Shown: positions 1 through 63,126 of the stretch, one piece after another
Position numbering within the stretch: the first letter of the stretch is position 1
How the letters are laid out: every line of letters begins with the position of its first letter
Assembly: GCA_964616495.1 (NCBI GenBank)
Contig: CAZTRF010000001.1
Span: 3,759 to 66,884, forward strand
Direction of reading: 5' to 3'
Length of the DNA: 63,126 nt
Source of the DNA: an uncultured Muribaculaceae bacterium
Lineage (GTDB): Bacteria > Bacillota_I > Bacilli_A > RF39 > UBA660
Program-made: the position numbers and the translations under genes
The notes under the pieces: model-generated
The model's input: the letters and a program-made list of their open reading frames with translations, nothing else
Told to the model about the DNA's origin: nothing
Databases searched by the model: none

Positions 1-192
1 TATTTAAACTCTGCATCTAGTATTATATGTCTTCATAACCATCCTTCAGGAGAGGTAGTTCCTAGTCAAAGTGATATTAATCTTACTAAAAGTATTAAAG
101 AAATTGGTGAAATATTATTAATTCCTTTATTAGATCATATGATAATAGGCACTAATAGCTACTATAGTTTCTTGGAAGAAGGGACTTTATGA
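1..192 (+). CDS. radC: RadC/JAMM-family protein, C-terminal fragment (5' end outside window)
   Basis: Frame 1 reads ...SIICLHNHPSGEVVPSQSDINLTKSIKEIGEILLIPLLDHMIIG...EEGTL*. HNHPSG...S.D is the RadC JAMM motif. The TGA stop at 190-192 overlaps the mreC ATG (ATGA). Confidence 0.8.
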   Translation, partial: YLNSASSIICLHNHPSGEVVPSQSDINLTKSIKEIGEILLIPLLDHMIIGTNSYYSFLEEGTL

Positions 193-848
193 GAAAGTTT
201 ATCTATGAAAATGGTTTATTAATTTTAACTTTTTTAATCTTATTAATATTTTCTAATTCTATAGCTAAATTATATCGAAATGTTGATGATGAACCTATCG
301 AAAAATATGTTTTAGAAATCGAAAATCAAACCTTAAGACAAGAATTAAATTATTATTTACAAGATATTAATTCTAAACTTTATACCAATTATGATTATAA
401 AATAAGTAAATTGTTATTTAATAATCCTTACAATCTATTTAATACTGGTACCATATTATTAGGAAGTAAAGATGATATTGTTAAAGATATGGTTGTCTTG
501 TATCAAGATAACCTAATTGGGACTATCGATCGAGTATATTCAAATATTAGTTATATTGAATTATTAAATAACAAAGATTATTTTCCAATCAGAATAAATG
601 ATAATATTGGAAGTATTTGTGATTTTAATAATAAAAATAAAACCTATAAAATATGTAATATCGATAATTATGGTAATATTAAAATAGGGGATATTGTTTA
701 CACCTCTAATTATTCAGCCTATCCTCAAAATATAAAAGTAGGAGTAGTATCAGATATTAAGAAAGAAGATAAAATTGAAAAAGAAGTTTATATGAAAAAC
801 AATTTGGACTATAAAAATATTAATTATGTAGTTGTTATTTTAAGGTAA
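189..848 (+). CDS. mreC: Rod shape-determining protein MreC
   Basis: 219 aa with an N-terminal membrane anchor (LLILTFLILLIFS), a coiled-coil stretch (EIENQTLRQELNYYLQ) and a beta-rich C-terminal part. It lies between radC and mreD as in the Bacillus radC-mreBCD locus. Confidence 0.7.
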   Translation: MRKFIYENGLLILTFLILLIFSNSIAKLYRNVDDEPIEKYVLEIENQTLRQELNYYLQDINSKLYTNYDYKISKLLFNNPYNLFNTGTILLGSKDDIVKDMVVLYQDNLIGTIDRVYSNISYIELLNNKDYFPIRINDNIGSICDFNNKNKTYKICNIDNYGNIKIGDIVYTSNYSAYPQNIKVGVVSDIKKEDKIEKEVYMKNNLDYKNINYVVVILR

Positions 849-850
849 TT

Positions 851-1231
851 ATGATCTTTTTATTTGTTGACCTTTTAATAAACAAACTATGTTATTTTAA
901 TAGTTATTTATTTTTAATACCTTTAATTTATTATAAAAAAAATTTTTTCTATTACTTAATTATTGGCCTTACATTAGACATTTTTATTTGTAATACCTAT
1001 TTAAATACCCTTATTTTGTCTTTATTATATTTAGCAAATAGATACCTCTTAATTAAAGTTCAAAATAAAGAAATTATTTATTTTATTAATTATTTATTTT
1101 ATTTTATATTAATAAGTCTTGTAATAGGCCACTCCCCATCATTATTAGATCTTTTTAATTTAATTACTAATACCATGATTTTTAAAATATGGGATATTTA
1201 TCATCATCAAAGAATAAAATTAATTGGGTGA
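851..1231 (+). CDS. mreD: Rod shape-determining protein MreD (multi-TM)
   Basis: 126 aa, almost entirely hydrophobic helices. It starts 2 nt after the mreC stop. The call is by position and composition. Confidence 0.55.
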   Translation: MIFLFVDLLINKLCYFNSYLFLIPLIYYKKNFFYYLIIGLTLDIFICNTYLNTLILSLLYLANRYLLIKVQNKEIIYFINYLFYFILISLVIGHSPSLLDLFNLITNTMIFKIWDIYHHQRIKLIG

Positions 1232-1235
1232 ATTT

Positions 1236-1838
1236 ATGGATAATTATATTGAAGAAGTAAAAAGAAGAATTAGAAGAAAAGAAACTAAACCAAAAGAAAA
1301 GAAATATGTTAGTGGTTTAATATCAAGGGTACTAGGAAGTATTATTTTTTTATTAGTTTCCTTAATTTTTATTAAGTCATCAGACAAAAACCTATTACTT
1401 TATAAAGAAGAAGTTTTAACAAAATCACTTCCCTTTACTAAGATTAAAACCACTATTGAAAGTTTTTTAGGTAAAGAAGATATTCTTAATAAAATAGTTA
1501 AAGAACCAGAAGTACCAGTTTTTAATGAGAATTTAAGTTATAAAGAAACCTCTATATTTATGAATGGGGTTCGTTTAGAAGTAAATGATAATTATTTAAC
1601 TCCTTTATTAGAAAGTGGAATAGTGGTTTTTATTGGCGAAAAAGAAAATTATGGTAATACGGTTATTGTTCAAGGAATCGATGGAATAGATATCTGGTAT
1701 GGGAATGTTACTAATTTAAATGTTAAGATGTATGAATATGTAGAAAAAGGTAACCTTTTGGGAGAAACAACTAATAATGAACTTTACTTGGTCTTTATGA
1801 AAGATGGAGCCTATTTAAATTACGAAGAACATCTTTAA
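1236..1838 (+). CDS. Degenerate M23/LytM-domain membrane protein (SpoIVFA-like)
   Basis: It has a basic N-terminus, one TM segment (VLGSIIFLLVSLIFI) and a C-terminal LytM-like block: VVFIGEKENYGNTVIVQGIDGIDIWYGNVTNLNVKMYEYVEKGNLLG. The metal-binding His residues are missing. It sits before the M50 protease and rplU, as spoIVFA does in Bacillus. ATG 1236 is preferred over TTG 1224, which lies inside mreD. Confidence 0.5.
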   Translation: MDNYIEEVKRRIRRKETKPKEKKYVSGLISRVLGSIIFLLVSLIFIKSSDKNLLLYKEEVLTKSLPFTKIKTTIESFLGKEDILNKIVKEPEVPVFNENLSYKETSIFMNGVRLEVNDNYLTPLLESGIVVFIGEKENYGNTVIVQGIDGIDIWYGNVTNLNVKMYEYVEKGNLLGETTNNELYLVFMKDGAYLNYEEHL

Positions 1839-1950
1839 GATTTCTTTTCTAACTTTTTTAACCCTTTTAATAGCCTTTTTAGAAGGTTTTATTCTTAATG
1901 CCATAATTATCTTAGGAATAGTTATAATTCATGAACTAGGCCATGTTACA

Positions 1951-2583
1951 ATGGCCCTAATAAGTAAATACCAAATTGAAGAAATTTTAATTCTTCCTTT
2001 TGGAGGAATAACCAAAATAAAAAAAGATCTTAATAGTGATATTAAAAAAGACTTGTTATTAGCAAGCGGAGGAATTATTTTTCAAATAATCTTTTTAACC
2101 ATTTTAATAATTATCTACTTATTAGGTTTTTTAGCTTACAAACCATTTTATTTACTTATCTATTATAATCTAATTATAATTATTTTTAATTTAATACCAA
2201 TCATCCCTTTAGATGGACATTATATTTTAAGATATTTAATAGAACTTTTTTTACCTTACTATAAAGCTTTTTATATAACACTCACTATTTCAATCATTCT
2301 TCTTACTTCATTTGTTATACTAAATATAATTACTGGTTTAAATAATTATCTGATTATTGGTTTTTTAGTTTATAAACTGATTATTGAATTTAAAAACTTT
2401 AAATATCAATTTAATCGTTTTTTATTAGAACGGATTATAAAAGAATTTAATTTTAAAAAAATTAAGATTATTAATGGGATAAACCTCAAAAAGATGTATC
2501 GTAATAAATATCATTTCTTTTTAGATAAAGGAAAAGTGATAAGTGAAAAGAATGTTTTATATAAATTAAAAGGCAATGATTAA
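1951..2583 (+). CDS. M50 site-2 metalloprotease (SpoIVFB-like); true start probably upstream (ATT 1819?)
   Basis: The NxxPxxxLDG motif is present (FNLIPIIPLDGHYIL). The HExxH motif (IIHELGHV, nt 1927-1947) is in the same frame but upstream of the first ATG. That frame is open from 1819 with no ATG/GTG/TTG. Confidence 0.6.
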   Translation: MALISKYQIEEILILPFGGITKIKKDLNSDIKKDLLLASGGIIFQIIFLTILIIIYLLGFLAYKPFYLLIYYNLIIIIFNLIPIIPLDGHYILRYLIELFLPYYKAFYITLTISIILLTSFVILNIITGLNNYLIIGFLVYKLIIEFKNFKYQFNRFLLERIIKEFNFKKIKIINGINLKKMYRNKYHFFLDKGKVISEKNVLYKLKGND

Positions 2584-2612
2584 GAAACTTGCCAAATTTA
2601 TAGTAAAAACAT

Positions 2613-2641
2613 TTGACAAAGCTCCTATTTACTGGTAGAAT
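2613..2641 (+). promoter_or_regulatory. Sigma-A type promoter for the rplU-prp-rpmA operon
   Basis: TTGACA (2613-2618), 17-nt spacer, extended -10 TGgTAGAAT (2633-2641). Confidence 0.65.
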
Positions 2642-2647
2642 TATCAT

Positions 2648-2743
2648 GTTTTAAGGGCTTTCTTTAAAACCGCACTAAAAAGGTTTAAGCGATTATATCC
2701 ACCTTAAAGGCGTGTCTTACAAATATTAGAAGTGGAGGGAAAT
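2648..2743 (+). ncRNA. Probable L21 ribosomal-protein leader (autoregulatory 5' UTR)
   Basis: A roughly 95-nt untranslated leader lies between the strong promoter and the rplU RBS (GGAGGG). Firmicute rplU operons are known to carry a structured L21 leader. The structure was not verified here. Confidence 0.4.
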
Positions 2744-3046
2744 ATGAAAGCTATATTCGTTACTGGTGGTAAACAATATTTAGTTAGTGAAGGCGATACT
2801 ATCTATGTTGAAAAACTAGAGGGTGAAGCTGGAGCTAGTGTATCATTTGATGAAGTATTGTTTGTTGATGGAGTATCTGGAACACCTACTGTTAAAGGTG
2901 CAAAAGTTACTTGTGAAATAGTAAAACAAGGTAAACAAAAGAAAATTTTAGTGTTTAAATATAAACCTAAAAAGAAATATCGTTTAACTCAAGGTCATAG
3001 ACAACCATATACAAAGTTAGTTGTTAAAAAAATAGAAGTTAAATAA
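2744..3046 (+). CDS. rplU: 50S ribosomal protein L21
   Basis: The protein reads [25 protein letters not shown]...[22 protein letters not shown] 2744 follows a GGAGGG RBS; the GTG 2732 start in the ORF track overlaps that RBS. Confidence 0.95.
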
Positions 3047-3048
3047 TA

Positions 3049-3354
3049 ATGATTAAAATAATGGTAAAAGAAACTGATAATATTTTATCAGTGACTATTA
3101 AAGGACATGCTAATTATAGTAAAATTGGGACGGACATTGTCTGTGCTGGAGTAAGTAGCATTGTTACTACCACAATTAATGGTATTTTAAGTATTGATGA
3201 TAAATCGATTATTTATGAAAATAAAGAAGGTTTTGTTTCAATAGAAAATGTTAAACAGGATAAAATAACTAATGAATTATTAAATAATATGGTAAATATG
3301 TTTAGTGATTTAGAAAGTAAATATCCAAAAAATATACAAATGAAAAGAGGATAA
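3049..3354 (+). CDS. prp: Ribosomal-processing cysteine protease Prp (YsxB family)
   Basis: It lies between rplU and rpmA and carries the motif [20 protein letters not shown] (catalytic His/Cys pair). Confidence 0.85.
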
Positions 3355-3356
3355 TT

Positions 3357-3644
3357 ATGAAATTTTTAGAATTAAATCTTCAATTATTTGCTCACGTTAA
3401 ATCTCAAGGTTCTACACAAAATGGTAGAGATTCTGCTGGTCGTAGATTAGGAGCTAAAGCAGCTGATGGACAAACCATTAAAGCTGGTTCTATTATATAT
3501 AGACAAAGAGGGACCAAGATTTATCCAGGAAATAATGTAGGAATGGGTAAAGATCATACTTTATTTGCTTTAGTAGAAGGCGTAGTAAAATTTGAAAGAT
3601 TAGGAAGAGATAAGAAAAAAGTAAGTGTTTATCCTACAAAATAA
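3357..3644 (+). CDS. rpmA: 50S ribosomal protein L27 with N-terminal Prp-cleaved extension
   Basis: The N-terminus [26 protein letters not shown] carries the LQLFA propeptide cleavage motif. The core reads GRRLGAK...[24 protein letters not shown]. Confidence 0.95.
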
Positions 3645-3656
3645 ACACTTTTTTTA
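3624..3656 (+). terminator. Rho-independent terminator after rpmA
   Basis: The stem AGTGTTTAT/ATAAACACT has an 8-nt loop and is followed by T7. The left arm lies in the last rpmA codons. Confidence 0.7.
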
Positions 3657-3676
3657 TTACTTAAAAAGATCTTGAG

Positions 3677-6518
<2,842 letters not shown>

Positions 6519-6519
<1 letters not shown>

Positions 6520-7265
6520 TGTTTGAAAAAATTAAATCATCAAAAAAATATGGGCTTTTATGTGAAGATATAATAAGACGGATAATATCAGAAGAAGTTG
6601 TAAAATATAAAAAAATTAAAGATGCAGAGAACAGTGTTAAAACAAAACTTCATATATCATATGGTGCATTCTTTAAAGCTAAATGCCATGAAACAGCCCT
6701 AAGAATGTATGAAGAAGGTAGAAATTTGGAAGATATATTAAGATTACATGTTTCTACTGAAGAGCGTCTTCCTTTTTTAAAAGAATTTTATGATTATATT
6801 TTTACACTAGCAAAAGGTGATAGTATTATAGATTTGGGATGTGGCTTTAATCCTCTAACTTATCATTATCAAGGGGATATTTCAAAGTACTATGCTTATG
6901 ATTTAGATTTTAGAACCAAAAATTTAATAAATGCATATTTTGAAGCTGAAAAAATAGATGGAAAAGCTGAAGTCGTAGATTTATTATCTAAAGTTCCTGA
7001 TGAAAAGGCAGATATAACGTATTTATTTAAACTTCTTCCTCTTTTAGAAGCTCAAAAAAAAGGCCGTGCTGTTGATATACTAAATGCATTACAAACAAAA
7101 TATTGTATAATTACTTATCCCTTAAAATCAATCTCTGGTAAAGAAAAAAATATGGGTGATAGTTATTCAAAACAATTTGAATCAATTATTGCTAGGACTG
7201 ATTTAGAAGTTATTGGAGAAAATAAAATTGAAAACGAATTAATTTATGTAACAAAAAGAAAGTAA
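6519..7265 (+). CDS. 16S rRNA (guanine1405-N7)-methyltransferase family protein (ArmA/Rmt/FmrO-like)
   Basis: Blocks match my recollection of ArmA: SSKKYG, TKLH.SYGAF, LRLHVSTEERL, FYDYIF, IIDLGCGFNPLTY (SAM site), YYAYDLD, LFKLLPLLE, ITYPLKSISGKEKNMG and NELIYVT. ATG 6519 overlaps the upstream stop (TAATG). Confidence 0.75.
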
Positions 7266-7268
7266 TTG

Positions 7269-8273
7269 ATGAATATGATAGAATTAAAAAAAATTAAGAT
7301 GTCATATGATAAAAAAGTTATATTAAAAAATATATCTTTTAATATAAACAAAGGAGAATTTGTTGTTGTTTTAGGTCCAAATGGTAGTGGTAAATCTACA
7401 ATTTTGAATATTATTAGTGGCATTTTAAAATGTGATTCCGGGAAATTATTATTTGAAAATAAAGACATTACTAAGTATGAACCATATAGAAGAAATATTT
7501 CTATGATTTTTCAGAACTATGCCTTATATCCTCAAATGACAGTCTATGATAATTTAGCTTTTAGTTTAAAGTGTCACAAAGTTGACAAAAATTCTATTAA
7601 CGAAAAAGTAAAAAATATCAGTAATAAATTAAGTTTAAATGATAAATTAGAAAAATATCCTAATGAATTGTCGGGAGGTGAACAACAAAGGGTTGCAATT
7701 GCAAGGGCTTTAGTAAAAAACTCGAATATTTGTTTAATGGATGAACCATTGGCTAATTTAGATTCTCATTATCGCCAAGAAATGATAAAAGTAATACTGA
7801 GTAATTTTAAAGATGAAAATCATAGTATTGTTTATGTGACGCACAATCAAACTGAAGCAATGATATTGGCAGATAAAATAATTGTTTTAAATGAAGGAAA
7901 AGTAGAACAGATAGGAAATTATGAAGAATTGTATAATAATCCAACTAATATGTTTGTAGCCGAATTTATTGGTGATCCTAAAATGAATATTATAGAATTT
8001 AACAATAAGCAAAGCAAATTTTATTTAGGGTTTAGAGCAGAAAAAACAAGTTTTGAATCAATTGATGATAGCATTAAACTTGAAGCAAATTACTTGTCTT
8101 CCATTTTTGCCGGAAAGTATCAGATGATTGATTGCCTTATTAATAATACCGTTTGTCAACTGATAGTCTTTAATAATATAAAAAAAGTTAATAAAAAATT
8201 TAACATATTTATATCCAAAAAAAACTTATATTATTTTGATATAAATACAAAAGAAAGAGTGAGTGAAATATGA
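7269..8273 (+). CDS. Sugar-type ABC transporter ATP-binding protein (MalK/MsmK/UgpC-like)
   Basis: Walker A GPNGSGKST, Q-loop, signature LSGGEQQRVAIARAL, Walker B CLMDEPLANLD, H-loop VYVTHNQ, and a C-terminal regulatory-type domain. Confidence 0.85.
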   Translation: MNMIELKKIKMSYDKKVILKNISFNINKGEFVVVLGPNGSGKSTILNIISGILKCDSGKLLFENKDITKYEPYRRNISMIFQNYALYPQMTVYDNLAFSLKCHKVDKNSINEKVKNISNKLSLNDKLEKYPNELSGGEQQRVAIARALVKNSNICLMDEPLANLDSHYRQEMIKVILSNFKDENHSIVYVTHNQTEAMILADKIIVLNEGKVEQIGNYEELYNNPTNMFVAEFIGDPKMNIIEFNNKQSKFYLGFRAEKTSFESIDDSIKLEANYLSSIFAGKYQMIDCLINNTVCQLIVFNNIKKVNKKFNIFISKKNLYYFDINTKERVSEI

Positions 8274-9493
8274 AAAGAAAAAAAATTATATTTGTTGGAT
8301 TAATAATTGTTATTATTGTAATAATAACAATTGCTATTTTAAATAAAAAGAAAGATCAAATTACGATTGCAACTTGGGATAGTAATTTAGTTGATTCTAT
8401 TAAAAAAAGTTTTATTGAATTTAACAAAAATCACGATTATGAAGTGGTGGTTACATCGTTACCATGGGATGAATATTGGGTAGCTGTTGATAATGCCATT
8501 ACTAATGAAAGTGGTATAGATATTTTTATAATGCATACAGACAAAATAGAAGAGTATGCTAAAAGTGGAAAAATGTTAAAGATGGATGATATTTTAACTA
8601 AAGATGATTTAAAAAATTATGAATCAGATCTTATTAATTTATTTAGTTATCAAGGAAGTATATATGGTATTCCCTTAGATATTTCAAGTATTGGTTTGTT
8701 TTATAATAAAGAAATATTTGATGATAAAAAAGTTTCTTATCCGACAAATGATTGGACTTGGGAAGATTTAGTTGAAACATCTAAATTATTAAATGATGAC
8801 AAAAAAGAGATTAGTGGCTTTTTAGCAGAATGCTGGGGAGAAGATGGTTATTATAATACTATTTTTCAAAATAAAGGATTTATTTATAATGAGAAAACTG
8901 GTAAATGGGGATTTAACGAAAATAGTGCTAGTGGAGGATTAAAATATTATTATGATTTTATTTATAAATATGGAGTGTCTTTGACTCCAGAAGAAATAGG
9001 AGATTTGGATACTAATGATTTATTTACTTCCGGAAAAGTTGCTATGTTCTTTAGAGGAAGTTGGGAATTATATAATTTTAAATTTAATGAAGATATAAGT
9101 GGAAAATTTGGAGTTGTTGAGTTACCAAAAGGTAAAATTGAAGCCAACACTGGAAATGCAACTGTTTTTTCTAGTTATACTGATAATAAAAATATAGAAA
9201 AAGTAAAAGAGGTATTATTAGTATTAAAAAGTGATGAATTATATAAAAATATAGCAAATGATGGTATTAGTATTCCAGCTAATATTAATTATCGAAATTT
9301 ATGGGCAGAACAAGGAAAAGAGTTTGGAGCTGTTAATTTAGTAAATAGTATAAAACATTCTAAATTTATGCCTTCATTTACCGGAAATAAAAAATGGAAA
9401 GATATAGAATCTGAGGAAATATATAAAATATTTATTAACGAAACCAATTTAAAAAATGGTTTGGATAAAATATATGAAGAACTCAAAAAGTAA
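8270..9493 (+). CDS. Extracellular solute-binding protein (family 1, sugar-type), signal-anchored
   Basis: N-terminal KRKK plus a hydrophobic anchor with no lipobox Cys. It is about 400 aa and rich in aromatic and acidic residues, as SBPs are. It sits between the ATPase and permeases. The start overlaps the upstream stop (ATGA). Confidence 0.7.
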   Translation: MKRKKIIFVGLIIVIIVIITIAILNKKKDQITIATWDSNLVDSIKKSFIEFNKNHDYEVVVTSLPWDEYWVAVDNAITNESGIDIFIMHTDKIEEYAKSGKMLKMDDILTKDDLKNYESDLINLFSYQGSIYGIPLDISSIGLFYNKEIFDDKKVSYPTNDWTWEDLVETSKLLNDDKKEISGFLAECWGEDGYYNTIFQNKGFIYNEKTGKWGFNENSASGGLKYYYDFIYKYGVSLTPEEIGDLDTNDLFTSGKVAMFFRGSWELYNFKFNEDISGKFGVVELPKGKIEANTGNATVFSSYTDNKNIEKVKEVLLVLKSDELYKNIANDGISIPANINYRNLWAEQGKEFGAVNLVNSIKHSKFMPSFTGNKKWKDIESEEIYKIFINETNLKNGLDKIYEELKK

Positions 9494-10367
9494 AAAAATT
9501 TTATTTACATTAACGATAATATTAGTATTATTTATAATATTAATATATATATATCCTTTTATAAAAACAGTAGTAAATAGTTTTTATAGCATTAATTTAA
9601 ATAATAGCACATACGTCGGTTTTAGCAATTACATAGAACTATTTAAAAATGAAGCATTTGGAAAAGCAATAGTAAATTCAATACTATTTTCGATAGTTAC
9701 AACAATTACTATTGTTTTTCTAGCATCTTTTTATATGTATTTAATAAATTATAAAATTAAGTCTTTAAAAATAAAAAATTTTTTAATCATTATTATTGTA
9801 ATTCCTTCTATTATATCCATTATTTCTGTTTCTAGTATTTTTGCAAATATGTTTAATTATAAATATGGATTTATCAATAATGTGTTACAATCATTTAATA
9901 TTTCAAAAGTATTTTGGTTAACTAGTAATAAAGTTACTCCATTAGTTATAATAATTATATATATATGGAGAAATGTTGGATATACATTATTAATATTTAT
10001 TACTGCGTATAAAACTATTCCCCAAAATATTATAAAAGCAGCTTTTTTAGAAACAAATAAAAGTATAAAAATATACTTGAAAATAGTCATTCCATATATA
10101 TTTAATTATTTTTTAATTTCAGTAATTATTAACATTATTGATGCAACTAAACAATATGATCTTATTTATATGCTTATTGGGTATAAAAAAGCTCAGTTTA
10201 TTGGATACGAAACAATGCTATCTTCTTTTTATAAATACTTTTATGTTTATAATGACAAAGGTATGTCTTCGGCAGTTATAGTAATAACAACACTAATTAT
10301 TTTATTAATATTATTATTTTGTGTTTTAATTTTAAAAAGGAGAAAAAAATATGAAACTAAAAAATAA
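9456..10367 (+). CDS. ABC transporter permease (MalF/UgpA-like)
   Basis: Six predicted TM helices and an EAA-like loop (KAAFLETNKSIKIYLKIVIPYI). The start is uncertain (ATG 9456 or 9474). Confidence 0.7.
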   Translation: MVWIKYMKNSKSKKILFTLTIILVLFIILIYIYPFIKTVVNSFYSINLNNSTYVGFSNYIELFKNEAFGKAIVNSILFSIVTTITIVFLASFYMYLINYKIKSLKIKNFLIIIIVIPSIISIISVSSIFANMFNYKYGFINNVLQSFNISKVFWLTSNKVTPLVIIIIYIWRNVGYTLLIFITAYKTIPQNIIKAAFLETNKSIKIYLKIVIPYIFNYFLISVIINIIDATKQYDLIYMLIGYKKAQFIGYETMLSSFYKYFYVYNDKGMSSAVIVITTLIILLILLFCVLILKRRKKYETKK

Positions 10368-11151
10368 AATATCACATATTTTTATTTGGATGTTGACCAT
10401 TTTATTTTTTATATTGCCTATTTTTATAACCATTTTAACGACTTTAAAATCAAATACAGAATTTACTATGGTGCCAAGGACAATAATTCCTAATGAAATT
10501 TATTTGGGGAATTTTTTAAATGTTTTTAAAAAAATGCCTTTCTTATCATTATTTGCTAACACTATTTTTTTGTGTCTAGCATCAGGAATTATATCAATAA
10601 CAATTAGTATATTTTTAGGGTATATATTAGCGTACAAAGAGTTTAAGGGAAAAAAATTGCTTGTTTTATTTGTGATTTTAAATTTAATAATTCCTACAGA
10701 AATATATATGTCAACTTGGTTAAAATATATTGGAATAATAGGCCTATATAATAATTTATTAGCTTTATTATTACCATTTTTATTTTCATCTTTTGGAATA
10801 TTATTTATGTGGAAAGTATTTAAAAATATTCCTACTAATATAATTACGATATTAAAATTAGAATGTAAAAATGATTTTGAAATAGTAAGAAGATTTTTAA
10901 TTACCTATATTTTTGAAGATTTAAAAATATTGTTTATATATCTTTCTTTGTTTTGCTGGGAAAGTTTTATGTGGCCAATATTAGTTAATTATTCAACCAA
11001 AAAATTAACTTTGACTTCTGGATTGTCACAATTTATGGGAGCTTATTATATTGATATGCCTTTATTAATAACAGCTACTTTGTTTTCAACTTTGCCATAT
11101 ATTTTTTTATCTATCTTTTTATTTAAAAAAAATAAAAAAGGTGGTAAATAA
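10351..11151 (+). CDS. ABC transporter permease (MalG/UgpE-like, divergent EAA loop)
   Basis: Multi-TM protein with an AGGAG RBS. It overlaps the upstream permease by 17 nt. The call is by position and topology. Confidence 0.65.
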   Translation: MKLKNKISHIFIWMLTILFFILPIFITILTTLKSNTEFTMVPRTIIPNEIYLGNFLNVFKKMPFLSLFANTIFLCLASGIISITISIFLGYILAYKEFKGKKLLVLFVILNLIIPTEIYMSTWLKYIGIIGLYNNLLALLLPFLFSSFGILFMWKVFKNIPTNIITILKLECKNDFEIVRRFLITYIFEDLKILFIYLSLFCWESFMWPILVNYSTKKLTLTSGLSQFMGAYYIDMPLLITATLFSTLPYIFLSIFLFKKNKKGGK

Positions 11152-11152
11152 T

Positions 11153-12469
11153 ATGATTAAAGAAGATTTTAATTTTCATACTCACACGTTTAGATGTGGT
11201 CATGCTTTCGGAAAAGAAGAAGAATATATAAAAGCGGCTATAGATAAAAATATAAGAGTGTTAGGATTTTCAGATCATATGCCATATTATCCATTATTTG
11301 TTAATGATATAGAGCAAAGAATGACATATTTTGATATTCCGGATTATTACTATACTATTAAAAATTTAAAAAAGAAATACTATGAAGATATTACAATATT
11401 ATTTGGTTTTGAAGGAGAATATGATGAATTACAATTAAAGCATTTAATAACATTGGGTAATATAAGCGATTTTATGATTTTGGGTCAGCACTATGTTAGA
11501 GGGGAAAACCCAAATAATAATTATCTATATCCTCAAAAATATGCGGATATTATAATACGGGGAATAAAAAGTGGAATATTTGATATTTTAGGTCATCCAG
11601 ATTATTTTTTGCGTTTTAGAGATTCGATATCTTTTGATACTCTATCGAGCACCAATAAATCGTATTTTGGCTCTAAAAAAAGGTATTTAGAAGCATATAA
11701 TGAAGAAACTAATAAAGCAATTAGAAGAATATTAGAAGTAGCTCAAGAAACAAAAATTCCCATCGAACTTAATTATGGCGCAATATATGACGATGAAAGA
11801 CAAAGCGACGGTTATTGTTACTATCCTCATCCATTCTTTTGGGATATAGCTAAAAATTATAAAATTACCGTTTTTCCAGCAATTGATGCTCATAGTCCAG
11901 ATCAAATTTCTTCATTTTCAATAGAATTTTTTGAAAAAGAATTAAATACCAAACTAACAGAATTATTAACTACATCAGAAGGTTTATCTTTTCAATATTC
12001 ATCTGCATTTTTAGCAAAAACGCAAAAATATTTTCCAGGCATTTATAATGCTGAAACTGTTTATATTATTAATTTAGTAGAAAAAAATAAAGATAAACTT
12101 TCTTTTTCAAATTGGAAAAGGGCCTTAATTACAATTCTACAAAAAGTTTTGTTAGATGAGTATGAAAAATTACAAACCTCAAAAAATAGAATTAAGTTTT
12201 ATTTTTCTAATCAAGCAATTGATTGGAGTACCTATCAACTATATACACCCAAAAAAGCAGAAGAATTAATAAATAGACAAATAGAAGTAGAAGAAAATGC
12301 TTTAGTAGAATTAAATGAATTAATTAATATATGTATTAATATATTAAAATCTACGCCAGAAATAAAAACCAATTCCCTTGAAGAATCATTAAAAATATTT
12401 TATACTCAAATTGATCGTATGTACAATAATTATGGTCGATTAAAACAAATGCTTGTGAAAGGAATTTAA
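11153..12469 (+). CDS. PHP-domain phosphoesterase (HisJ-like histidinol-phosphatase family) with a roughly 170-aa C-terminal helical extension
   Basis: N-terminal FNFHTHTFRCGHA (PHP motif I), then GFSDHMPY, GHPDY and IDAHSP metal-ligand motifs. The C-terminal third is charged and helical and not part of canonical PHP. Confidence 0.6.
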   Translation: MIKEDFNFHTHTFRCGHAFGKEEEYIKAAIDKNIRVLGFSDHMPYYPLFVNDIEQRMTYFDIPDYYYTIKNLKKKYYEDITILFGFEGEYDELQLKHLITLGNISDFMILGQHYVRGENPNNNYLYPQKYADIIIRGIKSGIFDILGHPDYFLRFRDSISFDTLSSTNKSYFGSKKRYLEAYNEETNKAIRRILEVAQETKIPIELNYGAIYDDERQSDGYCYYPHPFFWDIAKNYKITVFPAIDAHSPDQISSFSIEFFEKELNTKLTELLTTSEGLSFQYSSAFLAKTQKYFPGIYNAETVYIINLVEKNKDKLSFSNWKRALITILQKVLLDEYEKLQTSKNRIKFYFSNQAIDWSTYQLYTPKKAEELINRQIEVEENALVELNELINICINILKSTPEIKTNSLEESLKIFYTQIDRMYNNYGRLKQMLVKGI

Positions 12470-12470
12470 T

Positions 12471-13289
12471 ATGAAAATAGATAAATATCTAAAATATTAT
12501 GATATTAAATATTTAGGGGAAGGATTTCGTAGTAAATCTTATATTATTGATAATAAATATATATTTTTAGAGGGTAATAATGATAAATCTTACAAAACTT
12601 ACAAGAAAGATTATAAAGTATTGAACTTTCTTAAAGATAAAATTAAAACAGTTTTAATACCTAATAATGTTATTTTAGTAAAAAAAGATAACGATAATCC
12701 TACTGGGGGTTTAATATATAAAATTATTAATGATCAGGTTTTTAATTATGATAAATTAAAAACCTATAATTTAGATAATATAGCTTTTGAAATTAGTGTA
12801 TTTTTAAATGAATTACATAGTATCAAAATAGCCTATAATTATGAAAAAATAATTACTAAAGACTTAAAAAATATAAAATCTAATATTAACAAAATAAAGA
12901 AATTTATATCTAAAAAATACTTTGAAAATTTAGATAGCTTTTATAAAGAGTATGAAAATTTTACTAAACATAATAAAAAATTATATTTAGTTCATGGTGA
13001 TTTATGGTATGAAAATTATATTATCTCTAAAGACGGAAATCATCTAAAAGGAATTATTGATTTTGAAAATTGTAAATATTTTTATAAAGAAGATGATTTA
13101 GTTCCTATGACCTATTTAGGAAATAAATTTTTAGACAAAGTTATACTTAATTATAAATACAAAGTTTTAAAAGAAAATATCAAAATTTTTAAAATAAGAA
13201 GAGAAGTAATTAGTTTTAATTACTTATTAAAATATTTTCCAGAAGAAAAAGAAGATCAACTAAAGAAAATAATTGATTCACTAAAATAG
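12471..13289 (+). CDS. APH-fold (aminoglycoside/small-molecule) phosphotransferase family kinase
   Basis: Catalytic loop HGDLWYENYII (HxDxxxxN) and IIDFENC (DFE/DFG-like Mg site). At about 270 aa it has the size of APH/choline-kinase-like enzymes. Confidence 0.6.
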   Translation: MKIDKYLKYYDIKYLGEGFRSKSYIIDNKYIFLEGNNDKSYKTYKKDYKVLNFLKDKIKTVLIPNNVILVKKDNDNPTGGLIYKIINDQVFNYDKLKTYNLDNIAFEISVFLNELHSIKIAYNYEKIITKDLKNIKSNINKIKKFISKKYFENLDSFYKEYENFTKHNKKLYLVHGDLWYENYIISKDGNHLKGIIDFENCKYFYKEDDLVPMTYLGNKFLDKVILNYKYKVLKENIKIFKIRREVISFNYLLKYFPEEKEDQLKKIIDSLK

Positions 13290-13303
13290 TTTTAGTGAAT
13301 CAA
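13273..13303 (+). terminator. Perfect 14-bp hairpin at the operon end (terminator-like, no clear U tract)
   Basis: TTGATTCACTAAAA (13273-13286), loop TAG (the stop codon), TTTTAGTGAATCAA (13290-13303). Confidence 0.45.
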
Positions 13304-13341
13304 TTATAGATAGGTGTATAGAAACAGATAATAAAAACTAA

Positions 13342-13370
13342 TTGACAAATCCTTAATAATAAAGTAATAT
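13342..13370 (+). promoter_or_regulatory. Promoter upstream of the leader ORF / short RSH gene
   Basis: TTGACA (13342-13347), 17-nt spacer, TAATAT (13365-13370). Confidence 0.55.
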
Positions 13371-13400
13371 CAATTCAATACTTTTATTTAAGGAGATATT

Positions 13401-13484
13401 ATGAATAGATTAATGTGTACATTTAAAACCTATAAAATGATATGCAAAGATATTTGCTTAAATATTTATGATGAAATTAAATAG
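13401..13484 (+). CDS. 27-codon leader-like ORF (MNRLMCTFKTYKMICKDICLNIYDEIK)
   Basis: AAGGAG RBS 6-7 nt upstream of the ATG. The stop codon ends 1 nt before the base of the intrinsic terminator hairpin. It is not in the ORF track because it is under 60 aa. Confidence 0.35.
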   Translation: MNRLMCTFKTYKMICKDICLNIYDEIK

Positions 13485-13516
13485 ACTCAAACCAATTAAT
13501 TGGTTTGGGTCTTTTT
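13485..13516 (+). terminator. Intrinsic terminator/attenuator immediately upstream of the short RSH gene
   Basis: The 11-bp stem ACTCAAACCAA/TTGGTTTGGGT (one G-U pair) has loop TTAA and is followed by CTTTTTG. Only 16 nt separate it from ATG 13533. Confidence 0.65.
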
Positions 13517-13532
13517 GTTAGGAGTGATAGTA

Positions 13533-14957
13533 ATGAAAAAAGAGTTAATTAAATTAATAAGGCTTTATAATAATAATGAAGAAGAAATTAAAAAGATAGA
13601 AATGGCTTATGACTATGCAGAGCATGCTCATGAAGGAATGTATCGAGATAGTGGAGAGCCTTATATTACTCACCCTGTAGCAGTTGCAGTAATGCTTATT
13701 GAAAGACATGCCGATGCGGATACTATCTGTGCTGCTTTACTTCATGATACACTAGAAGATACCAAAGCTACTAAAGAAGAAATAGCTGATTTATTTGGTA
13801 GTGAAGTAGCTAAATTGGTTGATGGAGTTACTAAAATAACTAATTTTAATAATAAAACTAGTGATAATAGAGCAACTAAAAGAAAATTAATTACTAGTAT
13901 CAATGCTGATGTTAGAATTATCATCATTAAATTATTAGATCGTCTTCATAATATGAAAACCTTATCTTATAAATCTTTAGAAAGTCAAAAAAGAAATGCT
14001 ATGGAGACCTTAGAAATATATACTCATATAGCTAATTATTTAGGTGAATATGAGATTAAAGAACAATTAGAAGATCTTTGTTTAAGTTTTTTAAAAAGAG
14101 ATGAATATTTAAAAATAAAAGAAGAATTAGAAAGAATTAAATTAGATAGTACTGGTTCTTTAAAAGAAATGTATGATACCATTACCTATATATTAACTAG
14201 TAATGATATTCCTTGTGAAATAAAATATCGAGTTAAAAATATTTATGATATTTATCAAAAAGTAAGTAAAGGTGGTAAAATAATTGATATCCATAACTTA
14301 TTAGCTCTTAGAATAATTTTAAATAGAAGTTTAGAATGTTATATGGCTATGGGTTTAATTCATCAACAATATCATCCTTTAACAGGCCTTTTTAAAGACT
14401 ATATATGTAGTCCTAAAAAGAATGGATATAAAAGTATCCATACTACCGTTTTTGGCCCAAATGAAACTTTAGTTCAAGCTAGAATTAGAACTAAAGAAAT
14501 GGATTTAATTAATAACTATGGACTATCTTCATTTTGGTTTACTAAAGGGAATGAGGCCAGTAGTGAAATGCAAAGTACATTAATGAGAGAATTTCAGTTT
14601 ATTAAATCGCTAAGTGAAATAGATCATGAATGTTTAGATGATATAGAATTTGAACGTCAAATAAAAAAAGACCTTTTTTCAGGTAATATTTATGTGTGTA
14701 CACCTAATGGAGAAGTAATAGAATTACCAATAGAATCTAATTCAATAGATTTTGCCTATCATATTCATACTGATTTAGGAAATAAAATAATAAGAGCAAT
14801 TGTAAATGGAGAAGAAATATCAATATTTACTCCTTTAAAAGATAATGATATAGTAAAGATAATAACTGATGAAAATTCTTTAGGGCCCCACATTGGATGG
14901 ATTAATAAAGTTCATACAATTACCGCTAAAAGAAAAATAAAAGAGTTTGGAAAGTAA
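13533..14957 (+). CDS. Truncated long-RSH paralog (HD hydrolase + degenerate synthetase + TGS; no C-terminal ZFD/ACT)
   Basis: The hydrolase motifs are intact: HEGMYRDSGEPYITHP, LLHDTLEDT and DRLHNMKT. The synthetase block is recognisable (YRVKNIYDIYQKV, NGYKSIHTTV) but reads DIHNLLALR and VQARIRT where catalytic D and E are expected. The TGS domain is IYVCTPNGEVIELP...DFAYHIH. ATG 13533 follows a GGAG RBS; the TTG 13500 start in the track lies inside the terminator. Confidence 0.85.
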   Translation: MKKELIKLIRLYNNNEEEIKKIEMAYDYAEHAHEGMYRDSGEPYITHPVAVAVMLIERHADADTICAALLHDTLEDTKATKEEIADLFGSEVAKLVDGVTKITNFNNKTSDNRATKRKLITSINADVRIIIIKLLDRLHNMKTLSYKSLESQKRNAMETLEIYTHIANYLGEYEIKEQLEDLCLSFLKRDEYLKIKEELERIKLDSTGSLKEMYDTITYILTSNDIPCEIKYRVKNIYDIYQKVSKGGKIIDIHNLLALRIILNRSLECYMAMGLIHQQYHPLTGLFKDYICSPKKNGYKSIHTTVFGPNETLVQARIRTKEMDLINNYGLSSFWFTKGNEASSEMQSTLMREFQFIKSLSEIDHECLDDIEFERQIKKDLFSGNIYVCTPNGEVIELPIESNSIDFAYHIHTDLGNKIIRAIVNGEEISIFTPLKDNDIVKIITDENSLGPHIGWINKVHTITAKRKIKEFGK

Positions 14958-15012
14958 TTAAAATATATATTGATAAATTAAAGAAAATAATATTTATAGG
15001 AGATGGAAAATT

Positions 15013-15798
15013 ATGAGCAAAAAAATAGTAGCTATAAGCGGTGGAGAAAATGGAAGATTATTAAAAAATGGTAAATTTTCACCATATGAAACTGAACTAA
15101 TGGATAAAGAAATTATAAAATTAACTGCTAAAGGAAAACCGAATTTCTTGTTTTTAGGTCATTCTCAAAGTTCTTCTTTAGAAATACAAGAAGGATACTT
15201 TCAAACAATGAAAAATATATATCAAGATAAGTTTGGATGCGTTTGTAAGGATTTAAAAAGTAATGAATTGGATGATATAAAGGTTGTAAAAGAAAAAATA
15301 GACTGGGCAGATATTATATATGAAGGTGGTGGTGATACACCGTCAATGATAAAATTATGGCAACAAAAAGGTTTTGATAAAATATTGAAAGATGCTTGGA
15401 ATAAAGGAAAAGTAATATGTGGTATTTCTGCTGGAGCTATATGTTGGTTTAAAGCCTGTAACTCAGACTTTATAGATAATAATGAATTATCTTTTGAAGA
15501 TGTCAGTTGCTTAAATTGGTTTAATGCTCATTTTACACCTCATTGTGATGAAAAAGGTAGATATGAATCAGCAAAAGAACAATTAAAAGAAAACAATTTA
15601 GTTGGTTTATTATTATCAAATTGTTCAGCCTTAGAAATAATAGACAATAAATACAGAATCATCACTAGCGATTCAAAATGGCATGAAATAAAAAAAGCTT
15701 ATGGAATTAAGGCCTATTGGGAAAATGACAAATTTATTGAAGAAAAAATAAAAATTTCAAATAATTTTGAAGATTTAGAAAAATTAATAAATAAATAA
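15013..15798 (+). CDS. Peptidase S51 (dipeptidase E-like) family protein
   Basis: YEGGGDT and the nucleophile-elbow motif GISAGAICW, with a later His (HFTPHCDE). Size is about 260 aa. Confidence 0.65.
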   Translation: MSKKIVAISGGENGRLLKNGKFSPYETELMDKEIIKLTAKGKPNFLFLGHSQSSSLEIQEGYFQTMKNIYQDKFGCVCKDLKSNELDDIKVVKEKIDWADIIYEGGGDTPSMIKLWQQKGFDKILKDAWNKGKVICGISAGAICWFKACNSDFIDNNELSFEDVSCLNWFNAHFTPHCDEKGRYESAKEQLKENNLVGLLLSNCSALEIIDNKYRIITSDSKWHEIKKAYGIKAYWENDKFIEEKIKISNNFEDLEKLINK

Positions 15799-15823
15799 CC
15801 ATTAATAAGATTATATACATTTT

Positions 15824-15869
15824 AAAAAGTAAGTAGCTTAATACTTTTTCTTAAGTCTACTTACTTTTT
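15824..15869. terminator. Bidirectional hairpin terminator between convergent genes
   Basis: AAAAAGTAAGTAGCTTAA (15824-15841), loop, then TTAAGtCTACTTACTTTTT (15851-15869). A-run and T-run flanks allow function on both strands. It overlaps the last codons of the minus-strand HTH gene. Confidence 0.6.
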
Positions 15870-16149
15870 CTATTTTAACAGTATATCCGATAGGCCCTAA
15901 TATCTGTATTAAGGCCTTAATACTAGGAGAATGCATTTTATTTTCAATACGAGCTATCTTTTCTCGATTTACTCCTGAATATTCTCCATATAAGGCCTGG
16001 GTTAAGTTATTTTCTTTTCTTACACTAATAAATTCTTTTAAAAACATATCTTCTAATTCATCTAATGTATAATCGTTTTCAATATAGTTAGTTAATTTAG
16101 CCAATTTTATCACCAAATTAATTGTATCACAAATGACACATAAAAACAA
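15838..16149 (-). CDS. XRE-family helix-turn-helix transcriptional regulator
   Basis: HTH_3-like segment NNLTQALYGEYSGVNREKIARIENKMHSPSIKALIQIL. It is divergent from the acyl-AMP ligase gene. An internal ATG at 16047 would give a more typical 68-aa protein. Confidence 0.65.
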   Translation of the reverse strand: MFLCVICDTINLVIKLAKLTNYIENDYTLDELEDMFLKEFISVRKENNLTQALYGEYSGVNREKIARIENKMHSPSIKALIQILGPIGYTVKIEKVSRLKKKY

Positions 16150-16158
16150 GTGGAAATA

Positions 16159-16197
16159 TTGTTATAACCTTTCTTAAAAGATATAATTTTCTTAAAG
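16159..16197 (+). promoter_or_regulatory. Candidate promoter with flanking direct repeats (possible operator of the XRE regulator)
   Basis: TTGTTA (16159-16164), 17-nt spacer, TATAAT (16182-16187). The -10 box is flanked by TTTCTTAAA at 16170 and 16188. Confidence 0.35.
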
Positions 16198-16210
16198 AAA
16201 GAGGGATTTT

Positions 16211-18262
16211 ATGAAAATAGGTATTCAAATAAATACCATTGAAACAAGTGCCAGTGCACCTTTAACCTTAGAACAAATAAATATTATTAAAAAATTAAAA
16301 GCTGATGGCCACAAAATAGCCATAGTTTTAAACATGAAACAATTTGAAGGAGAGCTAGAATTTCTAAATCAAACCAGTAAATATATTGAAGAAGTTATTA
16401 CAGATTTTTTAACAGAAAATGATGTGCCGTTTGATGAAATCGTTACTACAAATGATTCTCAAAGAGATATATGTGTTAATAATGGTATAAATTACTTAGT
16501 AAAAGATCAATTAGCTGAAGAAACATATGAGTCTATATCAAAGATGACAGGTTATGCTTCTATAGATAGGCCATGGCTACAGTATTATAGTGAAGAACAA
16601 AAACATTTTAGCGTTCCCGGAAAATTAATTTATTCTTATATGAAAGAATCAAATTTAGGAGAGTTAAATGGAATAGCATTAAATTATTTTGGTAAAAAAA
16701 TAACCTATAAAGAGTTATTGGTGCAAATAGATTTATGTGCTAAAGCCTTTTTGGCACAAGATGTAAAAGATGGAGACATAGTATCTGTTTGTATGCCCAC
16801 TACGCCAGAATCAATTATTATATTATATGCTTTAAATAAAATAGGGGCAGTATCTAGTTTTATTGATCCAAGAAAAACTTCCGATCAAATAGCACATTGT
16901 GTAGAAGATAGCAAATCTAAAATACTAATTACATTAGATACAGTGTATCCTAAATTACAAAAGACCGCTAATACTAAAATTATTGGAATATCTGCATTAG
17001 AATCATTCGGACAAATTCCTCAAGCTTTTTTAAATCCCAAAAATCATTATATTTCAAAGAGAAGAATCGCTAATGGGGAATATATGTCATGGAATGATTT
17101 TATTTTAAAAGGAAACCATGTAAAAAATGAATATACGGCAAAATATTATAAAGATAGGCTTGCTATTATTGAATATACCAGTGGTACTACTGCTGAACCA
17201 AAAGGGGTAGAGTTATCTAATGATACAATTAATGCTAGAGTGCAACAGTATAAAAATAATGGTATGATATATCATCGTAACGATGTATATACCGATATTA
17301 TACCAATATTTTTAGCATTTGGGGTGGTAGTAGGAATACATCTTCCTCTTTCAATGGGCATGCAAGATTTTTTGGTTCCCGCTTTTGATGAAAGAAAGAC
17401 AATTGCTTTAATGAAAAAAAGTAATCCTCAACATTTAACATTTACTCCTTCATCATTTGTTAGGATAGCACAAAATTCTAAAATATCTCAAATAGATTTT
17501 TCTAATAAAATTACTTTAGGTTGTGGTGGAGATGGAATGAGTTCAGCATTAAACATAATAATTAATGACACATTTGAAAAATATGGCTGTAAATATAAAT
17601 TGTGTAACGGATATGGTGGAACTGAAGTTGGGGCACCATTTTGTACAGAAAATCATAAGGCAAATAAATCAGGAAGTGTTGGAATTCCTTTACCAAAAAG
17701 TAAAGTTATTATTCTTAATCCATTTACACATGAGGAATTACAATATAATCAAATTGGTGAAATATGTATGGTAGATGATTATCCAATGATAGGGTACAGA
17801 AATCGACCTGATTTAACTGAGAAAGCAAAAATAAAACTTGCTAATGGAAAAACTGGTATAATTCTTGGAGATTATGGATACATGGATGAAAATGGATTTC
17901 TCTTTGTAAAAGGAAGAAAAGAATATGCGATTCATTTATTGTCAGGATGTGTAATTTGGCCTGTGGATATTGAGAATATATTAATTAATTCTAATTTATT
18001 ATATAATTGTGGAGTTGTTCAAAGTGGAAGTGCTATGGCAACAGCATTTATAGTAAAAAAAGATAATTGTAATTTAGATGATGAATCTTTGAAACAAAAA
18101 TTATATGAAAGCATTTTAAAGTCAGAAATTCCCAGCGAATGTTTTATAGATATTGTATTATTAAAATCTTTACCACTAACTGGTAGCGGTAAAATTGATA
18201 GGAGTAAATTAACTGAAATGGCTTTATCAGAAGCACATTTAATTTTGAAAAAAGCATTTTAA
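16211..18262 (+). CDS. AMP-dependent synthetase/ligase (acyl-CoA ligase-like) with an extra N-terminal domain of about 110 aa
   Basis: AMP-binding core motifs YTSGTTAEPKGVELSN and GYGGTEVG, plus C-terminal GSGKIDRSKL. The N-terminal 110 aa are not part of the standard ANL fold. Confidence 0.75.
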   Translation: MKIGIQINTIETSASAPLTLEQINIIKKLKADGHKIAIVLNMKQFEGELEFLNQTSKYIEEVITDFLTENDVPFDEIVTTNDSQRDICVNNGINYLVKDQLAEETYESISKMTGYASIDRPWLQYYSEEQKHFSVPGKLIYSYMKESNLGELNGIALNYFGKKITYKELLVQIDLCAKAFLAQDVKDGDIVSVCMPTTPESIIILYALNKIGAVSSFIDPRKTSDQIAHCVEDSKSKILITLDTVYPKLQKTANTKIIGISALESFGQIPQAFLNPKNHYISKRRIANGEYMSWNDFILKGNHVKNEYTAKYYKDRLAIIEYTSGTTAEPKGVELSNDTINARVQQYKNNGMIYHRNDVYTDIIPIFLAFGVVVGIHLPLSMGMQDFLVPAFDERKTIALMKKSNPQHLTFTPSSFVRIAQNSKISQIDFSNKITLGCGGDGMSSALNIIINDTFEKYGCKYKLCNGYGGTEVGAPFCTENHKANKSGSVGIPLPKSKVIILNPFTHEELQYNQIGEICMVDDYPMIGYRNRPDLTEKAKIKLANGKTGIILGDYGYMDENGFLFVKGRKEYAIHLLSGCVIWPVDIENILINSNLLYNCGVVQSGSAMATAFIVKKDNCNLDDESLKQKLYESILKSEIPSECFIDIVLLKSLPLTGSGKIDRSKLTEMALSEAHLILKKAF

Positions 18263-18323
18263 TTTTTTAATCTCTGGTATCAAATATATGATATAATAAG
18301 ATAAGATATAGGAGTTGGAATAC

Positions 18324-20150
18324 ATGAATAGTATTTTTTTTCAAATACTTAGTTTAATATATATGTTATTATTAATAATTTTGTTTTTCTCAAAAAAAAG
18401 AATACATACAATAGAAAACAAACTTTTTAAAATACTAATGATTTCTAATTTAACTGGATTATTGTTAGATATTATCACTTATTTTGTAGCATTAAACAAT
18501 ACTTTAGAATTAATTGCAATGGTGTTGTGCAGATTTATTCTTATTTATTATCTAACTTGGATCATTCTATTTACACTATACATTTATGTTATATCATTTG
18601 GAATTACTTACAATAACTTTGATAATAAAAAATATTCAATAATTAAAAAATTACTATTTATAGTATACTGTATATCATTTGTGCTATCTTGGGTATTGCC
18701 ACTATCTTTTATTGGAGAAAAAGGAGCAACATATTCTTATGGATTAGCAGTTAACTATTGCTATACTATAAGTGGAATTTGTATTATATCATGGATAATA
18801 TGGATGCTTATGAATATAAGACATGTATCCGCAAAAAAATATTATCCTCTTTTTGCTTTTATAGTTATAGGAATTATAGTAGTCATTATACAATATTACA
18901 ATCCTATGCTTTTGCTAATGTCTGCTATGCAATCTTTTGTTACCTTTTTAATGTACTTTACAATTGAAAATCCCGATATGAAACTTATTGAGCAATTGAA
19001 TATAGAACGTGATCGTGCTGATAAGGCTAATAATGCAAAAAGTGAATTTTTAAGTAATATGAGTCATGAAATTAGGACTCCTCTAAATGCTATAGTAGGA
19101 TTTAGTAATTCTTTAGCTGATGAAGATTTGACTCCTGATGCTAGAGATCAATTGAAAGATATTATTATGGCCAGTGATAACCTAATAGAATTGGTTAATG
19201 GAATATTGGATATTTCTAAGATTGAAGCTAATAAACTAGAAATAATAGACGTTGATTATAGTCTTAGAAAGATATTTGATGAATTGTGTTCTCTAACTAA
19301 GGCTAGAATGGGTGATAAGGGTTTAGAATTTAGAATTTATTATGATGAATCAATTCCACCTGTTTTGTATGGAGATCAAATAAGATTAAAGCAAATTATT
19401 TTAAATTTACTTACTAATGCCGTAAAATATACCAAAGAAGGATATATAGAGTTTAAGGTTAGTGGAGTAATAAAAGAAGACGTTTGTCGTTTAATAATTA
19501 GTATTGAAGATTCTGGTATTGGTATTAAAAAAGAAAGTATTGATAAATTATTTACTAAATTTGAACGATTAGGAGTAGAAAGAGAATCAACAATAGAAGG
19601 TACAGGATTGGGATTGGCCATTACTAAGAAATTAGTTGAATTAATGAGTGGTCGAATTCTTGTTCAAAGTGAGTATGGTAAAGGAAGCAAATTTACTGTA
19701 GCTATTGATCAAAAGATAGTTAAAGGTAAACAATTGGAAGACTTAAGTAAAACTCAAAAAATTGATATTGCTTCTATTCATGCTCAAGATAAAAAAGTTT
19801 TAATAGTTGATGATAATACTTTAAATTTAAAAGTAGCTGAAAGATTATTAAAAAAATACAATTTAGAAGTAATATGTGCTAATAGTGGAGATGAATGTTT
19901 AAATAAAATTAATAGTGGAGAACATTTCGATTTAATATTATTAGATGATATGATGCCTAAATTAAGCGGTATTGAAACTTTAAAATTGTTAAAGTCTAAA
20001 GAAGGGTTTAGTATTCCAGTAGTAGCCCTAACCGCTAATGCGATTAGTGGAATGAAAGAAAAATATCTAGCTGAAGGTTTTGACGATTATCTTGCTAAAC
20101 CAATTGAATTACCGGAATTAAACAGAGTAGTAAAAAAATACTTGGGTTAA
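18324..20150 (+). CDS. Hybrid sensor histidine kinase (multi-TM sensor + HisKA + HATPase + receiver)
   Basis: About 6-7 N-terminal TM helices. H-box SHEIRTPLNAI; N box LLTNAVKYT; G boxes DSGIGI and GTGLGLAI. The C-terminal receiver reads VLIVDD...DLILLDDMMPKLSG...LAKP. ATG 18324 lies 9 nt after a GGAG. Confidence 0.85.
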   Translation: MNSIFFQILSLIYMLLLIILFFSKKRIHTIENKLFKILMISNLTGLLLDIITYFVALNNTLELIAMVLCRFILIYYLTWIILFTLYIYVISFGITYNNFDNKKYSIIKKLLFIVYCISFVLSWVLPLSFIGEKGATYSYGLAVNYCYTISGICIISWIIWMLMNIRHVSAKKYYPLFAFIVIGIIVVIIQYYNPMLLLMSAMQSFVTFLMYFTIENPDMKLIEQLNIERDRADKANNAKSEFLSNMSHEIRTPLNAIVGFSNSLADEDLTPDARDQLKDIIMASDNLIELVNGILDISKIEANKLEIIDVDYSLRKIFDELCSLTKARMGDKGLEFRIYYDESIPPVLYGDQIRLKQIILNLLTNAVKYTKEGYIEFKVSGVIKEDVCRLIISIEDSGIGIKKESIDKLFTKFERLGVERESTIEGTGLGLAITKKLVELMSGRILVQSEYGKGSKFTVAIDQKIVKGKQLEDLSKTQKIDIASIHAQDKKVLIVDDNTLNLKVAERLLKKYNLEVICANSGDECLNKINSGEHFDLILLDDMMPKLSGIETLKLLKSKEGFSIPVVALTANAISGMKEKYLAEGFDDYLAKPIELPELNRVVKKYLG

Positions 20151-20191
20151 TTTATAAATATGATATAATAAAAAAGGAATAGGTGATAAAG

Positions 20192-20971
20192 ATGAAAGAT
20201 GCTAATTTTCTTGTTGCTAATGGGGTTGATGTTAAAAAGAGTTTAGAGTTATTTGGAGATATGGAAACATATAATGCTACTTTAGAAGATTTCTTGAGTG
20301 CTATTGAAGAAAAGCTAAAAAATATTAGGACGTATAAAGAGGCTTCTGATATGGCTAATTATGCAATACTAGTGCATTCGTTAAAGAGTGATTCAAAATA
20401 CTTTGGGTTTATGAAACTAGCTGATATATCCTATCAGCATGAATTAAAAAGTAAAGAAAATGATTCAGACTGGGTTTTTAATAACTTTGAACCATTAATG
20501 GCCGAAGCTAATCGAGTTCATCGTTTAGTAAAAATTTATTTAGGAAAAGAAAAAGCCGATGATATAATCCCTGAAAGGCCTTTTTACGTTAGAGATAAAG
20601 CTATTATTGTGGTTGATGACTCTAATATAGTTAGATCATTTGTTGAAAAAATATTTAATAATGAATATCAAGTATTACTTGCTAATGATGGTGATGAAGC
20701 TTTAAAAATAATTAATAATAATCCTCATAGTAAATTAGTAGCTATGTTACTTGATCTTAATATGCCTAATGTTAATGGGTTTGAAGTTTTAGATTATTTA
20801 AAAACTAATAATTTATTTAAAGAGGTTCCTGTTTCAATTATTACTGGAGAAGATAGTAAAGAAATAATTGAAAAGGCCTTTAAATATGAAATAGTTGATA
20901 TGTTAACTAAACCATTTAATGAAAGAGATATCAAAAGAATAGTTGAAAAAACTATTAATTATGGAAAATAG
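20192..20971 (+). CDS. Hpt-receiver fusion protein (phosphorelay component, no output domain)
   Basis: The N-terminal Hpt domain has HSLKSDSKYFG. The C-terminal receiver reads IIVVDDS...MLLDLNMPNVNG...LTKP. No DNA-binding or enzymatic output domain is present. Confidence 0.8.
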   Translation: MKDANFLVANGVDVKKSLELFGDMETYNATLEDFLSAIEEKLKNIRTYKEASDMANYAILVHSLKSDSKYFGFMKLADISYQHELKSKENDSDWVFNNFEPLMAEANRVHRLVKIYLGKEKADDIIPERPFYVRDKAIIVVDDSNIVRSFVEKIFNNEYQVLLANDGDEALKIINNNPHSKLVAMLLDLNMPNVNGFEVLDYLKTNNLFKEVPVSIITGEDSKEIIEKAFKYEIVDMLTKPFNERDIKRIVEKTINYGK

Positions 20972-20997
20972 ATACACTTTAGTGTATCTTTTATTTT
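20971..20997 (+). terminator. Rho-independent terminator
   Basis: GATACAC/GTGTATC stem with a 4-nt loop, followed by TTTTATTTT. Confidence 0.65.
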
Positions 20998-21078
20998 GCA
21001 AAAAGTGTCAAATAATCAATAGTTTTGGAAAAACATTTCCAAAACTGACAATTATATAAATTAATATATAATTAATTT

Positions 21079-22295
21079 ATGGAGATGAGCGACATAATCG
21101 AAAGAGCAGAGTATCTTAATGAACTTAAAAATTGGAAAGATAAAGGCTTAATTAAAGTTATAACCGGTATTAGAAGATGTGGTAAATCTACTTTATTTGA
21201 TCTATTTATAGAATATTTAAAAAGTATTGATATATCAGAAAATCAAATAATAAAAATTAATTTAGAAGATCCGGCCTATCAATTTAAAAATTATTTAGAA
21301 TTATACAATTTTGTTAATTTGAAAATAAAAAGGAAATAAAAAATATTATGTTTTTTTAGATGAGGTTCAGAATGTTGGTTCATTTCAAAAAGCAGTTGAT
21401 GGATTATATATAAAGAAGAACGCAGATGTTTATATAACAGGCTCTAATGTTTATTTATTATCTGGAGAGTTAGCTACTTTATTATCCGAAGATATATTGA
21501 AATAAAAATGTTACCATTATCTTTTAAAGAATATTTAAGTGCTTTTGAGCAAAAAGAAGACATTTATGGTTTATTTTTAGAATACATGAAAAATGGTGGA
21601 ATGCCAGGAATGGTTAATATCTTAAAATAAATCCAGATGAAATTAATAAATACTTAGATGGGATTTTTTCCACTGTGGTATATAAAGATATAATGGCAAG
21701 AAATAATATTAATGATAAATTTCTGTTAGAAAATATTTTGAAGGTTATATTTGATAGTGTTGGTAGTCCTATATCTACAAAAAAAATAAGCGATACATTA
21801 ACTAGTAAAAATATAAAAACAAGTAATCATACAGTAGAAAATTATATAAATGCTTTCTTAGAAAGTTATCTAGTATATAAATCTGAAAGATATGATGTAA
21901 AAGGCAAAAATTTACTCGCAAGAGATTATAAATATTATATTGTTGATACGGGTCTAAGAAGTTATTTGTTAGGTAAAAAAGCTGATGCAGATATGGGTCA
22001 TATATTAGAAAACATAGTTTATTTAGAACTTATTTGCAGAGGGCATAGAGTTTATATTGGAAAAATTGATGATTTAAAAGTGGATTTTGTAGCTGAAAAT
22101 AGAGAAGGATTAAAATATTTTCAAGTTGCTTTATCGGTTCGTGATAAAAAAGTTTTAGAACGTGAATTAAAATCTTTGCAGAAAACGGGAGATCATTATC
22201 CAAAATATTTGCTTACCTTAGATAGAGATTTAGAAACAGATTATGAGGGAATAGTAAAAATAAATATTATTGATTGGTTGCTAGATAAGAAATAA
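21079..22295 (+). pseudogene. Disrupted AAA ATPase (AAA_14 + DUF4143 family)
   Basis: The N-terminal fragment carries Walker A (GIRRCGKST). The expected continuation KYYVFLDEVQNV...YITGSNVYLLSGELATLLS, then RYIEIKMLPLSFKEYL, then ...GGMPGMVNILK* can only be read by changing frame at about 21340 and about 21490 and crossing a stop at about 21628. The C-terminal 206-aa ORF (21675-22295) is the DUF4143 part. Confidence 0.75.
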
Positions 22296-22318
22296 AAAAA
22301 CGATTAAATCGTTTTTTT
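22294..22318. terminator. Bidirectional terminator
   Basis: A7-CGATTAAATCG-T7 palindrome between convergent genes. The stop codon of the minus-strand gene lies in the loop. Confidence 0.65.
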
Positions 22319-22879
22319 ATCTACTTTAGTATATTGTATTAATTCATTTAAGATAGCCATAGTATCAAAGATTAGATCACTATCTTGCATTTCTGATACG
22401 TAACCGGCCATTTTTCTTAAGTCTCTAGATTTTTTACCTTTTACTTGTTGAAAGAAAGGTTTACTAACATTAAGAGATACGCCAAAAGGATGGTTATCTC
22501 TAAACTCAGTTAAAGTTCCTTCTTGATGAATATTTCTAGTATCAATAATAGGTATTTCCATACCAGTAGATACCTCATAACACTTATTACCAATTTTAGC
22601 TATTAATAAAGGCATAAATTCTCCATAACTAGGATCAGCTATTTCAACTAAATCATAGCCATAACTTTGATAATCTCCTCCATAAATAAAAAATCCTGAA
22701 AAATGTAAGTTGGTTTTAGGGAATGTTCTTAATACCTCTGGAGTAATAAGAAGGGGTGATACAAATAATTTCATATCATCAACGCATCCAGTTATTGGCT
22801 TTACTTTTGGTTCTTTGCTTAGTACATATTTAGCTAATGACGCACTTAATTGTTGTTCTCTTTTGGTTTCTTCTTTCAT
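22304..22879 (-). CDS. Hypothetical protein (191 aa), no recognisable family
   Basis: A long ORF with a GGAG RBS upstream (rc of ...aaggagaacaatatg). No motif was recognised. Confidence 0.5.
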   Translation of the reverse strand: MKEETKREQQLSASLAKYVLSKEPKVKPITGCVDDMKLFVSPLLITPEVLRTFPKTNLHFSGFFIYGGDYQSYGYDLVEIADPSYGEFMPLLIAKIGNKCYEVSTGMEIPIIDTRNIHQEGTLTEFRDNHPFGVSLNVSKPFFQQVKGKKSRDLRKMAGYVSEMQDSDLIFDTMAILNELIQYTKVDKKTI

Positions 22880-22973
22880 ATTGTTCTCCTTTAAATAATA
22901 AAGTATATCTTAAAATAAATAGATAGAATAGTCAACTAAAATATGTTATTATTTATCTGTTAGGAATGATTAT

Positions 22974-24254
22974 ATGTTTATAGATGAATTAGTAATAAAG
23001 GTAACTGCTGGTAAAGGTGGAGATGGATGTACTTCTTTTCGTCATGAAAAGTATATTGAAATGGGTGGACCTGATGGTGGGAATGGTGGCAGAGGCAGTG
23101 ACATTATTTTTAAGGTTGATAAAAATCTTCGTACTTTGTTAGATTTAAAATATCAAAAGCATATTAAGGGAGATAAAGGTACTAATGGTGAAGGATCTAA
23201 TAAATATGGTAAAAGTGCTGAGCCAATTATTATTAAAGTTCCTGAAGGAACAACCATCACTGATATAGATACTAATTTAGTTATTTGTGATTTGGTATCT
23301 GACAAAGAAGAATTTGTTATATGTAAGGGTGGCAGAGGTGGAAAAGGTAATAAAGCCTATGCTACTAAGTTTGATAAAGCACCTAGAATGAGTGAATTAG
23401 GCGAACCAGGAGAAGAAAGATTAATTAAATGTGAATTAAAGGTTTTGGCGGATATTGGTTTAGTGGGATTACCCAGTGTTGGTAAAAGTTCAATATTATC
23501 ATTAATTAGTGCTTCTAAGCCTAAAATAGCAGCTTATCACTTTACCACATTAAGTCCTAATTTAGGAGTAGTAAAATTAAAAGATCATCGTGAATTTGTT
23601 ATAGCAGACCTTCCGGGGCTTATTAAGGGAGCTAGTGAAGGGATTGGCCTTGGAGATAAATTTCTTAAACATACTAGTAGATGCAAAATAATTGCCCATG
23701 TAGTTGATATGGGTAGTTCCGAAGGAAGAGATCCTATTTTAGATTATTTAGAAATAAATGAAGAACTTTCAAAATATAGTGATAACTTAAAAAATAAAAA
23801 ACAAATAGTTATTGCTAATAAAATGGATTTAGATAGTTCTAAAGAAAATTTAAAAAAGTTTAAAGCAAAATTTAAAGACTTAGAAGTTATTGAAATAAGC
23901 GCTTTATTTAATGTGGGCCTTGATGAAATGTTAAATAAATTTGCTAATACTTTAGATGAAATTAAAAATGAACCTTTATACCAAAAAGATGAATTTGAAG
24001 AAGAAATATTATATAAGTTCGAAGAAGAAAAACCCTTTGAAATAATTAAAGATAATGATGTTTGGGTACTAAAAAGTAAATTAATTGAAAAATTATTTAA
24101 AATGACTCGTTTTGATAATGAAGAAGCTGTTAAAAGGTTTGGTTTAAAGTTAAAAAGAATGGGTGTAGATAATGAATTAGAACACTTAGGAGCACATCCT
24201 GGTGATATGGTTCAAATATTAGATTATATGTTTGAATTTAAAAATGATAGATAA
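22974..24254 (+). CDS. obg: GTPase Obg/CgtA
   Basis: The glycine-rich Obg fold reads MFIDELVIKVTAGKGGDGCTSFRHEKY...GGPDGGNGGRGSDI. G motifs are GLPSVGKSS, DLPGLI and NKMD. A C-terminal OCT/TGS-like domain is present. Confidence 0.95.
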   Translation: MFIDELVIKVTAGKGGDGCTSFRHEKYIEMGGPDGGNGGRGSDIIFKVDKNLRTLLDLKYQKHIKGDKGTNGEGSNKYGKSAEPIIIKVPEGTTITDIDTNLVICDLVSDKEEFVICKGGRGGKGNKAYATKFDKAPRMSELGEPGEERLIKCELKVLADIGLVGLPSVGKSSILSLISASKPKIAAYHFTTLSPNLGVVKLKDHREFVIADLPGLIKGASEGIGLGDKFLKHTSRCKIIAHVVDMGSSEGRDPILDYLEINEELSKYSDNLKNKKQIVIANKMDLDSSKENLKKFKAKFKDLEVIEISALFNVGLDEMLNKFANTLDEIKNEPLYQKDEFEEEILYKFEEEKPFEIIKDNDVWVLKSKLIEKLFKMTRFDNEEAVKRFGLKLKRMGVDNELEHLGAHPGDMVQILDYMFEFKNDR

Positions 24255-24520
24255 TCTCCTATATGGTAATTAATACTGGTGTATTTAGGTAATTCTAAAA
24301 CACTGGTATTTTTATTTACAACAATTATTTGATTAGGCAAAACATTAACAAAATGAAATAAAATTTTATTATTATCTAAGAATAAAATATCGATATTATC
24401 TAGCATATTATAGGTATGAACAGCATTACATTTAGGAATTAATAATCCTTCAGTAATGTTTTTCTTTCCCATAAGACCTATTACTTTAGTATTTAAGTCG
24501 CGAGCAATATTAATTTTCAT
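24224..24520 (-). CDS. DUF192 (COG1430) family protein
   Basis: GLMGKK...GLLIP.CNAVHTYNM...IDILFLD matches the DUF192 pattern (GLM...M.F.lD..F.D). Its 3' end overlaps the obg 3' end by 31 nt (convergent). Confidence 0.55.
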   Translation of the reverse strand: MKINIARDLNTKVIGLMGKKNITEGLLIPKCNAVHTYNMLDNIDILFLDNNKILFHFVNVLPNQIIVVNKNTSVLELPKYTSINYHIGDYLSFLNSNI

Positions 24521-24575
24521 AATTATCTTCCTTTTTAAATAATATATGATAAAATTATAATGGAGGTAACGTATA

Positions 24576-25976
24576 ATGAAGTATGATGTAGTTATAGTAG
24601 GGGCCGGACCAGCTGGGTTATTTACGGCTTATGAATTAATTACTAAAAATCCAAAATTAAAGGTATTATTAGTTGATAAAGGCCATTCAGTTAAAAATAG
24701 ACATTGTCCAATGAATGAAAAAAATATTCCTTGTGCTAATTGCAATCCTTGCAATATTTTAAGTGGTTATGGTGGGGCAGGAACTTTTAGCGATGGTAAA
24801 CTTAATTATGTTCCTAAATTAGGCAAAAGTGATTTATTTAAATATATGTCTAATGAAGAGGCCTATCAAATAATTGATGATACTGAAGAAATATTTAATA
24901 GATTTGAAATGGATAGTGAAGTATTTCCTAGTAATATGAAAGATGCTATTAATTTTCAAAAAGAAGTGGCTAAGCATGGGGCACGCTATCTTTTAATAAA
25001 ACAAAAACATATTGGTAGTGACATTTTACCTAGCAAAATTACTTTGATGTGTGACTATTTAGAAAAACAAGGCGTAATTTTAAACGAAAATTGTTATGTT
25101 GAAGATATTACTAGTAAAAGTGCCAGTGAGCATCACCTATCTTTAATAAATAATGGTAAGACCGAAAAAATAATTACTAAAAAAGTAGTAATTGCTCCTG
25201 GTAGAGTTGGAGCTAAATGGGTTCAAGAACTTGCTGATAAATATCAAATATCTTATTTATCTCAAAGTATTGAAATAGGAGTAAGAGTTGAAGTAAGAAA
25301 AGAAATTCTAGAAGATTTGTGTAATGTTATATATGATCCAACTATTTTTATTAAAACCAATACTTATAATGATCAGGTAAGAACCTTTTGTACTAATCCG
25401 GGTGGTTATGTTACTAAGGAAAATTATTATGGCTATATCTGTGTTAATGGTCATTCTTTAAAAAATAAAAAATCTCAAAATTCAAATTTTGCTTTTATTT
25501 CTAAAGTAGGTCTTACAGAACCAGTTACTAACACTAGAGCATATGGAGAATCTATTGCTAAAATAGCTAATTGCTTAGGAGATTCTAAACCCATTATTCA
25601 AAGTCTTAAAGATTTAAAGAAAGGTCGCCGAAGTACTTGGCATCGTTTAGAAAAAAACTTTGTAGAACCAACCTTAAAAGACTGTGTGGCAGGTGATTTG
25701 GCTTTAGTAATGCCTTATCGAATAATTACAAATATCTTAGAAGGACTAGAAAAGTTAGACAAAATAATTCCAGGTGTTAATAATGATGAAACTCTTTTAT
25801 ACGGACCAGAAATAAAGTTTTTTAGTAATGAAATAGAAACTAATAAAAAGTTCAAACTAAATAATTATGATATTTATTTTATAGGAGATGGAGCTGGTAA
25901 AGCAGGAAACATTGTTACGGCAGCAGCAACAGGTTTAATAGCTGCCCGTGATATTATAGAAAATATCAAGAAGTAA
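24576..25976 (+). CDS. FAD-dependent oxidoreductase (COG2509-like)
   Basis: N-terminal dinucleotide fold YDVVIVGAGPAGLFTAYEL and C-terminal FIGDGAGKAGNIV. Confidence 0.7.
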   Translation: MKYDVVIVGAGPAGLFTAYELITKNPKLKVLLVDKGHSVKNRHCPMNEKNIPCANCNPCNILSGYGGAGTFSDGKLNYVPKLGKSDLFKYMSNEEAYQIIDDTEEIFNRFEMDSEVFPSNMKDAINFQKEVAKHGARYLLIKQKHIGSDILPSKITLMCDYLEKQGVILNENCYVEDITSKSASEHHLSLINNGKTEKIITKKVVIAPGRVGAKWVQELADKYQISYLSQSIEIGVRVEVRKEILEDLCNVIYDPTIFIKTNTYNDQVRTFCTNPGGYVTKENYYGYICVNGHSLKNKKSQNSNFAFISKVGLTEPVTNTRAYGESIAKIANCLGDSKPIIQSLKDLKKGRRSTWHRLEKNFVEPTLKDCVAGDLALVMPYRIITNILEGLEKLDKIIPGVNNDETLLYGPEIKFFSNEIETNKKFKLNNYDIYFIGDGAGKAGNIVTAAATGLIAARDIIENIKK

Positions 25977-25977
25977 A

Positions 25978-26006
25978 TTGACACTTAAGACATTTTTAAG
26001 TATAAT
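25978..26006 (+). promoter_or_regulatory. Consensus sigma-A promoter of the Tad-like operon
   Basis: TTGACA (25978-25983), exact 17-nt spacer, TATAAT (26001-26006). Confidence 0.65.
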
Positions 26007-26073
26007 TATAAATAATAGGGAGATTGGAAAATAGATTCTAAATATTTTAAAAAAGAAAAAAAGGGGAATAAAA

Positions 26074-26847
26074 ATGGCTAGAAAACAAGGCAAAGCTATT
26101 TGTGTTTTTAGTGCTAAAGGTGGAGTAGGTAAAACTTCTACCGTTTTAAATATGGCCGGAATTTATGAATCCATTAAAAAAAAGGTCCTAATAATGGACT
26201 TTGATCTTTCTAATGGAGGAATATCTTTAGTATTAAATAAAGGAATTGATAAATCAATTTATAATGCTATTGATGATATTAATAATAATCGTTTTAGGGG
26301 TTTAGAAGCATATGTAACCAAATATAATGATTTTATTGATTACCTACCAGCTCCTAAAGATCCTAGACAAGCCCTAAAAATAGATAGCAAATATGTAAAA
26401 CTTTTAATTGATCATGCTATATATGCTTATGACATTGTTTTAATAGATACCACTCACTCATTAAGTGAAATAAATATTAATATTTTAGATAAAGTTGATG
26501 ATATTTTATTTTTAGTGACTAATGATCAATATGATTTGAAAAATTTAAAGTCATTAATTAGTATTTTTAAAGATAATGGAATCTCTAATTATGTAGTAGC
26601 CTTAAATAATAGCATTGCTCCTCATAGAAAATATTTTTCAATATATGATATTAGAAATATTTTAAAAACTAATATTGATTTTGTTATACCTGAAAATTTC
26701 TTTAATAAAAATTATGATAAAATCACTTTAAATGATGGTATTTATTGTTTATCTAAAAAGATTCCAATGAATTCGTCGGCTGGAATTGAAATTATTTCTA
26801 AGATGGCCATGTATTTTATTGAGAAAGGTGGGAATAAAAATGACTAG
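26074..26847 (+). CDS. ParA/MinD-type ATPase, CpaE/TadZ-like pilus-assembly localisation protein
   Basis: Deviant Walker A FSAKGGVGKTSTVLN. It lies directly upstream of, and overlaps, the CpaF-type ATPase gene. Confidence 0.7.
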   Translation: MARKQGKAICVFSAKGGVGKTSTVLNMAGIYESIKKKVLIMDFDLSNGGISLVLNKGIDKSIYNAIDDINNNRFRGLEAYVTKYNDFIDYLPAPKDPRQALKIDSKYVKLLIDHAIYAYDIVLIDTTHSLSEININILDKVDDILFLVTNDQYDLKNLKSLISIFKDNGISNYVVALNNSIAPHRKYFSIYDIRNILKTNIDFVIPENFFNKNYDKITLNDGIYCLSKKIPMNSSAGIEIISKMAMYFIEKGGNKND

Positions 26848-28177
26848 TCTTTCTGAAGCTTTTGAAATAAAAAGTCAAGCAACCTACGAAACAATGTCTG
26901 ATTATGAAGTGTTTAAAGATAAAGAGTTGTTAGATAATTTACGAGAAAAAGTTATTACTTCAATAGCTAATAAAACTCTTCCTAAAGAAGAGGGAATAAA
27001 AGAATTTATTGATGACGAAATCAATAAAAATACTGAAGGATTTGATTTAAGTAATATAGAAAGAGAACATCTTTTTAATCTTATTTATGATGAAATATGT
27101 GGCTATGGACCGATAACAACTTTATTAAATGATTCAAATGTTACTGAAATAATGGTTAATGCCCCTGATCAAATATATATTGAAGTTAATGGAGAAATTA
27201 TCAAAGAAGAAGATGTATCATTTATTAATGAAAATCATATTCTAAGAACTATTAATCGTTTAATTGAAGATACTGGTGAAGTAATAGATGCTAACAATCC
27301 TATTGTAGATGTTAGAATAAATGAGAAAACGAGAATTAATGCGGTTATTCCTCCGCTTAGTTTGAATGGACCAATTATAACTATTAAAAAATATCAAGAT
27401 AATATTGCAACAATTGATGAATTAATCGGAATGGGTACCCTAACTATTGATATGGCTAAGTTTTTATACGCTGCCGTTAAAGCTAAATTAAATATAGTCA
27501 TTTCGGGGGGATCCGGTAGTGGAAAATCAACCTTATTAAGTATATTAACTACTTTAATTCCAGAAAAAGAGAGAGTTATTGTAATTGAAAATAATGCTGA
27601 ACTTAGAATTAAAAGAGATAATATTGTTTTTTTGGAAAGCAAGAAAAATCAAGAAAAGGGTTTTACTACTCATGATTTAGTAATTAATTCATTAAAAATG
27701 AGACCAGATCGAATAATAGTAAGCGAATGCCAAGGTAATGAGGCTTTTGATATGCTAGAAGCTATGAATACCGGACATGATGGATCTATCACTACTATCC
27801 ATGCCAGCAGTCCTAAAGATGCCTTTAATAGATTAGTAACTATGATTTTAATGAGTGATAAGGATTTTTCAAAAGATGCCATTAGCAGTTACTTAAATAA
27901 TGCGGTTGATTTAATTATTAATATTGAAAGAATGAGTGATGGCAAAAGAAAAATAACCAATATTTCTGAAGTAACCAATTTATTGAATGGGGCCGTTGAA
28001 ACCAAAGATATCTTTATCTTCCGTCAAATTGGAATTATGGCTAATAATGAGGTGAATGGTGAGTTTTTAAAAACAAATTATATTCCTTTTATATATAATA
28101 AAATTAAAAAAAGGGGTATTAAAGATATTGATTATTTATTTAAAATGTGGGATGACGAAAAACCAATGTTAAAATAA
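26840..28177 (+). CDS. CpaF/TadA-type secretion ATPase (VirB11/PilB superfamily)
   Basis: Walker A GGSGSGKSTLLS, a Walker B/Asp box, and ECQGNEAFDMLEAMNTGHDGSITTIHA (His box). ATG 26840 follows a GGTGGGA RBS and overlaps the upstream stop. Confidence 0.85.
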   Translation: MTSLSEAFEIKSQATYETMSDYEVFKDKELLDNLREKVITSIANKTLPKEEGIKEFIDDEINKNTEGFDLSNIEREHLFNLIYDEICGYGPITTLLNDSNVTEIMVNAPDQIYIEVNGEIIKEEDVSFINENHILRTINRLIEDTGEVIDANNPIVDVRINEKTRINAVIPPLSLNGPIITIKKYQDNIATIDELIGMGTLTIDMAKFLYAAVKAKLNIVISGGSGSGKSTLLSILTTLIPEKERVIVIENNAELRIKRDNIVFLESKKNQEKGFTTHDLVINSLKMRPDRIIVSECQGNEAFDMLEAMNTGHDGSITTIHASSPKDAFNRLVTMILMSDKDFSKDAISSYLNNAVDLIINIERMSDGKRKITNISEVTNLLNGAVETKDIFIFRQIGIMANNEVNGEFLKTNYIPFIYNKIKKRGIKDIDYLFKMWDDEKPMLK

Positions 28178-28190
28178 AAGGAGTGATAAA

Positions 28191-29207
28191 ATGATAGTTC
28201 AATTAATAAAAGACAGTTTTTATGTTCAAATACTATTATTTGTTATTCTTTTTCTTACAATTAATTATGTAATATTAACTATTAAATCTATAAGATATGA
28301 AAAAAAATTTAATTTTTATGCTCTTAATTATTACGAAACTAAAGATAATTCTTTAGGAGATAAGATATATAACTTTATTTGGAAATTTATTTTAAATGTT
28401 TCATCCTTTATTAATAAAATTCCCTTTATCAAAAAATATGCCCTTAGATATGATAAATATGCTAACTATAAAGATGAAAGAGAAGGAATAGATTATATTT
28501 CATTAAAAATAATATTTTCTTTTATAACGGTTATATTAGCAATGACCATTTTTAAATTTAAATTTACTATTTTTAATATAATTATTTATTTAATGTCCTT
28601 ACTAGGAGGTTTTCTATTTCCTAACATTTATTTAAAACTAAAATACTATCAAAAATGCCATAATATTAAGAATGATTTCTACAAATCATTAATTATTTTA
28701 AAAAATTCATTTGAAAGTAATTGCAATCTTAATATGGCTATTAAATCAGTAATTAAAAGTAATGATGGCGATATAAGATTTGAGTATAGCCATATTTTAA
28801 ATGATTTAAAATGTGGTTTAACTATTGATAAGGCTTTTTTAAGATTGAAAGATAGAATTAGAGTTGATGAAATTAATTTTATGATTGATCGTTTTGTTTC
28901 TTTAACCAAAGTTAATGAAGATTATTTATTAGTTTTGGAAATGGTTTTAGAAGAAACAAAAGAAAATAGTGCCTTTAAAAAAGAAAATGTTCTTAGTACA
29001 TTGTTTTTAAAAATATTAAGTGTTTTATTTATAATGGCTCCACTCATAATAACTATTATCTATTTAAAAAAAGACGCCTATTATTTTGATAATCTTTATA
29101 ATAATAGTTATGGTATGATACTATGTTTGATTTTTATAATAATTTATCTTTTATATTTAATAATAATTAATTTTTTATTTAAGGCAGGTAGATATTATGA
29201 AAAATAA
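28191..29207 (+). CDS. TadB-like T2SS-F domain inner-membrane platform protein
   Basis: TM helices flank a soluble block: DFYKSLIILKNSFESNCNLNMAIKSVI...ILNDLKCGLTIDKAFLRLKDRI. This block is typical of GspF/TadB repeats. Confidence 0.55.
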   Translation: MIVQLIKDSFYVQILLFVILFLTINYVILTIKSIRYEKKFNFYALNYYETKDNSLGDKIYNFIWKFILNVSSFINKIPFIKKYALRYDKYANYKDEREGIDYISLKIIFSFITVILAMTIFKFKFTIFNIIIYLMSLLGGFLFPNIYLKLKYYQKCHNIKNDFYKSLIILKNSFESNCNLNMAIKSVIKSNDGDIRFEYSHILNDLKCGLTIDKAFLRLKDRIRVDEINFMIDRFVSLTKVNEDYLLVLEMVLEETKENSAFKKENVLSTLFLKILSVLFIMAPLIITIIYLKKDAYYFDNLYNNSYGMILCLIFIIIYLLYLIIINFLFKAGRYYEK

Positions 29208-29901
29208 ACCAAACTTTATAAATAAAATATATCGTAATAAGACTATAGTTTCTTTAAATGATAAAATAAAAATGTTGGGCGATACTAAATTTAATATTAA
29301 TAGATTTTTATTGTTTAGATTGATTTTTACGATTATTATTTTTTTATTAGTGCTCTTATTTGTTCCGTATGGCCTTTATTTATCATTAATTGTAACTATA
29401 TTATTTTATATATCTTTTGAATGGCTTTTTATAGATATACCCTTAAATAACCGTAAAATGATTATTAATAGAGATGCTATTTTATTTTTTGAAGAACTTT
29501 CATTAGCTTATCAAAAAAATTCTAATTTAAAAGAAAGTTTTATTTTGGTTTGTTCTACTGATGATGGAAATGAAATAAAGAAAGAAATTAATAATCTTAC
29601 CTATAAAATAGATAAATCATTTACCAATTCATTAGAAGAAATTATTACTAAATTACCATCTCTAAGTGTTAGAACAACTTTTTTAAACATTTTAGAAACT
29701 TATAACCATAATAATAAATTAAATCTAAATAAAGAAATTTCTTTTTTAAAAAATAATTATTATTTTAAGAAAAAAAATTTTCTAATAAAATCTATAATTA
29801 AATTTTTAATTATTTCATTAATATTAATTGGATTTATTTCATTTGGTTTAATATACTATGAAAAAATAATAAAATTATGGTTGTTTTTAATTAACAAATA
29901 A
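29197..29901 (+). CDS. TadC-like T2SS-F domain membrane protein
   Basis: The architecture matches the upstream gene (TM, soluble helical block FFEELSLAYQKNSNLKESF..., C-terminal TM). It overlaps the tadB-like gene by 11 nt. Confidence 0.5.
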   Translation: MKNKPNFINKIYRNKTIVSLNDKIKMLGDTKFNINRFLLFRLIFTIIIFLLVLLFVPYGLYLSLIVTILFYISFEWLFIDIPLNNRKMIINRDAILFFEELSLAYQKNSNLKESFILVCSTDDGNEIKKEINNLTYKIDKSFTNSLEEIITKLPSLSVRTTFLNILETYNHNNKLNLNKEISFLKNNYYFKKKNFLIKSIIKFLIISLILIGFISFGLIYYEKIIKLWLFLINK

Positions 29902-29933
29902 TATATAATATTTTTAGATAGGAGGTACGTTTT

Positions 29934-30353
29934 GTGAGTAAGTTTTGTAAAAATTGCGGTAAAGAGTTAAAAGAGGGCGCTGATGTATGTGTAGCATGTG
30001 GAAAAGCTATTGAAGAAACTCCAACTGTTGCTGCTGGCACACCTAATCCTGCTCAAGGAAAAAGTGTAGCTGCTTTAATTACTGGTATTGCATCAATCGT
30101 ATTATGCTGGATTCCATTTGTTAGTTTTGCATGTATTGGTTCTGGGATAGCAGCTATTGTTTTAGGCTCAAAAGCTCGTAAAGAATCACCACAAGGAAAG
30201 ACTGGAATGGCTACTGCTGGACTAGTTCTTGGAATTATTGGTGTATGTTTATCAGCAATCTATAGCATTTGCTATGTATGTACATGTGCAGCTGCTGGAG
30301 AAATTGAAAATGCTTTTGGTGACATAGACTGGTCTGACTATACAAACTATTAA
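29934..30353 (+). CDS. Zinc-ribbon + DUF4190-like membrane protein
   Basis: N-terminal CKNCG...CVACG zinc ribbon, a Pro/Ala linker and two Gly/Ala-rich TM helices. It has a GTG start after a strong GGAGG RBS and looks visibly more GC-rich than its neighbours. Confidence 0.6.
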   Translation: MSKFCKNCGKELKEGADVCVACGKAIEETPTVAAGTPNPAQGKSVAALITGIASIVLCWIPFVSFACIGSGIAAIVLGSKARKESPQGKTGMATAGLVLGIIGVCLSAIYSICYVCTCAAAGEIENAFGDIDWSDYTNY

Positions 30354-30404
30354 TAATAGGAGCTCTAAAAGCTCTTTTTTTGTGTCTGAAAATATAGTAT
30401 ACTT

Positions 30405-30502
30405 AAAAAAGAAAAAGAGTGAGAGTTATGTTGCCAACAGTTAATTTTTTAGGAAAAGAATTAGGAATGTATCCAATAATGGCCACTATAGGATTATTTG
30501 CT
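30405..30502 (+). repeat. Direct repeat copy 1: duplicated lgt RBS plus first 25 codons
   Basis: 97 of 98 nt are identical to 32766-32863. The only mismatch is C30484 versus T32845. Confidence 0.95.
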
Positions 30503-30514
30503 TTAGCCATATGA
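30428..30514 (+). pseudogene. Truncated lgt 5' fragment (28 codons)
   Basis: It encodes MLPTVNFLGKELGMYPIMATIGLFALAI*. The first 25 residues are identical to the intact lgt N-terminus at 32789. Confidence 0.85.
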
Positions 30515-30614
30515 ATTTTTCTTTCTTTATTCGCATGAATTTAGTTTATAACATTATATGTCTTTTTTAATTTCATTTGTTGCACTTCATATTTAAATTA
30601 TGTTTACATTTAAC

Positions 30615-30644
30615 TTGATAATATGATAAACTTATCCTGATAAT
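30615..30644 (+). promoter_or_regulatory. Weak candidate promoter for the glycine-rich protein gene
   Basis: TTGATA (30615-30620), 18-nt spacer, GATAAT (30639-30644). Confidence 0.3.
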
Positions 30645-30681
30645 AGGAAATTTTTTTTGTGTAACAAAAAGAAGGTGTCGG

Positions 30682-32529
30682 ATGTTACCAGAGTTTTTAA
30701 GAAATAGAAAAATTTTTATTCTTGGTGCTATAGCCAGTACAATTGTTTTGGCATTAGGTCTTTCTTATGCCTTCTTTTCACGTGAAAGCTTGTTAGGAGA
30801 AACAAGCAATAATACGATAAATATTAATACGATAAGTAGTGGAAGTATTAGTCAATCATTTACGGCAACTTATGATAATGCTAGTAATGAGATTATGACA
30901 GGTATTTTAAATTTAGACACTATTAGTTATCGTAAGTTATCAAAATTTTATGTAGAAAATGAATATCCAGATTCTTTAGATATTTCAATTAATTGGGCCT
31001 TTGTTACAAGCACATTAATTCAAAGTGATAGTTCTTATAATTTATATGAATGTAGTCAATCTAATTATGAAAATGCGACTATATCAAATATAAGTACAAA
31101 TTGTACTTTGATAAGTCCATCAACCGGTAATTATTTACCAAATACTGGAGAATCTTCTAAATTGCAAAGCACTAATGAAATAAGTATTAGTGCAAATACA
31201 ACAAAGTATTATGCAGTCTTAGTTACAATAGGTGTGTCTAATAACACAAGAAGTTTCCAAGGAATAATTAAAGTAAAGGATCGTTTAACTCATGTTTTAA
31301 CCCTAGATTTAAATGGGGGAACAATAAATACGGCTATATCAATGGATTTAAAAAATGGCGATAGTGTAACAATTCCAAATCCAACAAAGACCGGTTATAC
31401 ATTTGGCTCATGGAATTTAACTGTAGGTTTAGATAGTACCCTAGTATCATCAACTTTTACTATGGGAACAACCGATTCGACTTTACAAGCAATATGGGTG
31501 GCTAATACATATACAGTGACTTATAATTGTAATGGTGGCACTGGTGGTAGCACTGCAAATAGTATTCACACTTACGATGTGTCTAAAAGTTTAACAACTA
31601 ATGGATGCTATAAGCTTACTGCAGGCAGTGGTGGAATGGTTTATTATCTGAAGGGGTGGGCGACAACTTCAACAGCAACAACTCCAAACTACACAAACGG
31701 ACAGAGTATACTAAATTTAACATCAATTGGCAATGATACAATTAATTTATATGCAGTTTGGAGTGCTTTATTTAGTTATTCTACATCATATTTAGTATTA
31801 GATGATTATGCCAATACTGGTATTGCAGGTGATTGGCGGATTAAACTATTAACTAATGGAATTTTTACTTCTTTAGCTAATAACTCGATTGACGTATTTT
31901 TAGTTGGCGGAGGAGGCGGCGGAGCAAATTCTGGTAGTAAAGCAAGTAGTAGTGAAGGAATAGGTGGCGGTGGCGGAGGAGGCTATACAAATACAACGTC
32001 TGTTTTCTCTTTATCTGGAAATACCGATTATGCTGTTGTCGTTGGAGCTGGCGGTTCAAATGGAAATCCAGGCTTAAATGGAGGAAGTTCTTCATTTGGT
32101 AACTTGTCTGTACAAGGTGGAGAAGGCGGATGCCGAAAGACAAACAATTGTGGTGGAGATGGTGGTTCTGGAGGGAGTTCTTATTATGGAGCAGGTGGAA
32201 GCAATGGAAGCAATGGTGCTAATTTCACAACAACGCGCGGAATTGGACAAGGAACTACAACTTGTGAATTTGGACAAGGCTTATTAGGATCTGGTTGTAA
32301 TACTGGAGTAACTCTTTACGCTGGAGGTGGATCAGCAGGTACTTGGAATGCATCAGCCTTAGCTGGAGGATTAGGTGGTGGTGGTAGTGGTGGAGCATCA
32401 AATGCTAGCGGTAGTGCTGGTACTGTCAATACTGGTGGTGGTGGTGGCGGTGGCGGAGGTAACGATGGTGGAAATCCTAGCGGAGCAGCTGGTGGATCAG
32501 GTATTGTCATTATTAGAAACGCTAGATAA
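30682..32529 (+). CDS. Secreted surface protein: SipW/TasA-type signal + TasA-like N-domain + Listeria-Bacteroides (Flg_new) repeats + glycine-rich C-terminal domain
   Basis: The signal reads ...IVLALGLSYAFFS, compared with the camelysin/TasA motif GGTFAYFSD. Flg_new repeats are LTLDLNGGT...PTKTGYTFGSWN and YTVTYNCNGGTG...YLKGWA. The last 230 aa or so are Gly-rich (VFLVGGGGGGANSG...GGSGIVIIRNAR). The protein is paralogous to 47147-49759 over the first 290 aa or so. Confidence 0.75.
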   Translation: MLPEFLRNRKIFILGAIASTIVLALGLSYAFFSRESLLGETSNNTININTISSGSISQSFTATYDNASNEIMTGILNLDTISYRKLSKFYVENEYPDSLDISINWAFVTSTLIQSDSSYNLYECSQSNYENATISNISTNCTLISPSTGNYLPNTGESSKLQSTNEISISANTTKYYAVLVTIGVSNNTRSFQGIIKVKDRLTHVLTLDLNGGTINTAISMDLKNGDSVTIPNPTKTGYTFGSWNLTVGLDSTLVSSTFTMGTTDSTLQAIWVANTYTVTYNCNGGTGGSTANSIHTYDVSKSLTTNGCYKLTAGSGGMVYYLKGWATTSTATTPNYTNGQSILNLTSIGNDTINLYAVWSALFSYSTSYLVLDDYANTGIAGDWRIKLLTNGIFTSLANNSIDVFLVGGGGGGANSGSKASSSEGIGGGGGGGYTNTTSVFSLSGNTDYAVVVGAGGSNGNPGLNGGSSSFGNLSVQGGEGGCRKTNNCGGDGGSGGSSYYGAGGSNGSNGANFTTTRGIGQGTTTCEFGQGLLGSGCNTGVTLYAGGGSAGTWNASALAGGLGGGGSGGASNASGSAGTVNTGGGGGGGGGNDGGNPSGAAGGSGIVIIRNAR

Positions 32530-32544
32530 TTATTTGTATCAAAC

Positions 32545-32573
32545 TTGACATTATTAATTGCTTGCGATATAAC
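32545..32573 (+). promoter_or_regulatory. Candidate promoter inside the cassette, upstream of intact lgt
   Basis: TTGACA (32545-32550), 17-nt spacer, TATAAC (32568-32573). It is embedded in an imperfect inverted repeat, GACATtatTAATTG...CAATTAgcATGTC. Confidence 0.4.
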
Positions 32574-32765
32574 AATTAGCATGTCAAATGGGGGTGATGT
32601 GAATAATTATAAACCTTCATATAAAAACAATAGAACTATTTATCTATCTAATTTAGACAATCATTTTTATCTGATTTTGATGCTTCAGAAACTAATTTAA
32701 TAATTGATTGTGATTTGAAATAAGTGAATACGAAGATTAAGATAAAGAAAGAATTTAAAAAACTA

Positions 32766-32863
32766 AAAAAAGAAAAAGAGTGAGAGTTATGTTGCCAACA
32801 GTTAATTTTTTAGGAAAAGAATTAGGAATGTATCCAATAATGGCTACTATAGGATTATTTGCT
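32766..32863 (+). repeat. Direct repeat copy 2 (native lgt 5' end)
   Basis: See copy 1; the two copies are offset by 2361 bp. Confidence 0.95.
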
Positions 32864-33589
32864 ACGGCTATTTATTGTATTAGAATGGGTAAAAAAGAAA
32901 ATATTGATGATAATGATTTTATATCAATATTTATTAGAATGGGAATTGGTATCTTTATAGGCGGGCATTTATTATATGCTCTTACTAACTATAAACTATT
33001 TATTATCTTTTTTAATAGTTTAGAAAAAGTAACTAGTTTTAAAATACTTATTAATTGTTTACAAAAATTATTTGGTGGATCCGTGTTTTATGGTGGCCTT
33101 ATTGGTGGATTAATAGCTGTTTTAATATATACAAAAAAACATAAAATGAATATTAAAAGAATTTTTGATATTTTAGCTCCTGGAATTCCTTTATTTCACT
33201 TTTTTGGTAGAATAGGTTGTTTTTTAGGTGGATGTTGTTACGGTATTCCTTCAAAGTTTGGTTTTATCTATACTCATTCTTTGGTAGAGGAAGCTAATCA
33301 TATAAGAAGATTCCCTATTCAATTAATTGAGGCTCTCTTTTGCTTAGGACTATTCTTCTTTTTGGATTATCTCCTTAAAAATAAAAAATGGCGTAATAAA
33401 CTAATATATATATATTTTATTGTATATCCTTGTGGGCGTTTTATATTAGAATTTTTTAGAGGTGATAGTATTAGAGGTATTTGGTTTGGGCTATCAACAT
33501 CACAAATAATTAGCATATGTTTAATAATTTATGGTATTATTAGATTAATTACAAAAAAGGAGGAAAAAAAGAATGGCAAAATTTTGTGA
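32789..33589 (+). CDS. lgt: Prolipoprotein diacylglyceryl transferase
   Basis: Multi-TM protein with Lgt motifs FGRIGCFLGGCCYG and RFPIQLIEA. ATG 32789 is preferred over GTG 32780. Confidence 0.85.
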   Translation: MLPTVNFLGKELGMYPIMATIGLFATAIYCIRMGKKENIDDNDFISIFIRMGIGIFIGGHLLYALTNYKLFIIFFNSLEKVTSFKILINCLQKLFGGSVFYGGLIGGLIAVLIYTKKHKMNIKRIFDILAPGIPLFHFFGRIGCFLGGCCYGIPSKFGFIYTHSLVEEANHIRRFPIQLIEALFCLGLFFFLDYLLKNKKWRNKLIYIYFIVYPCGRFILEFFRGDSIRGIWFGLSTSQIISICLIIYGIIRLITKKEEKKNGKIL

Positions 33590-33917
33590 AAACTGCGGTA
33601 ACGAAATAAAAGAAGGGGCCGATATTTGTATTAAATGTGGCAAAATAATTAATAAAACAGGTGCTACCTTTAGTGATCCGAATGCCAAATCAAGAATAGC
33701 AGCCGGATTATTAGCATTTTTCTTAGGTAGTTTAGGAGTTCATAACTTTTATCTAGGATATGTAGGAAAGGCCGTTACTCAATTATTACTTACAGTAGTA
33801 GGATGGATTTTAATAGTTGGACCTATAGCTTCAGGAATATGGGCTTTAGTAGAAGCAATAATGATATTAACTGGTAGTATTAGTACTGATGCTACAGGAA
33901 AAGCGTTAAGAGATTGA
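33573..33917 (+). CDS. Zinc-ribbon + TM2-domain membrane protein
   Basis: N-terminal CENCG...CIKCG, then the TM2 motif LLAFFLGSLGVHNFYLGYVGKAVTQLLL. An AGGAGG RBS is present. It overlaps the lgt 3' end by 17 nt. Confidence 0.7.
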   Translation: MAKFCENCGNEIKEGADICIKCGKIINKTGATFSDPNAKSRIAAGLLAFFLGSLGVHNFYLGYVGKAVTQLLLTVVGWILIVGPIASGIWALVEAIMILTGSISTDATGKALRD

Positions 33918-33939
33918 GACTTATTATTAAGTCTTTTTT
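33917..33939 (+). terminator. Rho-independent terminator
   Basis: AGACTTA/TAAGTCT stem with a 4-nt loop, followed by T5-6. Confidence 0.65.
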
Positions 33940-34001
33940 ATTTACGAACGAATGTTTGTGTATTATAATTATAATGATGATGATATAATGATAAGGGTGA
34001 T

Positions 34002-34556
34002 ATGATGTTTGATTATATTAAAGGCCAAGTAATAGCTAATGAAAACAATTATATTGTAATAGATAATAATGGTCTTGGTTATAAAATATTTGTGGGGAAT
34101 CCTTTTGCATTTGAACCAAATACTGAAGTGATAGTATATTTATATAATCATATTAGAGAAAATGAATTTTCTTTGTATGGGTTTAAATCATTAGATGAAA
34201 AAAAATTGTTTTTAAAATTAATTAATGTTAAGGGATTAGGCCCTAAAATGGCTATGCCAATGTTAGCCACCGGTAGTATTAATGGAATTATGGATGCCAT
34301 TGAAAGAGAAAATATTTTATATTTAACTAAGTTTCCTAAAATAGGAGAAAAATTGGCGCGTCAAATTATATTAGATTTAAAAGGCAAATTAATAAAACAA
34401 GAAGAAATCAGTCTAAGTACTAATGATGAATTGGTAAGTGTATTAGAAAGTTTAGGCTATAAAGCAATTGATATTAAAAAAATTATTCCTAAAGTTGATT
34501 CTTCATTAAAAATAGAAGAACAAGTTAAAGAAGCTTTAAGACTTATTATGAAATAG
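34002..34556 (+). CDS. ruvA: Holliday junction DNA helicase RuvA
   Basis: M(M)FDYIKG...NGLGYKI...HiH motifs ([21 protein letters not shown]) and a C-terminal domain III. Confidence 0.9.
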
Positions 34557-34564
34557 GAGGGTTT

Positions 34565-35569
34565 ATGGAAAAAAGAATGCTTAGTAATGAAGAATTAGAC
34601 ACTGACTCATTTGATCAGAATTTAAGACCTCAATATTTAAATGAATATATTGGACAAAAAGAAGTAAAAGAAAACATTGACATTTTTATAAAGGCAAGTA
34701 AAATGCGCAAAGAAGCTCTAGACCACGTTTTATTATATGGGCCTCCCGGATTAGGGAAGACAACCCTTGCCCATATTATAGCTAATGAACTAGGAGTAAA
34801 AATAAAGTCAACTAGTGGTCCAGCAATTGAAAAAAGTGGAGATTTAGCAGCTATTTTATCTACTTTAGAACCTGGTGATGTTTTATTTATTGATGAAATA
34901 CATCGAATGCCAAAGTTTATAGAAGAAATTTTATATCCAGCTATGGAAGATTTTGAATTAGATATTATCATTGGCAATGAAACCGGATCAAAAAGCATTA
35001 AAATAGATTTACCACCTTTTACTTTAATTGGAGCGACAACTAGAGCAGGGGATATATCAAGTCCTTTAAGGGATCGTTTTGGAATAGTTTCAAAATTAAA
35101 TTATTATACTCAAAATGAATTAAAAGAAATAATTAAAAGAACTAGTAAAGTATTAAATGCCGAAATTACTGATGAGGCGGCTATGGATTTAGCTAAAAGA
35201 TGTCGAAGGACTCCTCGTATAGCTAATCGTTTATTTAAAAGAATAAGTGATTTTGCTTTAGTTGAGGGGGAAGGATTAATTGATAAGAAAATTTTAGAAA
35301 AGTCTTTAAAGCGTTTAAATGTTGATGAAGATGGACTCGATCAAATTGATATTGAGTATTTAGAATCATTAATTAACAAATTTAATGGAGGCCCAGTAGG
35401 AGTAGAAACTATAGCTACTTCAATTGGGGAAGAAGTAACTACTATTGAAGATGTGGTGGAACCATTTTTAATGCAAGAAGGATTTATAAAAAGAACTCAA
35501 AGAGGAAGAATGGCTACCGAAAAGGCTTACAAGCACTTAAAAATAGATCATAATGTAACACTTTTATAG
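34565..35569 (+). CDS. ruvB: Holliday junction DNA helicase RuvB
   Basis: [12 protein letters not shown], Walker [10 protein letters not shown], Walker B LFIDEIHR, sensor GATTRAG and RTPRIANRL. Confidence 0.95.
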
Positions 35570-35579
35570 GAGGTATATA

Positions 35580-36977
35580 GTGAAAGTAGCATTATTAGGA
35601 ATAAATGATAAAAAACATATTAAAGAACAAATTAAAATATTATCAGCTGCCGGAAGATTATCAAGATTTAAAGGAAATGTTAGTGAAGTATTAGAAATAT
35701 GTAATGATTATGATAAAAATTTAAATTTTATTAAAAGAGTTATTGGAATGGGCCATGAATCTATTACTGATCATGACTATTTAGTTTTTTCAATTATTGA
35801 TGTAACACCAATAATTGAGCAAACAATTATTGAAGAAAGATTATGCTCATTTACAATCAAATCAAGACGGGAAGTAGACTTTAGCAAAGCTGGATTTTAT
35901 ACGCCCATCTTTAGAGATAAATTTGGTAAACCAATAAATAATCAAGATAAATGGAAAATGAAATATCGCAATCATATGAAATATTTATTTAAGAGCTATA
36001 GTAAATTATTAGAAAAAGGTATTAATAAAGAAGATGCCCGATTTATTCTTCCATACTCATATCATAGTAATATTATTATGGGCGTTGATGCTCATATTTT
36101 GAAAAATTTAATTATTAGGTTTACCAAAGGTAAAGAAAGTAGAATAGCAGAATTAAAAGAGTTTGGGGAAAAACTACTTAAAATTGCTACTAAAAGAACC
36201 CCTTATTTAATAGAATTAATCGAAAAGGAAATTCCAAATTATGAGGCAGAAAAATTTATTGATAGTAAAATTAAAGATAAAGATTATAAAATAGTACCAA
36301 ATGTTACACTTTTAAGCTATACTTCTAATGTCGATGAAACTATATTTGTAACCTATTTAATGCAACATTATCAGTATGATTATAAAAAAGCTTTGGAAAT
36401 ATATCATGGTATTTTAAATGAAAATAAAGATATATTAGAAAAGTGGATTAAATTAATAGGCGAGTCTTATGAAAAAGAAGTTTTAACAGCTATTAATTTT
36501 AGATTTCAAATACCTTTATCCTTAGCTGTTTTAACTCATTTATCTCGTCATCGAACACATGATATTATTGTCCCAGATTTTGTTCCAATTCATAATTTAA
36601 TGGCTTATAAAACTCCAGAATCGATTAATAAGAATTGCAAAAATGAATATGATCAAATATATGCTAATAACAATAAAATATATGAAGAATTTAAACAAGC
36701 GGGCATTATGGCTGAAGATTTAATTTATTTTCATTTAAGTGGTAATATGGTGAATGTTTTAACTAATATGAATGGGAAAGATATACATTGGATTCTTCAT
36801 TTAAGAGAATGTACTAAAGCTCAATGGGAAATTAGGAGTGTGGCTCAAAGTATTCATCATGAAATAAGTAAAGTATCAAAATATTTTCCAATGATTTTAG
36901 GACCCACTTGTATAACTAAAGGTTTCTGCCCTGAAGGCAAAGAATCATGTGGTAGAATAAAAAACATTAAAAAGTAG
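35580..36977 (+). CDS. Double-length ThyX-like (flavin-dependent thymidylate synthase family) protein
   Basis: 465 aa. The N-half has GHESITDHDYLVFSI...EERLCSFTIKSRRE, with the ThyX RHR motif degenerated to EER. The C-half has LTHLSRHRTHD, an intact RHR motif. GTG start after a GGAGG RBS. Confidence 0.5.
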   Translation: MKVALLGINDKKHIKEQIKILSAAGRLSRFKGNVSEVLEICNDYDKNLNFIKRVIGMGHESITDHDYLVFSIIDVTPIIEQTIIEERLCSFTIKSRREVDFSKAGFYTPIFRDKFGKPINNQDKWKMKYRNHMKYLFKSYSKLLEKGINKEDARFILPYSYHSNIIMGVDAHILKNLIIRFTKGKESRIAELKEFGEKLLKIATKRTPYLIELIEKEIPNYEAEKFIDSKIKDKDYKIVPNVTLLSYTSNVDETIFVTYLMQHYQYDYKKALEIYHGILNENKDILEKWIKLIGESYEKEVLTAINFRFQIPLSLAVLTHLSRHRTHDIIVPDFVPIHNLMAYKTPESINKNCKNEYDQIYANNNKIYEEFKQAGIMAEDLIYFHLSGNMVNVLTNMNGKDIHWILHLRECTKAQWEIRSVAQSIHHEISKVSKYFPMILGPTCITKGFCPEGKESCGRIKNIKK

Positions 36978-36997
36978 TAGAAATATACTACTTTTTT
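36970..36997 (+). terminator. Rho-independent terminator
   Basis: AAAAGTAGTA/TACTACTTTT stem with a 6-nt loop and a T-run. It overlaps the stop codon. Confidence 0.65.
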
Positions 36998-37055
36998 TAT
37001 TCTAATTATGATATATTTATATAAGAAAAAATAACCATAAAAAGGAGTGAGTGAT

Positions 37056-38225
37056 ATGAGAAAAATATTACAAAGTATAGGATTATTTTTAATTGCTTTT
37101 ATCATTGCTATTCCTGGAGTTTTGGCTGATAGTATATCAACTTCAATCTCAGGAGCAAGTGAAATCGAAGCTGGAGAGGAGTTTACTTTAACCTTTAAAG
37201 CAACCAGTGGTACTAACATATGGGGACTTACTGCTAAACTCAACTATGATAGCAGTAAACTATCAATAGTATCAAGTAGTGCTGGTAGTGGGTTTAATTT
37301 AACTTTAGGTGCCAATATTGTTATTGATGCTACTAGTGGAGTTAATGCCCCTTTTATTATCTGTACTATTAAATTTAAAGCTTTGACAGGCTTTGTAGCT
37401 AATGAATCAACTACTGTGTCTCTTTCAAATGTTCAAGGCTCAGATGGAAATGTTGATATTAATGGTAGTGGTTCATCTAAAATTATAAAAGTTGTTCCAC
37501 CAAAATCAAGCAATAACTATTTAAGCGGTTTAGCAGTTGATGTTGGGACAATAAAATTTAATAAAGCAACTAATTCTTACACTATAGTAGTTGAAAACGC
37601 TGTAACTACGGCTAACATTACAGCTACTGCTGAAGATGCTACCGCTAAAATAAGTGGAACTGGATCAAAGCAATTAAGCGTATATACCAATACTTTTAGT
37701 ATCGTTGTAACAGCTGAAAATGGAACCAAAAGAACATATAAAATCTATATAAAAAGAAAAGATCAAGATGGAAATACTGCCAAAATAAGTAGTGATAATT
37801 TTTTAAAAGAATTAACTATTACAGGTTACAACATTGACTTTAATAAGGCTACTACTGAATATAGCATAGAAGTAGAAAATGATGTTGAAGTACTAGAAAT
37901 AATAGCTAGTGCTAATGATAGTGGAGCTACTGTTAATGTTATAAAGCCAGATGCTTTAGTTACCGGTGAAAATATTATCACAGTTGAAGTAACTAGTAAA
38001 AGTGGTGAAAAAGCCACTTACACTATTAAAGTAAATAAAAAAGAAAAACAAGTAGATCCGGAACCAATAGTGGATGATAAAAAAGAAGAAGAAAAAGAAA
38101 ACAAAGATACTTCTTTCAGTCATACAAAGTGCTATATATTTATTGGAGTGTTAGGAGTTTTATTTGTTGCATCATTTATATTAAATATCTTATTCTATAA
38201 AAAAATAAAAAATAGAGGTGTTTAA
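37056..38225 (+). CDS. Membrane-anchored cohesin-domain protein with two cadherin-like beta-sandwich (Cadg) modules (mini-scaffoldin/anchor)
   Basis: Signal peptide ...IPGVLA|DS. The cohesin-like module (nt 37128-37502) reads ISGASEIEAGEEFTLTFKA...GLTAKLNYDSSKLSIVS...ICTIKFKA. The two Cadg modules read NNYLSGLAV...YTIVVEN...ITATAEDATAKISG...IVVTAENGTKRTYKIYIKR and NFLKELTI...YSIEVEN...ASANDSGATVNV...VEVTSKSGEKATYTIKVNK. A K/E-rich linker and a C-terminal TM anchor follow. ATG 37056 lies 8 nt after an AAAGGAG. Confidence 0.65.
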   Translation: MRKILQSIGLFLIAFIIAIPGVLADSISTSISGASEIEAGEEFTLTFKATSGTNIWGLTAKLNYDSSKLSIVSSSAGSGFNLTLGANIVIDATSGVNAPFIICTIKFKALTGFVANESTTVSLSNVQGSDGNVDINGSGSSKIIKVVPPKSSNNYLSGLAVDVGTIKFNKATNSYTIVVENAVTTANITATAEDATAKISGTGSKQLSVYTNTFSIVVTAENGTKRTYKIYIKRKDQDGNTAKISSDNFLKELTITGYNIDFNKATTEYSIEVENDVEVLEIIASANDSGATVNVIKPDALVTGENIITVEVTSKSGEKATYTIKVNKKEKQVDPEPIVDDKKEEEKENKDTSFSHTKCYIFIGVLGVLFVASFILNILFYKKIKNRGV

Positions 38226-38228
38226 TAT

Positions 38229-41200
38229 ATGAAAAAAACATTCAAAAAACTAATTAGTTTAATAAGCATTATTTTAATGCTTTTTCCAGAATTATTTCCT
38301 TTTGTAGGAATAATGAAAGTTGATGCTGCTTTATATGAAGGACCAACTGTAATTGAAAATATTGATTTAAACTTTACAGATCATCAATCTCAAGACATTA
38401 CTCTTGGTGAGGGCGAAACATTTTCAAGCTGTTCTTCTGAATCACCTAGAATAGCATCAACTACGATATCAGCTGATAATAAGGTTTGTACTATAACTGC
38501 TTTATCTTACGGAATATCATCTGTTTATTTAAATATATATGCCGGTGGTAGCTATGAGAAAACAATATTTGTTAATGTTGATAACAATACTTTCTTAAAT
38601 AGCTTTTTAGATTCAATTCCTAATGAAATGACAATGACTTATCCCGAATATCAAAAATACATTCAAAATTATAGTCTAAATAGTAATAACCCAAATGATG
38701 TTAACGTTTATTTTGAAGAAAACTCTTTTGAAAATGGAACCTTCATAACTACAGCTGAAGTAACTGATAAAAATTATTACTATTTTAATAATGATGGTCA
38801 GGTTCACTATTACGAAAATGAGGACGATGCCACCATTTCTAAAGAAGTTCGTTTTAATATAATCGGCACGATGCTTTATGGTGACCTAGTTCATGCTTCA
38901 TTATCTTATTTATCAAAGATTGATTTTGTAACAAATACTGAAGTTAATTATGATAATTTAATATTTGTAAGCAGTGATAATAATATCTTTACTGTTGATA
39001 ATAAAGGCTATGTTAAGGGTGTATCTCTCGGCAATGGATATGTTTATGTATATGATAAAGAATCTGATGTGTATTACAAATTAGAGGTAAATGTTCAAGC
39101 TGGTTTTAATAATAATCCTGATTTCTCAGCTATTACTAGTTATTTTAACAATCAAACATTTGATGTTAATATAAGTACTAGTACGATAGCCAAAAAAGCT
39201 ATAAAATATACAGAAGGTGGTACATATACTATTGACCCAGCATCTTATTTTACAGCACTATATAACGAGCATTTTACACCAATATATGGTAGCAATATGC
39301 CTTATTTTAATAGTTTATCTTGTACCAACAATGTTTGCTCAGGTAGCGGTAGTTATTATTATGGCTCATCAGGATCTATCGATATAACAAATGCGACCTT
39401 TAATTTTAATGGAATAAAATTATTAGAAACTTATCTTATAGCTGATCCAAGTTCAAGTTTTGATTTAAACATTATAAAGTTAGGGGCAAGTGCTGATTCA
39501 GAAATCAGCTTTACTTATGATAGCGATTATTTAACTGAAAATGCTAACGGAACATTTTCTGCATTAAAAACGGGAGTTACAGAAGTAACCGCCAGTGATG
39601 GAACTTATCAGAGTACTGCTAAAATGTTTATTTCACCAACATATACTGATATTGCCCCAATTACAAATTATTTTAATAATTTATCGTCTATTACCTTGAC
39701 TTATCCTGTAACAGTTTTTAATGATTTAAATTTTTTATCAAAAGCTGTTAAAAACTATCTTACTGAAAACACACCTGAAAGTAATGGATATAAAAATTTA
39801 TATGAATATGATGTTAAATGCATAAATACTAATATGTGTCAAATCAAAAAGAATGAATATTATGATGCTGAGCATCTATATCCATCAGGTTTTTATTTAT
39901 CTTCTTTCAATTCTAAGATAATTCGCATAAATTATTCATTGGCTGAAGCTACAGAACTTACAGCTGCTGTTAATGAATTAAATAATATTGATAGTAAAAT
40001 TAATATTGCTTTTGAAGATATAGAAAAAGCTTATTATAGCTGTGATGCTTCAGACACTTGTTTTAACGAAAAAATTATAGAGGCAGCAGAATTGCAATTT
40101 AATTCATCAATGTTAAGTTTAAGCGACTTCGTTACAATTGAACAAATACCTGATATTTACTATACTATGGAAGGAAAAGTTCAGCTATCACTATATGGTG
40201 AAGTATTGTATAGCAAGCCAGTAGTAATAACTTATAATAAAATTCATACTCTTTCTCATTTATTAGAAAGAACCGAAGAATATAAAATAAATAATTATAA
40301 AGAAAAAATAGTTGATATGAGTACAACTCTTAATAATTATTCATTAACCACTAATGATATTACCATTACCTTAGTAAGAGATAAAATTTATAATATTGCA
40401 TATCATAATGATAATGAGCATGAAATCACATATAATTTTATGATCGATCAAAAAGAAAAAGTAAAAATAACAGGATTATCATTTGGGTCAAATTTTCCAG
40501 GTAAAAATATGGAAATTGGTGATGAAGAAGTTCTATATTATTCTGTTTATCCGGAAAATGCTAATTATGGTACCGTAGAATTTGTAAGTGCAGATCCAAC
40601 AATTATATCGGTTAATAATACTACTAGAACTATTACTGCTCTAAAAAAAGGTTATACAACTATTTATCCAAAGATAAATGGTAAAGTCCAAAAACATAGT
40701 GGTTATCTATCATGTGTAGATACCACCTATGAAGATATTCTTAATGATATGTTAGAAGCTAATGGCCCAAGTAATGTTACTATAACTTATTATGATTTAC
40801 TAAACTTTGATTTGATAAGTGCCATAACTAATGAAGTAAGTAATCAAATAAATAATAATTTAAATAGGCCGTTAAGTTCAACGGTTGAAGTTGAAGAGAT
40901 TGGAACAACTGGAACATATAAATATCGTTTAGTTTATTCAGAATATATTTACGGATCATCTGAATCCTCTTTTAGTTATTCTCAATATAAAAATATTACC
41001 TATGATAAAAAAGGAATAAGTACTACTGATAACGAATATAAAATAGATATTAATGAAATAGTGGATACTAAATTATCATTTAGTGAAGCTGATAATATAA
41101 ACTTAAATATTAGAATTGAAGATCCAAGTATTGTTTCATATAGTAATAGTGGGATTTTAAAAGGACTTAAAACAGGCAAAACTTATATTTCTATTTATGA

Positions 41201-42875
41201 TAAGTTTGATAAATACTATAATGATATTTATGTTACTGTAGATGGGGATACTCTTTATACAAATATTATTGATGAGTTAAATGATATCGATACAGTCATA
41301 CTTCCTAGCTCAGCAATTGCTAATACGTATGGTTCATATAATCAGATTTTTGATACAGTACTTTTAAGAAAAGTCGATAAATATGATTTATTTAATACCC
41401 ATACTACAATATGCAATAATGTAAATAGTACTTGTACTTTATCACTTAACTATGAATTAAATGGTCAAGAAGAAGAATTTTCAAAAACATATGCTTTTTT
41501 AATACAAGGTTTAACTATAGAAAACAATGACATTGAATTAGCAACTGGAGAGTCATATACATTAGAATATACTTCAATTCCTAATACTGACCCAGTGACT
41601 ATAACCTCTTTAACACCAGAAACTTGTAGTATTGTTGATGATGAGGTATTGGCTTTACAACGAGGAGGATGTTACGTAAAAATTAAAAATAGCACTGATT
41701 TTGATGTTTTAAAAGTAGCCATTGATAAAGATGATATTATTGCCGAATATCAAGATTTACTTGACTCGCTTCCTAATGAAATAACTTTAAAAATAGAAGA
41801 GTATAATGGTGATATAGGTATGGAAGATTATAGTTATATGGCTGCATATTCAATGCTCTTTAAATTAGCTATTGTTGATTTATTAGACTTAAACGAAAGT
41901 GAAATCACCAATTTTTATCCAAGCTTTTTTGATTTAAATGAAGATGATGGAACAATGCCAGTTTCTTTATATCCTAATTTATCATACCATGATGAAATTA
42001 GTGGTGAATATTATGGAGTTAATATTAGTCCAGTTGAAAAAGCGGAACCAATAAAAATATTATACGATAATGATTTTATTGCTGATCAAGAAGAGGTTGA
42101 TGCTATAGTTGCCACTTTGCCTAAAGAATATCGTCTAAGTATTGATCAAATAATTAAATATCGTCTATTGGGTGGACAGATGATTGATTATACAGACTTT
42201 TCTAATATCTTAGATGCTTATCCCGATTATGAATTACAATATGATATGGCCGGAGCTGGTGGAAGTATGGCTATGGTAGGGCAAAATTATGCTTATACTG
42301 TTTTAAAAGATGGATATGTAGTGGCTTTTGGAAGTGTTGATGTTTATATGTATTTTGAAGATGAAAACACCACGGTTATGACACAAGAAGAATACATTGA
42401 ATATTTAAAAGGCCTTGTTACTGATGAATATATTTCTGTTCAAAATGAAATATCAAATTTAACAACTTTAGCTGTTAGAATGGATATTAGCGAGCCAACT
42501 GAATTATTAGAAGATTCAATATATGGCTTAGGAGATACAACCCCGGAAGTTACTGTTACTTATATTAGAAACAGTGCTGACCCAACAGTTGATACTTACG
42601 ATATTCGAGTTGAAGATATTGCCTTTAGATTAACGGTTGGTAAAAAAATAGCTCAAGGAGCAACTTATGATGCTAGTTATCTAATAGGAGATTTAACTGG
42701 AGATAATGTTATTTCAACAACCGACTTGGTCAAACTAAGAAGACATTTAGCGGGAATTGAATCAGTTACTGGTAATAAACTAAAAGCCGCTGATATTAAT
42801 CGTGATAATAATGTTACAACAACTGACTTGGTCAAACTAAGAAGACACTTAGCGGGAATTGAATCAATAGCTTAA
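38229..42875 (+). CDS. 1548-aa secreted multi-domain protein with Big_2 Ig-like domains and a C-terminal type-I-like dockerin
   Basis: It has an N-terminal signal/anchor. Big_2-like segments include VEFVSADPTIISVNNTTRTITALKKGYTTIY and FVSSDNNIFTVDNKGYVKGVSLGNGYVYV. The C-terminus GDLTGDNVISTTDLVKLRRHLAGIE...ADINRDNNVTTTDLVKLRRHLAGIE forms the two Ca-binding F-hand repeats of a dockerin. Confidence 0.7.
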   Translation: MKKTFKKLISLISIILMLFPELFPFVGIMKVDAALYEGPTVIENIDLNFTDHQSQDITLGEGETFSSCSSESPRIASTTISADNKVCTITALSYGISSVYLNIYAGGSYEKTIFVNVDNNTFLNSFLDSIPNEMTMTYPEYQKYIQNYSLNSNNPNDVNVYFEENSFENGTFITTAEVTDKNYYYFNNDGQVHYYENEDDATISKEVRFNIIGTMLYGDLVHASLSYLSKIDFVTNTEVNYDNLIFVSSDNNIFTVDNKGYVKGVSLGNGYVYVYDKESDVYYKLEVNVQAGFNNNPDFSAITSYFNNQTFDVNISTSTIAKKAIKYTEGGTYTIDPASYFTALYNEHFTPIYGSNMPYFNSLSCTNNVCSGSGSYYYGSSGSIDITNATFNFNGIKLLETYLIADPSSSFDLNIIKLGASADSEISFTYDSDYLTENANGTFSALKTGVTEVTASDGTYQSTAKMFISPTYTDIAPITNYFNNLSSITLTYPVTVFNDLNFLSKAVKNYLTENTPESNGYKNLYEYDVKCINTNMCQIKKNEYYDAEHLYPSGFYLSSFNSKIIRINYSLAEATELTAAVNELNNIDSKINIAFEDIEKAYYSCDASDTCFNEKIIEAAELQFNSSMLSLSDFVTIEQIPDIYYTMEGKVQLSLYGEVLYSKPVVITYNKIHTLSHLLERTEEYKINNYKEKIVDMSTTLNNYSLTTNDITITLVRDKIYNIAYHNDNEHEITYNFMIDQKEKVKITGLSFGSNFPGKNMEIGDEEVLYYSVYPENANYGTVEFVSADPTIISVNNTTRTITALKKGYTTIYPKINGKVQKHSGYLSCVDTTYEDILNDMLEANGPSNVTITYYDLLNFDLISAITNEVSNQINNNLNRPLSSTVEVEEIGTTGTYKYRLVYSEYIYGSSESSFSYSQYKNITYDKKGISTTDNEYKIDINEIVDTKLSFSEADNINLNIRIEDPSIVSYSNSGILKGLKTGKTYISIYDKFDKYYNDIYVTVDGDTLYTNIIDELNDIDTVILPSSAIANTYGSYNQIFDTVLLRKVDKYDLFNTHTTICNNVNSTCTLSLNYELNGQEEEFSKTYAFLIQGLTIENNDIELATGESYTLEYTSIPNTDPVTITSLTPETCSIVDDEVLALQRGGCYVKIKNSTDFDVLKVAIDKDDIIAEYQDLLDSLPNEITLKIEEYNGDIGMEDYSYMAAYSMLFKLAIVDLLDLNESEITNFYPSFFDLNEDDGTMPVSLYPNLSYHDEISGEYYGVNISPVEKAEPIKILYDNDFIADQEEVDAIVATLPKEYRLSIDQIIKYRLLGGQMIDYTDFSNILDAYPDYELQYDMAGAGGSMAMVGQNYAYTVLKDGYVVAFGSVDVYMYFEDENTTVMTQEEYIEYLKGLVTDEYISVQNEISNLTTLAVRMDISEPTELLEDSIYGLGDTTPEVTVTYIRNSADPTVDTYDIRVEDIAFRLTVGKKIAQGATYDASYLIGDLTGDNVISTTDLVKLRRHLAGIESVTGNKLKAADINRDNNVTTTDLVKLRRHLAGIESIA
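42687..42872 (+). other. Dockerin module (two F-hand repeats)
   Basis: See above. The two repeats share a block of about 50 nt that is nearly identical at nucleotide level (about 42718-42768 and 42823-42873). Confidence 0.7.
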
Positions 42876-42902
42876 AAGAGTGGGGAAGCCCATTCTTTTT
42901 TA
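42876..42902 (+). terminator. Rho-independent terminator
   Basis: AAGAGTGGG/CCCATTCTT stem (one G-U pair), loop GAAG, followed by T6. Confidence 0.75.
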
Positions 42903-42926
42903 ATGTAAATAATTAAGTAATATTTA

Positions 42927-42955
42927 TAGACAAAACGCCCATTAAAGCCTATAAT
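42927..42955 (+). promoter_or_regulatory. Promoter of the hydrolase-queA-amidoligase-ATP-grasp operon
   Basis: TAGACA (42927-42932), 17-nt spacer, TATAAT (42950-42955). Confidence 0.55.
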
Positions 42956-42980
42956 ACACTTACGAGAGGAGAAGAGTATT

Positions 42981-43667
42981 ATGGTTTCAAAAGAACATCT
43001 AAAAGAATTAGAAAGTACTTTTAGTCAAAATGAAAAACATGGTAATCTTTTAGTACCTAGTCATAATTTTACTAAAGGGCTTGGAAATATTATATTGACT
43101 GCTCCCCATACCGTTATTACAAGCAAAATTAAAAATGGAATTGAAACTATAAAAGAAAATGAATCTTATACTGGGGCTATTACTTTAATGTGTGGTGAAA
43201 TTGCTGGATGTCATACCATGACCCGTAACAATTATAATGATGTTACTGCTATCACTAATTTTTATAATGAATATTTACAAGATTATATTTCTTCTTATGG
43301 AATAGTTGGTCATTTAGATATTCATGGTGCTGCCAGGACTAATCCTTATGATGTATCAATAGGTACTAATCATCTTGAACATATTTTTTACGATCAACAG
43401 GTTTACGAAATTGTTAATGATGGATTTAATGATTATGGAATTAATAATGTGGTTTGGAATTCTAAATTTCAAGCCTCTACTAAAGCAACTTTATGTCGTC
43501 AGGTATTCTTAGGTAAAATGATTCATACTCTTCAACTAGAGATAAATAAAAATTATCGCGATTTAAATGATTTTGAGAAAATGGTAGCTCTTATTAAGGC
43601 CATTTCTGAAATAGCTATAAATTTAAATGAGCATTTATCTTCCGGTGGTTTAGGATATGGCAGATAA
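42981..43667 (+). CDS. Metal-dependent amidohydrolase-like protein (N-formylglutamate amidohydrolase / PghP poly-glutamate hydrolase-like fold, tentative)
   Basis: The conserved pattern APH...ENESYTG...HLDIHGA...GTNH...LQLEINKNYR (H, E, H, E candidate ligands) is shared with the C-terminal domain of the next gene. The family assignment is from memory only. Confidence 0.4.
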   Translation: MVSKEHLKELESTFSQNEKHGNLLVPSHNFTKGLGNIILTAPHTVITSKIKNGIETIKENESYTGAITLMCGEIAGCHTMTRNNYNDVTAITNFYNEYLQDYISSYGIVGHLDIHGAARTNPYDVSIGTNHLEHIFYDQQVYEIVNDGFNDYGINNVVWNSKFQASTKATLCRQVFLGKMIHTLQLEINKNYRDLNDFEKMVALIKAISEIAINLNEHLSSGGLGYGR

Positions 43668-45330
43668 TAGTTTATTAAATATTAATACCTATGATTATCC
43701 ATTAGACAAAAACTTGATTGCTCAAACGCCTATAAAAAATCGCGATCAATCAAAATTAATGGTTGTCAATCGTAAAAATGGTGATATTTCTCACCATATT
43801 TTTTCTGATATTATAAATTACTTAAATAAGGGCGATTGCCTAGTACTAAATGATACTAAAGTAATACCCGCCAGACTATTTGGAGTAAAAGAAGCAACAA
43901 AAGCTCATATTGAAATACTTTTATTAAAAGATAATGGTAATAACTTATGGGATTGCCTTATTAGAAATTCCAGAAGATTAAAACAAGAAGATATTATTTC
44001 TTTTGGTGAAGGATTATTAAAAGGGAAAGTCATTTCTAAGGCCTCTGATGGGGTAATAAAACTTCAATTAATATATGATGGCATTTTATATGAAATACTT
44101 GATAAACTAGGAGAAATGCCCTTACCGCCATATATTCATAAACATTTAAAAGAACAAGATCGTTATCAAACGGTATATGCTAAAAATATTGGTAGTGCTG
44201 CAGCTCCTACTGCCGGATTACATTTTACAAAAAAATTACTTGACGATATTGAAAAAAAAGGTATAATAATTTGCTACGTCACATTGCATGTTGGTTTAGG
44301 TACTTTTAGACCAGTTGAAGAAGATAATATTTTAAATCACCATATGCATAGTGAATATTATGAAATGACTTCGGATGTGGCAAAATTATTAAATGATGCT
44401 AAAGAAAGTCATCATAAAATTATTGCTGTAGGAACAACCTCTACTAGAGTATTAGAAACCGTCTATAGTAAATATAATTCCTTTAAAGAATCTTTTGGAA
44501 ATACCGATATTTTTATCTATCCGGGATATACCTTTAAAGCAATTGATTCTTTAATTACTAATTTTCATTTGCCAAAATCAACTTTAATGATGCTAGTAAG
44601 TGCTTTTAGTAGTAAAGATATTATTATGAATGCTTATAGAGAAGCTATGAATAAAAAATATCGTTTCTTTTCATTTGGTGATGCCATGCTTTTGGATATT
44701 CCTAATTATGAAAAATTGTTAGACGAGTTTAAAAATCAAAAGATTTATTTAAAAAAAGATAATTTTAAAATTTTAAAAGGAACCATTCCTATAATGATAT
44801 CAGTTCCTCATAGTAAAAAGCATTTACGAGATGGAATGGTTAAAAATAATGAACATAATACAGCTAGAATTGCTAAACTATTATATTGTTTAACTAATTG
44901 TCATTTAATCTATGCCTATAAACAGGGAGATAATGACCATAACTATGATGAAAGTTCTAATTATAAAAAAAAGTTAAAAGCCTATATAAAAGAAAATAAC
45001 ATTAAGATATTAATAGATATTCATGGTATGGCTGATTCTTATGACATCGAGTTAGGAACTAACCATTATCAAAATATTTTTAATGATAAAGATATTATAA
45101 ATAATATTAAAGATATATTTTATAAAAATAATATAAAGAATGTATTTGTCGACCGAAAATTTAAAGCTAAAAGACATAATACTATTAGCAATTACATAAA
45201 TAAAGAATGTAATATTAAAACTATTCAACTAGAAATAGGCCCTAAGTATCGTAAAATCAAATTAAGACCAAAATCATTTAATAAAATTATAATAAGTTTA
45301 GAAGAAATCATAAATAAGAATAAGGAGTGA
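43657..45330 (+). CDS. queA: S-adenosylmethionine:tRNA ribosyltransferase-isomerase QueA fused to a C-terminal amidohydrolase-like domain
   Basis: Residues 1 to about 347 are canonical QueA (LIAQTPIKNRDQSKLMVV, LVLNDTKVIPARLFG, PLPPYI, AAPTAGLHFT, GTTS.RVLE, NFHLPKSTL, RFFSFGDAMLL). Residues from about 365 to 557 repeat the pattern of 42981-43667 (VPH...NNEHNTA...LIDIHGM...GTNH...IQLEIGPKYR). Confidence 0.85.
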   Translation: MADNSLLNINTYDYPLDKNLIAQTPIKNRDQSKLMVVNRKNGDISHHIFSDIINYLNKGDCLVLNDTKVIPARLFGVKEATKAHIEILLLKDNGNNLWDCLIRNSRRLKQEDIISFGEGLLKGKVISKASDGVIKLQLIYDGILYEILDKLGEMPLPPYIHKHLKEQDRYQTVYAKNIGSAAAPTAGLHFTKKLLDDIEKKGIIICYVTLHVGLGTFRPVEEDNILNHHMHSEYYEMTSDVAKLLNDAKESHHKIIAVGTTSTRVLETVYSKYNSFKESFGNTDIFIYPGYTFKAIDSLITNFHLPKSTLMMLVSAFSSKDIIMNAYREAMNKKYRFFSFGDAMLLDIPNYEKLLDEFKNQKIYLKKDNFKILKGTIPIMISVPHSKKHLRDGMVKNNEHNTARIAKLLYCLTNCHLIYAYKQGDNDHNYDESSNYKKKLKAYIKENNIKILIDIHGMADSYDIELGTNHYQNIFNDKDIINNIKDIFYKNNIKNVFVDRKFKAKRHNTISNYINKECNIKTIQLEIGPKYRKIKLRPKSFNKIIISLEEIINKNKE

Positions 45331-45336
45331 TTTATT

Positions 45337-46194
45337 ATGGAAGAAGAAATTAATTATCGTGAAAGATTTGACACCCTTTTAAATATTCAACCCAATTATG
45401 GAATAGATCATGTTAAAAAACCAGTCAAATTTAATTATATTGGATTAGAAATTGAAATTGCAGTTATCTATGATCGTAGTCGTTATACCTTCATTAGGAC
45501 TTTAATTAAACAGGTCATTAAATTAGTTGGCAATAATGGCTATTTTACTAGTGATGGAACAATTATAGGAGATTATTCTTTTGAAATAGTAATGAAACCA
45601 ATGAGTGTTCCAAAAATAGTTAAGTTTTATCGAACCCTCAAAAAAATAATTAAATTTAGTGATGGATCCCTTGCTTTTGATAAGGAACATAATTGTGGTC
45701 TTCATATGAATTTTAATCAATATGATGTTCCTAATATTGAAGAGGCTCATAAAAGGTTATTACTATTATGTAATGAAAAACCTGAGTATTTTGATGAAAA
45801 CGTTTATAAAAGAACCATTTATAACTTTACATTTAAAGATTATGTGGAGTTCCAAAAGACCGTTGCCAACAAGTATATTGGCATTAACTATTTAAATAAG
45901 AAAATAGTTGAAATAAGAAATATAAAAGTTAGTTTATCATCTTCTAAATTAGAAGAAATAATGAAAGACTTATTATATTGTTTGTTTGAAGAAAAATTAC
46001 CATCTCATAAAGAAAAAATGAAAGTTCGTAAACTAAAACATGTCGTTAATGCAGCCTTTGCTAAAGAAAATAATAAAAGTTTAAATGAAGGATTAGATGA
46101 AGGATATATCTTAATAAAATTTGATAAAACCATTCCTAAAGTAATTGAAATTACCGACGAAGTGAAATCTGTTTTAGATGAGGTTACAAAATGA
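45337..46194 (+). CDS. Amidoligase-family (glutamine-synthetase-fold COOH-NH2 ligase, PF12224-like) protein, tentative
   Basis: YIGLEIEIAV...FTSDGTIIGDYSFEIVMKPM...CGLHMNFN matches the remembered GxExE ... DxS ... E.v..P ... GlHvH pattern of that family. Confidence 0.5.
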   Translation: MEEEINYRERFDTLLNIQPNYGIDHVKKPVKFNYIGLEIEIAVIYDRSRYTFIRTLIKQVIKLVGNNGYFTSDGTIIGDYSFEIVMKPMSVPKIVKFYRTLKKIIKFSDGSLAFDKEHNCGLHMNFNQYDVPNIEEAHKRLLLLCNEKPEYFDENVYKRTIYNFTFKDYVEFQKTVANKYIGINYLNKKIVEIRNIKVSLSSSKLEEIMKDLLYCLFEEKLPSHKEKMKVRKLKHVVNAAFAKENNKSLNEGLDEGYILIKFDKTIPKVIEITDEVKSVLDEVTK

Positions 46195-47090
46195 AAAGAA
46201 TAGATGCATGGCTATTTTTTGCTAATGTTTCATATAAGGAAAAAGAAAAAAATGGTTATATTAAAGAAATAATTAAAAAGGCTCAAAAAGAATATGATTT
46301 TAATTTAGAGGTTAAAAATGTTCAAAAGTTTCACATTGTTTCCGGTGAAAAAAACGAACTTTATTATGATGGAAAGCTAGTGAAACAATTACCTACATAT
46401 GCCATTATTAGAAGGTATGAAATTTATTTAATGAGACAATTAGAACTAATGGGAGTTCAAGTATTTAATAGTGTTTCAGCAATGATTGATGCTCGTAATA
46501 AGATGAAAGTTCATCAAATATTAGCTTCTAATCATATAAATACTCCTAAAACCGTTTACACAGTATTTAAAAGTAATTGTGATAATGTTCTATATAAAGA
46601 TATTACAAAAATATTAGGTAGTAAAAAATTTATTTTAAAATGGATATATGGTTCTCAAGGAAAACATGTTTATCTAGTACAAAATGAAGCAGCATTTAAT
46701 GAATTAGTCAAAAAATATAAAGGCAGAATTCTTTGTCAAGAATTTATTGAAGAAAGTTTTGGAATGGATATTAGAGCTTATGTCATTAATAGTAAATTTA
46801 TTGGTGCAGCCATTAGAAAAAGTAATGGTGATAACTTCAAAAGTAATCTAGCTCAAGGAGGAGAAGCTCTTCCAGTAGAATATAATGATGAAATAATTAA
46901 TATTGCTGAAAAAAGTGCTAAAGCAGTTGGACTTGATATTTGTGGCGTCGATATTTTAGTATCTAAAAAAGGTTATTATATCTGTGAAGTAAACGCTTTA
47001 CCAGGTTTCAAATCAATAAAAAAGGTATGCGACATTGATGAAAAAGATATTCTTTTAGGCCTTATCAAAAATAAAATAGATAATAAATAA
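46191..47090 (+). CDS. RimK-family ATP-grasp ligase (alpha-L-glutamate ligase-like)
   Basis: ARNKMKVHQILASNHINTPKT, ILKWIYGSQGKHVYLV, LCQEFIEESFGMDIRAYVI, FKSNLAQGGEA and GLDICGVDIL...YICEVNALPGF. The start overlaps the upstream stop (ATGA). Confidence 0.85.
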   Translation: MKRIDAWLFFANVSYKEKEKNGYIKEIIKKAQKEYDFNLEVKNVQKFHIVSGEKNELYYDGKLVKQLPTYAIIRRYEIYLMRQLELMGVQVFNSVSAMIDARNKMKVHQILASNHINTPKTVYTVFKSNCDNVLYKDITKILGSKKFILKWIYGSQGKHVYLVQNEAAFNELVKKYKGRILCQEFIEESFGMDIRAYVINSKFIGAAIRKSNGDNFKSNLAQGGEALPVEYNDEIINIAEKSAKAVGLDICGVDILVSKKGYYICEVNALPGFKSIKKVCDIDEKDILLGLIKNKIDNK

Positions 47091-47092
47091 TG

Positions 47093-47121
47093 TTGAAATA
47101 TTCTAACTCCTATCTTATAAT
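47093..47121 (+). promoter_or_regulatory. Promoter for the second glycine-rich protein gene, interleaved with the upstream terminator
   Basis: TTGAAA (47093-47098), 17-nt spacer, TATAAT (47116-47121). The -10 box sits in the loop of the 47105-47141 hairpin. Confidence 0.55.
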
Positions 47122-47145
47122 AAACCTATAGGATAGGAGTTTTTG
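47105..47145 (+). terminator. Rho-independent terminator of the queA operon
   Basis: AACTCCTATC (47105-47114) pairs with GATAGGAGTT (47132-47141), followed by TTTTG. The 3' arm contains the AGGAG RBS of the next gene. Confidence 0.65.
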
Positions 47146-47146
47146 T

Positions 47147-49759
47147 ATGTGGAAAGAACTTTCTAAAAAAACTAAAATGATCATTATTGGAATATTGTCT
47201 ATTACCATTCTTTTAGTAGTGGGAATAACCTATGCCTATTTTACAGCAGCCACCGTAGGAGGAAACGCCAGTGCCAATTCAATCCAATTACTAACTGGTA
47301 CTCACGGAAATATAACTGTTAATTATCTTAATGGGAATGGCCTTATTAATATGAATAATGTTGATTTAAAAGAAAATGAAAAAGGAACCATAAAAAAAGA
47401 AATGGTTAAGTTTAGTGTAAATTATCCCGGCAGTGAAGAAGAAAATATATCAATTAATTGGAAAGAAGTAACTAATAACTTTTGTCAATATCAACTGGGA
47501 AATATATGTACTAATAACGATGAAGACAACTATGTTGGAGATGAAATATATTTTGATTTATATGAGTGCAATACTCAAAGTGATTTACAAAATGCCACTA
47601 CAACTATTTTGAATAATTGTACAAATATAACCAATGAAAATAATAGTGCGCCTTTAACCGGGGAAGAAAAACAATTACAAAATGTAGAAGTTATCCCAAT
47701 AATTAATGAAGTTAAATATTATATAATGATTTTAAATATTAATAATCTAAATGTTTTGCAAGACTATAATCAAGGAAAAGCCTTTCAAGGAAGAATTGAA
47801 GTTGTCCTTCGTAATGAGTTTGTTTTAACTTTAAACTTAAATGGAGGGGTTAGTGAAGATTTATTAACTCAAAACATTCGAACTGGTGAAACCATTATTC
47901 TTACCGAGCCAACTAAAGAAGATTATACTTTTATCGAATGGAAAGTAAATGTAGGAGGAACCGATGCTTTATTATCAGGAAATACTTTTACTATGGGTAA
48001 AGAAAATACAACCTTAAAAGCAATTTTTGCAAAAACCATCACTGAATTTTCAGCTAATAACTTAATTACTTATGAAGAATTTAATCCAGAAGCAGATGGT
48101 TATTATAAAGTAGAACTATGGGGTGCAAAAGGTGGAAATTCTAATTATACTGGCGGAGCTGGAGCTTATGTTAGTGGTAGCATTGAAATGAAAGAGGGAG
48201 AAACCTACTATATTTATATTGGGGGTTTAGGTAACCTCACAAGTACCGGTGGATATAATGGTGGAGGAAGAGGGCAAAGCAAGAATCCATCTGGAATGAG
48301 TGGTGGTGGTGGTGGAGCCACTGACATCAGGTACTTTGGTAACATAACCCCTTCGGCAGAGGAATTATTATGGAATTCTTCTTTAGGACTTAACTCTAGG
48401 ATTATGGTTGCTGGTGGCGGAGGTGGCGGTGGAAATAACGGTGACGGAATAAGTGGCAATGGTGGAGCTGGTGGAAATACAATTGGTGGAAGCGGAACTT
48501 CATCAGGTTCTGACTGTTGTGGAAATTCTGCAAATGCTAGTTATAATGGAAAAGGTGGTTCCCAAATTGCTGGGGGTAGTGGCGGTATGGCAGCTGGCAG
48601 TTTTGGTGTTGGAGCAATTGATTCTAATGTCAAAGGCGGTTCTGGTGGCGGTGGCTACTATGGAGGAGGCAGCGGATATTATGGCGGTGGCGGTGGCGGT
48701 GGTAGCTCATATATAAGTGGCTCTTTAGGAAGTATAGCTATTACTGCATCTGACAATCGTACCGCTAAGTGTAGTGCTGAAGTTGCTGCATCAGATTTAA
48801 CTTGCTCTTTCCACTATAGTGAAAAAGCATTTTACTTAACCACTATGAATCAAGGAACGAATTCAGAAGCGGGAAAGGCAAAGATAACTTATGTAGGAAA
48901 ACAATTAAATGTTCCAAGTTATAATATTAGTACTACCACAACTTCCAGTAGTCCTTTAATTATCGATTACATGAATACTTATCAAGAAATAAACGTCTTG
49001 TCTTCAGGATATTATAAAATAGAATTATGGGGAGCAAGTGGAGCAACATATAGCACAAGCTGGGCGCCTTCTGGAAAAGGTGGCTATACGCAAGGCACAA
49101 TATACATGGAGCAGGGAGAAAAATACTACGCTTTTGTTGGAAGCGAAGGACTAAGAAGAAATACCATTAATGGTGGTTATAATGGGGGTGGCGAGGCCTT
49201 AAGTAACTATGCTGCTGGTGGTGGTGGAGCCACTGATATTAGGTACTTTAGTACAACACCGTCTATTGAACAATTACAATGGAATTCCCCTTTAGGATTA
49301 AATAATCGTATTATGGTAGCTGGTGGTGGCGGTGCTGGTGGCTATAATGGAGATAATAAATATGGTACTGGTGGGGCTGGTGGAGGATTAACCGGTGGTA
49401 CAGGAACTATTGGAATTTTAAATTCGACCTATTGGGTTGTAGAAGCAGATTCTTCTAGCAATTGGACAAGAGGTACCGGAGGAACACAAAATGCTGGAGG
49501 AACCAATTATCCAGTAGGAGGCTTTGGTGTTCCAGGAACTCCAGGAGGAACAACATATTCTGGGGCTGGTGGTGGTTATTATACTGGTGGTGGCGGTTAT
49601 TATGGTGGTGGTGCTGGTGGCGGATCTTCATATATTAGTGGCCATTCAGGATGCACAACCCATTTAAATGGCAAAACTTTTGCTTCTACTGAAACTACTT
49701 CAGGAGTAAAATCTGGGAATGGTCAAGCCAAAATAACATATATTGGAAATAGTCTTTAA
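47147..49759 (+). CDS. 870-aa secreted protein: SipW/TasA-type signal + TasA-like N-domain + Flg_new repeat + two tandem ALK/LTK-type glycine-rich (PF12810-like) domains
   Basis: Signal ...LLVVGITYAYFTAA. Flg_new repeat LTLNLNGGV...PTKEDYTFIEWK. The first Gly-rich copy (about 48035-48905) reads YYKVELWGAKGG...GGAGAYVSG...GETYYIYIGG...GGYNGGGRG...GGGGGATDIRYF...RIMVAGGGGGGG...KAKITYVG. The second copy (about 48950-49756) reads YYKIELWGASG...GGYNGGGEA...GGGGATDIRYF...RIMVAGGGGAGG...QAKITYIG. Confidence 0.8.
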   Translation: MWKELSKKTKMIIIGILSITILLVVGITYAYFTAATVGGNASANSIQLLTGTHGNITVNYLNGNGLINMNNVDLKENEKGTIKKEMVKFSVNYPGSEEENISINWKEVTNNFCQYQLGNICTNNDEDNYVGDEIYFDLYECNTQSDLQNATTTILNNCTNITNENNSAPLTGEEKQLQNVEVIPIINEVKYYIMILNINNLNVLQDYNQGKAFQGRIEVVLRNEFVLTLNLNGGVSEDLLTQNIRTGETIILTEPTKEDYTFIEWKVNVGGTDALLSGNTFTMGKENTTLKAIFAKTITEFSANNLITYEEFNPEADGYYKVELWGAKGGNSNYTGGAGAYVSGSIEMKEGETYYIYIGGLGNLTSTGGYNGGGRGQSKNPSGMSGGGGGATDIRYFGNITPSAEELLWNSSLGLNSRIMVAGGGGGGGNNGDGISGNGGAGGNTIGGSGTSSGSDCCGNSANASYNGKGGSQIAGGSGGMAAGSFGVGAIDSNVKGGSGGGGYYGGGSGYYGGGGGGGSSYISGSLGSIAITASDNRTAKCSAEVAASDLTCSFHYSEKAFYLTTMNQGTNSEAGKAKITYVGKQLNVPSYNISTTTTSSSPLIIDYMNTYQEINVLSSGYYKIELWGASGATYSTSWAPSGKGGYTQGTIYMEQGEKYYAFVGSEGLRRNTINGGYNGGGEALSNYAAGGGGATDIRYFSTTPSIEQLQWNSPLGLNNRIMVAGGGGAGGYNGDNKYGTGGAGGGLTGGTGTIGILNSTYWVVEADSSSNWTRGTGGTQNAGGTNYPVGGFGVPGTPGGTTYSGAGGGYYTGGGGYYGGGAGGGSSYISGHSGCTTHLNGKTFASTETTSGVKSGNGQAKITYIGNSL

Positions 49760-50931
<1,172 letters not shown>

Positions 50932-50971
50932 TTAACTATTTGATAATATTTAAAAGTAGGGAAGTGGGATT

Positions 50972-51283
50972 ATGAATATTAAAAAAGTTATAATAATAAT
51001 GACTATTATAGCAATATTTTTAATAATAGGAATTCCTACTATGGCCAAATTAAAAGATGAACAAGATAAAAGTATTGAATTGGTTATTACAAATAAGATA
51101 AAAGATAATGCTAATAGGTGTTGGAATACCAACACCTGTACCTCTAATAAGGTTTATCTAAAAGACTTATATAATTTAGGATATTTAGAACAGATTATTA
51201 ATCCTAAAACTAAAGAATATATAAGCGAAGAGTCATATGCTATTAAAGAAAGTAACTTAGTAAAGGTAACTATTATTTATTAA
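50972..51283 (+). CDS. Small membrane-anchored protein with pilin-like layout but no prepilin cleavage motif
   Basis: The N-terminal hydrophobic helix VIIIMTIIAIFLIIGIPTM is followed by KLKDEQDKS...LKDLYNLGYLEQIINPKTKEY, reminiscent of ComGC-type pseudopilin bodies. No G-F-T-L-I-E motif is present. Confidence 0.35.
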   Translation: MNIKKVIIIMTIIAIFLIIGIPTMAKLKDEQDKSIELVITNKIKDNANRCWNTNTCTSNKVYLKDLYNLGYLEQIINPKTKEYISEESYAIKESNLVKVTIIY

Positions 51284-51644
51284 TAGTTTCTTTTTTTTGA
51301 GCTTTTCCAATCATCCCGCCTAATACGTTGAATAAAGCTATTATTGAATAATAAGTTAATAGCTTTAAGTTATAGTTTGGATTATAAAAAATAAAATTAA
51401 TAATATATAAAATTAATATTGATAATACTCCTATTTTAAGCCCTTCAAAATACCCCTTTTTAGTAGTTTTTTTACCATGAACTAGTCCAGTCATTAATGA
51501 TAACACTCCTACCAATATAATCATCAAAATGGATATTAAATTGCTTTCTAAGCCTATTAATTGCAATAATGATAACAAAAGACTTATTAATAGAATGCCA
51601 CCTATATAAATTCCAATACATTTTAAATATTTTAATAGTTTCAT
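51273..51644 (-). CDS. Small multi-TM membrane protein (YrzE/TIGR04086-like)
   Basis: 123 aa with 4 predicted TM helices. It sits next to tgt and a DUF421 gene, as yrzE does in the Bacillus tgt region. Confidence 0.45.
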   Translation of the reverse strand: MKLLKYLKCIGIYIGGILLISLLLSLLQLIGLESNLISILMIILVGVLSLMTGLVHGKKTTKKGYFEGLKIGVLSILILYIINFIFYNPNYNLKLLTYYSIIALFNVLGGMIGKAQKKETINK

Positions 51645-51707
51645 AATTCACCTAATTAATATTATGACTAAAATATTAAAATATGTTTCATAATAGTGAT
51701 AGGTGAT

Positions 51708-52358
51708 ATGATGGAATTATTAAATATTGTATTTAGGACCGGATTTTTTTATTTTTTTATTGTTATTGCTTACCGCATAATGGGTAAAAGAGAAGTAGGG
51801 CAATTAGGAATTATCGATTTAATAGTCTCTATTTTAATAGCTGAATTAGTAGCTATAAGTATCGAAAAAATTGAAAATAATATTTTATTTACCATTATTC
51901 CAATATTGCTTTTAGTTATTTTAGAAGTAATATTGGCTAAAATATCTTTAAAATCTAGAAAATTTAGAAGTATGATTAGTGGCAAACCATCAACAATTAT
52001 CTTAAATGGTAAAATTAATTATAAAGAAATGGTTCGTCAAAGATACTGCCTAGATGATTTATTGCTTCATTTAAGACAATTAAAAGTTAAGAGTCTAGAT
52101 GAAGTGGAGTATGCTGTCTTAGAAACAAATGGTAAATTATCGGTATTTAAATATAATTTGTTTAAAACTAAAAGTAATTATCCCATCGCCCTCATTATAG
52201 ATGGTAAAATTCAATATCAAGCTTTAAAAGACCTTAATAAAACTCCCACTTGGTTAATTAAGAAAATAGAAGATATGAATATAAAAGTAGATGATATTTT
52301 TTATGCTTTTTATAAGAAACTAGGACTTTATATAATTAGAAATACTGATCTTAGATAA
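51708..52358 (+). CDS. DUF421 (YetF/YrbG-like) membrane protein
   Basis: N-terminal TM helices with YRIMGKREVGQLGIIDLIVSILIAE, then a soluble domain with LRQ.KV.SLDEVEYAVLETNGKLSV, typical of DUF421. Confidence 0.6.
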   Translation: MMELLNIVFRTGFFYFFIVIAYRIMGKREVGQLGIIDLIVSILIAELVAISIEKIENNILFTIIPILLLVILEVILAKISLKSRKFRSMISGKPSTIILNGKINYKEMVRQRYCLDDLLLHLRQLKVKSLDEVEYAVLETNGKLSVFKYNLFKTKSNYPIALIIDGKIQYQALKDLNKTPTWLIKKIEDMNIKVDDIFYAFYKKLGLYIIRNTDLR

Positions 52359-53642
52359 TTCTTTTTTTAGGAATGCATAGTTAAATCCTACTACAATAAA
52401 AATATTAATTATTTCACTAATAATTAAGCTATAAAGGCCTATTTTTAAATAAGAAAAAACTATTAAAGATAGACTTTTAATAATTGTTCCTATTAAAGTT
52501 ATTTTAAAGGTAGTGCCTGCCTTATCAATGGCCTGTAAACTGCTTATAAGGGGTCCCTCTAAATAAAAAATAGTAAAGAAAGGAATTAAGGCCTTTAAAT
52601 ATTTAATTCCTTTAGTGGTATTATAAACAGCCTCTAATATGGGATTGGCAAACAAAAAGATTAAAGTATTAATAGCAATACCAATTAATAAAGAAAAAAT
52701 AAGCCCTTCCTTAATTCTTTTTTTAACCATTCTAAAATTTCCTTGATAATAAAGTTTGCTTATTTCAGGTATAAGAGATTGACTAATGGCACTTATAAAA
52801 AAAGAAGGAATCATTAAAAGCGTAATAACATAGGCATTATAAATACCATATTCAGAAATAATAAAATGCTTGGAATAACCAACTGATAATAAAATGTTAG
52901 TCAAAATAATAGGCTCAAAAAAGTATCCAACATTGCCAATAAATCTTGATGATACAGTAGGAATACTTATTTTAAAAATTTCTTTAATGGTATATAAATC
53001 CGGTTTAACATCATTTTTAGTTATTTTGACTCTTTTAGGAAAATAAATAATAAAAATAATAATCGAAATAGTTTCAGATAAAATGCTTATTAAAATAAGC
53101 CCATTGACAGTAATTAAGGTTCCATATTTTAGTAATTTTGGTAATATTAAAAGAACTATTCCTAATTTAAAGGCTTGTTCAACGATATTAGAAATAGTAT
53201 GAGGCATCATTTGTTGTTTACCAAAAAAATATCCTCTAATTAAACTAGATAAACTAATAAAAGGTAAGACTAAACTCATCGATATTAGAAGTGTTTTGGT
53301 CTTTTCTTCATGTAATAGTACTTCACTAATATAAGAAGAAGAAAAAACAATAATTAAAATAATTATTAAATTAATACCTATAATAACAGGAACCATAGAA
53401 AGAAGAACATTAAGACTTCTTTTTTTACCTTCGGCTACCACCTTAGAAATGGCTATGGGAAGTCCTAAAGTAGCAATACTCACCATTAAACTATAACTAG
53501 GTATAACAAGCATATATAAAGCAATTCCTTCTTCTCCAACAATTCTTGTATAAACTATTCTAATAATAAAACCTAATAATTTAGTAAATACTCCTCCTAC
53601 CATTAAAATAAAGGTTGTTTTAAAAAATTTATTTTTAAACAT
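52320..53642 (-). CDS. MOP-superfamily flippase (SpoVB/MurJ-like polysaccharide biosynthesis protein)
   Basis: 440 aa with about 12-14 TM helices. The N-terminus reads FKTTFILMVGGVFTKLLGFIIRIVYTRIVGEEGIALY, as in SpoVB. Its position is syntenic with Bacillus spoVB. Confidence 0.7.
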   Translation of the reverse strand: MFKNKFFKTTFILMVGGVFTKLLGFIIRIVYTRIVGEEGIALYMLVIPSYSLMVSIATLGLPIAISKVVAEGKKRSLNVLLSMVPVIIGINLIIILIIVFSSSYISEVLLHEEKTKTLLISMSLVLPFISLSSLIRGYFFGKQQMMPHTISNIVEQAFKLGIVLLILPKLLKYGTLITVNGLILISILSETISIIIFIIYFPKRVKITKNDVKPDLYTIKEIFKISIPTVSSRFIGNVGYFFEPIILTNILLSVGYSKHFIISEYGIYNAYVITLLMIPSFFISAISQSLIPEISKLYYQGNFRMVKKRIKEGLIFSLLIGIAINTLIFLFANPILEAVYNTTKGIKYLKALIPFFTIFYLEGPLISSLQAIDKAGTTFKITLIGTIIKSLSLIVFSYLKIGLYSLIISEIINIFIVVGFNYAFLKKELSKISISNYIKS

Positions 53643-53725
53643 ATTTTCATCCTTTTATAAAACAAATAAATGTTATATAATAAAAATGTATGAAATAAAT
53701 TATAATTTATTAAGGAGTGTTCATT

Positions 53726-54013
53726 ATGGATGATATTAAATTTAGTTCTTTAACTGAGTTATACCAAAGAGTAAGCCCTGCTTTAAAATGTCGAGCCGAA
53801 GAAATTAGGAAACATAATATTCCTTATATAAAAGAAGAAGATATTTGGAACTATTTAAAAGAACATACTTGGAATACTTCAAAAGAGCTAACTCTTGACC
53901 AAATGGTTGATGATATTCTAAATGCCGATCATTATTTGGTTGATGAATATTTAAAAGATAAAATGGTACGAATTAAAAGAGAAGTCAATATTGATGATGA
54001 TAATCTTTTATAA
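53726..54013 (+). CDS. Post-transcriptional regulator ComN/YrzD-like small protein (tentative)
   Basis: About 95 aa, acidic, with the EEDIWNYLKEHTW segment. It is divergent from the spoVB-like gene, as yrzD is in Bacillus. ATG 53726 follows an AAGGAG RBS. Confidence 0.4.
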   Translation: MDDIKFSSLTELYQRVSPALKCRAEEIRKHNIPYIKEEDIWNYLKEHTWNTSKELTLDQMVDDILNADHYLVDEYLKDKMVRIKREVNIDDDNLL

Positions 54014-54022
54014 GGTGATGAA

Positions 54023-56170
54023 ATGGAAAAAAATATAACAATTGATGATTTAATTTCTAAAATGGATGGTTTAGTAGAATCTAAAAAAGAATTAGATGAT
54101 ATTAATGAGGCTTATCTGTTTGCTAAAGAAAGTCACAAAGGGAAAAAAAGAAAAACTAACGAGGAATTTATTACTCATCCTTTGAATGTGGCTTATATTT
54201 TAGCTGGTTTAAATGTTGACACCAAAACAATAGTAGCTGCTTTATTACATGAAACAATTAATCATGGTTCTTCTACTTATGAAAGCATCTGTGATACATT
54301 TGGGAGTGAAATAGCTAATATAGTTTTATCTATATCTAAAATTAACAAATTAGAATTAACCGATGATTCAGAATCATCAAGTATTTATTTAAGAAAAATA
54401 TTGGTAGGACTTTCAGAAGATGTTCGAGTTTTGTTTATAAAATTAGCCGATCGCCTTCACAATATGAGAACTGTTTATGCGTTAACACCGGAAGAACAAA
54501 AGCAAAAGGCCAACGAAACAATGAAAGTTTTAATTCCCATTGCCCATCGTTTAGGTATTAATAAAATTAAAAGTGAATTAGAAGACCTATGTCTAAAATA
54601 TTTAAAACCTGATGTTTATGCCGATATTGAAAAAGAATTGACTAAAGGTAGAGCCGAATTAAATGAAGTTTTAAATGAGATGAAAGAAAATATTTCTAAT
54701 ATTTTAATTGATTATGGGCTTCGTTTTGAAATAAAAGGCCGCGTCAAAAGCATTAATAGTATATATGAAAAATTGGCTAAAGGGCGTAAATTTAGTGATA
54801 TATATGATATTTTAGCTTTAAGAATATTGCTTCCTAAAGAAAATGATTGCTATTTAGCGGTAGGTCTTATCCATGCCAAATATCGTCCCATTCCTAAAAG
54901 ATTTAAAGATTATATTGCTATGCCTAAAGAAAATATGTATCAAAGTCTTCATACAACTGTCTTTGGGATAGATGGTTATTTATTTGAAATTCAATTACGT
55001 ACATATGAAATGGATGAAATAGCCGAAAAGGGGATTGCTTCTCATTGGTCATATAAAGAATCTGGTACTCAAAAAATTCAAAATATGATGGAACAAAAGC
55101 TAGAAATGTTCAGAAATCTAATTGAAGCAAATAGTGATACTTTAAATGATGAAACCCTTACTAATATCTCTAATGAATATATTAGTAATTTAATTTATGT
55201 CTATACTCCTAAGGGAGATGTCGTAGAGCTTCCCGAAGGGGCAACACCAATAGACTTTGCCTATCGAATTCACTCAGGAGTAGGAGATACAATGGTTGGA
55301 GCCTTAGTTAATGATCAAATAGTTCCTCTAGATCATAGTCTTTCTGATGGCGATATAGTTAAAATTAGAATTGATAAAAACTCTCATCCTAAAGAAGATT
55401 GGTTAAAAATTGTTAAAACCACTCAAGCCAAAGATAAAATAAAAGCTTATTTTAGTAAACAAGATAAAATTGAATATATAAAAAAAGGGGAGCTTTTATT
55501 AGATAAGGAACTTAAGAAAAGAAAAATATCAGCTAATAGTATTTTAGATGAGGAAGCTTTAAACAAAATATTTAAAGGTTTAAAATTAAAAGATTTAGAC
55601 GATTTATATTTAGCTATTGGAACATTAAGATATTTACCTAGTTATATTATTGAATACAATTCAAAAGAAAAAGATGAGTTAAAAGATCCTTTACTTATGA
55701 GAAATAGAGGAACTATTCTTAAAGAAAAAATTTATAATGGCAATATTATAGTAAGTGGCTGTGATGATATAAAAGTAACTATTGCTAATTGTTGCAAACC
55801 AGTTAAAGGAGACACCATAGTAGGATATATTACAAAGGGTCGAGGAGTAAGTGTTCATTTAAAAGATTGTCCTAATATTAGTAGTAACGAAGACCGCTTT
55901 ATTGATGTTAAATGGAATGAAGAAAATGATAACTTTTATTATACTGATGTTACTATTGAAACTGATTCTTTAAGTGATCATTTAATGGAAATAATTAGTA
56001 AGACTGGCCAAAAAGAAGTATTTATTGAAAGCATTAATAAAAAAGAAATAGAAAATGGAATTAATTATACTTTAACGGTCAAACTTAAAACTTTAAAAGA
56101 ACTAAACAGTTATCTTCTAGACTTAGAAAAACTAAACTATATTAAAAAAGTAGGGAGGACAAATAAGTGA
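54023..56170 (+). CDS. relA: Full-length RelA/SpoT homolog with intact synthetase and degenerate hydrolase site
   Basis: Synthetase motifs are GRVKSINSIYEKL, DIYDILALRILL, ENMYQSLHTTV, FEIQLRT and ASHWSYKE. TGS (VYTPKGDVVELPEGATPIDFAYRIH), ZFD (CCKP...GYIT.GRGVSVH..DC) and ACT-like domains are present. The HD-domain motifs read LLHETINHG and KRKTNEEF in place of LLHD..EDT and R.SGEPY. Confidence 0.9.
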   Translation: MEKNITIDDLISKMDGLVESKKELDDINEAYLFAKESHKGKKRKTNEEFITHPLNVAYILAGLNVDTKTIVAALLHETINHGSSTYESICDTFGSEIANIVLSISKINKLELTDDSESSSIYLRKILVGLSEDVRVLFIKLADRLHNMRTVYALTPEEQKQKANETMKVLIPIAHRLGINKIKSELEDLCLKYLKPDVYADIEKELTKGRAELNEVLNEMKENISNILIDYGLRFEIKGRVKSINSIYEKLAKGRKFSDIYDILALRILLPKENDCYLAVGLIHAKYRPIPKRFKDYIAMPKENMYQSLHTTVFGIDGYLFEIQLRTYEMDEIAEKGIASHWSYKESGTQKIQNMMEQKLEMFRNLIEANSDTLNDETLTNISNEYISNLIYVYTPKGDVVELPEGATPIDFAYRIHSGVGDTMVGALVNDQIVPLDHSLSDGDIVKIRIDKNSHPKEDWLKIVKTTQAKDKIKAYFSKQDKIEYIKKGELLLDKELKKRKISANSILDEEALNKIFKGLKLKDLDDLYLAIGTLRYLPSYIIEYNSKEKDELKDPLLMRNRGTILKEKIYNGNIIVSGCDDIKVTIANCCKPVKGDTIVGYITKGRGVSVHLKDCPNISSNEDRFIDVKWNEENDNFYYTDVTIETDSLSDHLMEIISKTGQKEVFIESINKKEIENGINYTLTVKLKTLKELNSYLLDLEKLNYIKKVGRTNK

Positions 56171-56616
56171 GAGTCCTAGTTCAAAGAAGCAAACATAGTA
56201 CGGTATCAGTTAATAATAAAATAGTAGGGGAAATTGATAAAGGATTAGTTCTTTTAGTAGGATTTACTCATCATGATACCGTTAAAGAGATTGACTATTT
56301 AATAAATAAAATAATTAATTTAAGAATTTTTGATGATGAAAATGGTATTATGAATAGAAGTGTTTTAGATGTTGGTGGAAGTGTTTTATCAATATCTCAA
56401 TTTACTTTATATGCTGATACAAAAAAAGGACATCGTCCTAGCTATTTAGAAAGTCTTAATAAAGAAGAAGCCAGCATTCTATATGATACCTTTAATGAGC
56501 GTATGTCAGATAAAATACTCTTGGAAAAAGGCATATTTCATGAAGAAATGTTAGTTAATATAGAAAATGATGGACCAATAACCATTATGTTAGATAGTGC
56601 TAATTACAAGATATAA
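56167..56616 (+). CDS. dtd: D-aminoacyl-tRNA deacylase
   Basis: MRVLVQRS...GLVLLVGF...SQFTLYADTKKGHRPS...NDGPITI. The GTG start overlaps the relA stop (GTGA). Confidence 0.9.
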   Translation: MRVLVQRSKHSTVSVNNKIVGEIDKGLVLLVGFTHHDTVKEIDYLINKIINLRIFDDENGIMNRSVLDVGGSVLSISQFTLYADTKKGHRPSYLESLNKEEASILYDTFNERMSDKILLEKGIFHEEMLVNIENDGPITIMLDSANYKI

Positions 56617-56654
56617 ATAAGAAAAAATTATAAAATAATATCAAAATATAAAGG

Positions 56655-56683
56655 TTGACTAAATTAATAAAAGATACTAAAAT
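56655..56683 (+). promoter_or_regulatory. Promoter of the hisS-aspS-gatCAB operon
   Basis: TTGACT (56655-56660), 17-nt spacer, TAAAAT (56678-56683). Confidence 0.5.
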
Positions 56684-56689
56684 ATAACT

Positions 56690-56838
56690 AGATTTCTATA
56701 AGAAAAGTTGACACCTTTTTATAAATTATAGAACGTAATAAATGCGTTAAATTAGAAATAAGAGTACTTCGGTAAAGTAAGGTGGCACCGCGGGGTTATC
56801 CCGTCCTTACAATAAAAGTACTTTTTTTAATAGGAGGA
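56690..56838 (+). promoter_or_regulatory. Compact T-box leader (tRNA-sensing riboswitch) with terminator
   Basis: The T-box core GGTGGCACCGCG lies at 56781-56792. A helix follows whose 3' arm (CCTTAC..AAAAGTACT) runs into T7 at 56822-56828, just before the hisS RBS. hisS-aspS is T-box controlled in Bacillus. Confidence 0.6.
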
Positions 56839-56844
56839 TTAAAT

Positions 56845-58089
56845 ATGTTAGCAAAACCAAAAGGAACTTACGATGTTTATGGAGAATATGGGAAAAAGGT
56901 CAAATTCATTGAAAATTATCTTGGATCTTTTATAGAGACTTATAATTATGAATATGTTAGAACTCCCATATTTGAAAGCAGTGATTTATTTCATCGAAAT
57001 ATAGGAGAAACTACCGATATAGTTACCAAAGAAACCTACAACTTTAAAGATCGAGGAGACAGAGATTTAACTCTTAGGCCAGAAGGAACAGCAGGAGTAG
57101 CTAGAATGATATTAGAAAACAAGCTATCATTAAGTATTCCACTTCCTTTAAAATATTGGTATTATGGTCCTAACTATCGTTATGAAAGACCACAAAGCGG
57201 TCGATTTAGAGAATTTTATCAATTTGGAATAGAAACATATGGTAGTGTTGATCCGGCCATGGATGCAGAAATTATTAGTTTAGGATATCAACTATTTAAT
57301 GGCTTAGGACTTGATAATGTTAAAGTATGTTTAAATACATTAGGTAATCAAAAATCTAGAGACATGTATCGTAGTGCTCTAATAGAATATTTTAAAGATA
57401 AATTAGGAAATTTATGTGAAGATTGCCAAGAAAGATATTTAAAAAATCCTTTAAGAATATTAGATTGTAAAGTAGATGCAGAGTCAGAAATAATTACGAA
57501 TGCTCCTAAAACAGTTGATTATTTAGACGAAGAAAGTAAATTATTTTTTGAAAAAATTAAAACTTATTTGGATGATTTAGACATTAACTATGAAATAGAT
57601 ACCAATATTGTTAGAGGTCTTGATTATTATACTCATACCATATTTGAATATAAAGATGCATCAAATGTTACTATTGGTGGTGGTGGAAGATATGATAACC
57701 TATTGGAAAATATTGGAGGCCCTAGCACTCCAGCCATCGGAATGGCCGTAGGTATTGAAAGATTAATTACTTCTTTAGAAGAAAATGATATTAACATTGA
57801 TTTTAAATCCGATTTAGATTGCTTTATTATGTATGTTAATGAAGAAGAAAAAGAACAAGCGTTAGTCCTTTTACAAGAATTAAGATTAAATGGGTTTAAA
57901 ACTGATATGGAATATACTGCTAGATCATTAAAAGCTCAGTTTAAACAAGGGGATAGATTTAATGCTAAATTATTTATTATTATAAATAGTGAGGATTTAA
58001 GTATGGTAACAGTTAAAGACACTGTTACTAAAGAAGAAACAAAAGTAAAATTAACCGAATTGGTTTCTTACTTAGATATGAATATATAG
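56845..58089 (+). CDS. hisS: Histidine--tRNA ligase
   Basis: MLAKPKGTYD..., class II motifs (RPEGTA, FREFYQFG, GGGGRYD). ATG 56845 follows an AGGAGG RBS. The upstream extension to 56782 in the ORF track runs through the T-box. Confidence 0.95.
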   Translation: MLAKPKGTYDVYGEYGKKVKFIENYLGSFIETYNYEYVRTPIFESSDLFHRNIGETTDIVTKETYNFKDRGDRDLTLRPEGTAGVARMILENKLSLSIPLPLKYWYYGPNYRYERPQSGRFREFYQFGIETYGSVDPAMDAEIISLGYQLFNGLGLDNVKVCLNTLGNQKSRDMYRSALIEYFKDKLGNLCEDCQERYLKNPLRILDCKVDAESEIITNAPKTVDYLDEESKLFFEKIKTYLDDLDINYEIDTNIVRGLDYYTHTIFEYKDASNVTIGGGGRYDNLLENIGGPSTPAIGMAVGIERLITSLEENDINIDFKSDLDCFIMYVNEEEKEQALVLLQELRLNGFKTDMEYTARSLKAQFKQGDRFNAKLFIIINSEDLSMVTVKDTVTKEETKVKLTELVSYLDMNI

Positions 58090-58097
58090 GAGGAAAT

Positions 58098-59849
58098 ATG
58101 AAAAAATATAAAAATGGTTTATTTACAGCAAAAGATATTAATAAAGAGGTTGAACTTTTTGGGTGGGTTCATAAAGAAAGAAAATTAGGAGGAATGATTT
58201 TTATTCTTCTTAGAGATAAAAGTGGATTAGTTCAACTAGTATTTAATGATCAAACTGATAAAAACATATTTAAAATAGCCGAAACTTTAAAAAATGAATA
58301 TTGTATTAGAGTAGAAGGAAAAATTATTGCTCGTACTCCTGACATGATTAATAAGACCATGCCAACAGGTAAAATAGAAGTTGAGGTTAAAAAATTAGAA
58401 ATATTAAGTGAGAGCATTCCTCTTCCTTTTAACATTTTTGAAGAAACTGATGCCAATGAAAATATTGGCTTAAAATATCGTTATTTACAACTAAGAAAGC
58501 CTAAATATCAAGAAATATTAAAATTAAGACATAATGTATGTAGAGCTATTAGAGAGTATTTAGACAACGAATTTGTTGAAGTAGAAACACCTATTTTATG
58601 TAAAAGTACTCCTGAAGGAGCTAGAGATTACGTTGTACCATCTAGATTAAATAAAGGATCTTTTTATGCACTTCCTCAAAGCCCCCAAATATTTAAACAA
58701 TTATTAATGGTTGGCGGATTAGAAAAATATTATCAAATAGCAAAATGTTTTAGAGATGAGGATTTAAGGGCCGACCGCCAACCGGAATTTACTCAAATAG
58801 ATATTGAAATGAGCTTTGCTAATGAAGAAGACGTTTGGGAAATGGCCGAAGGAATGTTAAAGCATGTTGTTAAAAAAATTAAAAATATTGAATTGCCAAA
58901 ATTTCCAAGAATGAAATATGAAGAGGCTATGGAAAAATATGGCACTGATAAACCCGATACCCGTTTTGAACTATTATTAAATGACATAACCAATATTATA
59001 GATAAAACTAAAATGGAAATGTTCCAAAATATTATTGATAATAATGGGATTATTAAATGCTTTGTAGTAAACGATGGAGCATCAAAATATAGTCGTAATG
59101 AATTAGACCATTTAACTACTTTTGTCAAAAACTTAGAAGCTAAAGGATTAATATGGCTAAAGTATGAAAATGATACATTTAATGGGTCAATTGTCAAAAA
59201 CATTGAAGCCGAAAAATTAGAAGCTTTAAAAAATAAATTAAATATTCAAAATGGAGATTTAATTTTAATGGTGGCTGATAAAAAGAAAATAGTTAATATG
59301 GCTCTAGGACAATTAAGAAATAAAATTGGTAAAGATTTAGGTCTAATAGATATAAATAAATTAAATTTTTTATGGATTACTGACTTCCCAATGTTTGAAT
59401 ATTCTGAAACTGAAAACAGATGGATGGCTGCTCATCACCCTTTCACAATGCCTAATGATGTAAAATTAATGAAAGATCCTGAACATTGTTATGCTCGTAG
59501 TTATGATATTGTCATTAATGGTTATGAGCTAGCTAGCGGAAGTGTAAGAATTCATGATTCTAAAATTCAATCAGAAGTATTTGATGCTTTAGGGATAAGT
59601 AAAGAAGAAGCTAAAAACAAATTTGGTTTCTTTGTAGAAGCCTTTACTTATGGAGCTCCTCCTCATGCTGGTATTGCTCCCGGAATTGATCGTTTAGTTA
59701 TGATATTGGCTGGCACTGATAATATTAAAGATGTTATCGCTTTCCCAAAAACTCAAAGTGCTTCAGATTTAATGAATGAATGTCCTAATAGTATAAGTGA
59801 AAAACAATTAAAAGAATTAGGAATAAAGGTAATTAATAATGGAGAGTAA
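58098..59849 (+). CDS. aspS: Aspartate--tRNA ligase (probably non-discriminating; coupled to gatCAB)
   Basis: OB-fold N-domain, then QSPQIFKQLLM, FRDEDLRADRQPEFTQID, GSVRIH and the GIAPGIDRLVM motifs. Confidence 0.95.
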   Translation: MKKYKNGLFTAKDINKEVELFGWVHKERKLGGMIFILLRDKSGLVQLVFNDQTDKNIFKIAETLKNEYCIRVEGKIIARTPDMINKTMPTGKIEVEVKKLEILSESIPLPFNIFEETDANENIGLKYRYLQLRKPKYQEILKLRHNVCRAIREYLDNEFVEVETPILCKSTPEGARDYVVPSRLNKGSFYALPQSPQIFKQLLMVGGLEKYYQIAKCFRDEDLRADRQPEFTQIDIEMSFANEEDVWEMAEGMLKHVVKKIKNIELPKFPRMKYEEAMEKYGTDKPDTRFELLLNDITNIIDKTKMEMFQNIIDNNGIIKCFVVNDGASKYSRNELDHLTTFVKNLEAKGLIWLKYENDTFNGSIVKNIEAEKLEALKNKLNIQNGDLILMVADKKKIVNMALGQLRNKIGKDLGLIDINKLNFLWITDFPMFEYSETENRWMAAHHPFTMPNDVKLMKDPEHCYARSYDIVINGYELASGSVRIHDSKIQSEVFDALGISKEEAKNKFGFFVEAFTYGAPPHAGIAPGIDRLVMILAGTDNIKDVIAFPKTQSASDLMNECPNSISEKQLKELGIKVINNGE

Positions 59850-60144
59850 GTTTACAAAGGAAAAAATCAATGATTTGGCAGATAAACTATTAATTGGCTT
59901 ATCTCCTTTAGAAAATGATTTAGTTTTAAATGAATTTGAATTTATTAAAGAAGAAATGGATATCATTAATAATATTCCTAATATTAATAAAATTGAACCA
60001 ATGACTCATCCTTTTCCAGTAGAAGTATCTCTTAGAGAAGATATACCATTAGAGAGTGAGACCATTAATAATATTCTAGCTAATTGTGATTTATATGATG
60101 AAAGAGAAATAGAAGTACCAAAGGTGGTGGGTAATGAAAATTAA
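59839..60144 (+). CDS. gatC: Asp/Glu-tRNA amidotransferase subunit C
   Basis: About 100 aa, with the ...IEPMTHPF... motif. It overlaps aspS by 11 nt and gatA by 11 nt. Confidence 0.85.
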   Translation: MESKFTKEKINDLADKLLIGLSPLENDLVLNEFEFIKEEMDIINNIPNINKIEPMTHPFPVEVSLREDIPLESETINNILANCDLYDEREIEVPKVVGNEN

Positions 60145-61576
60145 TATTTTAGAAACTCATAATTTATTAAAAGAAAATAAATTAAATAGTGGTACCTTAG
60201 TCAAAGAATCTTTAAATAAGGCTCATAAAAGCCAACTAAATGCTTTCGTAACTATTTGTGATGAAGAAAAAGAAGCAAAAATAGCCGATAATCCTTTAAG
60301 TGGTATTCCTTGTGCTATAAAAGATAATTTCTCAACTAAAGGCATATTATCTACCGGTTCATCTAATACCCTTAAAGATTATATTCCTTTCTTTGATGCT
60401 ACTTGCGTTAAAAAGCTAAAAGATGCTGGAGCCGTTATTATCGGTAAAACCGTCTTAGATGAACTAGGAATGGGTGGAACTGGGACTACTGGCCATACTG
60501 GAGTTGTTTTAAATCCTTGGGATAATAAAAGAATATGTGGTGGATCTAGTGCAGGAAGTGCAGCTGCTGTTGCTAGTGGTATTATTTCATATGCCATAGG
60601 AAGCGACACTGGAGATTCAGTTCGTAAACCAGCAGCATTTTGTGGAATAGTAGGTTACAAACCAACCTATGGGATGATTAGCAGATATGGGTTATATCCT
60701 TTTGCATGTTCGTTAGATCATGTTGGAGTATTAACCAGAAATGTTTATGATGCCGGTTTAGTTACTAATCAAATTAAAGGTTTAGATAAATTAGATATGA
60801 CTACTTTTGATAGTGGCAATATTAATTTAACTCTTAATATAGACAAAGATGTAACAGGCAAAAAGTTATGTTATATCAAAGAAATTTGTAATATAGAAAA
60901 CTATTCTAATCCTAGTAAAGAATTAAAAGAAATCCTAAATATATTTAAAGAAACCGTTGATAAAATCAAATCTTTAGGCATTAAAGTAGAAGAAGTTTCA
61001 TTTGATAAAGAACTTCTTAATGCTATATATCCTACATATTTATGTATTTCATGTGCTGAAGCTACCAGCAATTACTCTAATCTAACTGGTATTAGTTTTG
61101 GACCTCGAGGAGAAGGCAAAACAATTAACGAAATGATAAAGGATCATCGTACTAAAGGTTTTTCAACCTTAATCAAAAGAAGATTTATTATCGGCTCATA
61201 TGTGTTACAAAAAGAAAATCAAGAAAAGTATTTTGTTAATGCTCAAAGAGCTCGAAGACTAATAGTTGATGAAGCAAATAAATTGCTAAGTAAATATGAT
61301 GGCTTAATTCTTCCTTGTAGTGGGAAAATAGCTCCTTTAATTAATGAAACTGATGAGATAATTACTCCAGAAGGTCAAATATTAGAAAATCATTTAGCAA
61401 TAGCTAATTTTGGAGGAATGCCTAGTATTACTATTCCTAATGGTAAGGTATCAGACATGCCTATTGGGATTAACATTACTGGCAAGATTAAAGATGATGC
61501 CAATATTTTAAATATAGCCAATAAAATTGAAAGTATTTTAGAATATAAAAATCAAATAGCAGGGGAGGAAAGATAA
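60134..61576 (+). CDS. gatA: Asp/Glu-tRNA amidotransferase subunit A (amidase signature)
   Basis: Amidase signature GGSSAGSAAAVASG...GSDTGDSVRKPAAFCG, plus KDNF.TKG. Confidence 0.95.
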   Translation: MKINILETHNLLKENKLNSGTLVKESLNKAHKSQLNAFVTICDEEKEAKIADNPLSGIPCAIKDNFSTKGILSTGSSNTLKDYIPFFDATCVKKLKDAGAVIIGKTVLDELGMGGTGTTGHTGVVLNPWDNKRICGGSSAGSAAAVASGIISYAIGSDTGDSVRKPAAFCGIVGYKPTYGMISRYGLYPFACSLDHVGVLTRNVYDAGLVTNQIKGLDKLDMTTFDSGNINLTLNIDKDVTGKKLCYIKEICNIENYSNPSKELKEILNIFKETVDKIKSLGIKVEEVSFDKELLNAIYPTYLCISCAEATSNYSNLTGISFGPRGEGKTINEMIKDHRTKGFSTLIKRRFIIGSYVLQKENQEKYFVNAQRARRLIVDEANKLLSKYDGLILPCSGKIAPLINETDEIITPEGQILENHLAIANFGGMPSITIPNGKVSDMPIGINITGKIKDDANILNIANKIESILEYKNQIAGEER

Positions 61577-63006
61577 TGAAATATCAAACTGTTGTCGGAT
61601 TAGAACTTCACTGTGAACTGAATACTCAATCGAAAGTATTTTCTAGCGCCAAAAATAATTATGATTCAATTCCTAATTCGAATGTTCTACCACTTGATAT
61701 GGCCTTTCCAGGTAATTTACCAGTAGTCAATAAAGAAGCAGTTAAAAAAGCTTTAAAAATGGCAATGTGCTTAAATTGTAAAATACCCAAAGAATTAACT
61801 TTTGATCGTAAAAATTATTACTATCCAGATCTTCCTAAAGGCTACCAGATTACTCAAACCCACAATCCTGTAGGAACTAGCGGAAAACTATTAATTGATG
61901 TTAATGAACACGATGAAGAAATTTTAATTCATGATATTCATTTAGAAGAAGATACCGCTTCACTAGATCACCTTTATGATTATTCATTAATTGATTACAA
62001 TCGAAGTGGAGTTCCTTTAGTTGAAATAGTTACTGACCCATGTATATATAGTGCTGAAGCAGCTATTAGTTTCCTAGAAACCTTAGTTGGAATTTTTAAA
62101 TATTGCGATATATCTGAAGCGGACACTAAAAAAGGCCAAATCAGATGTGATGTTAACGTTAATTTAAAAGATCCTACAAATAATAAGTATCTAACCCCTA
62201 AAGTAGAAATTAAAAACATTAATTCATTTTCCAATGTAGCAAGTGCTATCAATTATGAAGTTAAAAGACAAACTGAAGCTTTAGAAAACAATAATAAAGA
62301 TAGTTTAGTCCAAGAAACCAGAAGATATGACGAAGCTACTGATACAACTATTAGTATGAGAGTAAAAGTTGAAAGTGTTGATTATAAATATTTTATTGAA
62401 CCAAATATTCCTATAATCAAAATTGATGACAATTGGATAGAAAGCATTAAAAAGGAAATACCTAGACTGGCCCTAGAAAGAAAAAAGAAATATATAAAAG
62501 ACTATAATTTAAGCCATTATGATGCTTCTATTATTGTAAAAGATATTAATATTTCTAACTATTTTGAAGAATGCATAAGTTTAGGAATAGATCCTAAACT
62601 ATCATCTAATTGGATTACTTCTGAAATACTAGGAATTTTAAACAAAGAGAATTTAAAAATTAAAGACTTTTTTATTACTCCTAATATGTTATTTCAAATA
62701 TTAGATAAAATGAATAAAGGGGAGATATCTTCTAAACAAGCAAAAGAAATATTTAATAAAGTTTTAAGCGATAAAGTTTCTCCTAATAATTTACTATCTG
62801 GTTATAGACAAATATCTGATGAGGGGGAATTAGTAGTTATTATTAAAAACATCTTAGATAATAACAAAAATTTAATTGAAGAATATAAAAATGGCAAGAA
62901 CAATGTCTTTGACTACTTTGTTGGTCAAATCATGAAAGAAACTAAAGGAAAAGCAAATCCTGTTCTTACAAAAGATTTATTAATGAAAAAAATTAAAGAA
63001 AGATAA
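61576..63006 (+). CDS. gatB: Asp/Glu-tRNA amidotransferase subunit B
   Basis: VVGLELHCEL, DRKNYYYPDLPKGYQITQ, HLEEDTA, NRSGVPLVEIVT, and a C-terminal YqeY-like tail ending GKANP. Confidence 0.95.
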   Translation: MKYQTVVGLELHCELNTQSKVFSSAKNNYDSIPNSNVLPLDMAFPGNLPVVNKEAVKKALKMAMCLNCKIPKELTFDRKNYYYPDLPKGYQITQTHNPVGTSGKLLIDVNEHDEEILIHDIHLEEDTASLDHLYDYSLIDYNRSGVPLVEIVTDPCIYSAEAAISFLETLVGIFKYCDISEADTKKGQIRCDVNVNLKDPTNNKYLTPKVEIKNINSFSNVASAINYEVKRQTEALENNNKDSLVQETRRYDEATDTTISMRVKVESVDYKYFIEPNIPIIKIDDNWIESIKKEIPRLALERKKKYIKDYNLSHYDASIIVKDINISNYFEECISLGIDPKLSSNWITSEILGILNKENLKIKDFFITPNMLFQILDKMNKGEISSKQAKEIFNKVLSDKVSPNNLLSGYRQISDEGELVVIIKNILDNNKNLIEEYKNGKNNVFDYFVGQIMKETKGKANPVLTKDLLMKKIKER

Positions 63007-63059
63007 TGAAAATTATCTTTTTTTGTGATATATTAGAAGTAATATAAAGGATGATAAAA

Positions 63060-63126
63060 ATGAAAAAAGGATTTACCTTAATTGAAATGATTGCAACAAT
63101 AGTGATAATTTCAATAGTCAGTATTG
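63060..63126 (+). CDS. Type IV pilin/competence pseudopilin, N-terminal fragment (continues beyond window)
   Basis: MKKGFTLIEMIATIVIISIVSI... carries the class III signal (KKG|FTLIEM) with the conserved Glu at +5. An AAGGATGA RBS is present. Confidence 0.75.
   Translation, partial: MKKGFTLIEMIATIVIISIVSI

Follow-up and report, generated by a model that had tools for sequence, protein, structure and literature searches.

Genes and features at the locus

The window, which is the whole analysed stretch of 63,126 nt, has a GC content of 27.4% and carries a gene for a predicted 16S rRNA (guanine1405-N7) methyltransferase, the 5' end of which overlaps the 3' end of a gene for a tRNA-guanine transglycosylase (TGT) paralog, here called TGT2 (Table 1). 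A preliminary description made from the sequence had placed an open reading frame at this site, within an operon of a very low-GC genome and in a chromosomal setting rather than on a transposon, and these points hold: the frame is present and intact on the plus strand and ends at 7265, the genes around it form a co-directional operon, and no transposase or integrase domain was found in the ORFs between 3.6 and 22.9 kb, so that the surroundings are not those of a mobile cassette (IS, ISCR or transposon flanks, or a plasmid).

Table 1. Coordinates of the features of the locus, in positions of the window
Feature	Position	Strand	Basis and remarks
ABC-F ATPase, ribosomal-protection-like type, immediately upstream	3677..5323	+	NF000355, 428.3 bits (cut-off 380)
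Promoter-like site, TTGACT, 16-nt spacer, TG-extended TAGTAT	5327..5354	+	Consensus pattern match, not enriched over shuffled sequence
TGT paralog (TGT2), 372 aa	5401..6519	+	PF01702, 345.7 bits
Predicted Rmt/FmrO-type 16S rRNA (guanine1405-N7) methyltransferase gene, 257 aa	6492..7265	+	PF07091, PDB matches, AlphaFold2/Foldseek, residues
Overlap of TGT2 3' end and methyltransferase 5' end	6492..6519	+	28 nt; TAATG at 6517-6521; direct reading
Alternative methyltransferase start	6519	+	Gives 248 aa
Six co-directional downstream genes	7266..13289	+	Pfam; contiguous with the pair
18-bp hairpin ending the co-directional gene string	13269..13307		Terminator-like scan
Canonical tRNA-guanine(34) transglycosylase (Tgt), GGTSVGE loop	49804..50931	+	PF01702, 518.8 bits

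The promoter-like pattern lies in the 77-nt gap before TGT2. Because a canonical Tgt is encoded at 49804-50931, the TGT gene upstream of the methyltransferase is a true paralog and an extra copy. The six downstream genes encode an ABC ATPase, a solute-binding protein, two permeases, a PHP-domain protein and an APH/fructosamine-kinase-like protein. Genes for the importer, the PHP protein and the kinase were considered as parts of a module with the pair and rejected, as they adjoin the pair in no other locus; the PHP protein was also not found in 15 same-family relatives scanned.

The methyltransferase is made together with TGT2, and the two reading frames overlap from either possible start, by 28 nt from the ATG at 6492 or by 1 nt from the ATG at 6519, which shares its first base with the TAA stop of TGT2 (6517-6519) in a TAATG arrangement. 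Translational coupling to a TGT paralog, as the preliminary description had it, is thus present, and homologous TGT2-Rmt pairs elsewhere overlap by 8-20 nt. The ATG at 6492 is the more likely true start, since it is preceded by a Shine-Dalgarno sequence, AGGAAG (direct sequence reading), the public gene call (P0001) is 257 aa long, the alignments of the RmtE-family HMM and of the closest homologue extend N-terminal of Met-10 (257-aa numbering), and the AlphaFold2 model has its first helix, with high confidence, at residues 3-15.

Family assignment of the methyltransferase

The Pfam FmrO profile (PF07091) matches the protein with an E value of 2e-34 and 119.6 bits (cut-off 27) over profile positions 2-255 of 255. 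Matches in the PDB are RmtB (3b89/3frh, E 2.4e-36), RmtF (6pi9, 3.9e-36), ArmA (3fzg, 2.7e-30), Sgm (3lcu, 1.4e-29) and RmtC (4e-25). Membership in the Arm/Rmt family, which the preliminary description had proposed from motif blocks, is therefore real; the BLASTP/HMM comparison that it suggested gives significant similarity, with identities of 29-38% to the named acquired enzymes, and the blocks SKKY, KLH..YG, LH.ST.ER, FY.Y.F, DxGCGFNPL, Y.AYD.D, FKLLP.L and PxKSxSGKEKxM are all present and aligned with ArmA. Every NCBIfam Rmt model matches the protein, and the general Rmt equivalog NF000466 scores best, just below its cut-off of 250 bits whether the 248-aa form (247.5 bits) or the 257-aa form (248.0 bits) is used; the protein of the sister genome L022 (231.9) and one Chloroflexota homologue (229) also fall below this cut-off. 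None of the family-specific NCBIfam cut-offs (500-550 bits; ArmA and RmtB, C, D, E, F, G and H) is reached, the best score being 153.6 bits against 525 for RmtE. As read from these matches and its gene context, the window protein is a real, divergent member of the Arm/Rmt family in a native, TGT2-coupled configuration.

Structure model and functional residues

An AlphaFold2 model of the methyltransferase was built on 41 homologues from the fetched loci (mean pLDDT 95.8, pTM 0.91). The modelled chain has a two-subdomain helical N-terminus and a class I Rossmann C-terminal domain, as do RmtB, Sgm and RmtC. In Foldseek the model matched RmtF (TM 0.89), RmtB (0.87) and Sgm (0.87) with an rmsd of 1.7-2.4 Å; the best 16 PDB matches are all m7G1405 enzymes (TM 0.63-0.89), and generic methyltransferases follow at a TM of ~0.5.

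Residue roles were taken from the RmtC study in which they were defined (bioRxiv 10.1101/712810), and equivalences were read from the ArmA/Rmt alignment, with window positions in 257-aa numbering. The basic residues that dock on the 30S subunit (RmtC K20 and R50) correspond to K19 and K50 of the window protein, those required for catalysis but not for binding (RmtC H54, K236, R241 and M245) to H54, K212, K217 and M221, and the SAM ligands (RmtC R111, D160, D188 and Q212) to R92, D137, D163 and Q188. The sole functional residue of RmtC that differs is R211, which is Ala187 in the window protein; this position is variable in the family, since RmtF likewise has Ala, RmtE has Gln and ArmA has a gap. 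The sequence offers no objection to m7G1405 activity, and no proof of it.

The TGT paralog

The catalytic residues of TGT2 (Asp75, Asp133 and Asp260) and its zinc ligands (Cys315, Cys317, Cys320 and His346) are intact and are invariant across the TGT2 clade. The base-pocket loop reads GGWPLD, against GG[LT][AS]VGE in canonical enzymes; the Trp and Pro of the loop are at least 90% conserved in the TGT2 clade and the switch Glu is gone. In Escherichia coli and Zymomonas mobilis Tgt the GGLAVGE loop builds the pocket for the 7-substituent of the base. TGT2 separates from canonical Tgt at 100 SH-aLRT in the TGT tree, and the TGT2 part of this tree mirrors the Rmt tree, with the window and L022 copies together, followed by L023, the rmtE2-linked copy, Defluviitaleaceae and L087. 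TGT2 passes the NCBI Tgt equivalog TIGR00430 (344.7 bits, cut-off 306.75), and because this model accepts TGT2, the plasmid-borne copies are annotated as ordinary Tgt.

A canonical Tgt is also present in all ten pair-bearing genomes tested (five Bacillota, five Chloroflexota), where it scores 494-567 bits against 298-342 bits for TGT2, which argues that TGT2 is not the housekeeping enzyme. A literature search found no functional study of the TGT paralog: rmtG has been described as a member of an operon with rsmH, tgt and rsmI (PMC9311965; PMC3904158), with no function given to tgt, and the homologues in Chloroflexi have been termed uncharacterised (bioRxiv 10.1101/712810).

QueA was found in the host genome, and QueC and YhhQ, also sought there, were not detected. 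A gene for a Vut_1/YhhQ-type transporter lies near the pair in nine Chloroflexota loci; such neighbours are a weak hint at a 7-deazaguanine substrate for TGT2.

Conservation of the TGT2-Rmt pair

Relatives of the methyltransferase were found by an alignment-based scan of species genomes; a scan with the single protein found none. A TGT gene lies in the flanks of 75 of the 80 homologue loci, which come from 80 species genomes with a homologue (70 upstream, 61 of them within 150 nt, and five downstream), and a remnant was seen in one further locus. Each of these linked TGTs gets a higher score with TGT2 than with canonical Tgt. Pair-bearing genomes belong to Bacillota, Chloroflexota, Acidobacteriota, Armatimonadota and Dictyoglomota, and the pairing was also seen on metagenomic contigs. 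Cultured carriers of the pair include Anaerobacterium chartisolvens DSM 27016 (locus L030) and Dictyobacter alpinus (locus L094). One protein, P0133 (628 aa), is a natural TGT-FmrO fusion; no fusion ORF was present in the fetched loci.

A scan with a TGT2 alignment drew mostly canonical tgt genes through the common TDSGGFQ pattern, and the 65 canonical loci obtained in this way became the negative control. Among the matches listed, an Rmt gene lay within 3 kb of none of the 65 canonical tgt loci and of 10 of the 15 TGT2-type loci. The remaining five listed TGT2-type loci have no detectable Rmt neighbour, so the link is strong and not absolute; their neighbours are a PIG-L enzyme, an RsmB/F-type methyltransferase, pyruvate kinase, TPR proteins and a nuclease-like protein.

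Recurrent neighbours of the pair, confirmed with NCBIfam models, are RsmI (49 loci), RsmF-like proteins (20), RsmE (15) and RsmH (13), enzymes that modify C1402, C1407 and U1498 around G1405 (PMC12406665). Tandem second Rmt copies of a separate clade occur in Chloroflexota loci. Together, TGT2 and Rmt make up the core of a decoding-centre module of two genes, and this module is widely conserved. At the window the adjoining TGT paralog is co-directional and of the GGWP-loop clade, and a canonical Tgt is encoded elsewhere in the genome; rsmI, rsmH, rsmE and rsmF are not adjacent to the pair in the window, and in the sister locus L022 rsmI lies upstream of TGT2-Rmt.

TGT2-type genes, 52-65% identical to TGT2 of the window, also adjoin the clinical genes rmtB2, rmtD1, rmtG and rmtE2. 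The TGT2-type gene is intact beside rmtB2, rmtD1 and rmtG and 5'-truncated beside rmtE2; a metallophosphoesterase gene stands between it and rmtB2, and the rmtG array of Klebsiella plasmids has the order rsmH-tgt-rmtG-truncated methyltransferase (truncated rsmI). Identity to the genes of locus L028 is 83% for rmtD1 and 92% for its tgt. Judged by identity, the rmtG, rmtD1 and rmtB2 arrays derive from Clostridia-like sources. The TGT2-Rmt module predates, and is the source of, several mobile rmt cassettes.

Distribution in the host lineage

The host assembly is a 1.0-Mb MAG, 93% complete, in which a 16S rRNA gene was not found. Its Obg is 66% identical to the Obg of gut and rumen MAGs labelled Bacillota, Bacilli and Erysipelotrichaceae. 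No FmrO gene was found in 40 relatives, among them four from the same genus and a further 20 from the same family, and none of the 40 has a second TGT (37 have the canonical type only, which in one assembly is divided between two contigs, and the other three have no TGT match). The pair is therefore accessory and the methyltransferase gene is dispensable for the lineage; the preliminary description had called the homologue intrinsic, which it is not for the lineage. The third-position GC of the methyltransferase gene (11.6%) and TGT2 (17.2%) matches that of the host (15.7% for canonical tgt), which argues against a fresh import. In the sister genome L022 the pair lies at a different point of the obg neighbourhood, and rpmA-obg synteny in the closest MAGs was too poorly conserved for dating the insertion.

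Relationship to acquired methyltransferases and the armA question

The window protein is 37-38% identical to RmtE, 35% to ArmA, 33% to RmtF, 32% to RmtB and 29% to RmtC. An exhaustive HMMER search of 1.84 billion representatives returned 1,440 relatives with a maximum identity of 45%. The Rmt tree (130 rows; maximum likelihood under LG+G4 with a quick search; branch support by SH-aLRT; rooted at the midpoint for drawing only) has a 61-row Bacillota-type clade (95 SH-aLRT) that holds the window protein together with ArmA, RmtB, RmtC, RmtD, RmtE, RmtF and RmtG, and a Chloroflexota clade stands apart from this clade of the acquired enzymes. The window protein is sister to the L022 protein (99 SH-aLRT), from a 1.5-Mb genome of 28% GC, and both lie inside a 25-row clade (98) with RmtE and sequences from Lachnospiraceae, Christensenellales and Defluviitaleaceae. 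The clade of ArmA (97 SH-aLRT) holds RmtC and five metagenomic proteins, P0064 and P0071 among them.

Within the sampled homologues the best relatives of ArmA have 37-39% identity. A scan of 185,579 species genomes with an ArmA pattern returned acquired armA, homologues of 35-37% identity in three MAGs (two with the label uncultured Gammaproteobacteria and one from an unclassified bacterium) and a single partial match that was weaker, with nothing between 37% and 100% identity. The suggestion in the preliminary description that the locus leads to the source of armA did not survive: identity to ArmA is 35%, a value matched by dozens of other homologues, and ArmA belongs to another clade. The separate clades, the 35% identity and the empty range in the ArmA scan leave the window gene no privileged lead to armA, and it is not the source of armA. 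The wider idea of a reservoir of resistance genes fails for armA in the same way and stands in broad terms, as Clostridia MAGs with the pair encode proteins of 98.8% identity to RmtF and 83% to RmtD.

Proposed function and alternative explanations

The methyltransferase, a member of the Bacillota-type Rmt clade, is predicted to be active and to methylate N7 of guanine 1405 in 16S rRNA in a SAM-dependent manner. By analogy with solved relatives, its two helical N-terminal subdomains would dock on the h24/h27/h44/h45 surface of the assembled 30S subunit, and G1405 would flip into the Rossmann-fold site, where N7 would receive the methyl group. This would block, as a by-product, 4,6-disubstituted deoxystreptamine aminoglycosides (for example kanamycin, gentamicin and amikacin), and intrinsic resistance to this class is expected by bracketing among characterised relatives. 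The native role in an anaerobic gut lineage would be modification or tuning of the ribosome together with TGT2, rather than drug defence, with TGT2 acting on G1405 or on a neighbouring guanine. Strict anaerobes take up aminoglycosides poorly, and it is from this and the gene context that ribosome tuning is inferred; the native, non-resistance role raised in the preliminary description is made plausible by the TGT2-Rmt pairing inside rsmI/rsmH/rsmE/rsmF operons. We consider it probable that these elements hold together, namely an active G1405-N7 methyltransferase with a native ribosome-modifying role, TGT2 at the same or a neighbouring guanine, and a module from which mobile rmt genes were drawn.

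The gene could instead be primarily an antibiotic-resistance determinant, acquired and kept under aminoglycoside pressure in an animal gut and forming a small resistance island with the ABC-F ATPase and the APH-fold kinase. This is judged unlikely. It would account for the absence of the gene from the 40 relatives, for an upstream ABC-F above the NCBI ribosomal-protection-like cut-off, for the APH/fructosamine-kinase-like gene in the same gene string and for the proven resistance genes among the same-clade relatives; tgt also influences aminoglycoside tolerance in Vibrio cholerae (PMC11703503). Against it, mobile-element genes are missing nearby (3.6-22.9 kb), the codon GC is host-like, the kinase match is weak (E 1e-6 to 1e-7) and stands beside a sugar-type importer, and the importer, PHP protein and kinase accompany the pair nowhere else, the usual companions being housekeeping rRNA methyltransferases. 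Selection would also be weak in strict anaerobes, given their poor aminoglycoside uptake.

Improbable, too, is a native target other than G1405, such as the base installed by TGT2, another 16S nucleotide or a tRNA, with methylation of G1405 as a side activity in Enterobacterales. Coupling to, and in one protein fusion with, a base-exchange enzyme would fit such a target, the tandem second Rmt genes of Chloroflexota loci, which belong to a separate clade, suggest that targets have diversified, and the protein scores slightly below the Rmt equivalog cut-off. RmtD1, RmtG, RmtB2, RmtE2 and RmtF are m7G1405 enzymes, however, and the first four and one RmtF allele come from TGT2-linked operons; moreover, the residues that handle G1405 are all conserved, and the N-terminal domain for docking on the 30S subunit is complete and was modelled with confidence. 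That the gene is an inactive relic, neither expressed nor functional any more, is very improbable. Its dispensability in the relatives and the small, reduced genome of 1.0 Mb would fit a relic, but the reading frame is unbroken, none of the catalytic and binding residues is lost, the start has a Shine-Dalgarno sequence and an overlap with the upstream gene, and the fold is modelled at a pLDDT of 96.

The part played by TGT2 may be the exchange of the methylated guanine or of a base close to it, a second specificity for tRNA or a non-catalytic partner role. Methyltransferases of this family do not depend on TGT2 for conferring resistance, since rmtE2 is effective beside a truncated tgt, and armA and rmtB1 are so without any tgt, and the high-level resistance given by rmtD and rmtG beside an intact tgt argues against TGT2 as a simple eraser of m7G1405. 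The most specific form of base exchange would make TGT2 an rRNA-guanine transglycosylase that swaps m7G1405 or a nearby helix-44 guanine, and this exchange the native purpose of the Arm/Rmt family. In principle, N7 methylation by Rmt would turn G1405 into a good leaving group, the GGWP loop, with Pro in place of a residue that offers a backbone NH, could no longer recognise an unmethylated N7, and the incoming base would perhaps be a salvaged 7-deazaguanine. We hold this chain as a whole to be possible and rather doubtful; if true, it would mark the first case of base exchange as a modification of ribosomal RNA, and the Arm/Rmt enzymes would have their native purpose in it.

Arm/Rmt methyltransferases defeat nearly all clinical aminoglycosides. 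The window gene is a very divergent, AT-rich, chromosomal member of this family from a gut Bacilli lineage, and it is of interest mainly as one more clean instance, on a chromosome, of a two-enzyme module yet to be characterised. The locus displays what appears to be the native state of Arm/Rmt genes, a fixed partnership with TGT2, usually within decoding-centre modification operons, and the pairing yields a concrete hypothesis on what these enzymes do where there is no antibiotic. For the proximate sources of rmtF and rmtD the results point to anaerobic Clostridia; the origin of armA is not solved by the window gene.

Comparison with known systems

Among solved structures, RmtF (6PI9), RmtB (3FRH) and Sgm (3LCV) match the model of the window protein over the whole chain, and these enzymes and 30S-bound RmtC (8GHU) have the SAM-binding and loop residues in common with it, at a sequence identity of 29-32%. 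Bacterial Tgt (E. coli, Z. mobilis; TIGR00430) is of the same TIM-barrel family as TGT2, with 40-43% identity and with the same catalytic aspartates and CxCxxC...H zinc site. Unlike bacterial Tgt, TGT2 has an insertion of ~20 residues after RHNRLYV and reads GGWPLD for GGLAVGE, and it is linked to rmt, whereas the 65 canonical tgt loci are without such a link.

ArmA (3FZG) has the family, fold and motif blocks in common with the window protein, and both genes are low in GC (30.4% for armA, 26.9% for the window gene). The two differ in clade, ArmA falling with RmtC (97 SH-aLRT) and the window protein with RmtE, and in context, since armA is found on plasmids without an adjoining tgt; the ArmA-like genes of the three MAGs do have one. 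RmtE is the acquired enzyme nearest to the window protein, by identity (37-38%), by the joint 25-row clade and by the best family-specific score (153.6 bits). The rmtE2 gene is preceded by a TGT2-type gene that overlaps it by 11 nt and is 65% identical to TGT2 of the window. The rmtE genes (rmtE1/rmtE2) lie on IncC, IncF and IncI plasmids in IS91/Tn3-flanked cassettes with a 5'-truncated tgt and have a GC content of 37%, whereas the window pair is chromosomal, intact and of 27% GC.

The rmtG, tgt-rmtD1 and tgt-(phosphoesterase)-rmtB2 arrays differ from the window pair in being mobilised by ISCR, IS91 or IS26 and in a GC content of 59-60%, and the rsmH/rsmI neighbours present in the rmtG array are absent at the window pair. 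In all three arrays a TGT2-type gene precedes rmt, with gene order and overlap like those of the window, and their TGT2 proteins are 52-54% identical to TGT2 of the window.

Gene neighborhood of the window pair

The overlapping TGT2 and rmt genes of the window are separated from the ABC-F gene upstream by a 77-nt gap containing a promoter-like site, and the gene string that follows the rmt gene is tightly packed, with gaps of 0–3 nt. This importer/PHP/kinase-like set accompanies the pair at no other locus, and a scan of 15 relatives from the same family gave no match to its PHP-domain protein. The window operon carries a PHP phosphoesterase gene, further downstream of its pair; compare the metallophosphoesterase gene at the rmtB2 locus (L107). 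Coordinates of these and other features are collected in the table below.

Features of the window and of homologous loci (positions within the window or within each locus)
Feature	Location	Source	Remarks
ABC-F ATPase	3677-5323	Window	Directly upstream of pair; NCBI ribosomal-protection-like model, 428 bits vs cut-off 380
Sugar-type ABC importer (ATPase, binding protein, two permeases), 442-aa PHP-domain protein, weak APH/fructosamine-kinase-like protein	7266-13289	Window	3' of rmt gene
QueA	43657-45330	Window	557-aa ORF; QueA domain, residues 10-346
Rmt and adjoining TGT2	L028:2898-4729	CAKUKM010000019.1, Hadza-gut Clostridia MAG
Tandem second FmrO genes (examples)	L034:4777-5595; L038:3201-4019; L050:4768-5586	Chloroflexota
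rsmH-TGT2-rmtF	L048:1565-4985	SFHK01000065.1, Clostridiales MAG W1P1.020
Vut_1/YhhQ-family transporter	L050:7944-8690	Chloroflexota	E 4e-44
Metallophosphoesterase	L107:4652-5461	Providencia plasmid p12100-NDM	Between TGT2-type tgt and rmtB2

Queuosine genes and transporters

QueC and YhhQ were looked for in the window genome and neither was found, so queuosine in this organism probably relies on salvaged precursors. The C-terminal extension of the window QueA ORF (~210 residues) was without a Pfam match. YhhQ is the E. coli preQ0/preQ1 importer family, and a Vut_1/YhhQ-family transporter gene lies ~3 kb from the TGT2-Rmt pair in nine Chloroflexota loci (L050 and eight others).

Tandem second copies and decay

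Many Chloroflexota loci carry a second FmrO gene in tandem, directly 3' of the first. These second copies form a separate clade (18 rows, 99 SH-aLRT), and their target may not be that of the first. In Flavonifractor porci P01024 (L036), TGT2 is reduced to a 54-aa remnant containing a stop codon, upstream of an intact Rmt gene; this locus represents a natural case of a pair decayed to a lone methyltransferase.

Relatives of acquired methyltransferase genes

The rmtF allele of the Clostridiales MAG (L048) encodes a protein 98.8% identical to clinical RmtF1 and scoring 592.6 bits against the RmtF family cut-off of 500 bits. It stands in the order rsmH-TGT2-rmtF on a contig of concordant GC (63–68%). 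Copies of rmtF at 88% identity were found in two Oscillospiraceae MAGs (L032 and L051), and all three MAGs are candidate natural sources of rmtF. At the Hadza-gut Clostridia locus, the Rmt protein shares 83% identity with RmtD1, and its neighboring TGT2 shares 92% with the product of the tgt gene that adjoins rmtD1 on Klebsiella plasmids. These values suggest that rmtD1 and its tgt were captured together, as a whole pair, from a bacterium closely related to this one.

Follow-up and report, generated by a model that had tools for sequence, protein, structure and literature searches.

That two long-RSH paralogs divide the making and the degradation of (p)ppGpp between them is textbook knowledge for Beta- and Gammaproteobacteria, and one bifunctional Rel is taken as the norm in Firmicute-type bacteria. 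The stretch of DNA analyzed here (63,126 nucleotides; hereafter, the window) carries two RSH genes on its forward strand, one encoding a full-length Rel paralog of 715 residues (54023..56170) and the other a short RSH of 474 residues (13533..14957), which raises the question of what the second, abbreviated protein does.

The short RSH gene starts with an ATG at 13533, with AGGAG 8 nt upstream, and on the basis of its ORF, Pfam matches, alignment, and AlphaFold2 model, its product is a predicted (p)ppGpp hydrolase [Hs]. Pfam assigned an HD (hydrolase) domain to residues 25–171 (13605..14045; HD_4, 130 bits), a RelA_SpoT domain, here called a pseudo-synthetase, to residues 233–338 (14229..14546; 91 bits, compared with 132.6 bits for the long copy), and a TGS domain to residues 386–445 (14688..14867), all on the forward strand; no domain was found by Pfam C-terminal to the TGS. 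The chain ends 29 residues past the TGS, level with residue 481 of B. subtilis Rel, and a peptidase S51 gene (15013..15798, forward strand) begins 55 nt downstream, in agreement with the initial annotation, in which the protein stopped shortly after the TGS domain. The accompanying statement that it has no regulatory C-terminus holds for the helical, zinc-finger/CC, and RRM/ACT parts, which are all missing, but not for the TGS, which itself belongs to the regulatory region and is the one part of it that is kept. With the TIGR00691 (spoT_relA) profile the protein scored 506.2 bits, above the curated family threshold (499.2), with only profile positions 1–448 of 687 matched. An assembly artifact, a frameshift, or a recent pseudogene was considered and rejected: homologs share the end point (tails of 0–14 residues), the next gene follows after 55 nt, and there is no C-terminal remnant.

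The hydrolase motifs R..Y..HP, HDxxED, and DxxHN, previously called canonical, are all intact. R38, Y44, and H47 lie within YRDSGEPYITHP, H71, D72, E75, and D76 within LLHDTLEDT, and D136 and N140 within DRLHNM. For the synthetase, a HMMER alignment to B. subtilis Rel (6yxa), from which the positions were read, placed Asn and Gln rather than Asp and Glu at the two acidic catalytic positions, bearing out the amides that had been claimed there: N255 (AAC, 14295–14297) stands opposite D264, and Q315 (CAA, 14475–14477) stands opposite E324 (equivalent to E323 of RelSeq). The further substitutions include R317 for Q326, T337 for Y346, L286 for the Arg of RFKD, and F334 for H343, the last being the His-to-Phe change in the AHW.YK motif that had also been described. 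The catalytic Asp and Glu of long RSHs are both absent from the short RSH, though the synthetase fold is present by its Pfam score and in the model. Chance does not account for these changes: of 112 long RSH representatives, the Asp is kept in 112, the E..Q in 110, and the HD..ED in 111. The protein aligned to B. subtilis Rel with an E-value of 1e-108, compared with 1e-60 for A. baumannii SpoT. In the AlphaFold2 model (pLDDT 91, pTM 0.86), the N-terminal half superimposed on the NTD of S. aureus Rel (7oiw) with a TM of 0.96 and an rmsd of 1.5 Å. When the whole model was compared by Foldseek to 6yxa and 7qpr as a check for the compact SpoT state, the TM was 0.6–0.68 and the rmsd 13–15 Å, which is no good fit to any solved state and too high an rmsd for the domain arrangement to be read.

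From these residues we infer that the short RSH is a monofunctional, Mn-dependent (p)ppGpp 3′-pyrophosphohydrolase, which would consist of an active HD, a dead synthetase fold kept as a scaffold, connecting helices, and the TGS. In B. subtilis Rel, the D264G variant is inactive in synthesis and raised in hydrolysis, removal of the RRM and ZFD also leads to more hydrolysis, the isolated NTD has almost no activity, and the synthetase fold, linker, and TGS are needed for appreciable hydrolysis (PMC7797070). The engineered variants (D264G; RRM/ZFD deletions) resemble the window protein in being inactive or compromised in synthesis with raised hydrolysis and in tRNA inhibition via the TGS (PMC7797070), and the window protein naturally combines both types of change; the variants, however, are single artificial changes in a bifunctional enzyme, whereas most of the helical domain, too, is missing from the natural short family. 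In A. baumannii SpoT, the Core plus the TGS scaffold the HD site (PMC9974481). Counting against the hydrolase reading, truncation of A. baumannii SpoT at the corresponding position (1–454) impairs its hydrolysis, at least in vivo.

The retained synthetase fold could alternatively be a nucleotide-binding allosteric sensor (of ATP, GDP/GTP, or pppGpp) or the catalyst of a different reaction. This would accord with its conservation in the core family, where it is nearly as well conserved as the HD (73% versus 78% identity), and with the retention by the family of most nucleotide-contacting residues (R and K of RxK, D264, Y308, H312, and Q325, the Glu alone being missing), of which the window protein keeps R233, K235, Y299, and H303. 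To our knowledge, however, no RSH works without the acidic pair, and in the window protein the Asp, Gln, and RFKD Arg are gone as well as the Glu. A. baumannii SpoT, whose losses are comparable, shows no GDP binding (PMC9974481). We consider a sensor or a different reaction improbable and retain the reading of the fold as a scaffold for hydrolysis.

The full-length Rel is, by alignment and Pfam, predicted to be RelA-like [hS]. Its synthetase site is intact (D262, E322, Q324, and H341), with the DIYDILALR and FEIQLRT motifs already recognized in it and, in addition, ASHWSYK. Its hydrolase site is decayed, with F49 for Tyr (Y50F), E77 for Asp (HD to HE), and N80-H81 for Glu-Asp (ED to NH), and the corresponding stretches read KRKTNEEFITHP and LLHETINHG. 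Because the long copy has lost hydrolase catalytic residues, the two genes look like a reciprocal pair, a RelA-like [hS] long Rel and a SpoT-like [Hs] short RSH, and not like a bifunctional Rel plus a spare hydrolase. The only intact hydrolase site found in the genome is that of the short RSH, and no small alarmone synthetase or third RSH gene was found in the assembly (93% complete, 77 contigs), from which a third RSH gene or other hydrolase could be missing.

Were the HE..NH site of the long Rel active, that enzyme would still be bifunctional, the short RSH would be merely an auxiliary hydrolase, and there would be no true division of labor. The long Rel does retain R43, the metal ligands H52, H76, E77, and D143, and also N147, and the Asp-to-Glu change at position 77 is conservative; LLHETINHG is common to seven related genomes, implying some constraint on the segment, and four relatives with a decayed site (G001, G018, G021, and G023) show no separate hydrolase gene. 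On the other hand, substitution of Y51, E82, D83, or N147 abolishes hydrolysis by A. baumannii SpoT (PMC9974481), and the Tyr, Glu, and Asp changed here are three of these four. The motif moreover drifts into unrelated sequences across the clade (HELDLN, HEIQAKT, HEGITLD, HDVTRTD, HDVFKYG, and GWLPVHIE), as expected once catalysis is lost, while among 112 long RSH representatives the HD..ED is kept in 111. Long Rels of this kind form one clade (16 rows, support 95/93). Of 16 genomes with a decayed site, 12 possess a short RSH or else an independent HD-domain ORF similar to the short RSH hydrolase region (one of the 12 is interrupted by stop codons), although, since the decayed long Rels amount to about one clade plus G009, only about two independent events lie behind these co-occurrence counts. 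A bifunctional long Rel is on this evidence unlikely, though some residual hydrolysis may persist, given the metal ligands and N147. Under the reciprocal-pair reading, the long Rel, without the Tyr and Glu-Asp needed for hydrolysis, would make (p)ppGpp like RelA, and the short RSH would be its sole remover, like a hydrolase-only SpoT. The short RSH thus appears able only to destroy (p)ppGpp and the long Rel only to make it, a RelA/SpoT division of labor like that of E. coli, reached independently.

The short RSH belongs to a large family of proteins of about 470–500 residues (typically about 480) with an HD, a synthetase fold, and a TGS, for which no published description or name was found in the literature. 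Its hosts belong to one order of gut Bacilli with genomes of 0.6–1.6 Mb, and at least two RSH matches per genome (E ≤ 1e-30) were found in 139 of 301 genomes of the order. All 119 close homologs have Gln at the Glu position together with intact HD motifs; among short representatives at the 50% cluster level, HDxxED is kept in 35 of 35 and the catalytic Glu is missing from 31 of 35. A contig scan with generic patterns returned ordinary long Rels at 78 of 80 loci, the short forms being L056 and L070, and its Bacillaceae loci comprised canonical long Rels only. In the tree, the short clade (support 100/100) and the order's long Rel (95/98) are joined at 100/99. Because the short family is one clade, sister to the long Rel of the same order, it is shown to have arisen from an old Rel duplication at the base of this one order of small-genome gut Bacilli. 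The tail (helical, zinc-finger, and RRM) and the catalytic Glu were lost in the family. An origin by horizontal transfer out of some distant lineage was rejected on the same sister relationship. The initial proposal of a SpoT-like, hydrolase-only enzyme is supported by sequence, by this phylogeny, and by the published mutagenesis of homologs; it made no mention of the conserved short family, of the decayed hydrolase site in the full-length copy, or of a retained His in the TGS.

No member of the clade is more divergent than the window protein, which has a branch of 1.0 substitutions per site and 52–56% identity to its nearest homologs. Within the same genus, G001, G002, and G004 have no short gene and G003 has one reduced to 388 residues that lacks the TGS, so that the gene is missing or shortened in all four other species and looks unstable. 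These features, and the loss of more synthetase residues than in the family at large (N255, R317, L286, and F334), would be expected of a decaying, functionless remnant heading for loss. Set against this, the 474 codons are open behind a good ribosome-binding site, all hydrolase catalytic residues and the TGS His are kept, the HD is the best conserved domain (56%, compared with 46–49% for the synthetase fold, Core, and TGS), the leader and terminator described below are intact, the hydrolase site is the sole intact one in the genome, and the model folds at a pLDDT of 91. We find a remnant very unlikely, the least probable of the alternatives weighed here, and continue to treat the gene as encoding a functional hydrolase.

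The short RSH gene lies in the rpmA–obg interval (obg at 22974..24254, forward strand), and in a relative (G005) it is followed directly by obg. No terminator was detected between the short RSH and the peptidase S51 gene, and the two are probably co-transcribed. Upstream, a consensus scan identified a promoter-like site, TTGACA-17-TAATAT (13342..13370, forward strand; 10 of 12 matches), of a kind equally common in shuffled sequence of this AT-rich DNA and thus weak evidence alone; homologous loci carry TTGAC-type boxes at the equivalent place. By ORF inspection and comparison with homologous loci, it is followed by a leader ORF of 27 codons (13402..13485, forward strand), MNRLMCTFKTYKMICKDICLNIYDEIK, with 3 Cys and AAGGAG ahead of it. 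A small ORF preceded by a Shine–Dalgarno sequence and ending 27–64 nt ahead of the RSH start was present at 31 of 37 short-RSH loci, and a small ORF together with a hairpin at none of 37 long-Rel loci. Across 32 leaders the Cys content is 7.0%, compared with 1.2% in the proteins of the window.

A terminator scan and folding identified an intrinsic-terminator hairpin with a T-tract (13483..13519, forward strand) between the leader and the RSH gene. Its 13-bp stem (13483–13512) starts on the TAG stop codon of the leader, the terminator ends 13 nt before the RSH ATG, and the hairpin folds at −17.2 kcal/mol; the scan found 3 terminator-like sites where 0.6 were expected. A terminator 17–37 nt ahead of the start codon occurs at 35 of 37 short-RSH loci, compared with 4 of 37 long-Rel loci. 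Folding of the nascent leader revealed no antiterminator, the 5′ arm of the terminator staying unpaired, and Rfam at its gathering threshold gave no match in 13342–13532.

Because the short RSH is without the ribosome-binding tail, its control is probably exerted elsewhere. All of its transcripts would cross the terminator whose 5′ arm begins on the stop codon of the Cys-rich leader. We propose that the hairpin would be blocked, and the hydrolase expressed, when a ribosome follows the polymerase closely to the end of the leader, and that the terminator would form when starvation slows the ribosome, the direction of this control being part of the proposal. A second input may come from the TGS, in which H412 is the equivalent of the tRNA-contacting H420 of B. 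subtilis Rel and is invariant across both alignments (A1 and A2). In B. subtilis Rel, tRNA inhibits hydrolysis via H420 (PMC7797070), and deacylated tRNA could add inhibition of the short RSH in the same way. Taken as a whole, the account that we favor, and hold to be reasonably likely, is that of a hydrolase-only short RSH from a duplicated Rel, a RelA-like long Rel, and control by the leader and terminator. More tentatively, and with considerable doubt, the RelA/SpoT split may have been re-invented in this one order with starvation control moved from the protein to a Cys-codon leader/terminator that makes hydrolase synthesis translation-dependent, the TGS possibly adding inhibition by uncharged tRNA, and the module also heading varied operons, often of the aminoacyl-tRNA-synthetase type.

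The closest known counterpart is Moraxellaceae SpoT[Hs] (A. baumannii, PDB 7QPR; PMC9974481), which is likewise derived from a long RSH, has an active HD backed by the Core and TGS, retains a dead pseudo-synthetase with substituted catalytic Asp and Gln, and is partnered by a synthetase-only RelA[hS]. Its substitutions, however, are Ser and Thr where the window protein has other residues, it has the whole C-terminal region (helical, zinc-finger, and RRM) whereas the window protein ends after the TGS, and it is proteobacterial, from the RelA/SpoT duplication, whereas the window protein stems from a separate duplication inside Bacilli (100/99). The window long Rel similarly resembles E. coli RelA[hS] in being a full-length, ribosome-type protein with an intact synthetase and a pseudo-hydrolase, accompanied by a second gene that removes (p)ppGpp, but belongs to the Bacilli Rel lineage and retains the metal ligands of the HD, its losses being chiefly those of the Tyr and Glu-Asp. 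Mesh1, RelH, pbcSpo, and other small alarmone hydrolases likewise degrade (p)ppGpp as free-standing enzymes and offset the output of a separate synthetase, but consist of a single HD of about 180–200 residues, whereas the window protein has three domains and keeps the synthetase fold, linker, and TGS. [quoted passage not shown]

The genes of the pair are currently annotated as bifunctional synthetase/hydrolase or GTP pyrophosphokinase, names that probably fit neither of them. A candidate new tie between alarmone removal and translation is suggested by the conserved leader and terminator. The family would also serve as a natural test of the domains required by a hydrolase-only RSH: what has survived in evolution is the HD, the linker, the TGS, and a dead synthetase fold, the parts that are important for hydrolysis in the A. 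baumannii SpoT structures and the B. subtilis Rel truncations. Arising in uncultured gut bacteria of humans and animals that form a large, common group, a second and independent split between making and degrading (p)ppGpp would mean that this outcome is repeatable.

The 474-residue RelA/SpoT homologue (short RSH) encoded at 13533-14957 on the forward strand starts at an ATG preceded by AGGAG at 13520; a longer frame from a TTG at 13500 is not credible, as initiation would fall within a terminator hairpin. Pfam assigns residues 25-171 to HD_4, 233-338 to RelA_SpoT, and 386-445 to TGS, and the protein scores 506.2 bits against TIGR00691 (cut-off 499.2) over profile positions 1-448 of 687 only. 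The closest solved structure is Bacillus subtilis Rel (6yxa; E 1.4e-108), which aligns with query residues 8 to 473 and ends at Rel residue 481, just beyond the TGS domain in the first helix of the helical domain. No tail remnant follows, because an S51-family peptidase gene (15013-15798, +), probably co-transcribed with the short RSH gene, begins only 55 nt downstream. At related loci, a weak S51 match lies 3' of the short RSH gene in L139, and an S66 peptidase in L035 and L037. When modeled by AlphaFold2 from a 75-sequence alignment (pLDDT 91, pTM 0.86), the N-terminal half of the protein superimposed on the N-terminal domain (NTD) of Staphylococcus aureus Rel with a TM score of 0.96 and an rmsd of 1.5 Å; this close match indicates that the predicted synthetase fold is retained despite the loss of its chemistry.

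Alignment to B. subtilis Rel bore out the residue calls of the initial annotation. The hydrolase set (R38, Y44, H47, H71, D72, E75, D76, D136, and N140) is complete, whereas the synthetase site carries N255 for D264, Q315 for E324 (E323 of RelSeq), R317 for Q326, L286 for the Arg of RFKD, F334 for H343, and T337 for Y346. These substitutions matter because the D264G variant of B. subtilis Rel lacks synthesis and shows raised hydrolysis (PMC7797070), and because representatives of long-RSH clusters keep the Asp in 112 of 112 cases and E..Q in 110 of 112. Domains and alignment together confirm the annotated truncated paralogue with an intact hydrolase, an altered synthetase, and an end just after TGS, and the intact HD residues beside a substituted synthetase site support its reading as a SpoT-like enzyme that would act only as a hydrolase.

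A search of 5.8 billion proteins retrieved more than 100 homologues of 474-485 residues, mainly of gut-metagenome origin, which share the three domains of the query at 51-56% identity. All 119 short homologues examined have intact HD motifs and V/I-Q-x-Q-I/V/M-R-T, in which Gln replaces the catalytic Glu (119/119); nearly all keep the Asp that the protein in the window has lost. Among the best 150 representatives at the 50% cluster level, 35 are no longer than 560 residues; HDxxED is kept in all 35 and the Glu is absent from 31, while Arg for Gln, or Asn for Asp, is common to several. The four that keep the Glu may be long-Rel fragments or another lineage. The synthetase-fold domain of the core family is nearly as conserved as HD (73% versus 78% identity) and so must still serve a purpose, presumably in structure or regulation. 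In the window's order, where genomes span 0.6-1.6 Mb, at least two RSH matches at E ≤ 1e-30 occur in 139 of 301 sampled genomes, and roughly half of the 150 listed matches fall in open frames of 452-520 residues. A few genomes of the order, such as G092, G161, and G097, carry two or three short copies besides the long Rel.

The full-length paralogue (long Rel; 54023-56170, +; 715 residues) shows the reciprocal pattern. Its synthetase site is intact (D262, E322, Q324, and H341), and its hydrolase motifs read KRKTNEEFITHP in place of xRxSGEPYIxHP (Tyr to Phe) and LLHETINHG in place of LLHDxxEDT (Asp to Glu, Glu-Asp to Asn-His). Acinetobacter baumannii SpoT loses hydrolysis when the corresponding Tyr, Glu, or Asp is replaced (PMC9974481). 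Compared with relatives whose sites are intact, HD is the most diverged domain of the long Rel (51%; synthetase domain 61%, TGS 66%). In the bacterium's 1.0-Mb genome (93% complete), RSH synthetase or hydrolase domains are confined to these two genes, and no small alarmone synthetase was found.

Across 26 genomes of the order, we counted open reading frames (ORFs) matching the hydrolase region of the query. Such an ORF, whether a short RSH or another separate HD-domain ORF, is present in 12 of the 16 genomes with a decayed long-Rel hydrolase site and in 3 of the 10 with an intact one, a pattern among mutually related genomes rather than a statistical test. The other HD-domain ORFs are HD/P-loop (AAA_28) fusions of ~440-650 residues or small ORFs of ~190 residues, of which that in G009 is broken by stop codons. 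The fusions (L165-L169, in G011, G022, G024, G015, and G004; ~440-650 residues) combine an N-terminal RSH-type HD (HP..., YLHDVxEDT) with a C-terminal P-loop, GTPRTGKT, assigned to AAA_28 by Pfam in the single protein scanned. Most are found where the long-Rel hydrolase has decayed and the short RSH is absent, and they may represent another kind of stand-alone alarmone hydrolase. Elsewhere, a same-class genome encodes a second RSH of 683 residues (L051, G026:C1:1235200-1239400) with an intact synthetase site and an N-terminal region that does not align to HD motifs. A full-length 766-residue RSH in the MAG 'bacterium isolate FW021_bin.48' (L068), with LHDVVEDT intact and LSTRIKT for xExQIRT, may be a further hydrolase-only long RSH from an unrelated lineage.

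In a careful maximum-likelihood tree (67 rows, 476 columns, longest branches omitted), every short form fell in a single clade (support 100/100), sister to the order's long-Rel clade (95/98); the two were joined at 100/99 within Bacilli, and a quick tree of all 94 rows gave the same picture. The short RSH of the window sits on a long branch (1.0). This topology places the origin of the short family in a Rel duplication at or before the base of the order and rules out transfer from a distant lineage. Genomes such as G005 and G008 encode the short RSH beside an intact long Rel, so duplication preceded the decay of the long copy's hydrolase. Apart from G009, the decayed-motif long Rels group in a single 16-row clade (95/93), across which the motif has diverged into unrelated sequences; the later decay belongs to one sub-lineage that includes the window genome. 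Within the window's genus, turnover of the hydrolase partner seems rapid. The G003 paralogue (L045:1492-2655) has 388 residues only, with HD_4 and RelA_SpoT, without TGS, and with Asn for D264, Gln for E323, and Arg for Q325, as in the window protein; the short RSH is absent from G001, G002, and G004.

Upstream of the short RSH gene lie a promoter-like site (13342-13370, +), a leader ORF of 27 codons preceded by AAGGAG (13402-13485, +), and a terminator with a 13-bp stem (13483-13512, +) that starts on the leader's stop codon and is followed by a T-tract. The start codon is 13 nt past the T-tract, leaving no space for a promoter beyond the terminator, so every short RSH transcript must read through it. 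When upstream regions of 37 short-RSH loci from many genera were compared with those of 37 long-Rel loci, a hairpin and T-tract 17-37 nt 5' of the start codon occurred in 35 versus 4, and the same hairpin with a Shine-Dalgarno-led small ORF in 31 versus none. By arithmetic from the measured distances, the small-ORF stop codon falls at or inside the 5' side of the hairpin window at 29 of these 31 loci. The leader peptides share no sequence likeness but are rich in Cys, which makes up 7.0% of their residues, versus 1.9% in antisense frames and 1.2% in window proteins; at least one Cys is present in 29 of 32, at a median position 15 codons ahead of the stop. No antiterminator was found upstream of the short RSH. 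In the simplest model, a ribosome finishing the leader close behind the polymerase would block the hairpin, allowing the hydrolase to be made, and one held up by starvation, whether at Cys codons or more generally, would permit termination; we infer this direction of control.

The short RSH gene sits between rplU-ysxB-rpmA (2732-3644), preceded by an L21 ribosomal-protein leader (2658-2727; Rfam RF00559, 40.7 bits), and obg (22974-24254). The ~19 kb from rpmA to obg holds mixed genes, the short RSH among them; in G005, obg directly follows it. The gene 3' of the short RSH varies widely among genomes (L006-L008, L035-L036, L042-L046, L056, and L136-L164), often after a gap of only -4 to 20 nt. 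It is of aminoacyl-tRNA-synthetase type in 7 of 20 scanned (Pro/Gly-type class II, His, Arg, Tyr, AlaRS core, and a 341-residue class II D/K/N core); others encode Obg, PFL, CorA, S66/S51 peptidases, YcaO-nitroreductase, archaeal-type AdoMet synthetase, and PAPS reductase. Varied operons seem to begin with the leader-terminator-hydrolase unit.

In full-text literature searches, no description emerged of a truncated, hydrolase-only Rel, or of a split pair, from Firmicute-type bacteria. The 13 subfamilies of long RSHs mentioned by Jimmy et al. (2020) are not named in their text. The window pair would work like SpoT and RelA of Moraxellaceae, one hydrolase-only and the other synthetase-only, but the short RSH lies outside that lineage and lacks the tail. 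Its architecture matches that of RshC from some B. cereus-group strains (PMC3153485), compared by description only. In A. baumannii SpoT, the HD active site depends on Core and TGS for its shape; in B. subtilis Rel, hydrolysis rises once RRM and ZFD are removed, and the NTD alone is nearly inactive in hydrolysis (PMC7797070). The domains kept in the short RSH appear, by analogy, to be those important for hydrolysis. Inhibition of B. subtilis Rel hydrolysis by tRNA acts via TGS H420 (PMC7797070), and the equivalent H412 is invariant in our alignments, so direct inhibition of the short RSH by uncharged tRNA is possible.

The anatomy, conservation, and phylogeny shown here extend the initial annotation beyond one truncated paralogue, to a pair with reciprocal sites and to a conserved family probably under leader control. 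Judged from their catalytic residues, the predicted activities are complementary: (p)ppGpp would be made by the long Rel and removed by the short RSH.

Follow-up and report, generated by a model that had tools for sequence, protein, structure and literature searches.

A cohesin-bearing membrane anchor and a giant dockerin protein encoded side by side: a putative two-gene cassette for non-covalent surface tethering in Bacillota

Two adjacent genes, here called A and B, encode a predicted membrane-anchored protein with a single cohesin module and a 1548-residue secreted protein that ends in a dockerin. They were found in a 63-kb stretch of DNA (63,126 nucleotides), referred to as the window. We consider it probable that the pair is a bicistronic operon by which the cohesin anchor tethers the dockerin-bearing cargo non-covalently at the cell surface. 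The genes and the expression signals around them are as follows:

36973..36998, + strand: AT-rich hairpin AGTAGTA-GAAATA-TACTACT with a T-run, overlapping the thyX stop codon; read directly from the sequence
37043..37047, + strand: AGGAG ribosome-binding site of gene A, 8 nt ahead of the ATG
37056..38225, + strand: gene A, 389 aa, predicted type-I membrane cohesin anchor, from the ATG at 37056 to the stop at 38225
38229..42875, + strand: gene B, 1548 aa, predicted secreted cargo, starting 3 nt past the gene A stop
42878..42901, + strand: hairpin GAGTGGG-GAAG-CCCATTC with T6; read from the sequence

Both sets of gene coordinates and the 3-nt gap agree with an earlier sequence-only reading of this DNA. 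That reading had also described the pair as inserted between ruvB and queA, which is inexact: the direct flanks are thyX (35580-36977) upstream and a 228-aa unnamed open reading frame (ORF), followed by queA, downstream, while ruvB lies two genes upstream of the pair. An in-frame GTG is also present at 37047, and the ATG at 37056 is favored by the AGGAG spacing and by public gene calls. The ribosome-binding site of gene B (GAGGTG) falls within the 3' end of gene A. Expression signals were read by eye, as a generic promoter/terminator scan was uninformative in such AT-rich DNA. The hairpin at 36973..36998, which a G+C-based terminator scan did not pick up, is likely a terminator parting thyX from the cassette, and that at 42878..42901 is likely the intrinsic terminator of the two-gene operon; the gene after B has a promoter-like site of its own (TAGACA-17-TATAAT, 42927-42955). 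Neighboring genes in the window, scanned with Pfam, are mostly housekeeping genes, and the window contains exactly one cohesin and one dockerin in total.

The product of gene A is divided into the following parts:

37056..37127, + strand: signal peptide, residues 1-24 (...PGVLA|DS), with cleavage predicted after VLA; from a hydrophobicity scan
37128..37502, + strand: cohesin module, residues 25-149; from PF00963, the family profile, AlphaFold2 (AF2) and Foldseek
37503..38039, + strand: two cadherin-like beta-sandwich domains (stalk), approximately residues 150-235 and 243-328; PF12733, 67.8 bits over two stretches
38040..38129, + strand: K/E/D-rich linker, residues 329-358, 57% K/E/D
38130..38222, + strand: C-terminal transmembrane (TM) helix, residues 359-381, and basic cytoplasmic tail KKIKNRGV

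This bears out each part of the architecture proposed at first sight, from the signal peptide to the C-terminal TM segment. Hydrophobic stretches were limited to residues 1-24 and 359-381, neither an LPXTG motif nor a lipobox was found in the protein, and the arrangement is consistent with a type-I membrane protein. Two domains and a 30-aa linker make a short stalk, so that a thick Gram-positive wall might still cover the cohesin.

The N-terminal module of A was confirmed as a cohesin by both sequence and fold. When full-length A was scanned against Pfam and NCBIfam, the cohesin fell below the reporting level, and a single-sequence PDB search with A returned no match. Residues 25-149 scanned in isolation, the Pfam check that the earlier reading had called for, matched PF00963 with 30.3 bits (cutoff 24.1; E 5e-7) over profile positions 2-136 of 139, as did 36 of 37 homologous family modules scanned the same way. 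Against the PDB, the best-ranked matches of the family profile were solely cohesins. The cohesin fold is a nine-stranded beta-sandwich (jelly-roll), and the AF2 model of the module was all-beta with a pLDDT of 97. Foldseek placed cohesins at ranks 1-18 (TM 0.74-0.83, E down to 2e-8); the closest in fold were Ruminococcus flavefaciens ScaC and type I cohesins, and the best structural matches included the NagJ cohesin (2jh2, 2w1n) and the Archaeoglobus fulgidus cohesin 2xdh. These scores bear on a very unlikely alternative, in which the cohesin-fold module serves as a beta-sandwich for ligand binding or structure, A and B are independent surface proteins and the dockerin is no more than a Ca-stabilized terminal module. 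The Pfam score is modestly over threshold and a non-cohesin adhesin domain, CLIPPER (9ifr), appears at fold rank 19, which would suit this alternative, yet 18 cohesin structures rank above any other fold.

Gene B encodes a long repetitive body that ends in the dockerin:

38229..38327, + strand: signal peptide, about residues 1-33 (...MKVDA|A), the sole hydrophobic segment of B
38319..42014, + strand: about seven tandem units of ~175-180 aa each, residues ~31-1262; from hhalign self-matches
42015..42686, + strand: non-repeated C-terminal region, residues ~1263-1486, conserved among giant-cargo homologues
42687..42863, + strand: type-I-like dockerin, residues 1487-1545; PF00404

Type I dockerins consist of two repeats of about 22 residues, each with a 12-residue EF-hand-like Ca loop (ligands at positions 1, 3, 5 and 12) followed by a helix, and their recognition pairs are at positions 10/11 and 17/18. 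By its HMM match, its place at the C terminus of a secreted protein and its repeat structure, the end of B is a type-I-like dockerin. Residues 1487-1541 of 1548 matched Dockerin_1 (PF00404) with 39.2 bits (cutoff 22.9), and the duplicated F-hand quoted in the sequence-only reading was recovered with the same sequence. Its repeats, DLTGDNVISTTD-LVKLRRHL and DINRDNNVTTTD-LVKLRRHL, each comprise a Ca loop and a helix; both carry T-T at positions 10/11 and R-R at 17/18, and the DNA coding for the two helices is identical at 46 of 48 nucleotides. The loops have the canonical Ca ligands at 1, 3, 5 and 12, except for an atypical T (not N/D) at position 3 of the first. In a PDB sequence profile search, the nearest solved structures were cellulosomal type I dockerins.

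Ahead of the dockerin, hhalign self-matches at offsets of about 178, 359, 540, 715 and 890 resolved units that each contain a Big_2-like Ig domain and then an alpha/beta half, and Pfam likewise gave Big_2 and Big-like matches. One unit (residues 926-1095) was modeled by AF2 from an alignment of B's own paralogous repeats, with a pLDDT of 69; Foldseek returned generic tandem-Ig matches (TM ≤0.33) for this model, and its function was therefore left unassigned. Residues ~1263-1486 matched nothing in Pfam or the PDB, and a profile of giant-cargo homologues matched the dockerin and Big_2 alone in the PDB. The label "adhesin-like" first given to B was drawn from its Ig-repeat architecture; no binding or catalytic domain and no adhesive tip domain was identified. 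Our guess is that B is an adhesin or a surface fibril. Glycoside hydrolase (GH), carbohydrate-binding module (CBM) and sortase signals were absent from A and B in Pfam, PDB profile and motif scans, as the sequence-only reading had held.

To place the pair among other genomes, 70 loci (884 kb) found via an alignment of the cohesin and cadherin-like modules were compared. The cassette was defined here as a gene for a signal peptide, an N-terminal cohesin, at least two cadherin-like domains and a C-terminal TM anchor, adjoining a same-strand gene with a C-terminal dockerin; the window pair has every one of these features. Across the 70 loci, 57 of 74 cohesin-anchor genes (77%) directly adjoined a same-strand C-terminal-dockerin gene. 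Counted from the other side, 57 of 66 dockerin ORFs lay directly beside a same-strand cohesin gene (54 upstream, 3 downstream), where the background density was 0.01 dockerin ORFs per kb. Two anchors had a dockerin gene about 1.9 kb away, and for eight no dockerin gene appeared in the flanking sequence covered (at most 8 kb per side), three of these anchors lying at a contig edge. Pfam independently confirmed Dockerin_1 in 44 of 47 neighboring cargos, always at the extreme C terminus. The cargos themselves varied widely, including S8 or C1 proteases, GH73 glucosaminidases, and LRR, RCC1 and Big_2 proteins, and same-strand adjacency at this frequency over such a range of cargos is difficult to account for unless there is an interaction.

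The same cargos weigh on the idea that A and B represent a minimal or remnant cellulosome devoted to carbohydrate degradation, like ClcC/ClcD. Its nearest solved dockerins are cellulosomal, yet neither A nor B carries a GH or CBM; the 25 Pfam families that occur most often in the 47 cargos include no cellulase, xylanase or CBM, and their sole GH is the peptidoglycan-directed GH73. With one cohesin in A and in the 63-kb window, no multi-cohesin scaffoldin, and neither a plant-polysaccharide CAZyme nor a CBM, we rejected this reading as extremely improbable.

The anchor family was consistent in its topology signals, with an N-terminal hydrophobic segment in 114 of 120 members and a C-terminal TM segment in 113 of 120 (77 of 81 among the cohesin-bearing homologues). 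Sortase anchoring was rejected, since LPxT[GASN] was absent from A and B and from the last 60 residues of all 120 members. Carriers included Erysipelotrichaceae, uncultured Bacilli, gut metagenome-assembled genomes labelled 'Tenericutes', Oscillospiraceae and Lachnospiraceae, as well as a named species, Alkalibacter rhizosphaerae (CP071444), in which an S8 protease-dockerin gene is paired with an anchor gene. The window pair is a member of a widespread cassette family, seen in many uncultured Bacillota of gut and environmental origin, and not an oddity of one genome. Database labels for the anchors read 'cadherin-like domain-containing' or 'hypothetical', and the system therefore escapes annotation.

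Gene order and copy number were not fixed. Giant cargo and anchor were paired in one order in the window and in loci L004, L005 and L024 and in the other in L013 and L016. Locus L005 is a DOC-COH-DOC array in which two dockerin genes flank a single cohesin gene, L018 is DOC-DOC-COH, and L041, L044, L046 and L059 are DOC-COH-COH. The strict one-to-one pairing proposed earlier does not hold for such relatives. Such arrays, and dockerins that are similar between neighboring clades, would suit a reading in which A were a shared hub for dockerins encoded elsewhere, or in which the dockerin of B mainly bound another cohesin, with adjacency reflecting co-regulation only; our view of the source genome also spans 63 kb. 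We regard this as unlikely, given the lone cohesin and lone dockerin of the window and the manner in which cassettes vary. Specifically, cohesin and dockerin distances were correlated (Mantel test, Spearman r 0.64, a value reached in 0 of 5,000 permutations), and paralogous cassettes within one genome shared 22-35% identity in both modules, while orthologous cassettes across genomes shared 71-91%. Each cassette thus varies as a unit, and cassettes inside one genome differ strongly from each other. Shared phylogeny could be a partial cause of this co-variation, which also points to interaction between the two modules and away from a cohesin-fold module without a partner.

Further evidence came from homologues of B, which were obtained from neighbors in the related loci and by an exhaustive HMMER search; word-indexed searches with B and with its C-terminal region returned B itself or nothing. 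Among 1.84 billion representatives, roughly 25 full-length homologues were found, at least 21 of which end in a dockerin. Two others, P0134 and P0141, have a C-terminal linker and TM helix in place of the dockerin. P0134 has neither dockerin nor cohesin and is fused straight to an anchor-type cadherin-like domain, linker and TM helix, its end being 44% identical to the second cadherin-like domain of A (E 7e-15). Here the dockerin-cohesin joint appears to have given way to covalent attachment to the stalk of the anchor, which supports the tether reading. This fusion ties the cargo family of B to the anchor family of A, contrary to a hub, and, like the co-variation, indicates interaction. Together, module identities, conserved adjacency, co-variation and the fusion support the tethering system that was first proposed from the window.

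Under the tethering reading, A would be exported by Sec, cleaved of its signal peptide and retained in the cytoplasmic membrane by its C-terminal TM helix, with the basic tail inside and the single cohesin carried at the distal tip of a stalk that the K/E linker and the two cadherin-like beta-sandwiches form. B would be secreted, its symmetric type-I-like dockerin ending the chain after about seven Ig units and a unique region of ~220 aa. Binding of the dockerin of B to the cohesin of A would depend on Ca, would probably be possible in two alternative orientations, and would keep the fibrillar cargo on the cell; in the wider family, a homologous anchor would be encoded beside whichever protein is displayed. 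Physical binding and its Ca dependence, as well as exposure of the cargo outside the wall and the part that B plays, are what we infer from the sequences.

Cohesin-dockerin pairing is usually regarded as a hallmark of the cellulosome. A major review on how Gram-positive bacteria display surface proteins treats it only in the cellulosome setting, with SLH anchors (PMC5817068). Our opinion is evenly divided on the broader proposal that this pairing is a general modular form of surface display in non-cellulolytic Bacillota, alongside sortase, SLH and LysM, in which every cassette would provide a monovalent cohesin fixed in the membrane together with the cognate cargo, mutually orthogonal specificities would allow several proteins to be shown independently by one cell, and cargo, dockerin and anchor would be exchangeable. 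The P0134 fusion suggests such exchangeability in evolution. If the pairs bind, many uncultured gut and environmental Bacillota would retain proteases, peptidoglycan hydrolases and adhesin-like proteins at the membrane by a plug-and-socket tether, with bearing on host and particle adhesion and on the control of autolysins and surface proteolysis, and protein engineering would gain a ready set of natural cohesin-dockerin pairs that may be orthogonal. The A. rhizosphaerae pair makes the idea directly testable.

In the literature other than the text of Peer et al. (2009), reportedly a survey of non-cellulosomal cohesin/dockerin modules, we found no description of a conserved cohesin, cadherin-like and TM anchor beside a dockerin gene, and the two-gene cassette appears undescribed so far. 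B resembles Gram-positive fibrillar adhesins, which are sortase-anchored stalk-repeat proteins, in its length, tandem Ig-like repeats and C-terminal attachment; it differs in the extra alpha/beta half of its repeat, the lack of an identified tip domain, and an attachment predicted to be non-covalent through dockerin and cohesin instead of LPXTG. Like the Clostridium perfringens NagJ/NagH complexes and A. fulgidus 2xdh, the pair places cohesin/dockerin modules outside plant cell-wall degradation. In the C. perfringens toxin complexes, the modules link secreted glycosidases to each other and not to a membrane anchor, whereas the cohesin of A sits on one. Anchoring scaffoldins (C. thermocellum SdbA/OlpA/OlpB/OlpC and R. 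flavefaciens ScaE) are attached through SLH domains or sortase/LPXTG and dock scaffoldins or CAZymes. A is likewise predicted to be a cell-bound protein presenting a cohesin to a dockerin-bearing partner, but has a C-terminal TM helix without LPXTG, a cadherin-like stalk, one cohesin and no CAZyme. The closest parallel in gene layout, one cohesin protein and one dockerin protein from adjacent genes, is ClcC/ClcD of Cellulosilyticum lentocellum, whose genes are co-transcribed and whose products were shown to form a heterodimer (PMC13487519). ClcC combines CBM3, X2 and cohesin modules and is anchored to neither membrane nor wall, its partner ClcD is a cellulase of family GH5, and cellulose is the target of the complex (PMC13487519), whereas A is a TM-anchored stalk, B a non-enzymatic Ig-repeat cargo, and the cargos of related cassettes carry a protease or wall hydrolase.

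Gene A, which encodes the cohesin anchor, and gene B, which encodes the dockerin cargo, were annotated together with the start signal of the former.

37043-47, + strand: AGGAG motif, 8 nt 5' of the gene A ATG
37056-38225, + strand: gene A, ATG start, 389 aa
38229-42875, + strand: gene B, 1548 aa, beginning 3 nt past the gene A stop

The spacing and the 1548-aa length agree with the sequence-only reading. Although an in-frame GTG lies upstream at 37047, the ATG was chosen in independent gene calls for an identical gene on three metagenome contigs. The ribosome-binding site of gene B (GAGGTG) is located within the 3' end of gene A. The stop codon of the upstream thyX gene is overlapped by an AT-rich hairpin and T-run, gene B is followed by a second hairpin (GAGTGGG-GAAG-CCCATTC, then T6), and the gene after B has a promoter-like site of its own (TAGACA-17-TATAAT). 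Because these three signals bracket the pair, genes A and B look like a self-contained bicistronic operon. Its placement between ruvB and queA proved approximate: queA does lie on one side, but after an intervening 228-aa ORF, while on the other side thyX adjoins the pair and ruvB is two genes upstream.

The window has a G+C content of ~27%, nearly all genes are on the + strand, and most of those scanned encode housekeeping functions by Pfam. ThyX (35580-36977, 465 aa) contains two Thy1/TIGR02170 stretches and looks like a flavin-dependent thymidylate synthase doubled in length by tandem duplication. QueA (43657-45330, 557 aa) carries Queuosine_synth at residues 10 to 346 and then a C-terminal extension of ~200 aa, which weakly resembles N-formylglutamate amidohydrolase (PF05013, E 0.009) and shares 29% identity (E 7e-18) with the free-standing 228-aa ORF directly upstream (42981-43667); an unknown 285-aa ORF and a RimK-type ATP-grasp gene lie 3' of queA. 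The window also encodes two queuine tRNA-ribosyltransferase (TGT) paralogues (5401-6519 and 49804-50931), two RelA/SpoT-type proteins (13500-14957, 485 aa; 54023-56170, 715 aa), and two likely surface proteins with Flg_new repeats and a glycine-rich domain, one with Gly_rich_2 (30682-32529) and one with ALK_LTK_GRD (47147-49759, 246 bits). The latter gene probably explains why GC locally reaches 0.40 at 48-50 kb. The sole Rfam match in the window was a ribosomal protein L21 leader (RF00559, 40.7 bits) at 2658-2727.

On the full-length gene A product, Pfam did not report a cohesin and NCBIfam gave no match. When residues 25 to 149 were isolated, PF00963 (Cohesin) matched over nearly the whole profile with 30.3 bits, above the gathering score of 24.1, and it matched 36 of 37 homologous N-terminal modules. 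A profile of these modules searched against the PDB returned only cohesins as top matches, including ScaB, 2xdh from A. fulgidus, and NagJ of C. perfringens. The AF2 model of the module (pLDDT 97) likewise had cohesins as its first 18 Foldseek matches, the best being R. flavefaciens ScaC (5lxv, TM 0.83). Profile and predicted structure together identify residues 25 to 149 as a cohesin, in agreement with the sequence-only reading. The remaining architecture was also recovered as proposed. Only two hydrophobic segments are present, a signal peptide (residues 1 to 24) and a C-terminal helix (residues 359 to 381) directly followed by KKIKNRGV; between cohesin and helix lie two Cadherin-like domains (Pfam, 67.8 bits) and a linker, running from the second of them to the helix, that is 57% K/E/D. 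A sequence scan detected neither LPXTG nor a lipobox.

The gene B product begins with a signal peptide and has no further hydrophobic segment. Pfam assigned Big_2 and Big-like domains and, at the C-terminus, Dockerin_1 (39.2 bits, residues 1487 to 1541), in keeping with the duplicated dockerin described from sequence. Its two Ca-loop and helix repeats, DLTGDNVISTTD-LVKLRRHL and DINRDNNVTTTD-LVKLRRHL, have acidic or polar ligands at loop positions 1, 3, 5, and 12, and both carry T-T at positions 10/11 and R-R at 17/18, the type I recognition pattern; the nearest solved sequences in the PDB are type I dockerins. The DNA encoding the two helices (TTDLVKLRRHLAGIES; 42717-42764 versus 42819-42866) is identical at 46 of 48 nt, unlike that of the Ca-loops, which differs. 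This identity fits a maintained symmetry of the dockerin and hence a possible dual binding mode, and it suggests that recent intragenic gene conversion keeps the two halves symmetric. Profile self-comparison resolved ~7 tandem units of ~175 to 180 aa over residues ~31 to 1262, followed by an unrepeated region of ~220 aa before the dockerin. One unit was modeled by AF2 (pLDDT 69) as a beta-sandwich and then an alpha/beta half, and a structure search with this model gave generic tandem-Ig matches only. The absence of a glycoside hydrolase, CBM, or sortase signal was borne out, as neither Pfam nor a profile search against the PDB detected an enzyme or CBM in gene B, and no LPXTG-type motif occurs in either product. 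Since this leaves architecture as the guide, we infer no more than that the product is adhesin-like.

More than 500 homologues of gene A were found in the protein collection, nearly all labeled just "cadherin-like" or "hypothetical." Among the 120 listed, 113 had a C-terminal TM segment and none had LPXTG. Relatives are encoded on at least 500 stretches of GTDB species-representative genomes, in Erysipelotrichaceae, uncultured Bacilli, "Tenericutes"-labeled MAGs, Candidatus Coprovivens, Oscillospiraceae, Agathobacter, Lachnospira, and Faecousia, and a protein search added Alkalibacter rhizosphaerae. By sequence relationship, the pair belongs to a widespread family and is not an isolated oddity. 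Adjacency was scanned at 79 loci using one HMM for cohesins and another, iterated, for dockerins. Other genomes contributed 74 anchor ORFs; a dockerin-ending ORF on the same strand abuts 54 of these upstream and 3 downstream, the latter being the order seen in the window. Direct anchor neighbors account for 57 of the 66 dockerin ORFs in 884 kb, and the background density is 0.01 dockerin ORFs per kb. Of six "distant" cases, four are arrays in which two successive cohesin-anchor genes follow the dockerin gene (DOC-COH-COH; L041, L044, L046, and L059, ~1-9700). Other related loci have one cohesin gene with dockerin genes on either side (DOC-COH-DOC; L005, 830-8690) or a DOC-DOC-COH array (L018, 1612-8751). 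The proposed one-to-one relation is therefore not strict across the family, as these three layouts in relatives depart from it.

Forty-seven of the proteins encoded next to anchor genes were surveyed with Pfam, which independently found Dockerin_1 in 44; the dockerin was always at the extreme C-terminus. Cellulase and CBM families were absent from the 25 commonest Pfam families of these cargos.

Pfam families among the 47 neighboring cargos (number of cargos)
Big_2: 18
GH73 Glucosaminidase: 13
HL_N-beta: 9
Peptidase_S8: 8
Big_3: 5
Flg_new: 4
BspA-type LRR: 3
SH3_3: 3
RCC1: 2
Peptidase_C1: 2
Transglutaminase-like: 2

A Peptidase_S8-dockerin gene lies a few bases upstream of the cohesin anchor in A. 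rhizosphaerae (CP071444; L007, 7214-11623, with the protease gene at 7214-9994 and the anchor at 10001-11623) and overlaps the downstream anchor gene at L006 (7260-11647). The A. rhizosphaerae cassette lies among transposase genes, beside a gene of the ParE toxin family and the small gene that accompanies it.

Distance matrices of cohesins and their neighboring dockerins were correlated (Spearman r 0.64), a value reached by 0 of 5000 permutations. Two cassettes within one genome share just 22 to 35% identity in both modules, against 71 to 91% for a given cassette type compared between genomes. Paralogous cassettes occur together in, for example, ZNE14_Bin74 (L011 and L038), HGW-Firmicutes-10 (L008 and L054), and CAZLKF01 (L020 and L048). 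As shared phylogeny can inflate such a signal, the co-variation is supportive rather than decisive. The gene B family comprises ~25 full-length relatives (22 to 29% identity) among 1.84 billion representative proteins, at least 21 of which end in a dockerin, and the giant cargo keeps adjoining an anchor even where the gene order is inverted. Two homologues have no dockerin: P0134 (1703 aa) and P0141 (2024 aa) both terminate in a linker, TM helix, and basic tail. The segment before the linker of P0134 matches the second of the gene A cadherin-like domains (44% identity, E 7e-15); with the linker and TM helix that follow, P0134 is therefore, judged by its sequence, a natural covalent fusion of cargo body and anchor stalk, without dockerin and cohesin. 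Such a fusion would be expected if the dockerin-cohesin contact (Doc::Coh) did no more than hold the parts of the same surface-anchored assembly together non-covalently.

In the mechanism we propose, both products would be exported via Sec, and the gene A product would stay membrane-bound, its cohesin at the far end. The gene B dockerin would bind this cohesin with Ca2+, tethering the gene B product, an Ig-repeat fibril of ~170 kDa, to the cell. As the gene A stalk is short, the cohesin may not clear the wall. This tethering, with binding as a prediction, had been put forward from sequence and is retained with corrections, supported by domain identities, topology signals, operon layout, conserved adjacency, co-variation, and the fusion homologue. 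The DOC-COH-DOC and DOC-DOC-COH relatives suggest that the anchor may sometimes serve other dockerins.

Non-cellulosomal cohesins and dockerins are known, for example, in C. perfringens and A. fulgidus, and were reportedly surveyed by Peer et al. in 2009. A full-text literature search returned no description of a cassette in which a cohesin, cadherin-like, and TM anchor gene adjoins a dockerin gene, which does not prove its absence from the literature. In a review of Gram-positive surface display, cohesin-dockerin pairs are discussed within cellulosomes only (PMC5817068). Among published systems, the adjacent single pair that comes nearest is ClcC/ClcD of Cellulosilyticum lentocellum, in which a CBM3 scaffold partners a GH5 cellulase and a cell anchor is lacking (PMC13487519). 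The A/B pair differs from a cellulosome in having one cohesin and no CAZyme or CBM, and a cellulosome identity was ruled out on these grounds. It would nonetheless work like a cellulosome anchoring scaffoldin, with the difference that those scaffoldins are attached by SLH or sortase, whereas gene A carries a TM anchor.

Follow-up and report, generated by a model that had tools for sequence, protein, structure and literature searches.

The window analysed in this study (the whole stretch of DNA, 63,126 nucleotides in length) contains four co-directional, translationally coupled open reading frames (ORF1–ORF4) flanked by two strong terminators; this unit and the genes that follow it as far as tgt lie on the forward strand. 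All four ORFs were found where an earlier, sequence-only reading had placed them, and their junctions read as it had described: an 11-nt overlap of ORF1 and ORF2 (positions 43657–43667), a 6-nt gap between the ORF2 stop codon (45328–45330) and the ATG of ORF3 (45337), and an ATGA overlap of ORF3 and ORF4 (46191–46194). An AGGAG ribosome-binding site precedes the ORF1 ATG at position 42981, and the AGGAG ahead of ORF3 overlaps the 3' end of ORF2. The site proposed as the promoter, TAGACA-17-TATAAT (42927–42955), is indeed the best match of the region (11/12), but such sites are no commoner there than in shuffled sequences (53 versus 46 ± 6) and its role as a promoter is therefore plausible but not proven. 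The strong closing terminator of the same reading was recovered as an intrinsic terminator at 47105–47141, where a T-run comes after a stem of 15 bp (-20.5 kcal/mol, z = -6.1). On its 5' side the unit is bounded by the intrinsic terminator of the upstream surface-protein gene (42874–42900), which has an 11-bp stem and then a U-run (-14.5 kcal/mol and z = -3.8 versus shuffles); this feature is absent from the earlier reading. With a terminator on either side, the four genes thus constitute an isolated transcription unit in this genome.

ORF2 (43657–45330) encodes a full-length QueA fused to a second domain, referred to as HYD, which agrees with the QueA-hydrolase fusion claimed before. Its residues 1–346 (43657–44694) correspond to tRNA preQ1(34) S-adenosylmethionine ribosyltransferase-isomerase, and the assignment passed Pfam and NCBIfam equivalog HMMs (PF02547, 447.5 bits; NF001140, 468.4 with a cutoff of 324; TIGR00113, 427.2 with a cutoff of 267). 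Residues 347–557 (44695–45330) form the HYD domain, a putative Zn amidohydrolase of the FGase/PghP fold. Its AF2 model (pLDDT 92) gave 2odf (FGase family), PghP (3a9l/21dc), M14-like carboxypeptidases and succinylglutamate desuccinylase as top Foldseek matches, and the HYD family profile picks up PF05013-annotated proteins at about 1e-30; scored directly against PF05013, the domain reaches 19.3 bits and so falls short of the cutoff of 28.9. Judged by the structure model and the profile search, HYD domains belong to the FGase/PghP fold group and not to an unrelated family, so that the hydrolase calls of the earlier reading had the fold right, with no HMM match at a curated threshold. The invariant residues of the family (domain numbering) are H39, K50, D108, H110, Q178, E180 and R186. 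All of them are retained in ORF1 (HYD1; 42981–43667), a free-standing, accessory paralogue of 228 aa, which has no Pfam or NCBIfam match in HMM searches and shares 29% identity (E 2e-19) with the domain at the C-terminus of ORF2. Its counterpart is a protein of 311–316 aa in three relatives (L001, L003 and L021) and has shrunk to an 82-aa remnant in the two closest ones (L005 and L017); ORF1 is a lineage-specific extra copy of HYD.

ORF3 (45337–46194; 285 aa), referred to as GSL, is predicted to be a glutamine-synthetase-fold carboxylate-amine ligase. HMM searches gave no direct Pfam or NCBIfam match for it, and the top Foldseek matches of its AF2 model (pLDDT 85.6) were YbdK/GCS2 (1tt4, 1r8g) and glutamine synthetases, with a probability of 1.0. 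The weak tail of the GSL profile search consists of PF12224 members scoring above their own cutoff, with which GSL has the catalytic motifs GxExE, CGxH and ExR in common. The structure model and these profile matches indicate that GSL is a divergent sister of Pfam Amidoligase_2, forming a family of its own that is very small, with 58 representatives in a set of 1.84 billion proteins; the GS-fold amidoligase named in the sequence-only reading was correct at this level, again with no match at a curated HMM threshold. ORF4 (46191–47090; 299 aa) was confirmed by HMMs as a RimK-family ATP-grasp alpha-L-glutamate ligase (TIGR00768, 180.8 bits with a cutoff of 143.4; PF08443, 134 bits). A further match is to PF02955, the ATP-grasp domain of glutathione synthetase (E 3.8e-11), and the nearest solved structures of ORF4 are RimK proteins, i.e. 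S6-glutamate ligases (about 100 bits). ORF4 lies below the cutoff of every characterised equivalog, namely RimK-S6 (125.5 bits, cutoff 331), MptN, LysX and CofF. HYD, GSL and RimK are basic proteins (pI 8.8–9.5), which was counted as weak support for the function proposed below.

The distribution of these genes was surveyed in 35 species-level genomes carrying GSL, whose hosts, represented by metagenome genomes from gut or rumen with 27% GC, form a clade of uncultured low-GC Bacilli. GSL adjoins queA and/or tgt in 27 of the 35, usually in the order queA-HYD-GSL-(RimK)-tgt, so the association does recur in other genomes. Among the 27 linked loci, tgt adjoins the cassette in 25, and HYD is fused to the C-terminus of QueA in 17 and to the N-terminus of GSL in 8. 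The architectures comprise QueA~HYD (n = 17), QueA followed by HYD~GSL (n = 5), QueA-GSL-HYD~inactive-GSL (n = 2; in L029 and L030 an active GSL is paired with a catalytically degenerate one fused to HYD) and all genes separate (n = 1). What lies upstream varies (a thioredoxin gene or ruvAB), but the cassette always sits between queA and tgt, and the linkage holds down to 37–41% GSL identity; altogether it is kept in 27 species across >60% sequence divergence and at least two different upstream contexts, with all catalytic motifs retained. Of the four genes regarded earlier as a unit, HYD and GSL are conserved and make up the core; ORF1 is confined to its lineage and RimK is missing from two lineages. 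The cassette of HYD, GSL and a RimK-family ligase is co-inherited with queA and tgt in this clade. Its functional tie to the queuosine pathway is well supported by genomic context, more so than the sequence-only reading could show, given the QueA~HYD fusion in 17 species and the location between queA and tgt. In the remaining 8 of the 35 species, HYD-GSL lies away from queA/tgt with no RimK nearby (standalone HYD~GSL adjoins ffh in 4 of 7 loci), and the pair can therefore act where it is not linked locally to queA/tgt, and its role may then be outside the queuosine pathway.

Comparison of gene orders indicates how the cassette arrived. In this window, thyX and two genes for surface proteins stand between ruvA (34002–34556) and ruvB (34565–35569) on one side and queA on the other, and an 870-aa glycine-rich surface-protein gene (47147–49759; ALK/LTK glycine-rich domain PF12810 and Listeria-Bacteroides repeats), which lies outside the system, parts the cassette from tgt (49804–50931; queuine tRNA-ribosyltransferase, PF01702, 519 bits) in this genome only. 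The ruvA-ruvB-queA-tgt order is thus broken on both sides of queA, as had been noticed. Cassette-bearing relatives have the order ruvA-ruvB-[HYD]-queA~HYD-GSL-RimK-tgt, with tgt starting 1–140 nt past the end of the RimK gene (the longest gap being that of L017). Close cassette-less relatives show plain ruvA-ruvB-queA-tgt with the same downstream genes, and where the flanking synteny is the same, tgt follows queA directly or after one unrelated gene; in L053 a gene encoding a CmpB-like transporter is inserted at the same place. The plain order in these relatives shows that the cassette was inserted into the queA-tgt operon, the reverse of the earlier view that queA was recruited into a self-contained operon; the breaks in this window are secondary and stem from later insertions of surface-protein genes. 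The Tgt pocket retains the residues equivalent to C158 and V233 of the Z. mobilis enzyme, and relatives lacking the cassette have the same GGTSVGE as this window; being unchanged with or without the cassette, these residues give no sign of an adaptation of Tgt to a bulkier base.

Several known systems resemble parts of the cassette. GluQRS (YadB) also attaches glutamate, in an ATP-dependent step, to a base of the queuosine family in position 34 of tRNA, as is proposed for the cassette; however, it is a paralogue of the catalytic domain of class I glutamyl-tRNA synthetase that forms an ester on the diol of finished queuosine, it is not encoded between queA and tgt, it has no dedicated hydrolase, and in HMM searches it was unrelated to any cassette protein. 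PF05013 N-formylglutamate amidohydrolase and PghP, which cleave amide bonds next to glutamate, have the fold of the putative HYD amidohydrolase, with H, H and E at comparable positions, but HYD scores below the direct Pfam cutoff and is fused to QueA or to the ligase. Amidoligase_2 and amidoligase-peptidase gene neighbourhoods were reportedly described by Iyer, Abhiman, Burroughs and Aravind in 2009. The latter likewise combine a GS-fold COOH-NH2 ligase with an ATP-grasp ligase and a peptidase; the PF12224 model, however, misses GSL, and no paper linking queuosine to such enzymes, nor one describing the embedding in a queuosine operon or the QueA fusion, was found in the searchable literature. 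In the Puu putrescine pathway and in butirosin synthesis (BtrJ/BtrG), glutamate is placed on an amine by an ATP-dependent ligase and later taken off again by a hydrolase dedicated to this step, and PafA/Dop act as a ligase-hydrolase pair. The substrates there are polyamines, carrier-bound intermediates or proteins, and we know of no link of any of these systems to tRNA or 7-deazaguanine. Glutamylation of S6 by RimK/RimABK involves a ligase of the ORF4 family, and in Pseudomonas the modification is trimmed or regulated by proteins that partner RimK (PMC4741518, PMC11957791); those partners are RimA and RimB, whereas here a GS-fold ligase and an FGase-fold hydrolase occur in a queA-tgt context. 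Nature also derivatises the 7-substituent of deazaguanines in nucleic acids, as in fdPreQ1 and mdPreQ1 of phage DNA, which include N-acylated preQ1 (PMC10516641). These phage and archaeal systems employ the formyltransferase DpdN, the methyltransferase DpdM or ArcS, on DNA or on archaeal tRNA position 15, and are not known to involve an ATP-dependent amidoligase or a hydrolase. Archaeal ArcS/RaSEA, for its part, proceeds through a preQ0-lysine intermediate at that tRNA position.

We tentatively propose, with a probability of roughly 0.35, that the cassette performs a reversible glutamyl capping of the aminomethyl amine of preQ1, the cap being removed by HYD next to QueA. Ligases of the GS fold join an amine to a glutamate-type carboxylate that they have activated, enzymes of the RimK family attach L-Glu to a carboxylate already in place, be it glutamyl or another, and the bonds cut by FGase and PghP are N-acyl-glutamate and gamma-glutamyl amides. 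The target would be the 7-aminomethyl group of preQ1, the only primary amine handled by both Tgt and QueA, most likely with preQ1 already at tRNA position 34. GSL would acylate this amine using ATP, probably via the gamma-carboxylate of glutamate, RimK, where present, would add further glutamate to the free alpha-carboxylate of the capping one, and HYD, tethered to QueA or GSL, would hydrolyse the cap, after which QueA would ribosylate the freed amine to yield epoxyqueuosine. N-acylated preQ1 is natural, since N-formyl-preQ1 occurs in phage DNA (PMC10516641). Against glutamyl capping stand the eight species with HYD~GSL away from queA/tgt, the same Tgt pocket with or without the cassette, the direct Pfam scores of HYD and GSL below curated cutoffs, and the presence on a single polypeptide of both the enzyme that makes a bond and the one that cuts it, which would resemble a futile cycle unless regulated. 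Moreover, the surroundings of the cassette at the loci compared have neither a recurrent preQ1 riboswitch nor any further recurrent gene for queuosine synthesis or transport.

It is doubtful that the cassette instead supplies preQ1 to Tgt and QueA in organisms with reduced genomes by salvage, HYD releasing it from an N-acylated form (formyl-, glutamyl- or peptidyl-preQ1) imported from the gut environment and the ligases handling the liberated acid or storing the base again. N-formylglutamate amidohydrolase is the nearest family of HYD, N-formyl-preQ1 exists in phage DNA, the hosts are low-GC (27%) gut or rumen genomes, and queC/D/E/F genes are absent from the window and from the surroundings of all cassettes; a free-base step, however, would more naturally be fused to Tgt or a transporter than to QueA, and the co-conservation of two ATP-dependent ligases would be left without explanation. 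Just as doubtful is a modification of proteins, in which GSL and RimK would tag QueA, Tgt, a ribosomal protein or another translation factor with glutamate or a peptide and HYD would remove the tag, a scheme akin to the action of RimK on S6 or to PafA/Dop pupylation. The S6-glutamate ligases that are the closest solved relatives of ORF4, the membership of the protein ligase PafA in the GS-fold ligase superfamily, the active and degenerate GSL of L029/L030, reminiscent of ligase/hydrolase paralogue pairs, and ffh beside standalone HYD~GSL fit this, but ORF4 falls far below the RimK-S6 cutoff, a conserved glutamate at the C-terminus is seen in none of the cassette proteins, the cassette loci have no conserved gene for a small acidic carrier or tag, and the QueA fusion and queA-tgt position would be unexplained unless QueA or Tgt were the target.

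We regard as improbable the synthesis of a small molecule, i.e. a gamma-glutamyl di- or tripeptide built by GSL and the ATP-grasp enzyme in the two-step logic of GshA/GshB and trimmed by HYD, whether unrelated to queuosine or serving its chemistry (e.g. by dealing with the epoxyqueuosine epoxide in the absence of QueG/QueH). In its favour are the top structural match of GSL, which is to the gamma-glutamyl-cysteine ligases of the YbdK/GCS2 family, the PF02955 match of ORF4 and the 8 genomes with HYD~GSL away from queA; it gives no rationale for the hydrolase-QueA fusion, RimK is dispensable in two lineages, and epoxide reduction requires electrons that the cassette enzymes do not supply. Quite improbable, too, is a decoration of finished queuosine or epoxyqueuosine by a non-orthologous GluQRS analogue placing glutamate on the cyclopentene-diol, with RimK extending it and HYD as eraser. 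Glutamate is central to all three families of the cassette, esters are among the products of ATP-grasp enzymes (D-Ala-D-Lac ligases, graspetide ligases), and glutamyl-queuosine is a known bacterial derivative (PMC10690763); nevertheless, GS-fold and RimK-type ligases normally use amine nucleophiles, these bases offer only a hindered secondary amine and hydroxyls, and it is hard to see why an eraser would be fused to an enzyme whose step precedes the decoration. Very improbable, finally, is a cassette that is a mere passenger in a well-expressed operon with neutral fusions. The same place accepts other insertions (surface-protein genes and thyX here, the CmpB-like transporter gene in L053) and the GSL tree does not cleanly separate queA-linked from unlinked forms, but fusions to two different partners and a fixed order across 27 species, >60% divergence and at least two upstream contexts, with all catalytic motifs kept, argue against it.

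If the glutamyl capping of preQ1 is true, the glutamyl-preQ1 nucleoside would be a reversible checkpoint or a protected intermediate before queuosine formation. That enzymes which make and cut amide bonds, one of them often fused to QueA, lie between queA and tgt as a conserved set not described before suggests an unrecognised further step, or a new derivative, in queuosine synthesis.

The unit under study consists of four open reading frames, all pointing in the same direction: ORF1 (42981-43667, 228 aa), a free copy of a predicted FGase/PghP-fold hydrolase (HYD), ORF2 (43657-45330, 557 aa), in which QueA (residues 1-346) is fused to a second HYD copy (QueA~HYD, the "~" denoting fusion), ORF3 (45337-46194, 285 aa), a predicted glutamine-synthetase-fold carboxylate-amine ligase (GSL), and ORF4 (46191-47090, 299 aa), a RimK-family ligase. 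The set of HYD, GSL and (where present) RimK, which sits between queA and tgt, is called here the cassette. The frames, the unit that they form and their junctions (an 11-nt overlap, a 6-nt gap and an ATGA overlap) had been described in the sequence-only reading, and re-reading of the sequence confirmed them; an AGGAG motif lies inside the 3' end of ORF2, ahead of the 6-nt gap to ORF3. Two strong intrinsic terminators bound the unit, i.e. that of the upstream gene (42874-42900, -14.5 kcal/mol, z = -3.8) and that of the cassette (47105-47141, -20.5 kcal/mol, z = -6.1). The sequence at 42927-42955 is a plausible promoter (an 11/12 match, the best in the region), in AT-rich DNA in which promoter-like sites are not enriched compared with shuffled sequences (53 vs 46 +/- 6). 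Another promoter-like site, TTGAAA-17-TATAAT (11/12), was found at 47093-47121, where it shares bases with the 5' arm of the terminator that closes the cassette and shortly precedes an inserted surface-protein gene. At 26.6% GC the cluster matches the window as a whole (27.4%). Nothing points to a recent foreign origin. None of the four proteins was matched by the PADLOC defence-system models. Searches with Rfam families found no preQ1 riboswitch in the window; the sole family detected there was the ribosomal protein L21 leader (RF00559, 2658-2727, 40.7 bits).

The QueA part of ORF2 is full-length (PF02547, 447.5 bits, profile positions 2-322 of 322) and scores above the NCBIfam equivalog cutoffs of NF001140 and TIGR00113 (468.4 bits vs 324 and 427.2 vs 267, respectively). 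It is predicted to carry out the SAM-dependent conversion of preQ1-tRNA to epoxyqueuosine-tRNA, and its genomic position, ruvA-ruvB-...-queA-...-tgt, is typical in the window and in its relatives. ORF4 contains an ATP-grasp domain (PF08443, 134.1 bits vs 21) and passes the RimK-family subfamily model TIGR00768 (180.8 bits vs a cutoff of 143.4), while remaining under the equivalog cutoffs of MptN (142.8 vs 350 bits), LysX (115.8 vs 275.6) and CofF (86.8 vs 300).

ORF1 is a paralogue of the last 211 residues of ORF2 (29% identity, E 2e-19). ORF1 gave no usable Pfam, NCBIfam or PADLOC match, and the HYD domain of ORF2 reached 19.3 bits against the FGase profile PF05013, under its gathering cutoff of 28.9, ORF1 showing no match to it; a profile built from the HYD family retrieved many proteins of 212-240 aa with precomputed PF05013 assignments at about 1e-30. 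The AlphaFold2 model of HYD (pLDDT 92) had as its top Foldseek match the FGase-family structure 2odf (TMq 0.58-0.60), followed by PghP (3a9l, 21dc), M14-like carboxypeptidases and succinylglutamate desuccinylase (TMq 0.5-0.6). The likeness to PghP is structural only (E 3e-5 to 5e-5, TM about 0.5, no Pfam match), and when the HYD alignment was used for a sequence-profile search of the PDB, nothing but noise came back. Residues H39, K50, D108, H110, Q178, E180 and R186 (domain numbering) are invariant, also in ORF1; among them H39, H110 and E180, with an acidic residue near position 53, are candidates in the alignment for the His/Glu/His metal site and catalytic Glu of FGase/PghP Zn hydrolases. 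Profile and fold comparisons together indicate that HYD is homologous to the FGase family and has the same fold, as a divergent sister and not a member by the curated threshold. PNP structures were also present among the Foldseek matches, with lower TM scores, and a nucleoside phosphorylase/hydrolase was rejected in favour of an amidohydrolase because H/H/E residues are conserved in HYD and its homologues carry PF05013. Phage homologues of HYD were limited to one weak match, and the neighbourhoods of free-standing FGase-like homologues offered no informative context. Some metagenomic HYD homologues of about 377 aa (P0216-P0221) are fused to a bacterial SH3_3 domain, which hints that the wider family includes hydrolases directed at the cell wall or at poly-glutamate.

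ORF3 had no Pfam or NCBIfam match, and the Amidoligase_2 profile PF12224 remained silent even at E up to 10. Its AlphaFold2 model (pLDDT 85.6) was matched by Foldseek to YbdK/GCS2 (E 4e-6) and to many glutamine synthetases, with probability 1.0 and a TM of about 0.43 over a partial alignment, and in this model GSL has a GS-like catalytic fold. An exhaustive profile search of 1.84 billion representatives yielded just 58 relatives, of which the weakest matches (E 1e-6 to 1e-3) clear the PF12224 cutoff. Aligned with Amidoligase_2 proteins, ORF3 shares the motifs GxExE, CGxH and ExR, and within the GSL family E38, E40, H123, E192 and R194 are invariant; GSL is accordingly placed, on profile search and alignment, as a divergent sister of Amidoligase_2 and outside the family by the curated threshold. 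No phage homologues of GSL were found. Distant GSL paralogues of about 290 aa are encoded between ftsZ and ftsK in other genomes (L049, 1430-2329 and L051, 6001-6870); their ExE, H and R motifs are partly lost, so that they are probably non-catalytic, and since they are degenerate they are not counter-examples to the linkage described below. A further degenerate form is a 432-aa protein (L008, 7878-9176, likewise in loci L029 and L030), in which HYD is fused to a second GSL-like domain whose motifs read GMKINL (for GLEIEI) and SSLTLRF (for CGLHMNF). The gene adjoins an intact GSL gene and an unfused queA, and the degenerate copy resembles a substrate-binding module, derived from a ligase, that would serve the hydrolase.

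The GTDB collection (one genome per species) was scanned with the GSL alignment, and the resulting 35 loci were classified by tblastn and reading-frame continuity. These are: (i) QueA~HYD, GSL, RimK and Tgt (17 loci), (ii) QueA followed by an HYD~GSL fusion, (RimK) and Tgt (5 loci), (iii) QueA, GSL, HYD~catalytically degenerate GSL copy, RimK and Tgt (2 loci), (iv) separate genes for QueA, HYD, GSL, RimK and Tgt (1 locus), (v) truncated or variant cassettes (2 loci) and (vi) HYD~GSL, once as two adjacent genes, located elsewhere with no queA, RimK gene or tgt within 7 kb (8 loci). RimK was present in 25 of the 27 cassette loci, being truly absent from L037 and L044, and Tgt likewise in 25. The order, the two loci of class (iii) apart, is always QueA-HYD-GSL, and the fusion partner of HYD is whichever neighbour adjoins it; a 734-aa HYD-GSL'-GSL protein also exists. 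Upstream of the cassette ruvA-ruvB is found in some lineages and a thioredoxin gene in others, while the site itself is always queA-tgt, and the catalytic motifs of the cassette enzymes remain intact across more than 60% sequence divergence. Comparison of these loci shows that QueA and Tgt are inherited together with a predicted hydrolase and one or two predicted ATP-dependent carboxylate-amine ligases, with physical fusion to QueA. No other queuosine gene or transporter recurs near the cassette, and around the standalone HYD~GSL genes only ffh, a DUF2207-like protein and a small uncharacterised protein recur (4 of 7 loci), which is uninformative. A rough neighbour-joining tree did not separate queA-linked from unlinked GSL forms, and the linkage is thus either ancestral and later lost or gained more than once. 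The hosts, GCA_964493665.1, GCA_030154545.1 and GCA_964396655.1 among them, come from metagenomes of gut and rumen and are described only as uncultured Bacilli of low GC content.

The cassette is missing from two close relatives, whose QueA is about 70% identical and whose flanking synteny is the same: one has tgt directly after queA, and the other has one unrelated gene between the two. The cassette was thus inserted into a queA-tgt operon; queA was not, as the sequence-only reading had proposed, recruited into a self-contained operon. Its four-gene core also has to be given up, as RimK is missing from two loci and ORF1, whose counterpart has 311-316 aa in a sister clade and is reduced to a remnant of 82 aa in the nearest relatives of the window, is an accessory duplicate. 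What stood were its four fold and family calls (QueA and RimK by HMM, HYD and GSL by structure prediction and profile searches), the conservation of the association (27 of the 35 loci) and, as a probable interpretation, the functional tie to queuosine. Its amide writer/eraser chemistry stays a hypothesis.

In the window, ruvAB was later split from the cassette by thyX and two surface-protein genes, and tgt by an 870-aa glycine-rich surface-protein gene. The latter (47147-49759), inserted between cassette and tgt, and the gene at 30682-32529 encode large predicted surface proteins with Listeria-Bacteroides repeats and glycine-rich domains (PF12810, ALK/LTK glycine-rich, 246 bits in two stretches, and PF21722); a related 956-aa protein is encoded near ruvA in the related locus L003. 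Between thyX and the cassette are inserted genes for a cadherin-like 392-aa protein (37047-38225) and a 1548-aa Big_2 protein with a C-terminal type I dockerin (38229-42875), a domain unexpected for a small low-GC Bacilli genome. ThyX itself (35580-36977, 465 aa) is about twice the usual length and has two Thy1 stretches, suggesting a tandem-duplicated flavin-dependent thymidylate synthase; the long form is kept in L005 and L017 (473 aa). In the cassette-less relative L053 the queA-tgt gap holds a gene (7124-7756) for a 210-aa PF06541 CmpB-like putative ABC transporter. It seems that this gap repeatedly accepts insertions; alternatively, the gene may be a candidate transporter of a queuosine precursor.

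Co-variation of the Tgt pocket with the cassette was rejected as a general signal, because the window (tgt, 49804-50931) and the cassette-less relatives alike have the motif GGTSVGE, with the counterparts of Z. mobilis C158 and V233 retained. In Z. mobilis the pocket motif, G229-E235, is GGLAVGE, and the residue at V233 defines preQ1 specificity. In some cassette species (L001/L003/L019/L021, L022, L024 and L028) the pocket reads GGANSGE, GGVANGE or GGVANNE and the V233 equivalent is Ser or Asn, the cassette-less relatives in this comparison being from other lineages.

A real functional tie of the cassette to the queuosine pathway is given a probability of about 0.65. GS-fold ligases activate a glutamate-type carboxylate and then add an amine, RimK-family enzymes attach L-glutamate to an existing carboxylate, and FGase and PghP cut N-acyl-glutamate or gamma-glutamyl amides. 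Tgt inserts preQ1 and QueA ribosylates its amine, the 7-aminomethyl group being the sole primary amine handled by both flanking enzymes. As three glutamate-centred amide chemistries need an amine and this one is the only shared candidate, we propose a capping model, in which GSL would cap the 7-aminomethyl amine of preQ1, probably with a gamma-linked Glu, RimK would lengthen the glutamyl cap and HYD would strip it immediately before QueA acts. The attachment of HYD to QueA, to an active GSL or to an inactive one fits this model, in which the modules are expected to bind the same substrate. N-formyl-preQ1 occurs naturally in phage DNA (PMC10516641), which fits as well, since this nitrogen is acylated in nature. 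The basic character of HYD, GSL and RimK (pI 8.8-9.5) is weakly consistent with RNA substrates. This particular division of labour is nevertheless offered as a tentative possibility. A bolder reading, considered rather unlikely, is that a glutamyl or oligo-glutamyl amide is put on and taken off the preQ1 aminomethyl nitrogen at tRNA position 34 by the cassette; the product would be a previously unknown natural tRNA nucleoside, and the system the first reversible, ATP-driven checkpoint of the queuosine pathway, with the eraser physically coupled to QueA.

Several points speak against the capping model: in eight genomes HYD~GSL is not located near queA, a chain that carries both ligase and hydrolase would run a futile cycle unless regulated, the Tgt pocket is not adapted, and the cassette is not accompanied by a riboswitch, a transporter or any other queuosine gene. 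Five other explanations were weighed and are kept as less likely alternatives; each accounts less well for the fusion to QueA and the fixed position. This holds for the cassette merely hitch-hiking at the site, for a salvage route that would deacylate N-acylated preQ1, and for the synthesis of gamma-glutamyl peptides by a logic like that of GshA/GshB. It holds also for glutamylation of a protein, of the RimK-S6 or PafA/Dop type; here the nearest solved relatives of ORF4 are RimK proteins (~100 bits), and its score against the S6--L-glutamate ligase equivalog (NF007764) is 125.5 bits, under the cutoff of 331. It holds, finally, for a GluQ-like decoration of finished queuosine or epoxyqueuosine. 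To our knowledge GluQ is the only amino-acid decoration of bacterial queuosine; it is made by a synthetase paralogue unrelated to the cassette enzymes, and HMM searches found no glutamyl-tRNA-synthetase-like catalytic domain (GluQRS type) in any of the four proteins.

The superfamilies to which the cassette components belong are known, and so is the theme of gene neighbourhoods that combine amidoligases with peptidases. In full-text searches no paper turned up that links queuosine or 7-deazaguanine to RimK or to ligases of the ATP-grasp, amidoligase or GS-like kind; the apparently undescribed features are the composition, the location within queA-tgt and the fusion to QueA. We rate the system as a pathway of tRNA hypermodification to which an amidoligase/hydrolase module has been added. 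A conserved fusion of QueA to amide-bond enzymes would surprise a specialist in tRNA modification. Queuosine synthesis in bacteria is considered to be completely mapped, from GTP to preQ1 and then through Tgt, QueA and QueG or QueH. Conserved ligases and a hydrolase between queA and tgt, often fused to QueA, imply something extra in these bacteria: perhaps an additional step or a protected intermediate, perhaps a regulatory switch or a new derivative of 7-deazaguanine. The hosts of the cassette are gut bacteria, the group that also supplies the host with queuine (PMC4425180). The cassette would bring GS-fold and ATP-grasp amidoligase chemistry into tRNA modification, and would place two orphan branches, a tiny one in the Amidoligase_2 superfamily and one in the FGase family, in a biological setting for the first time.
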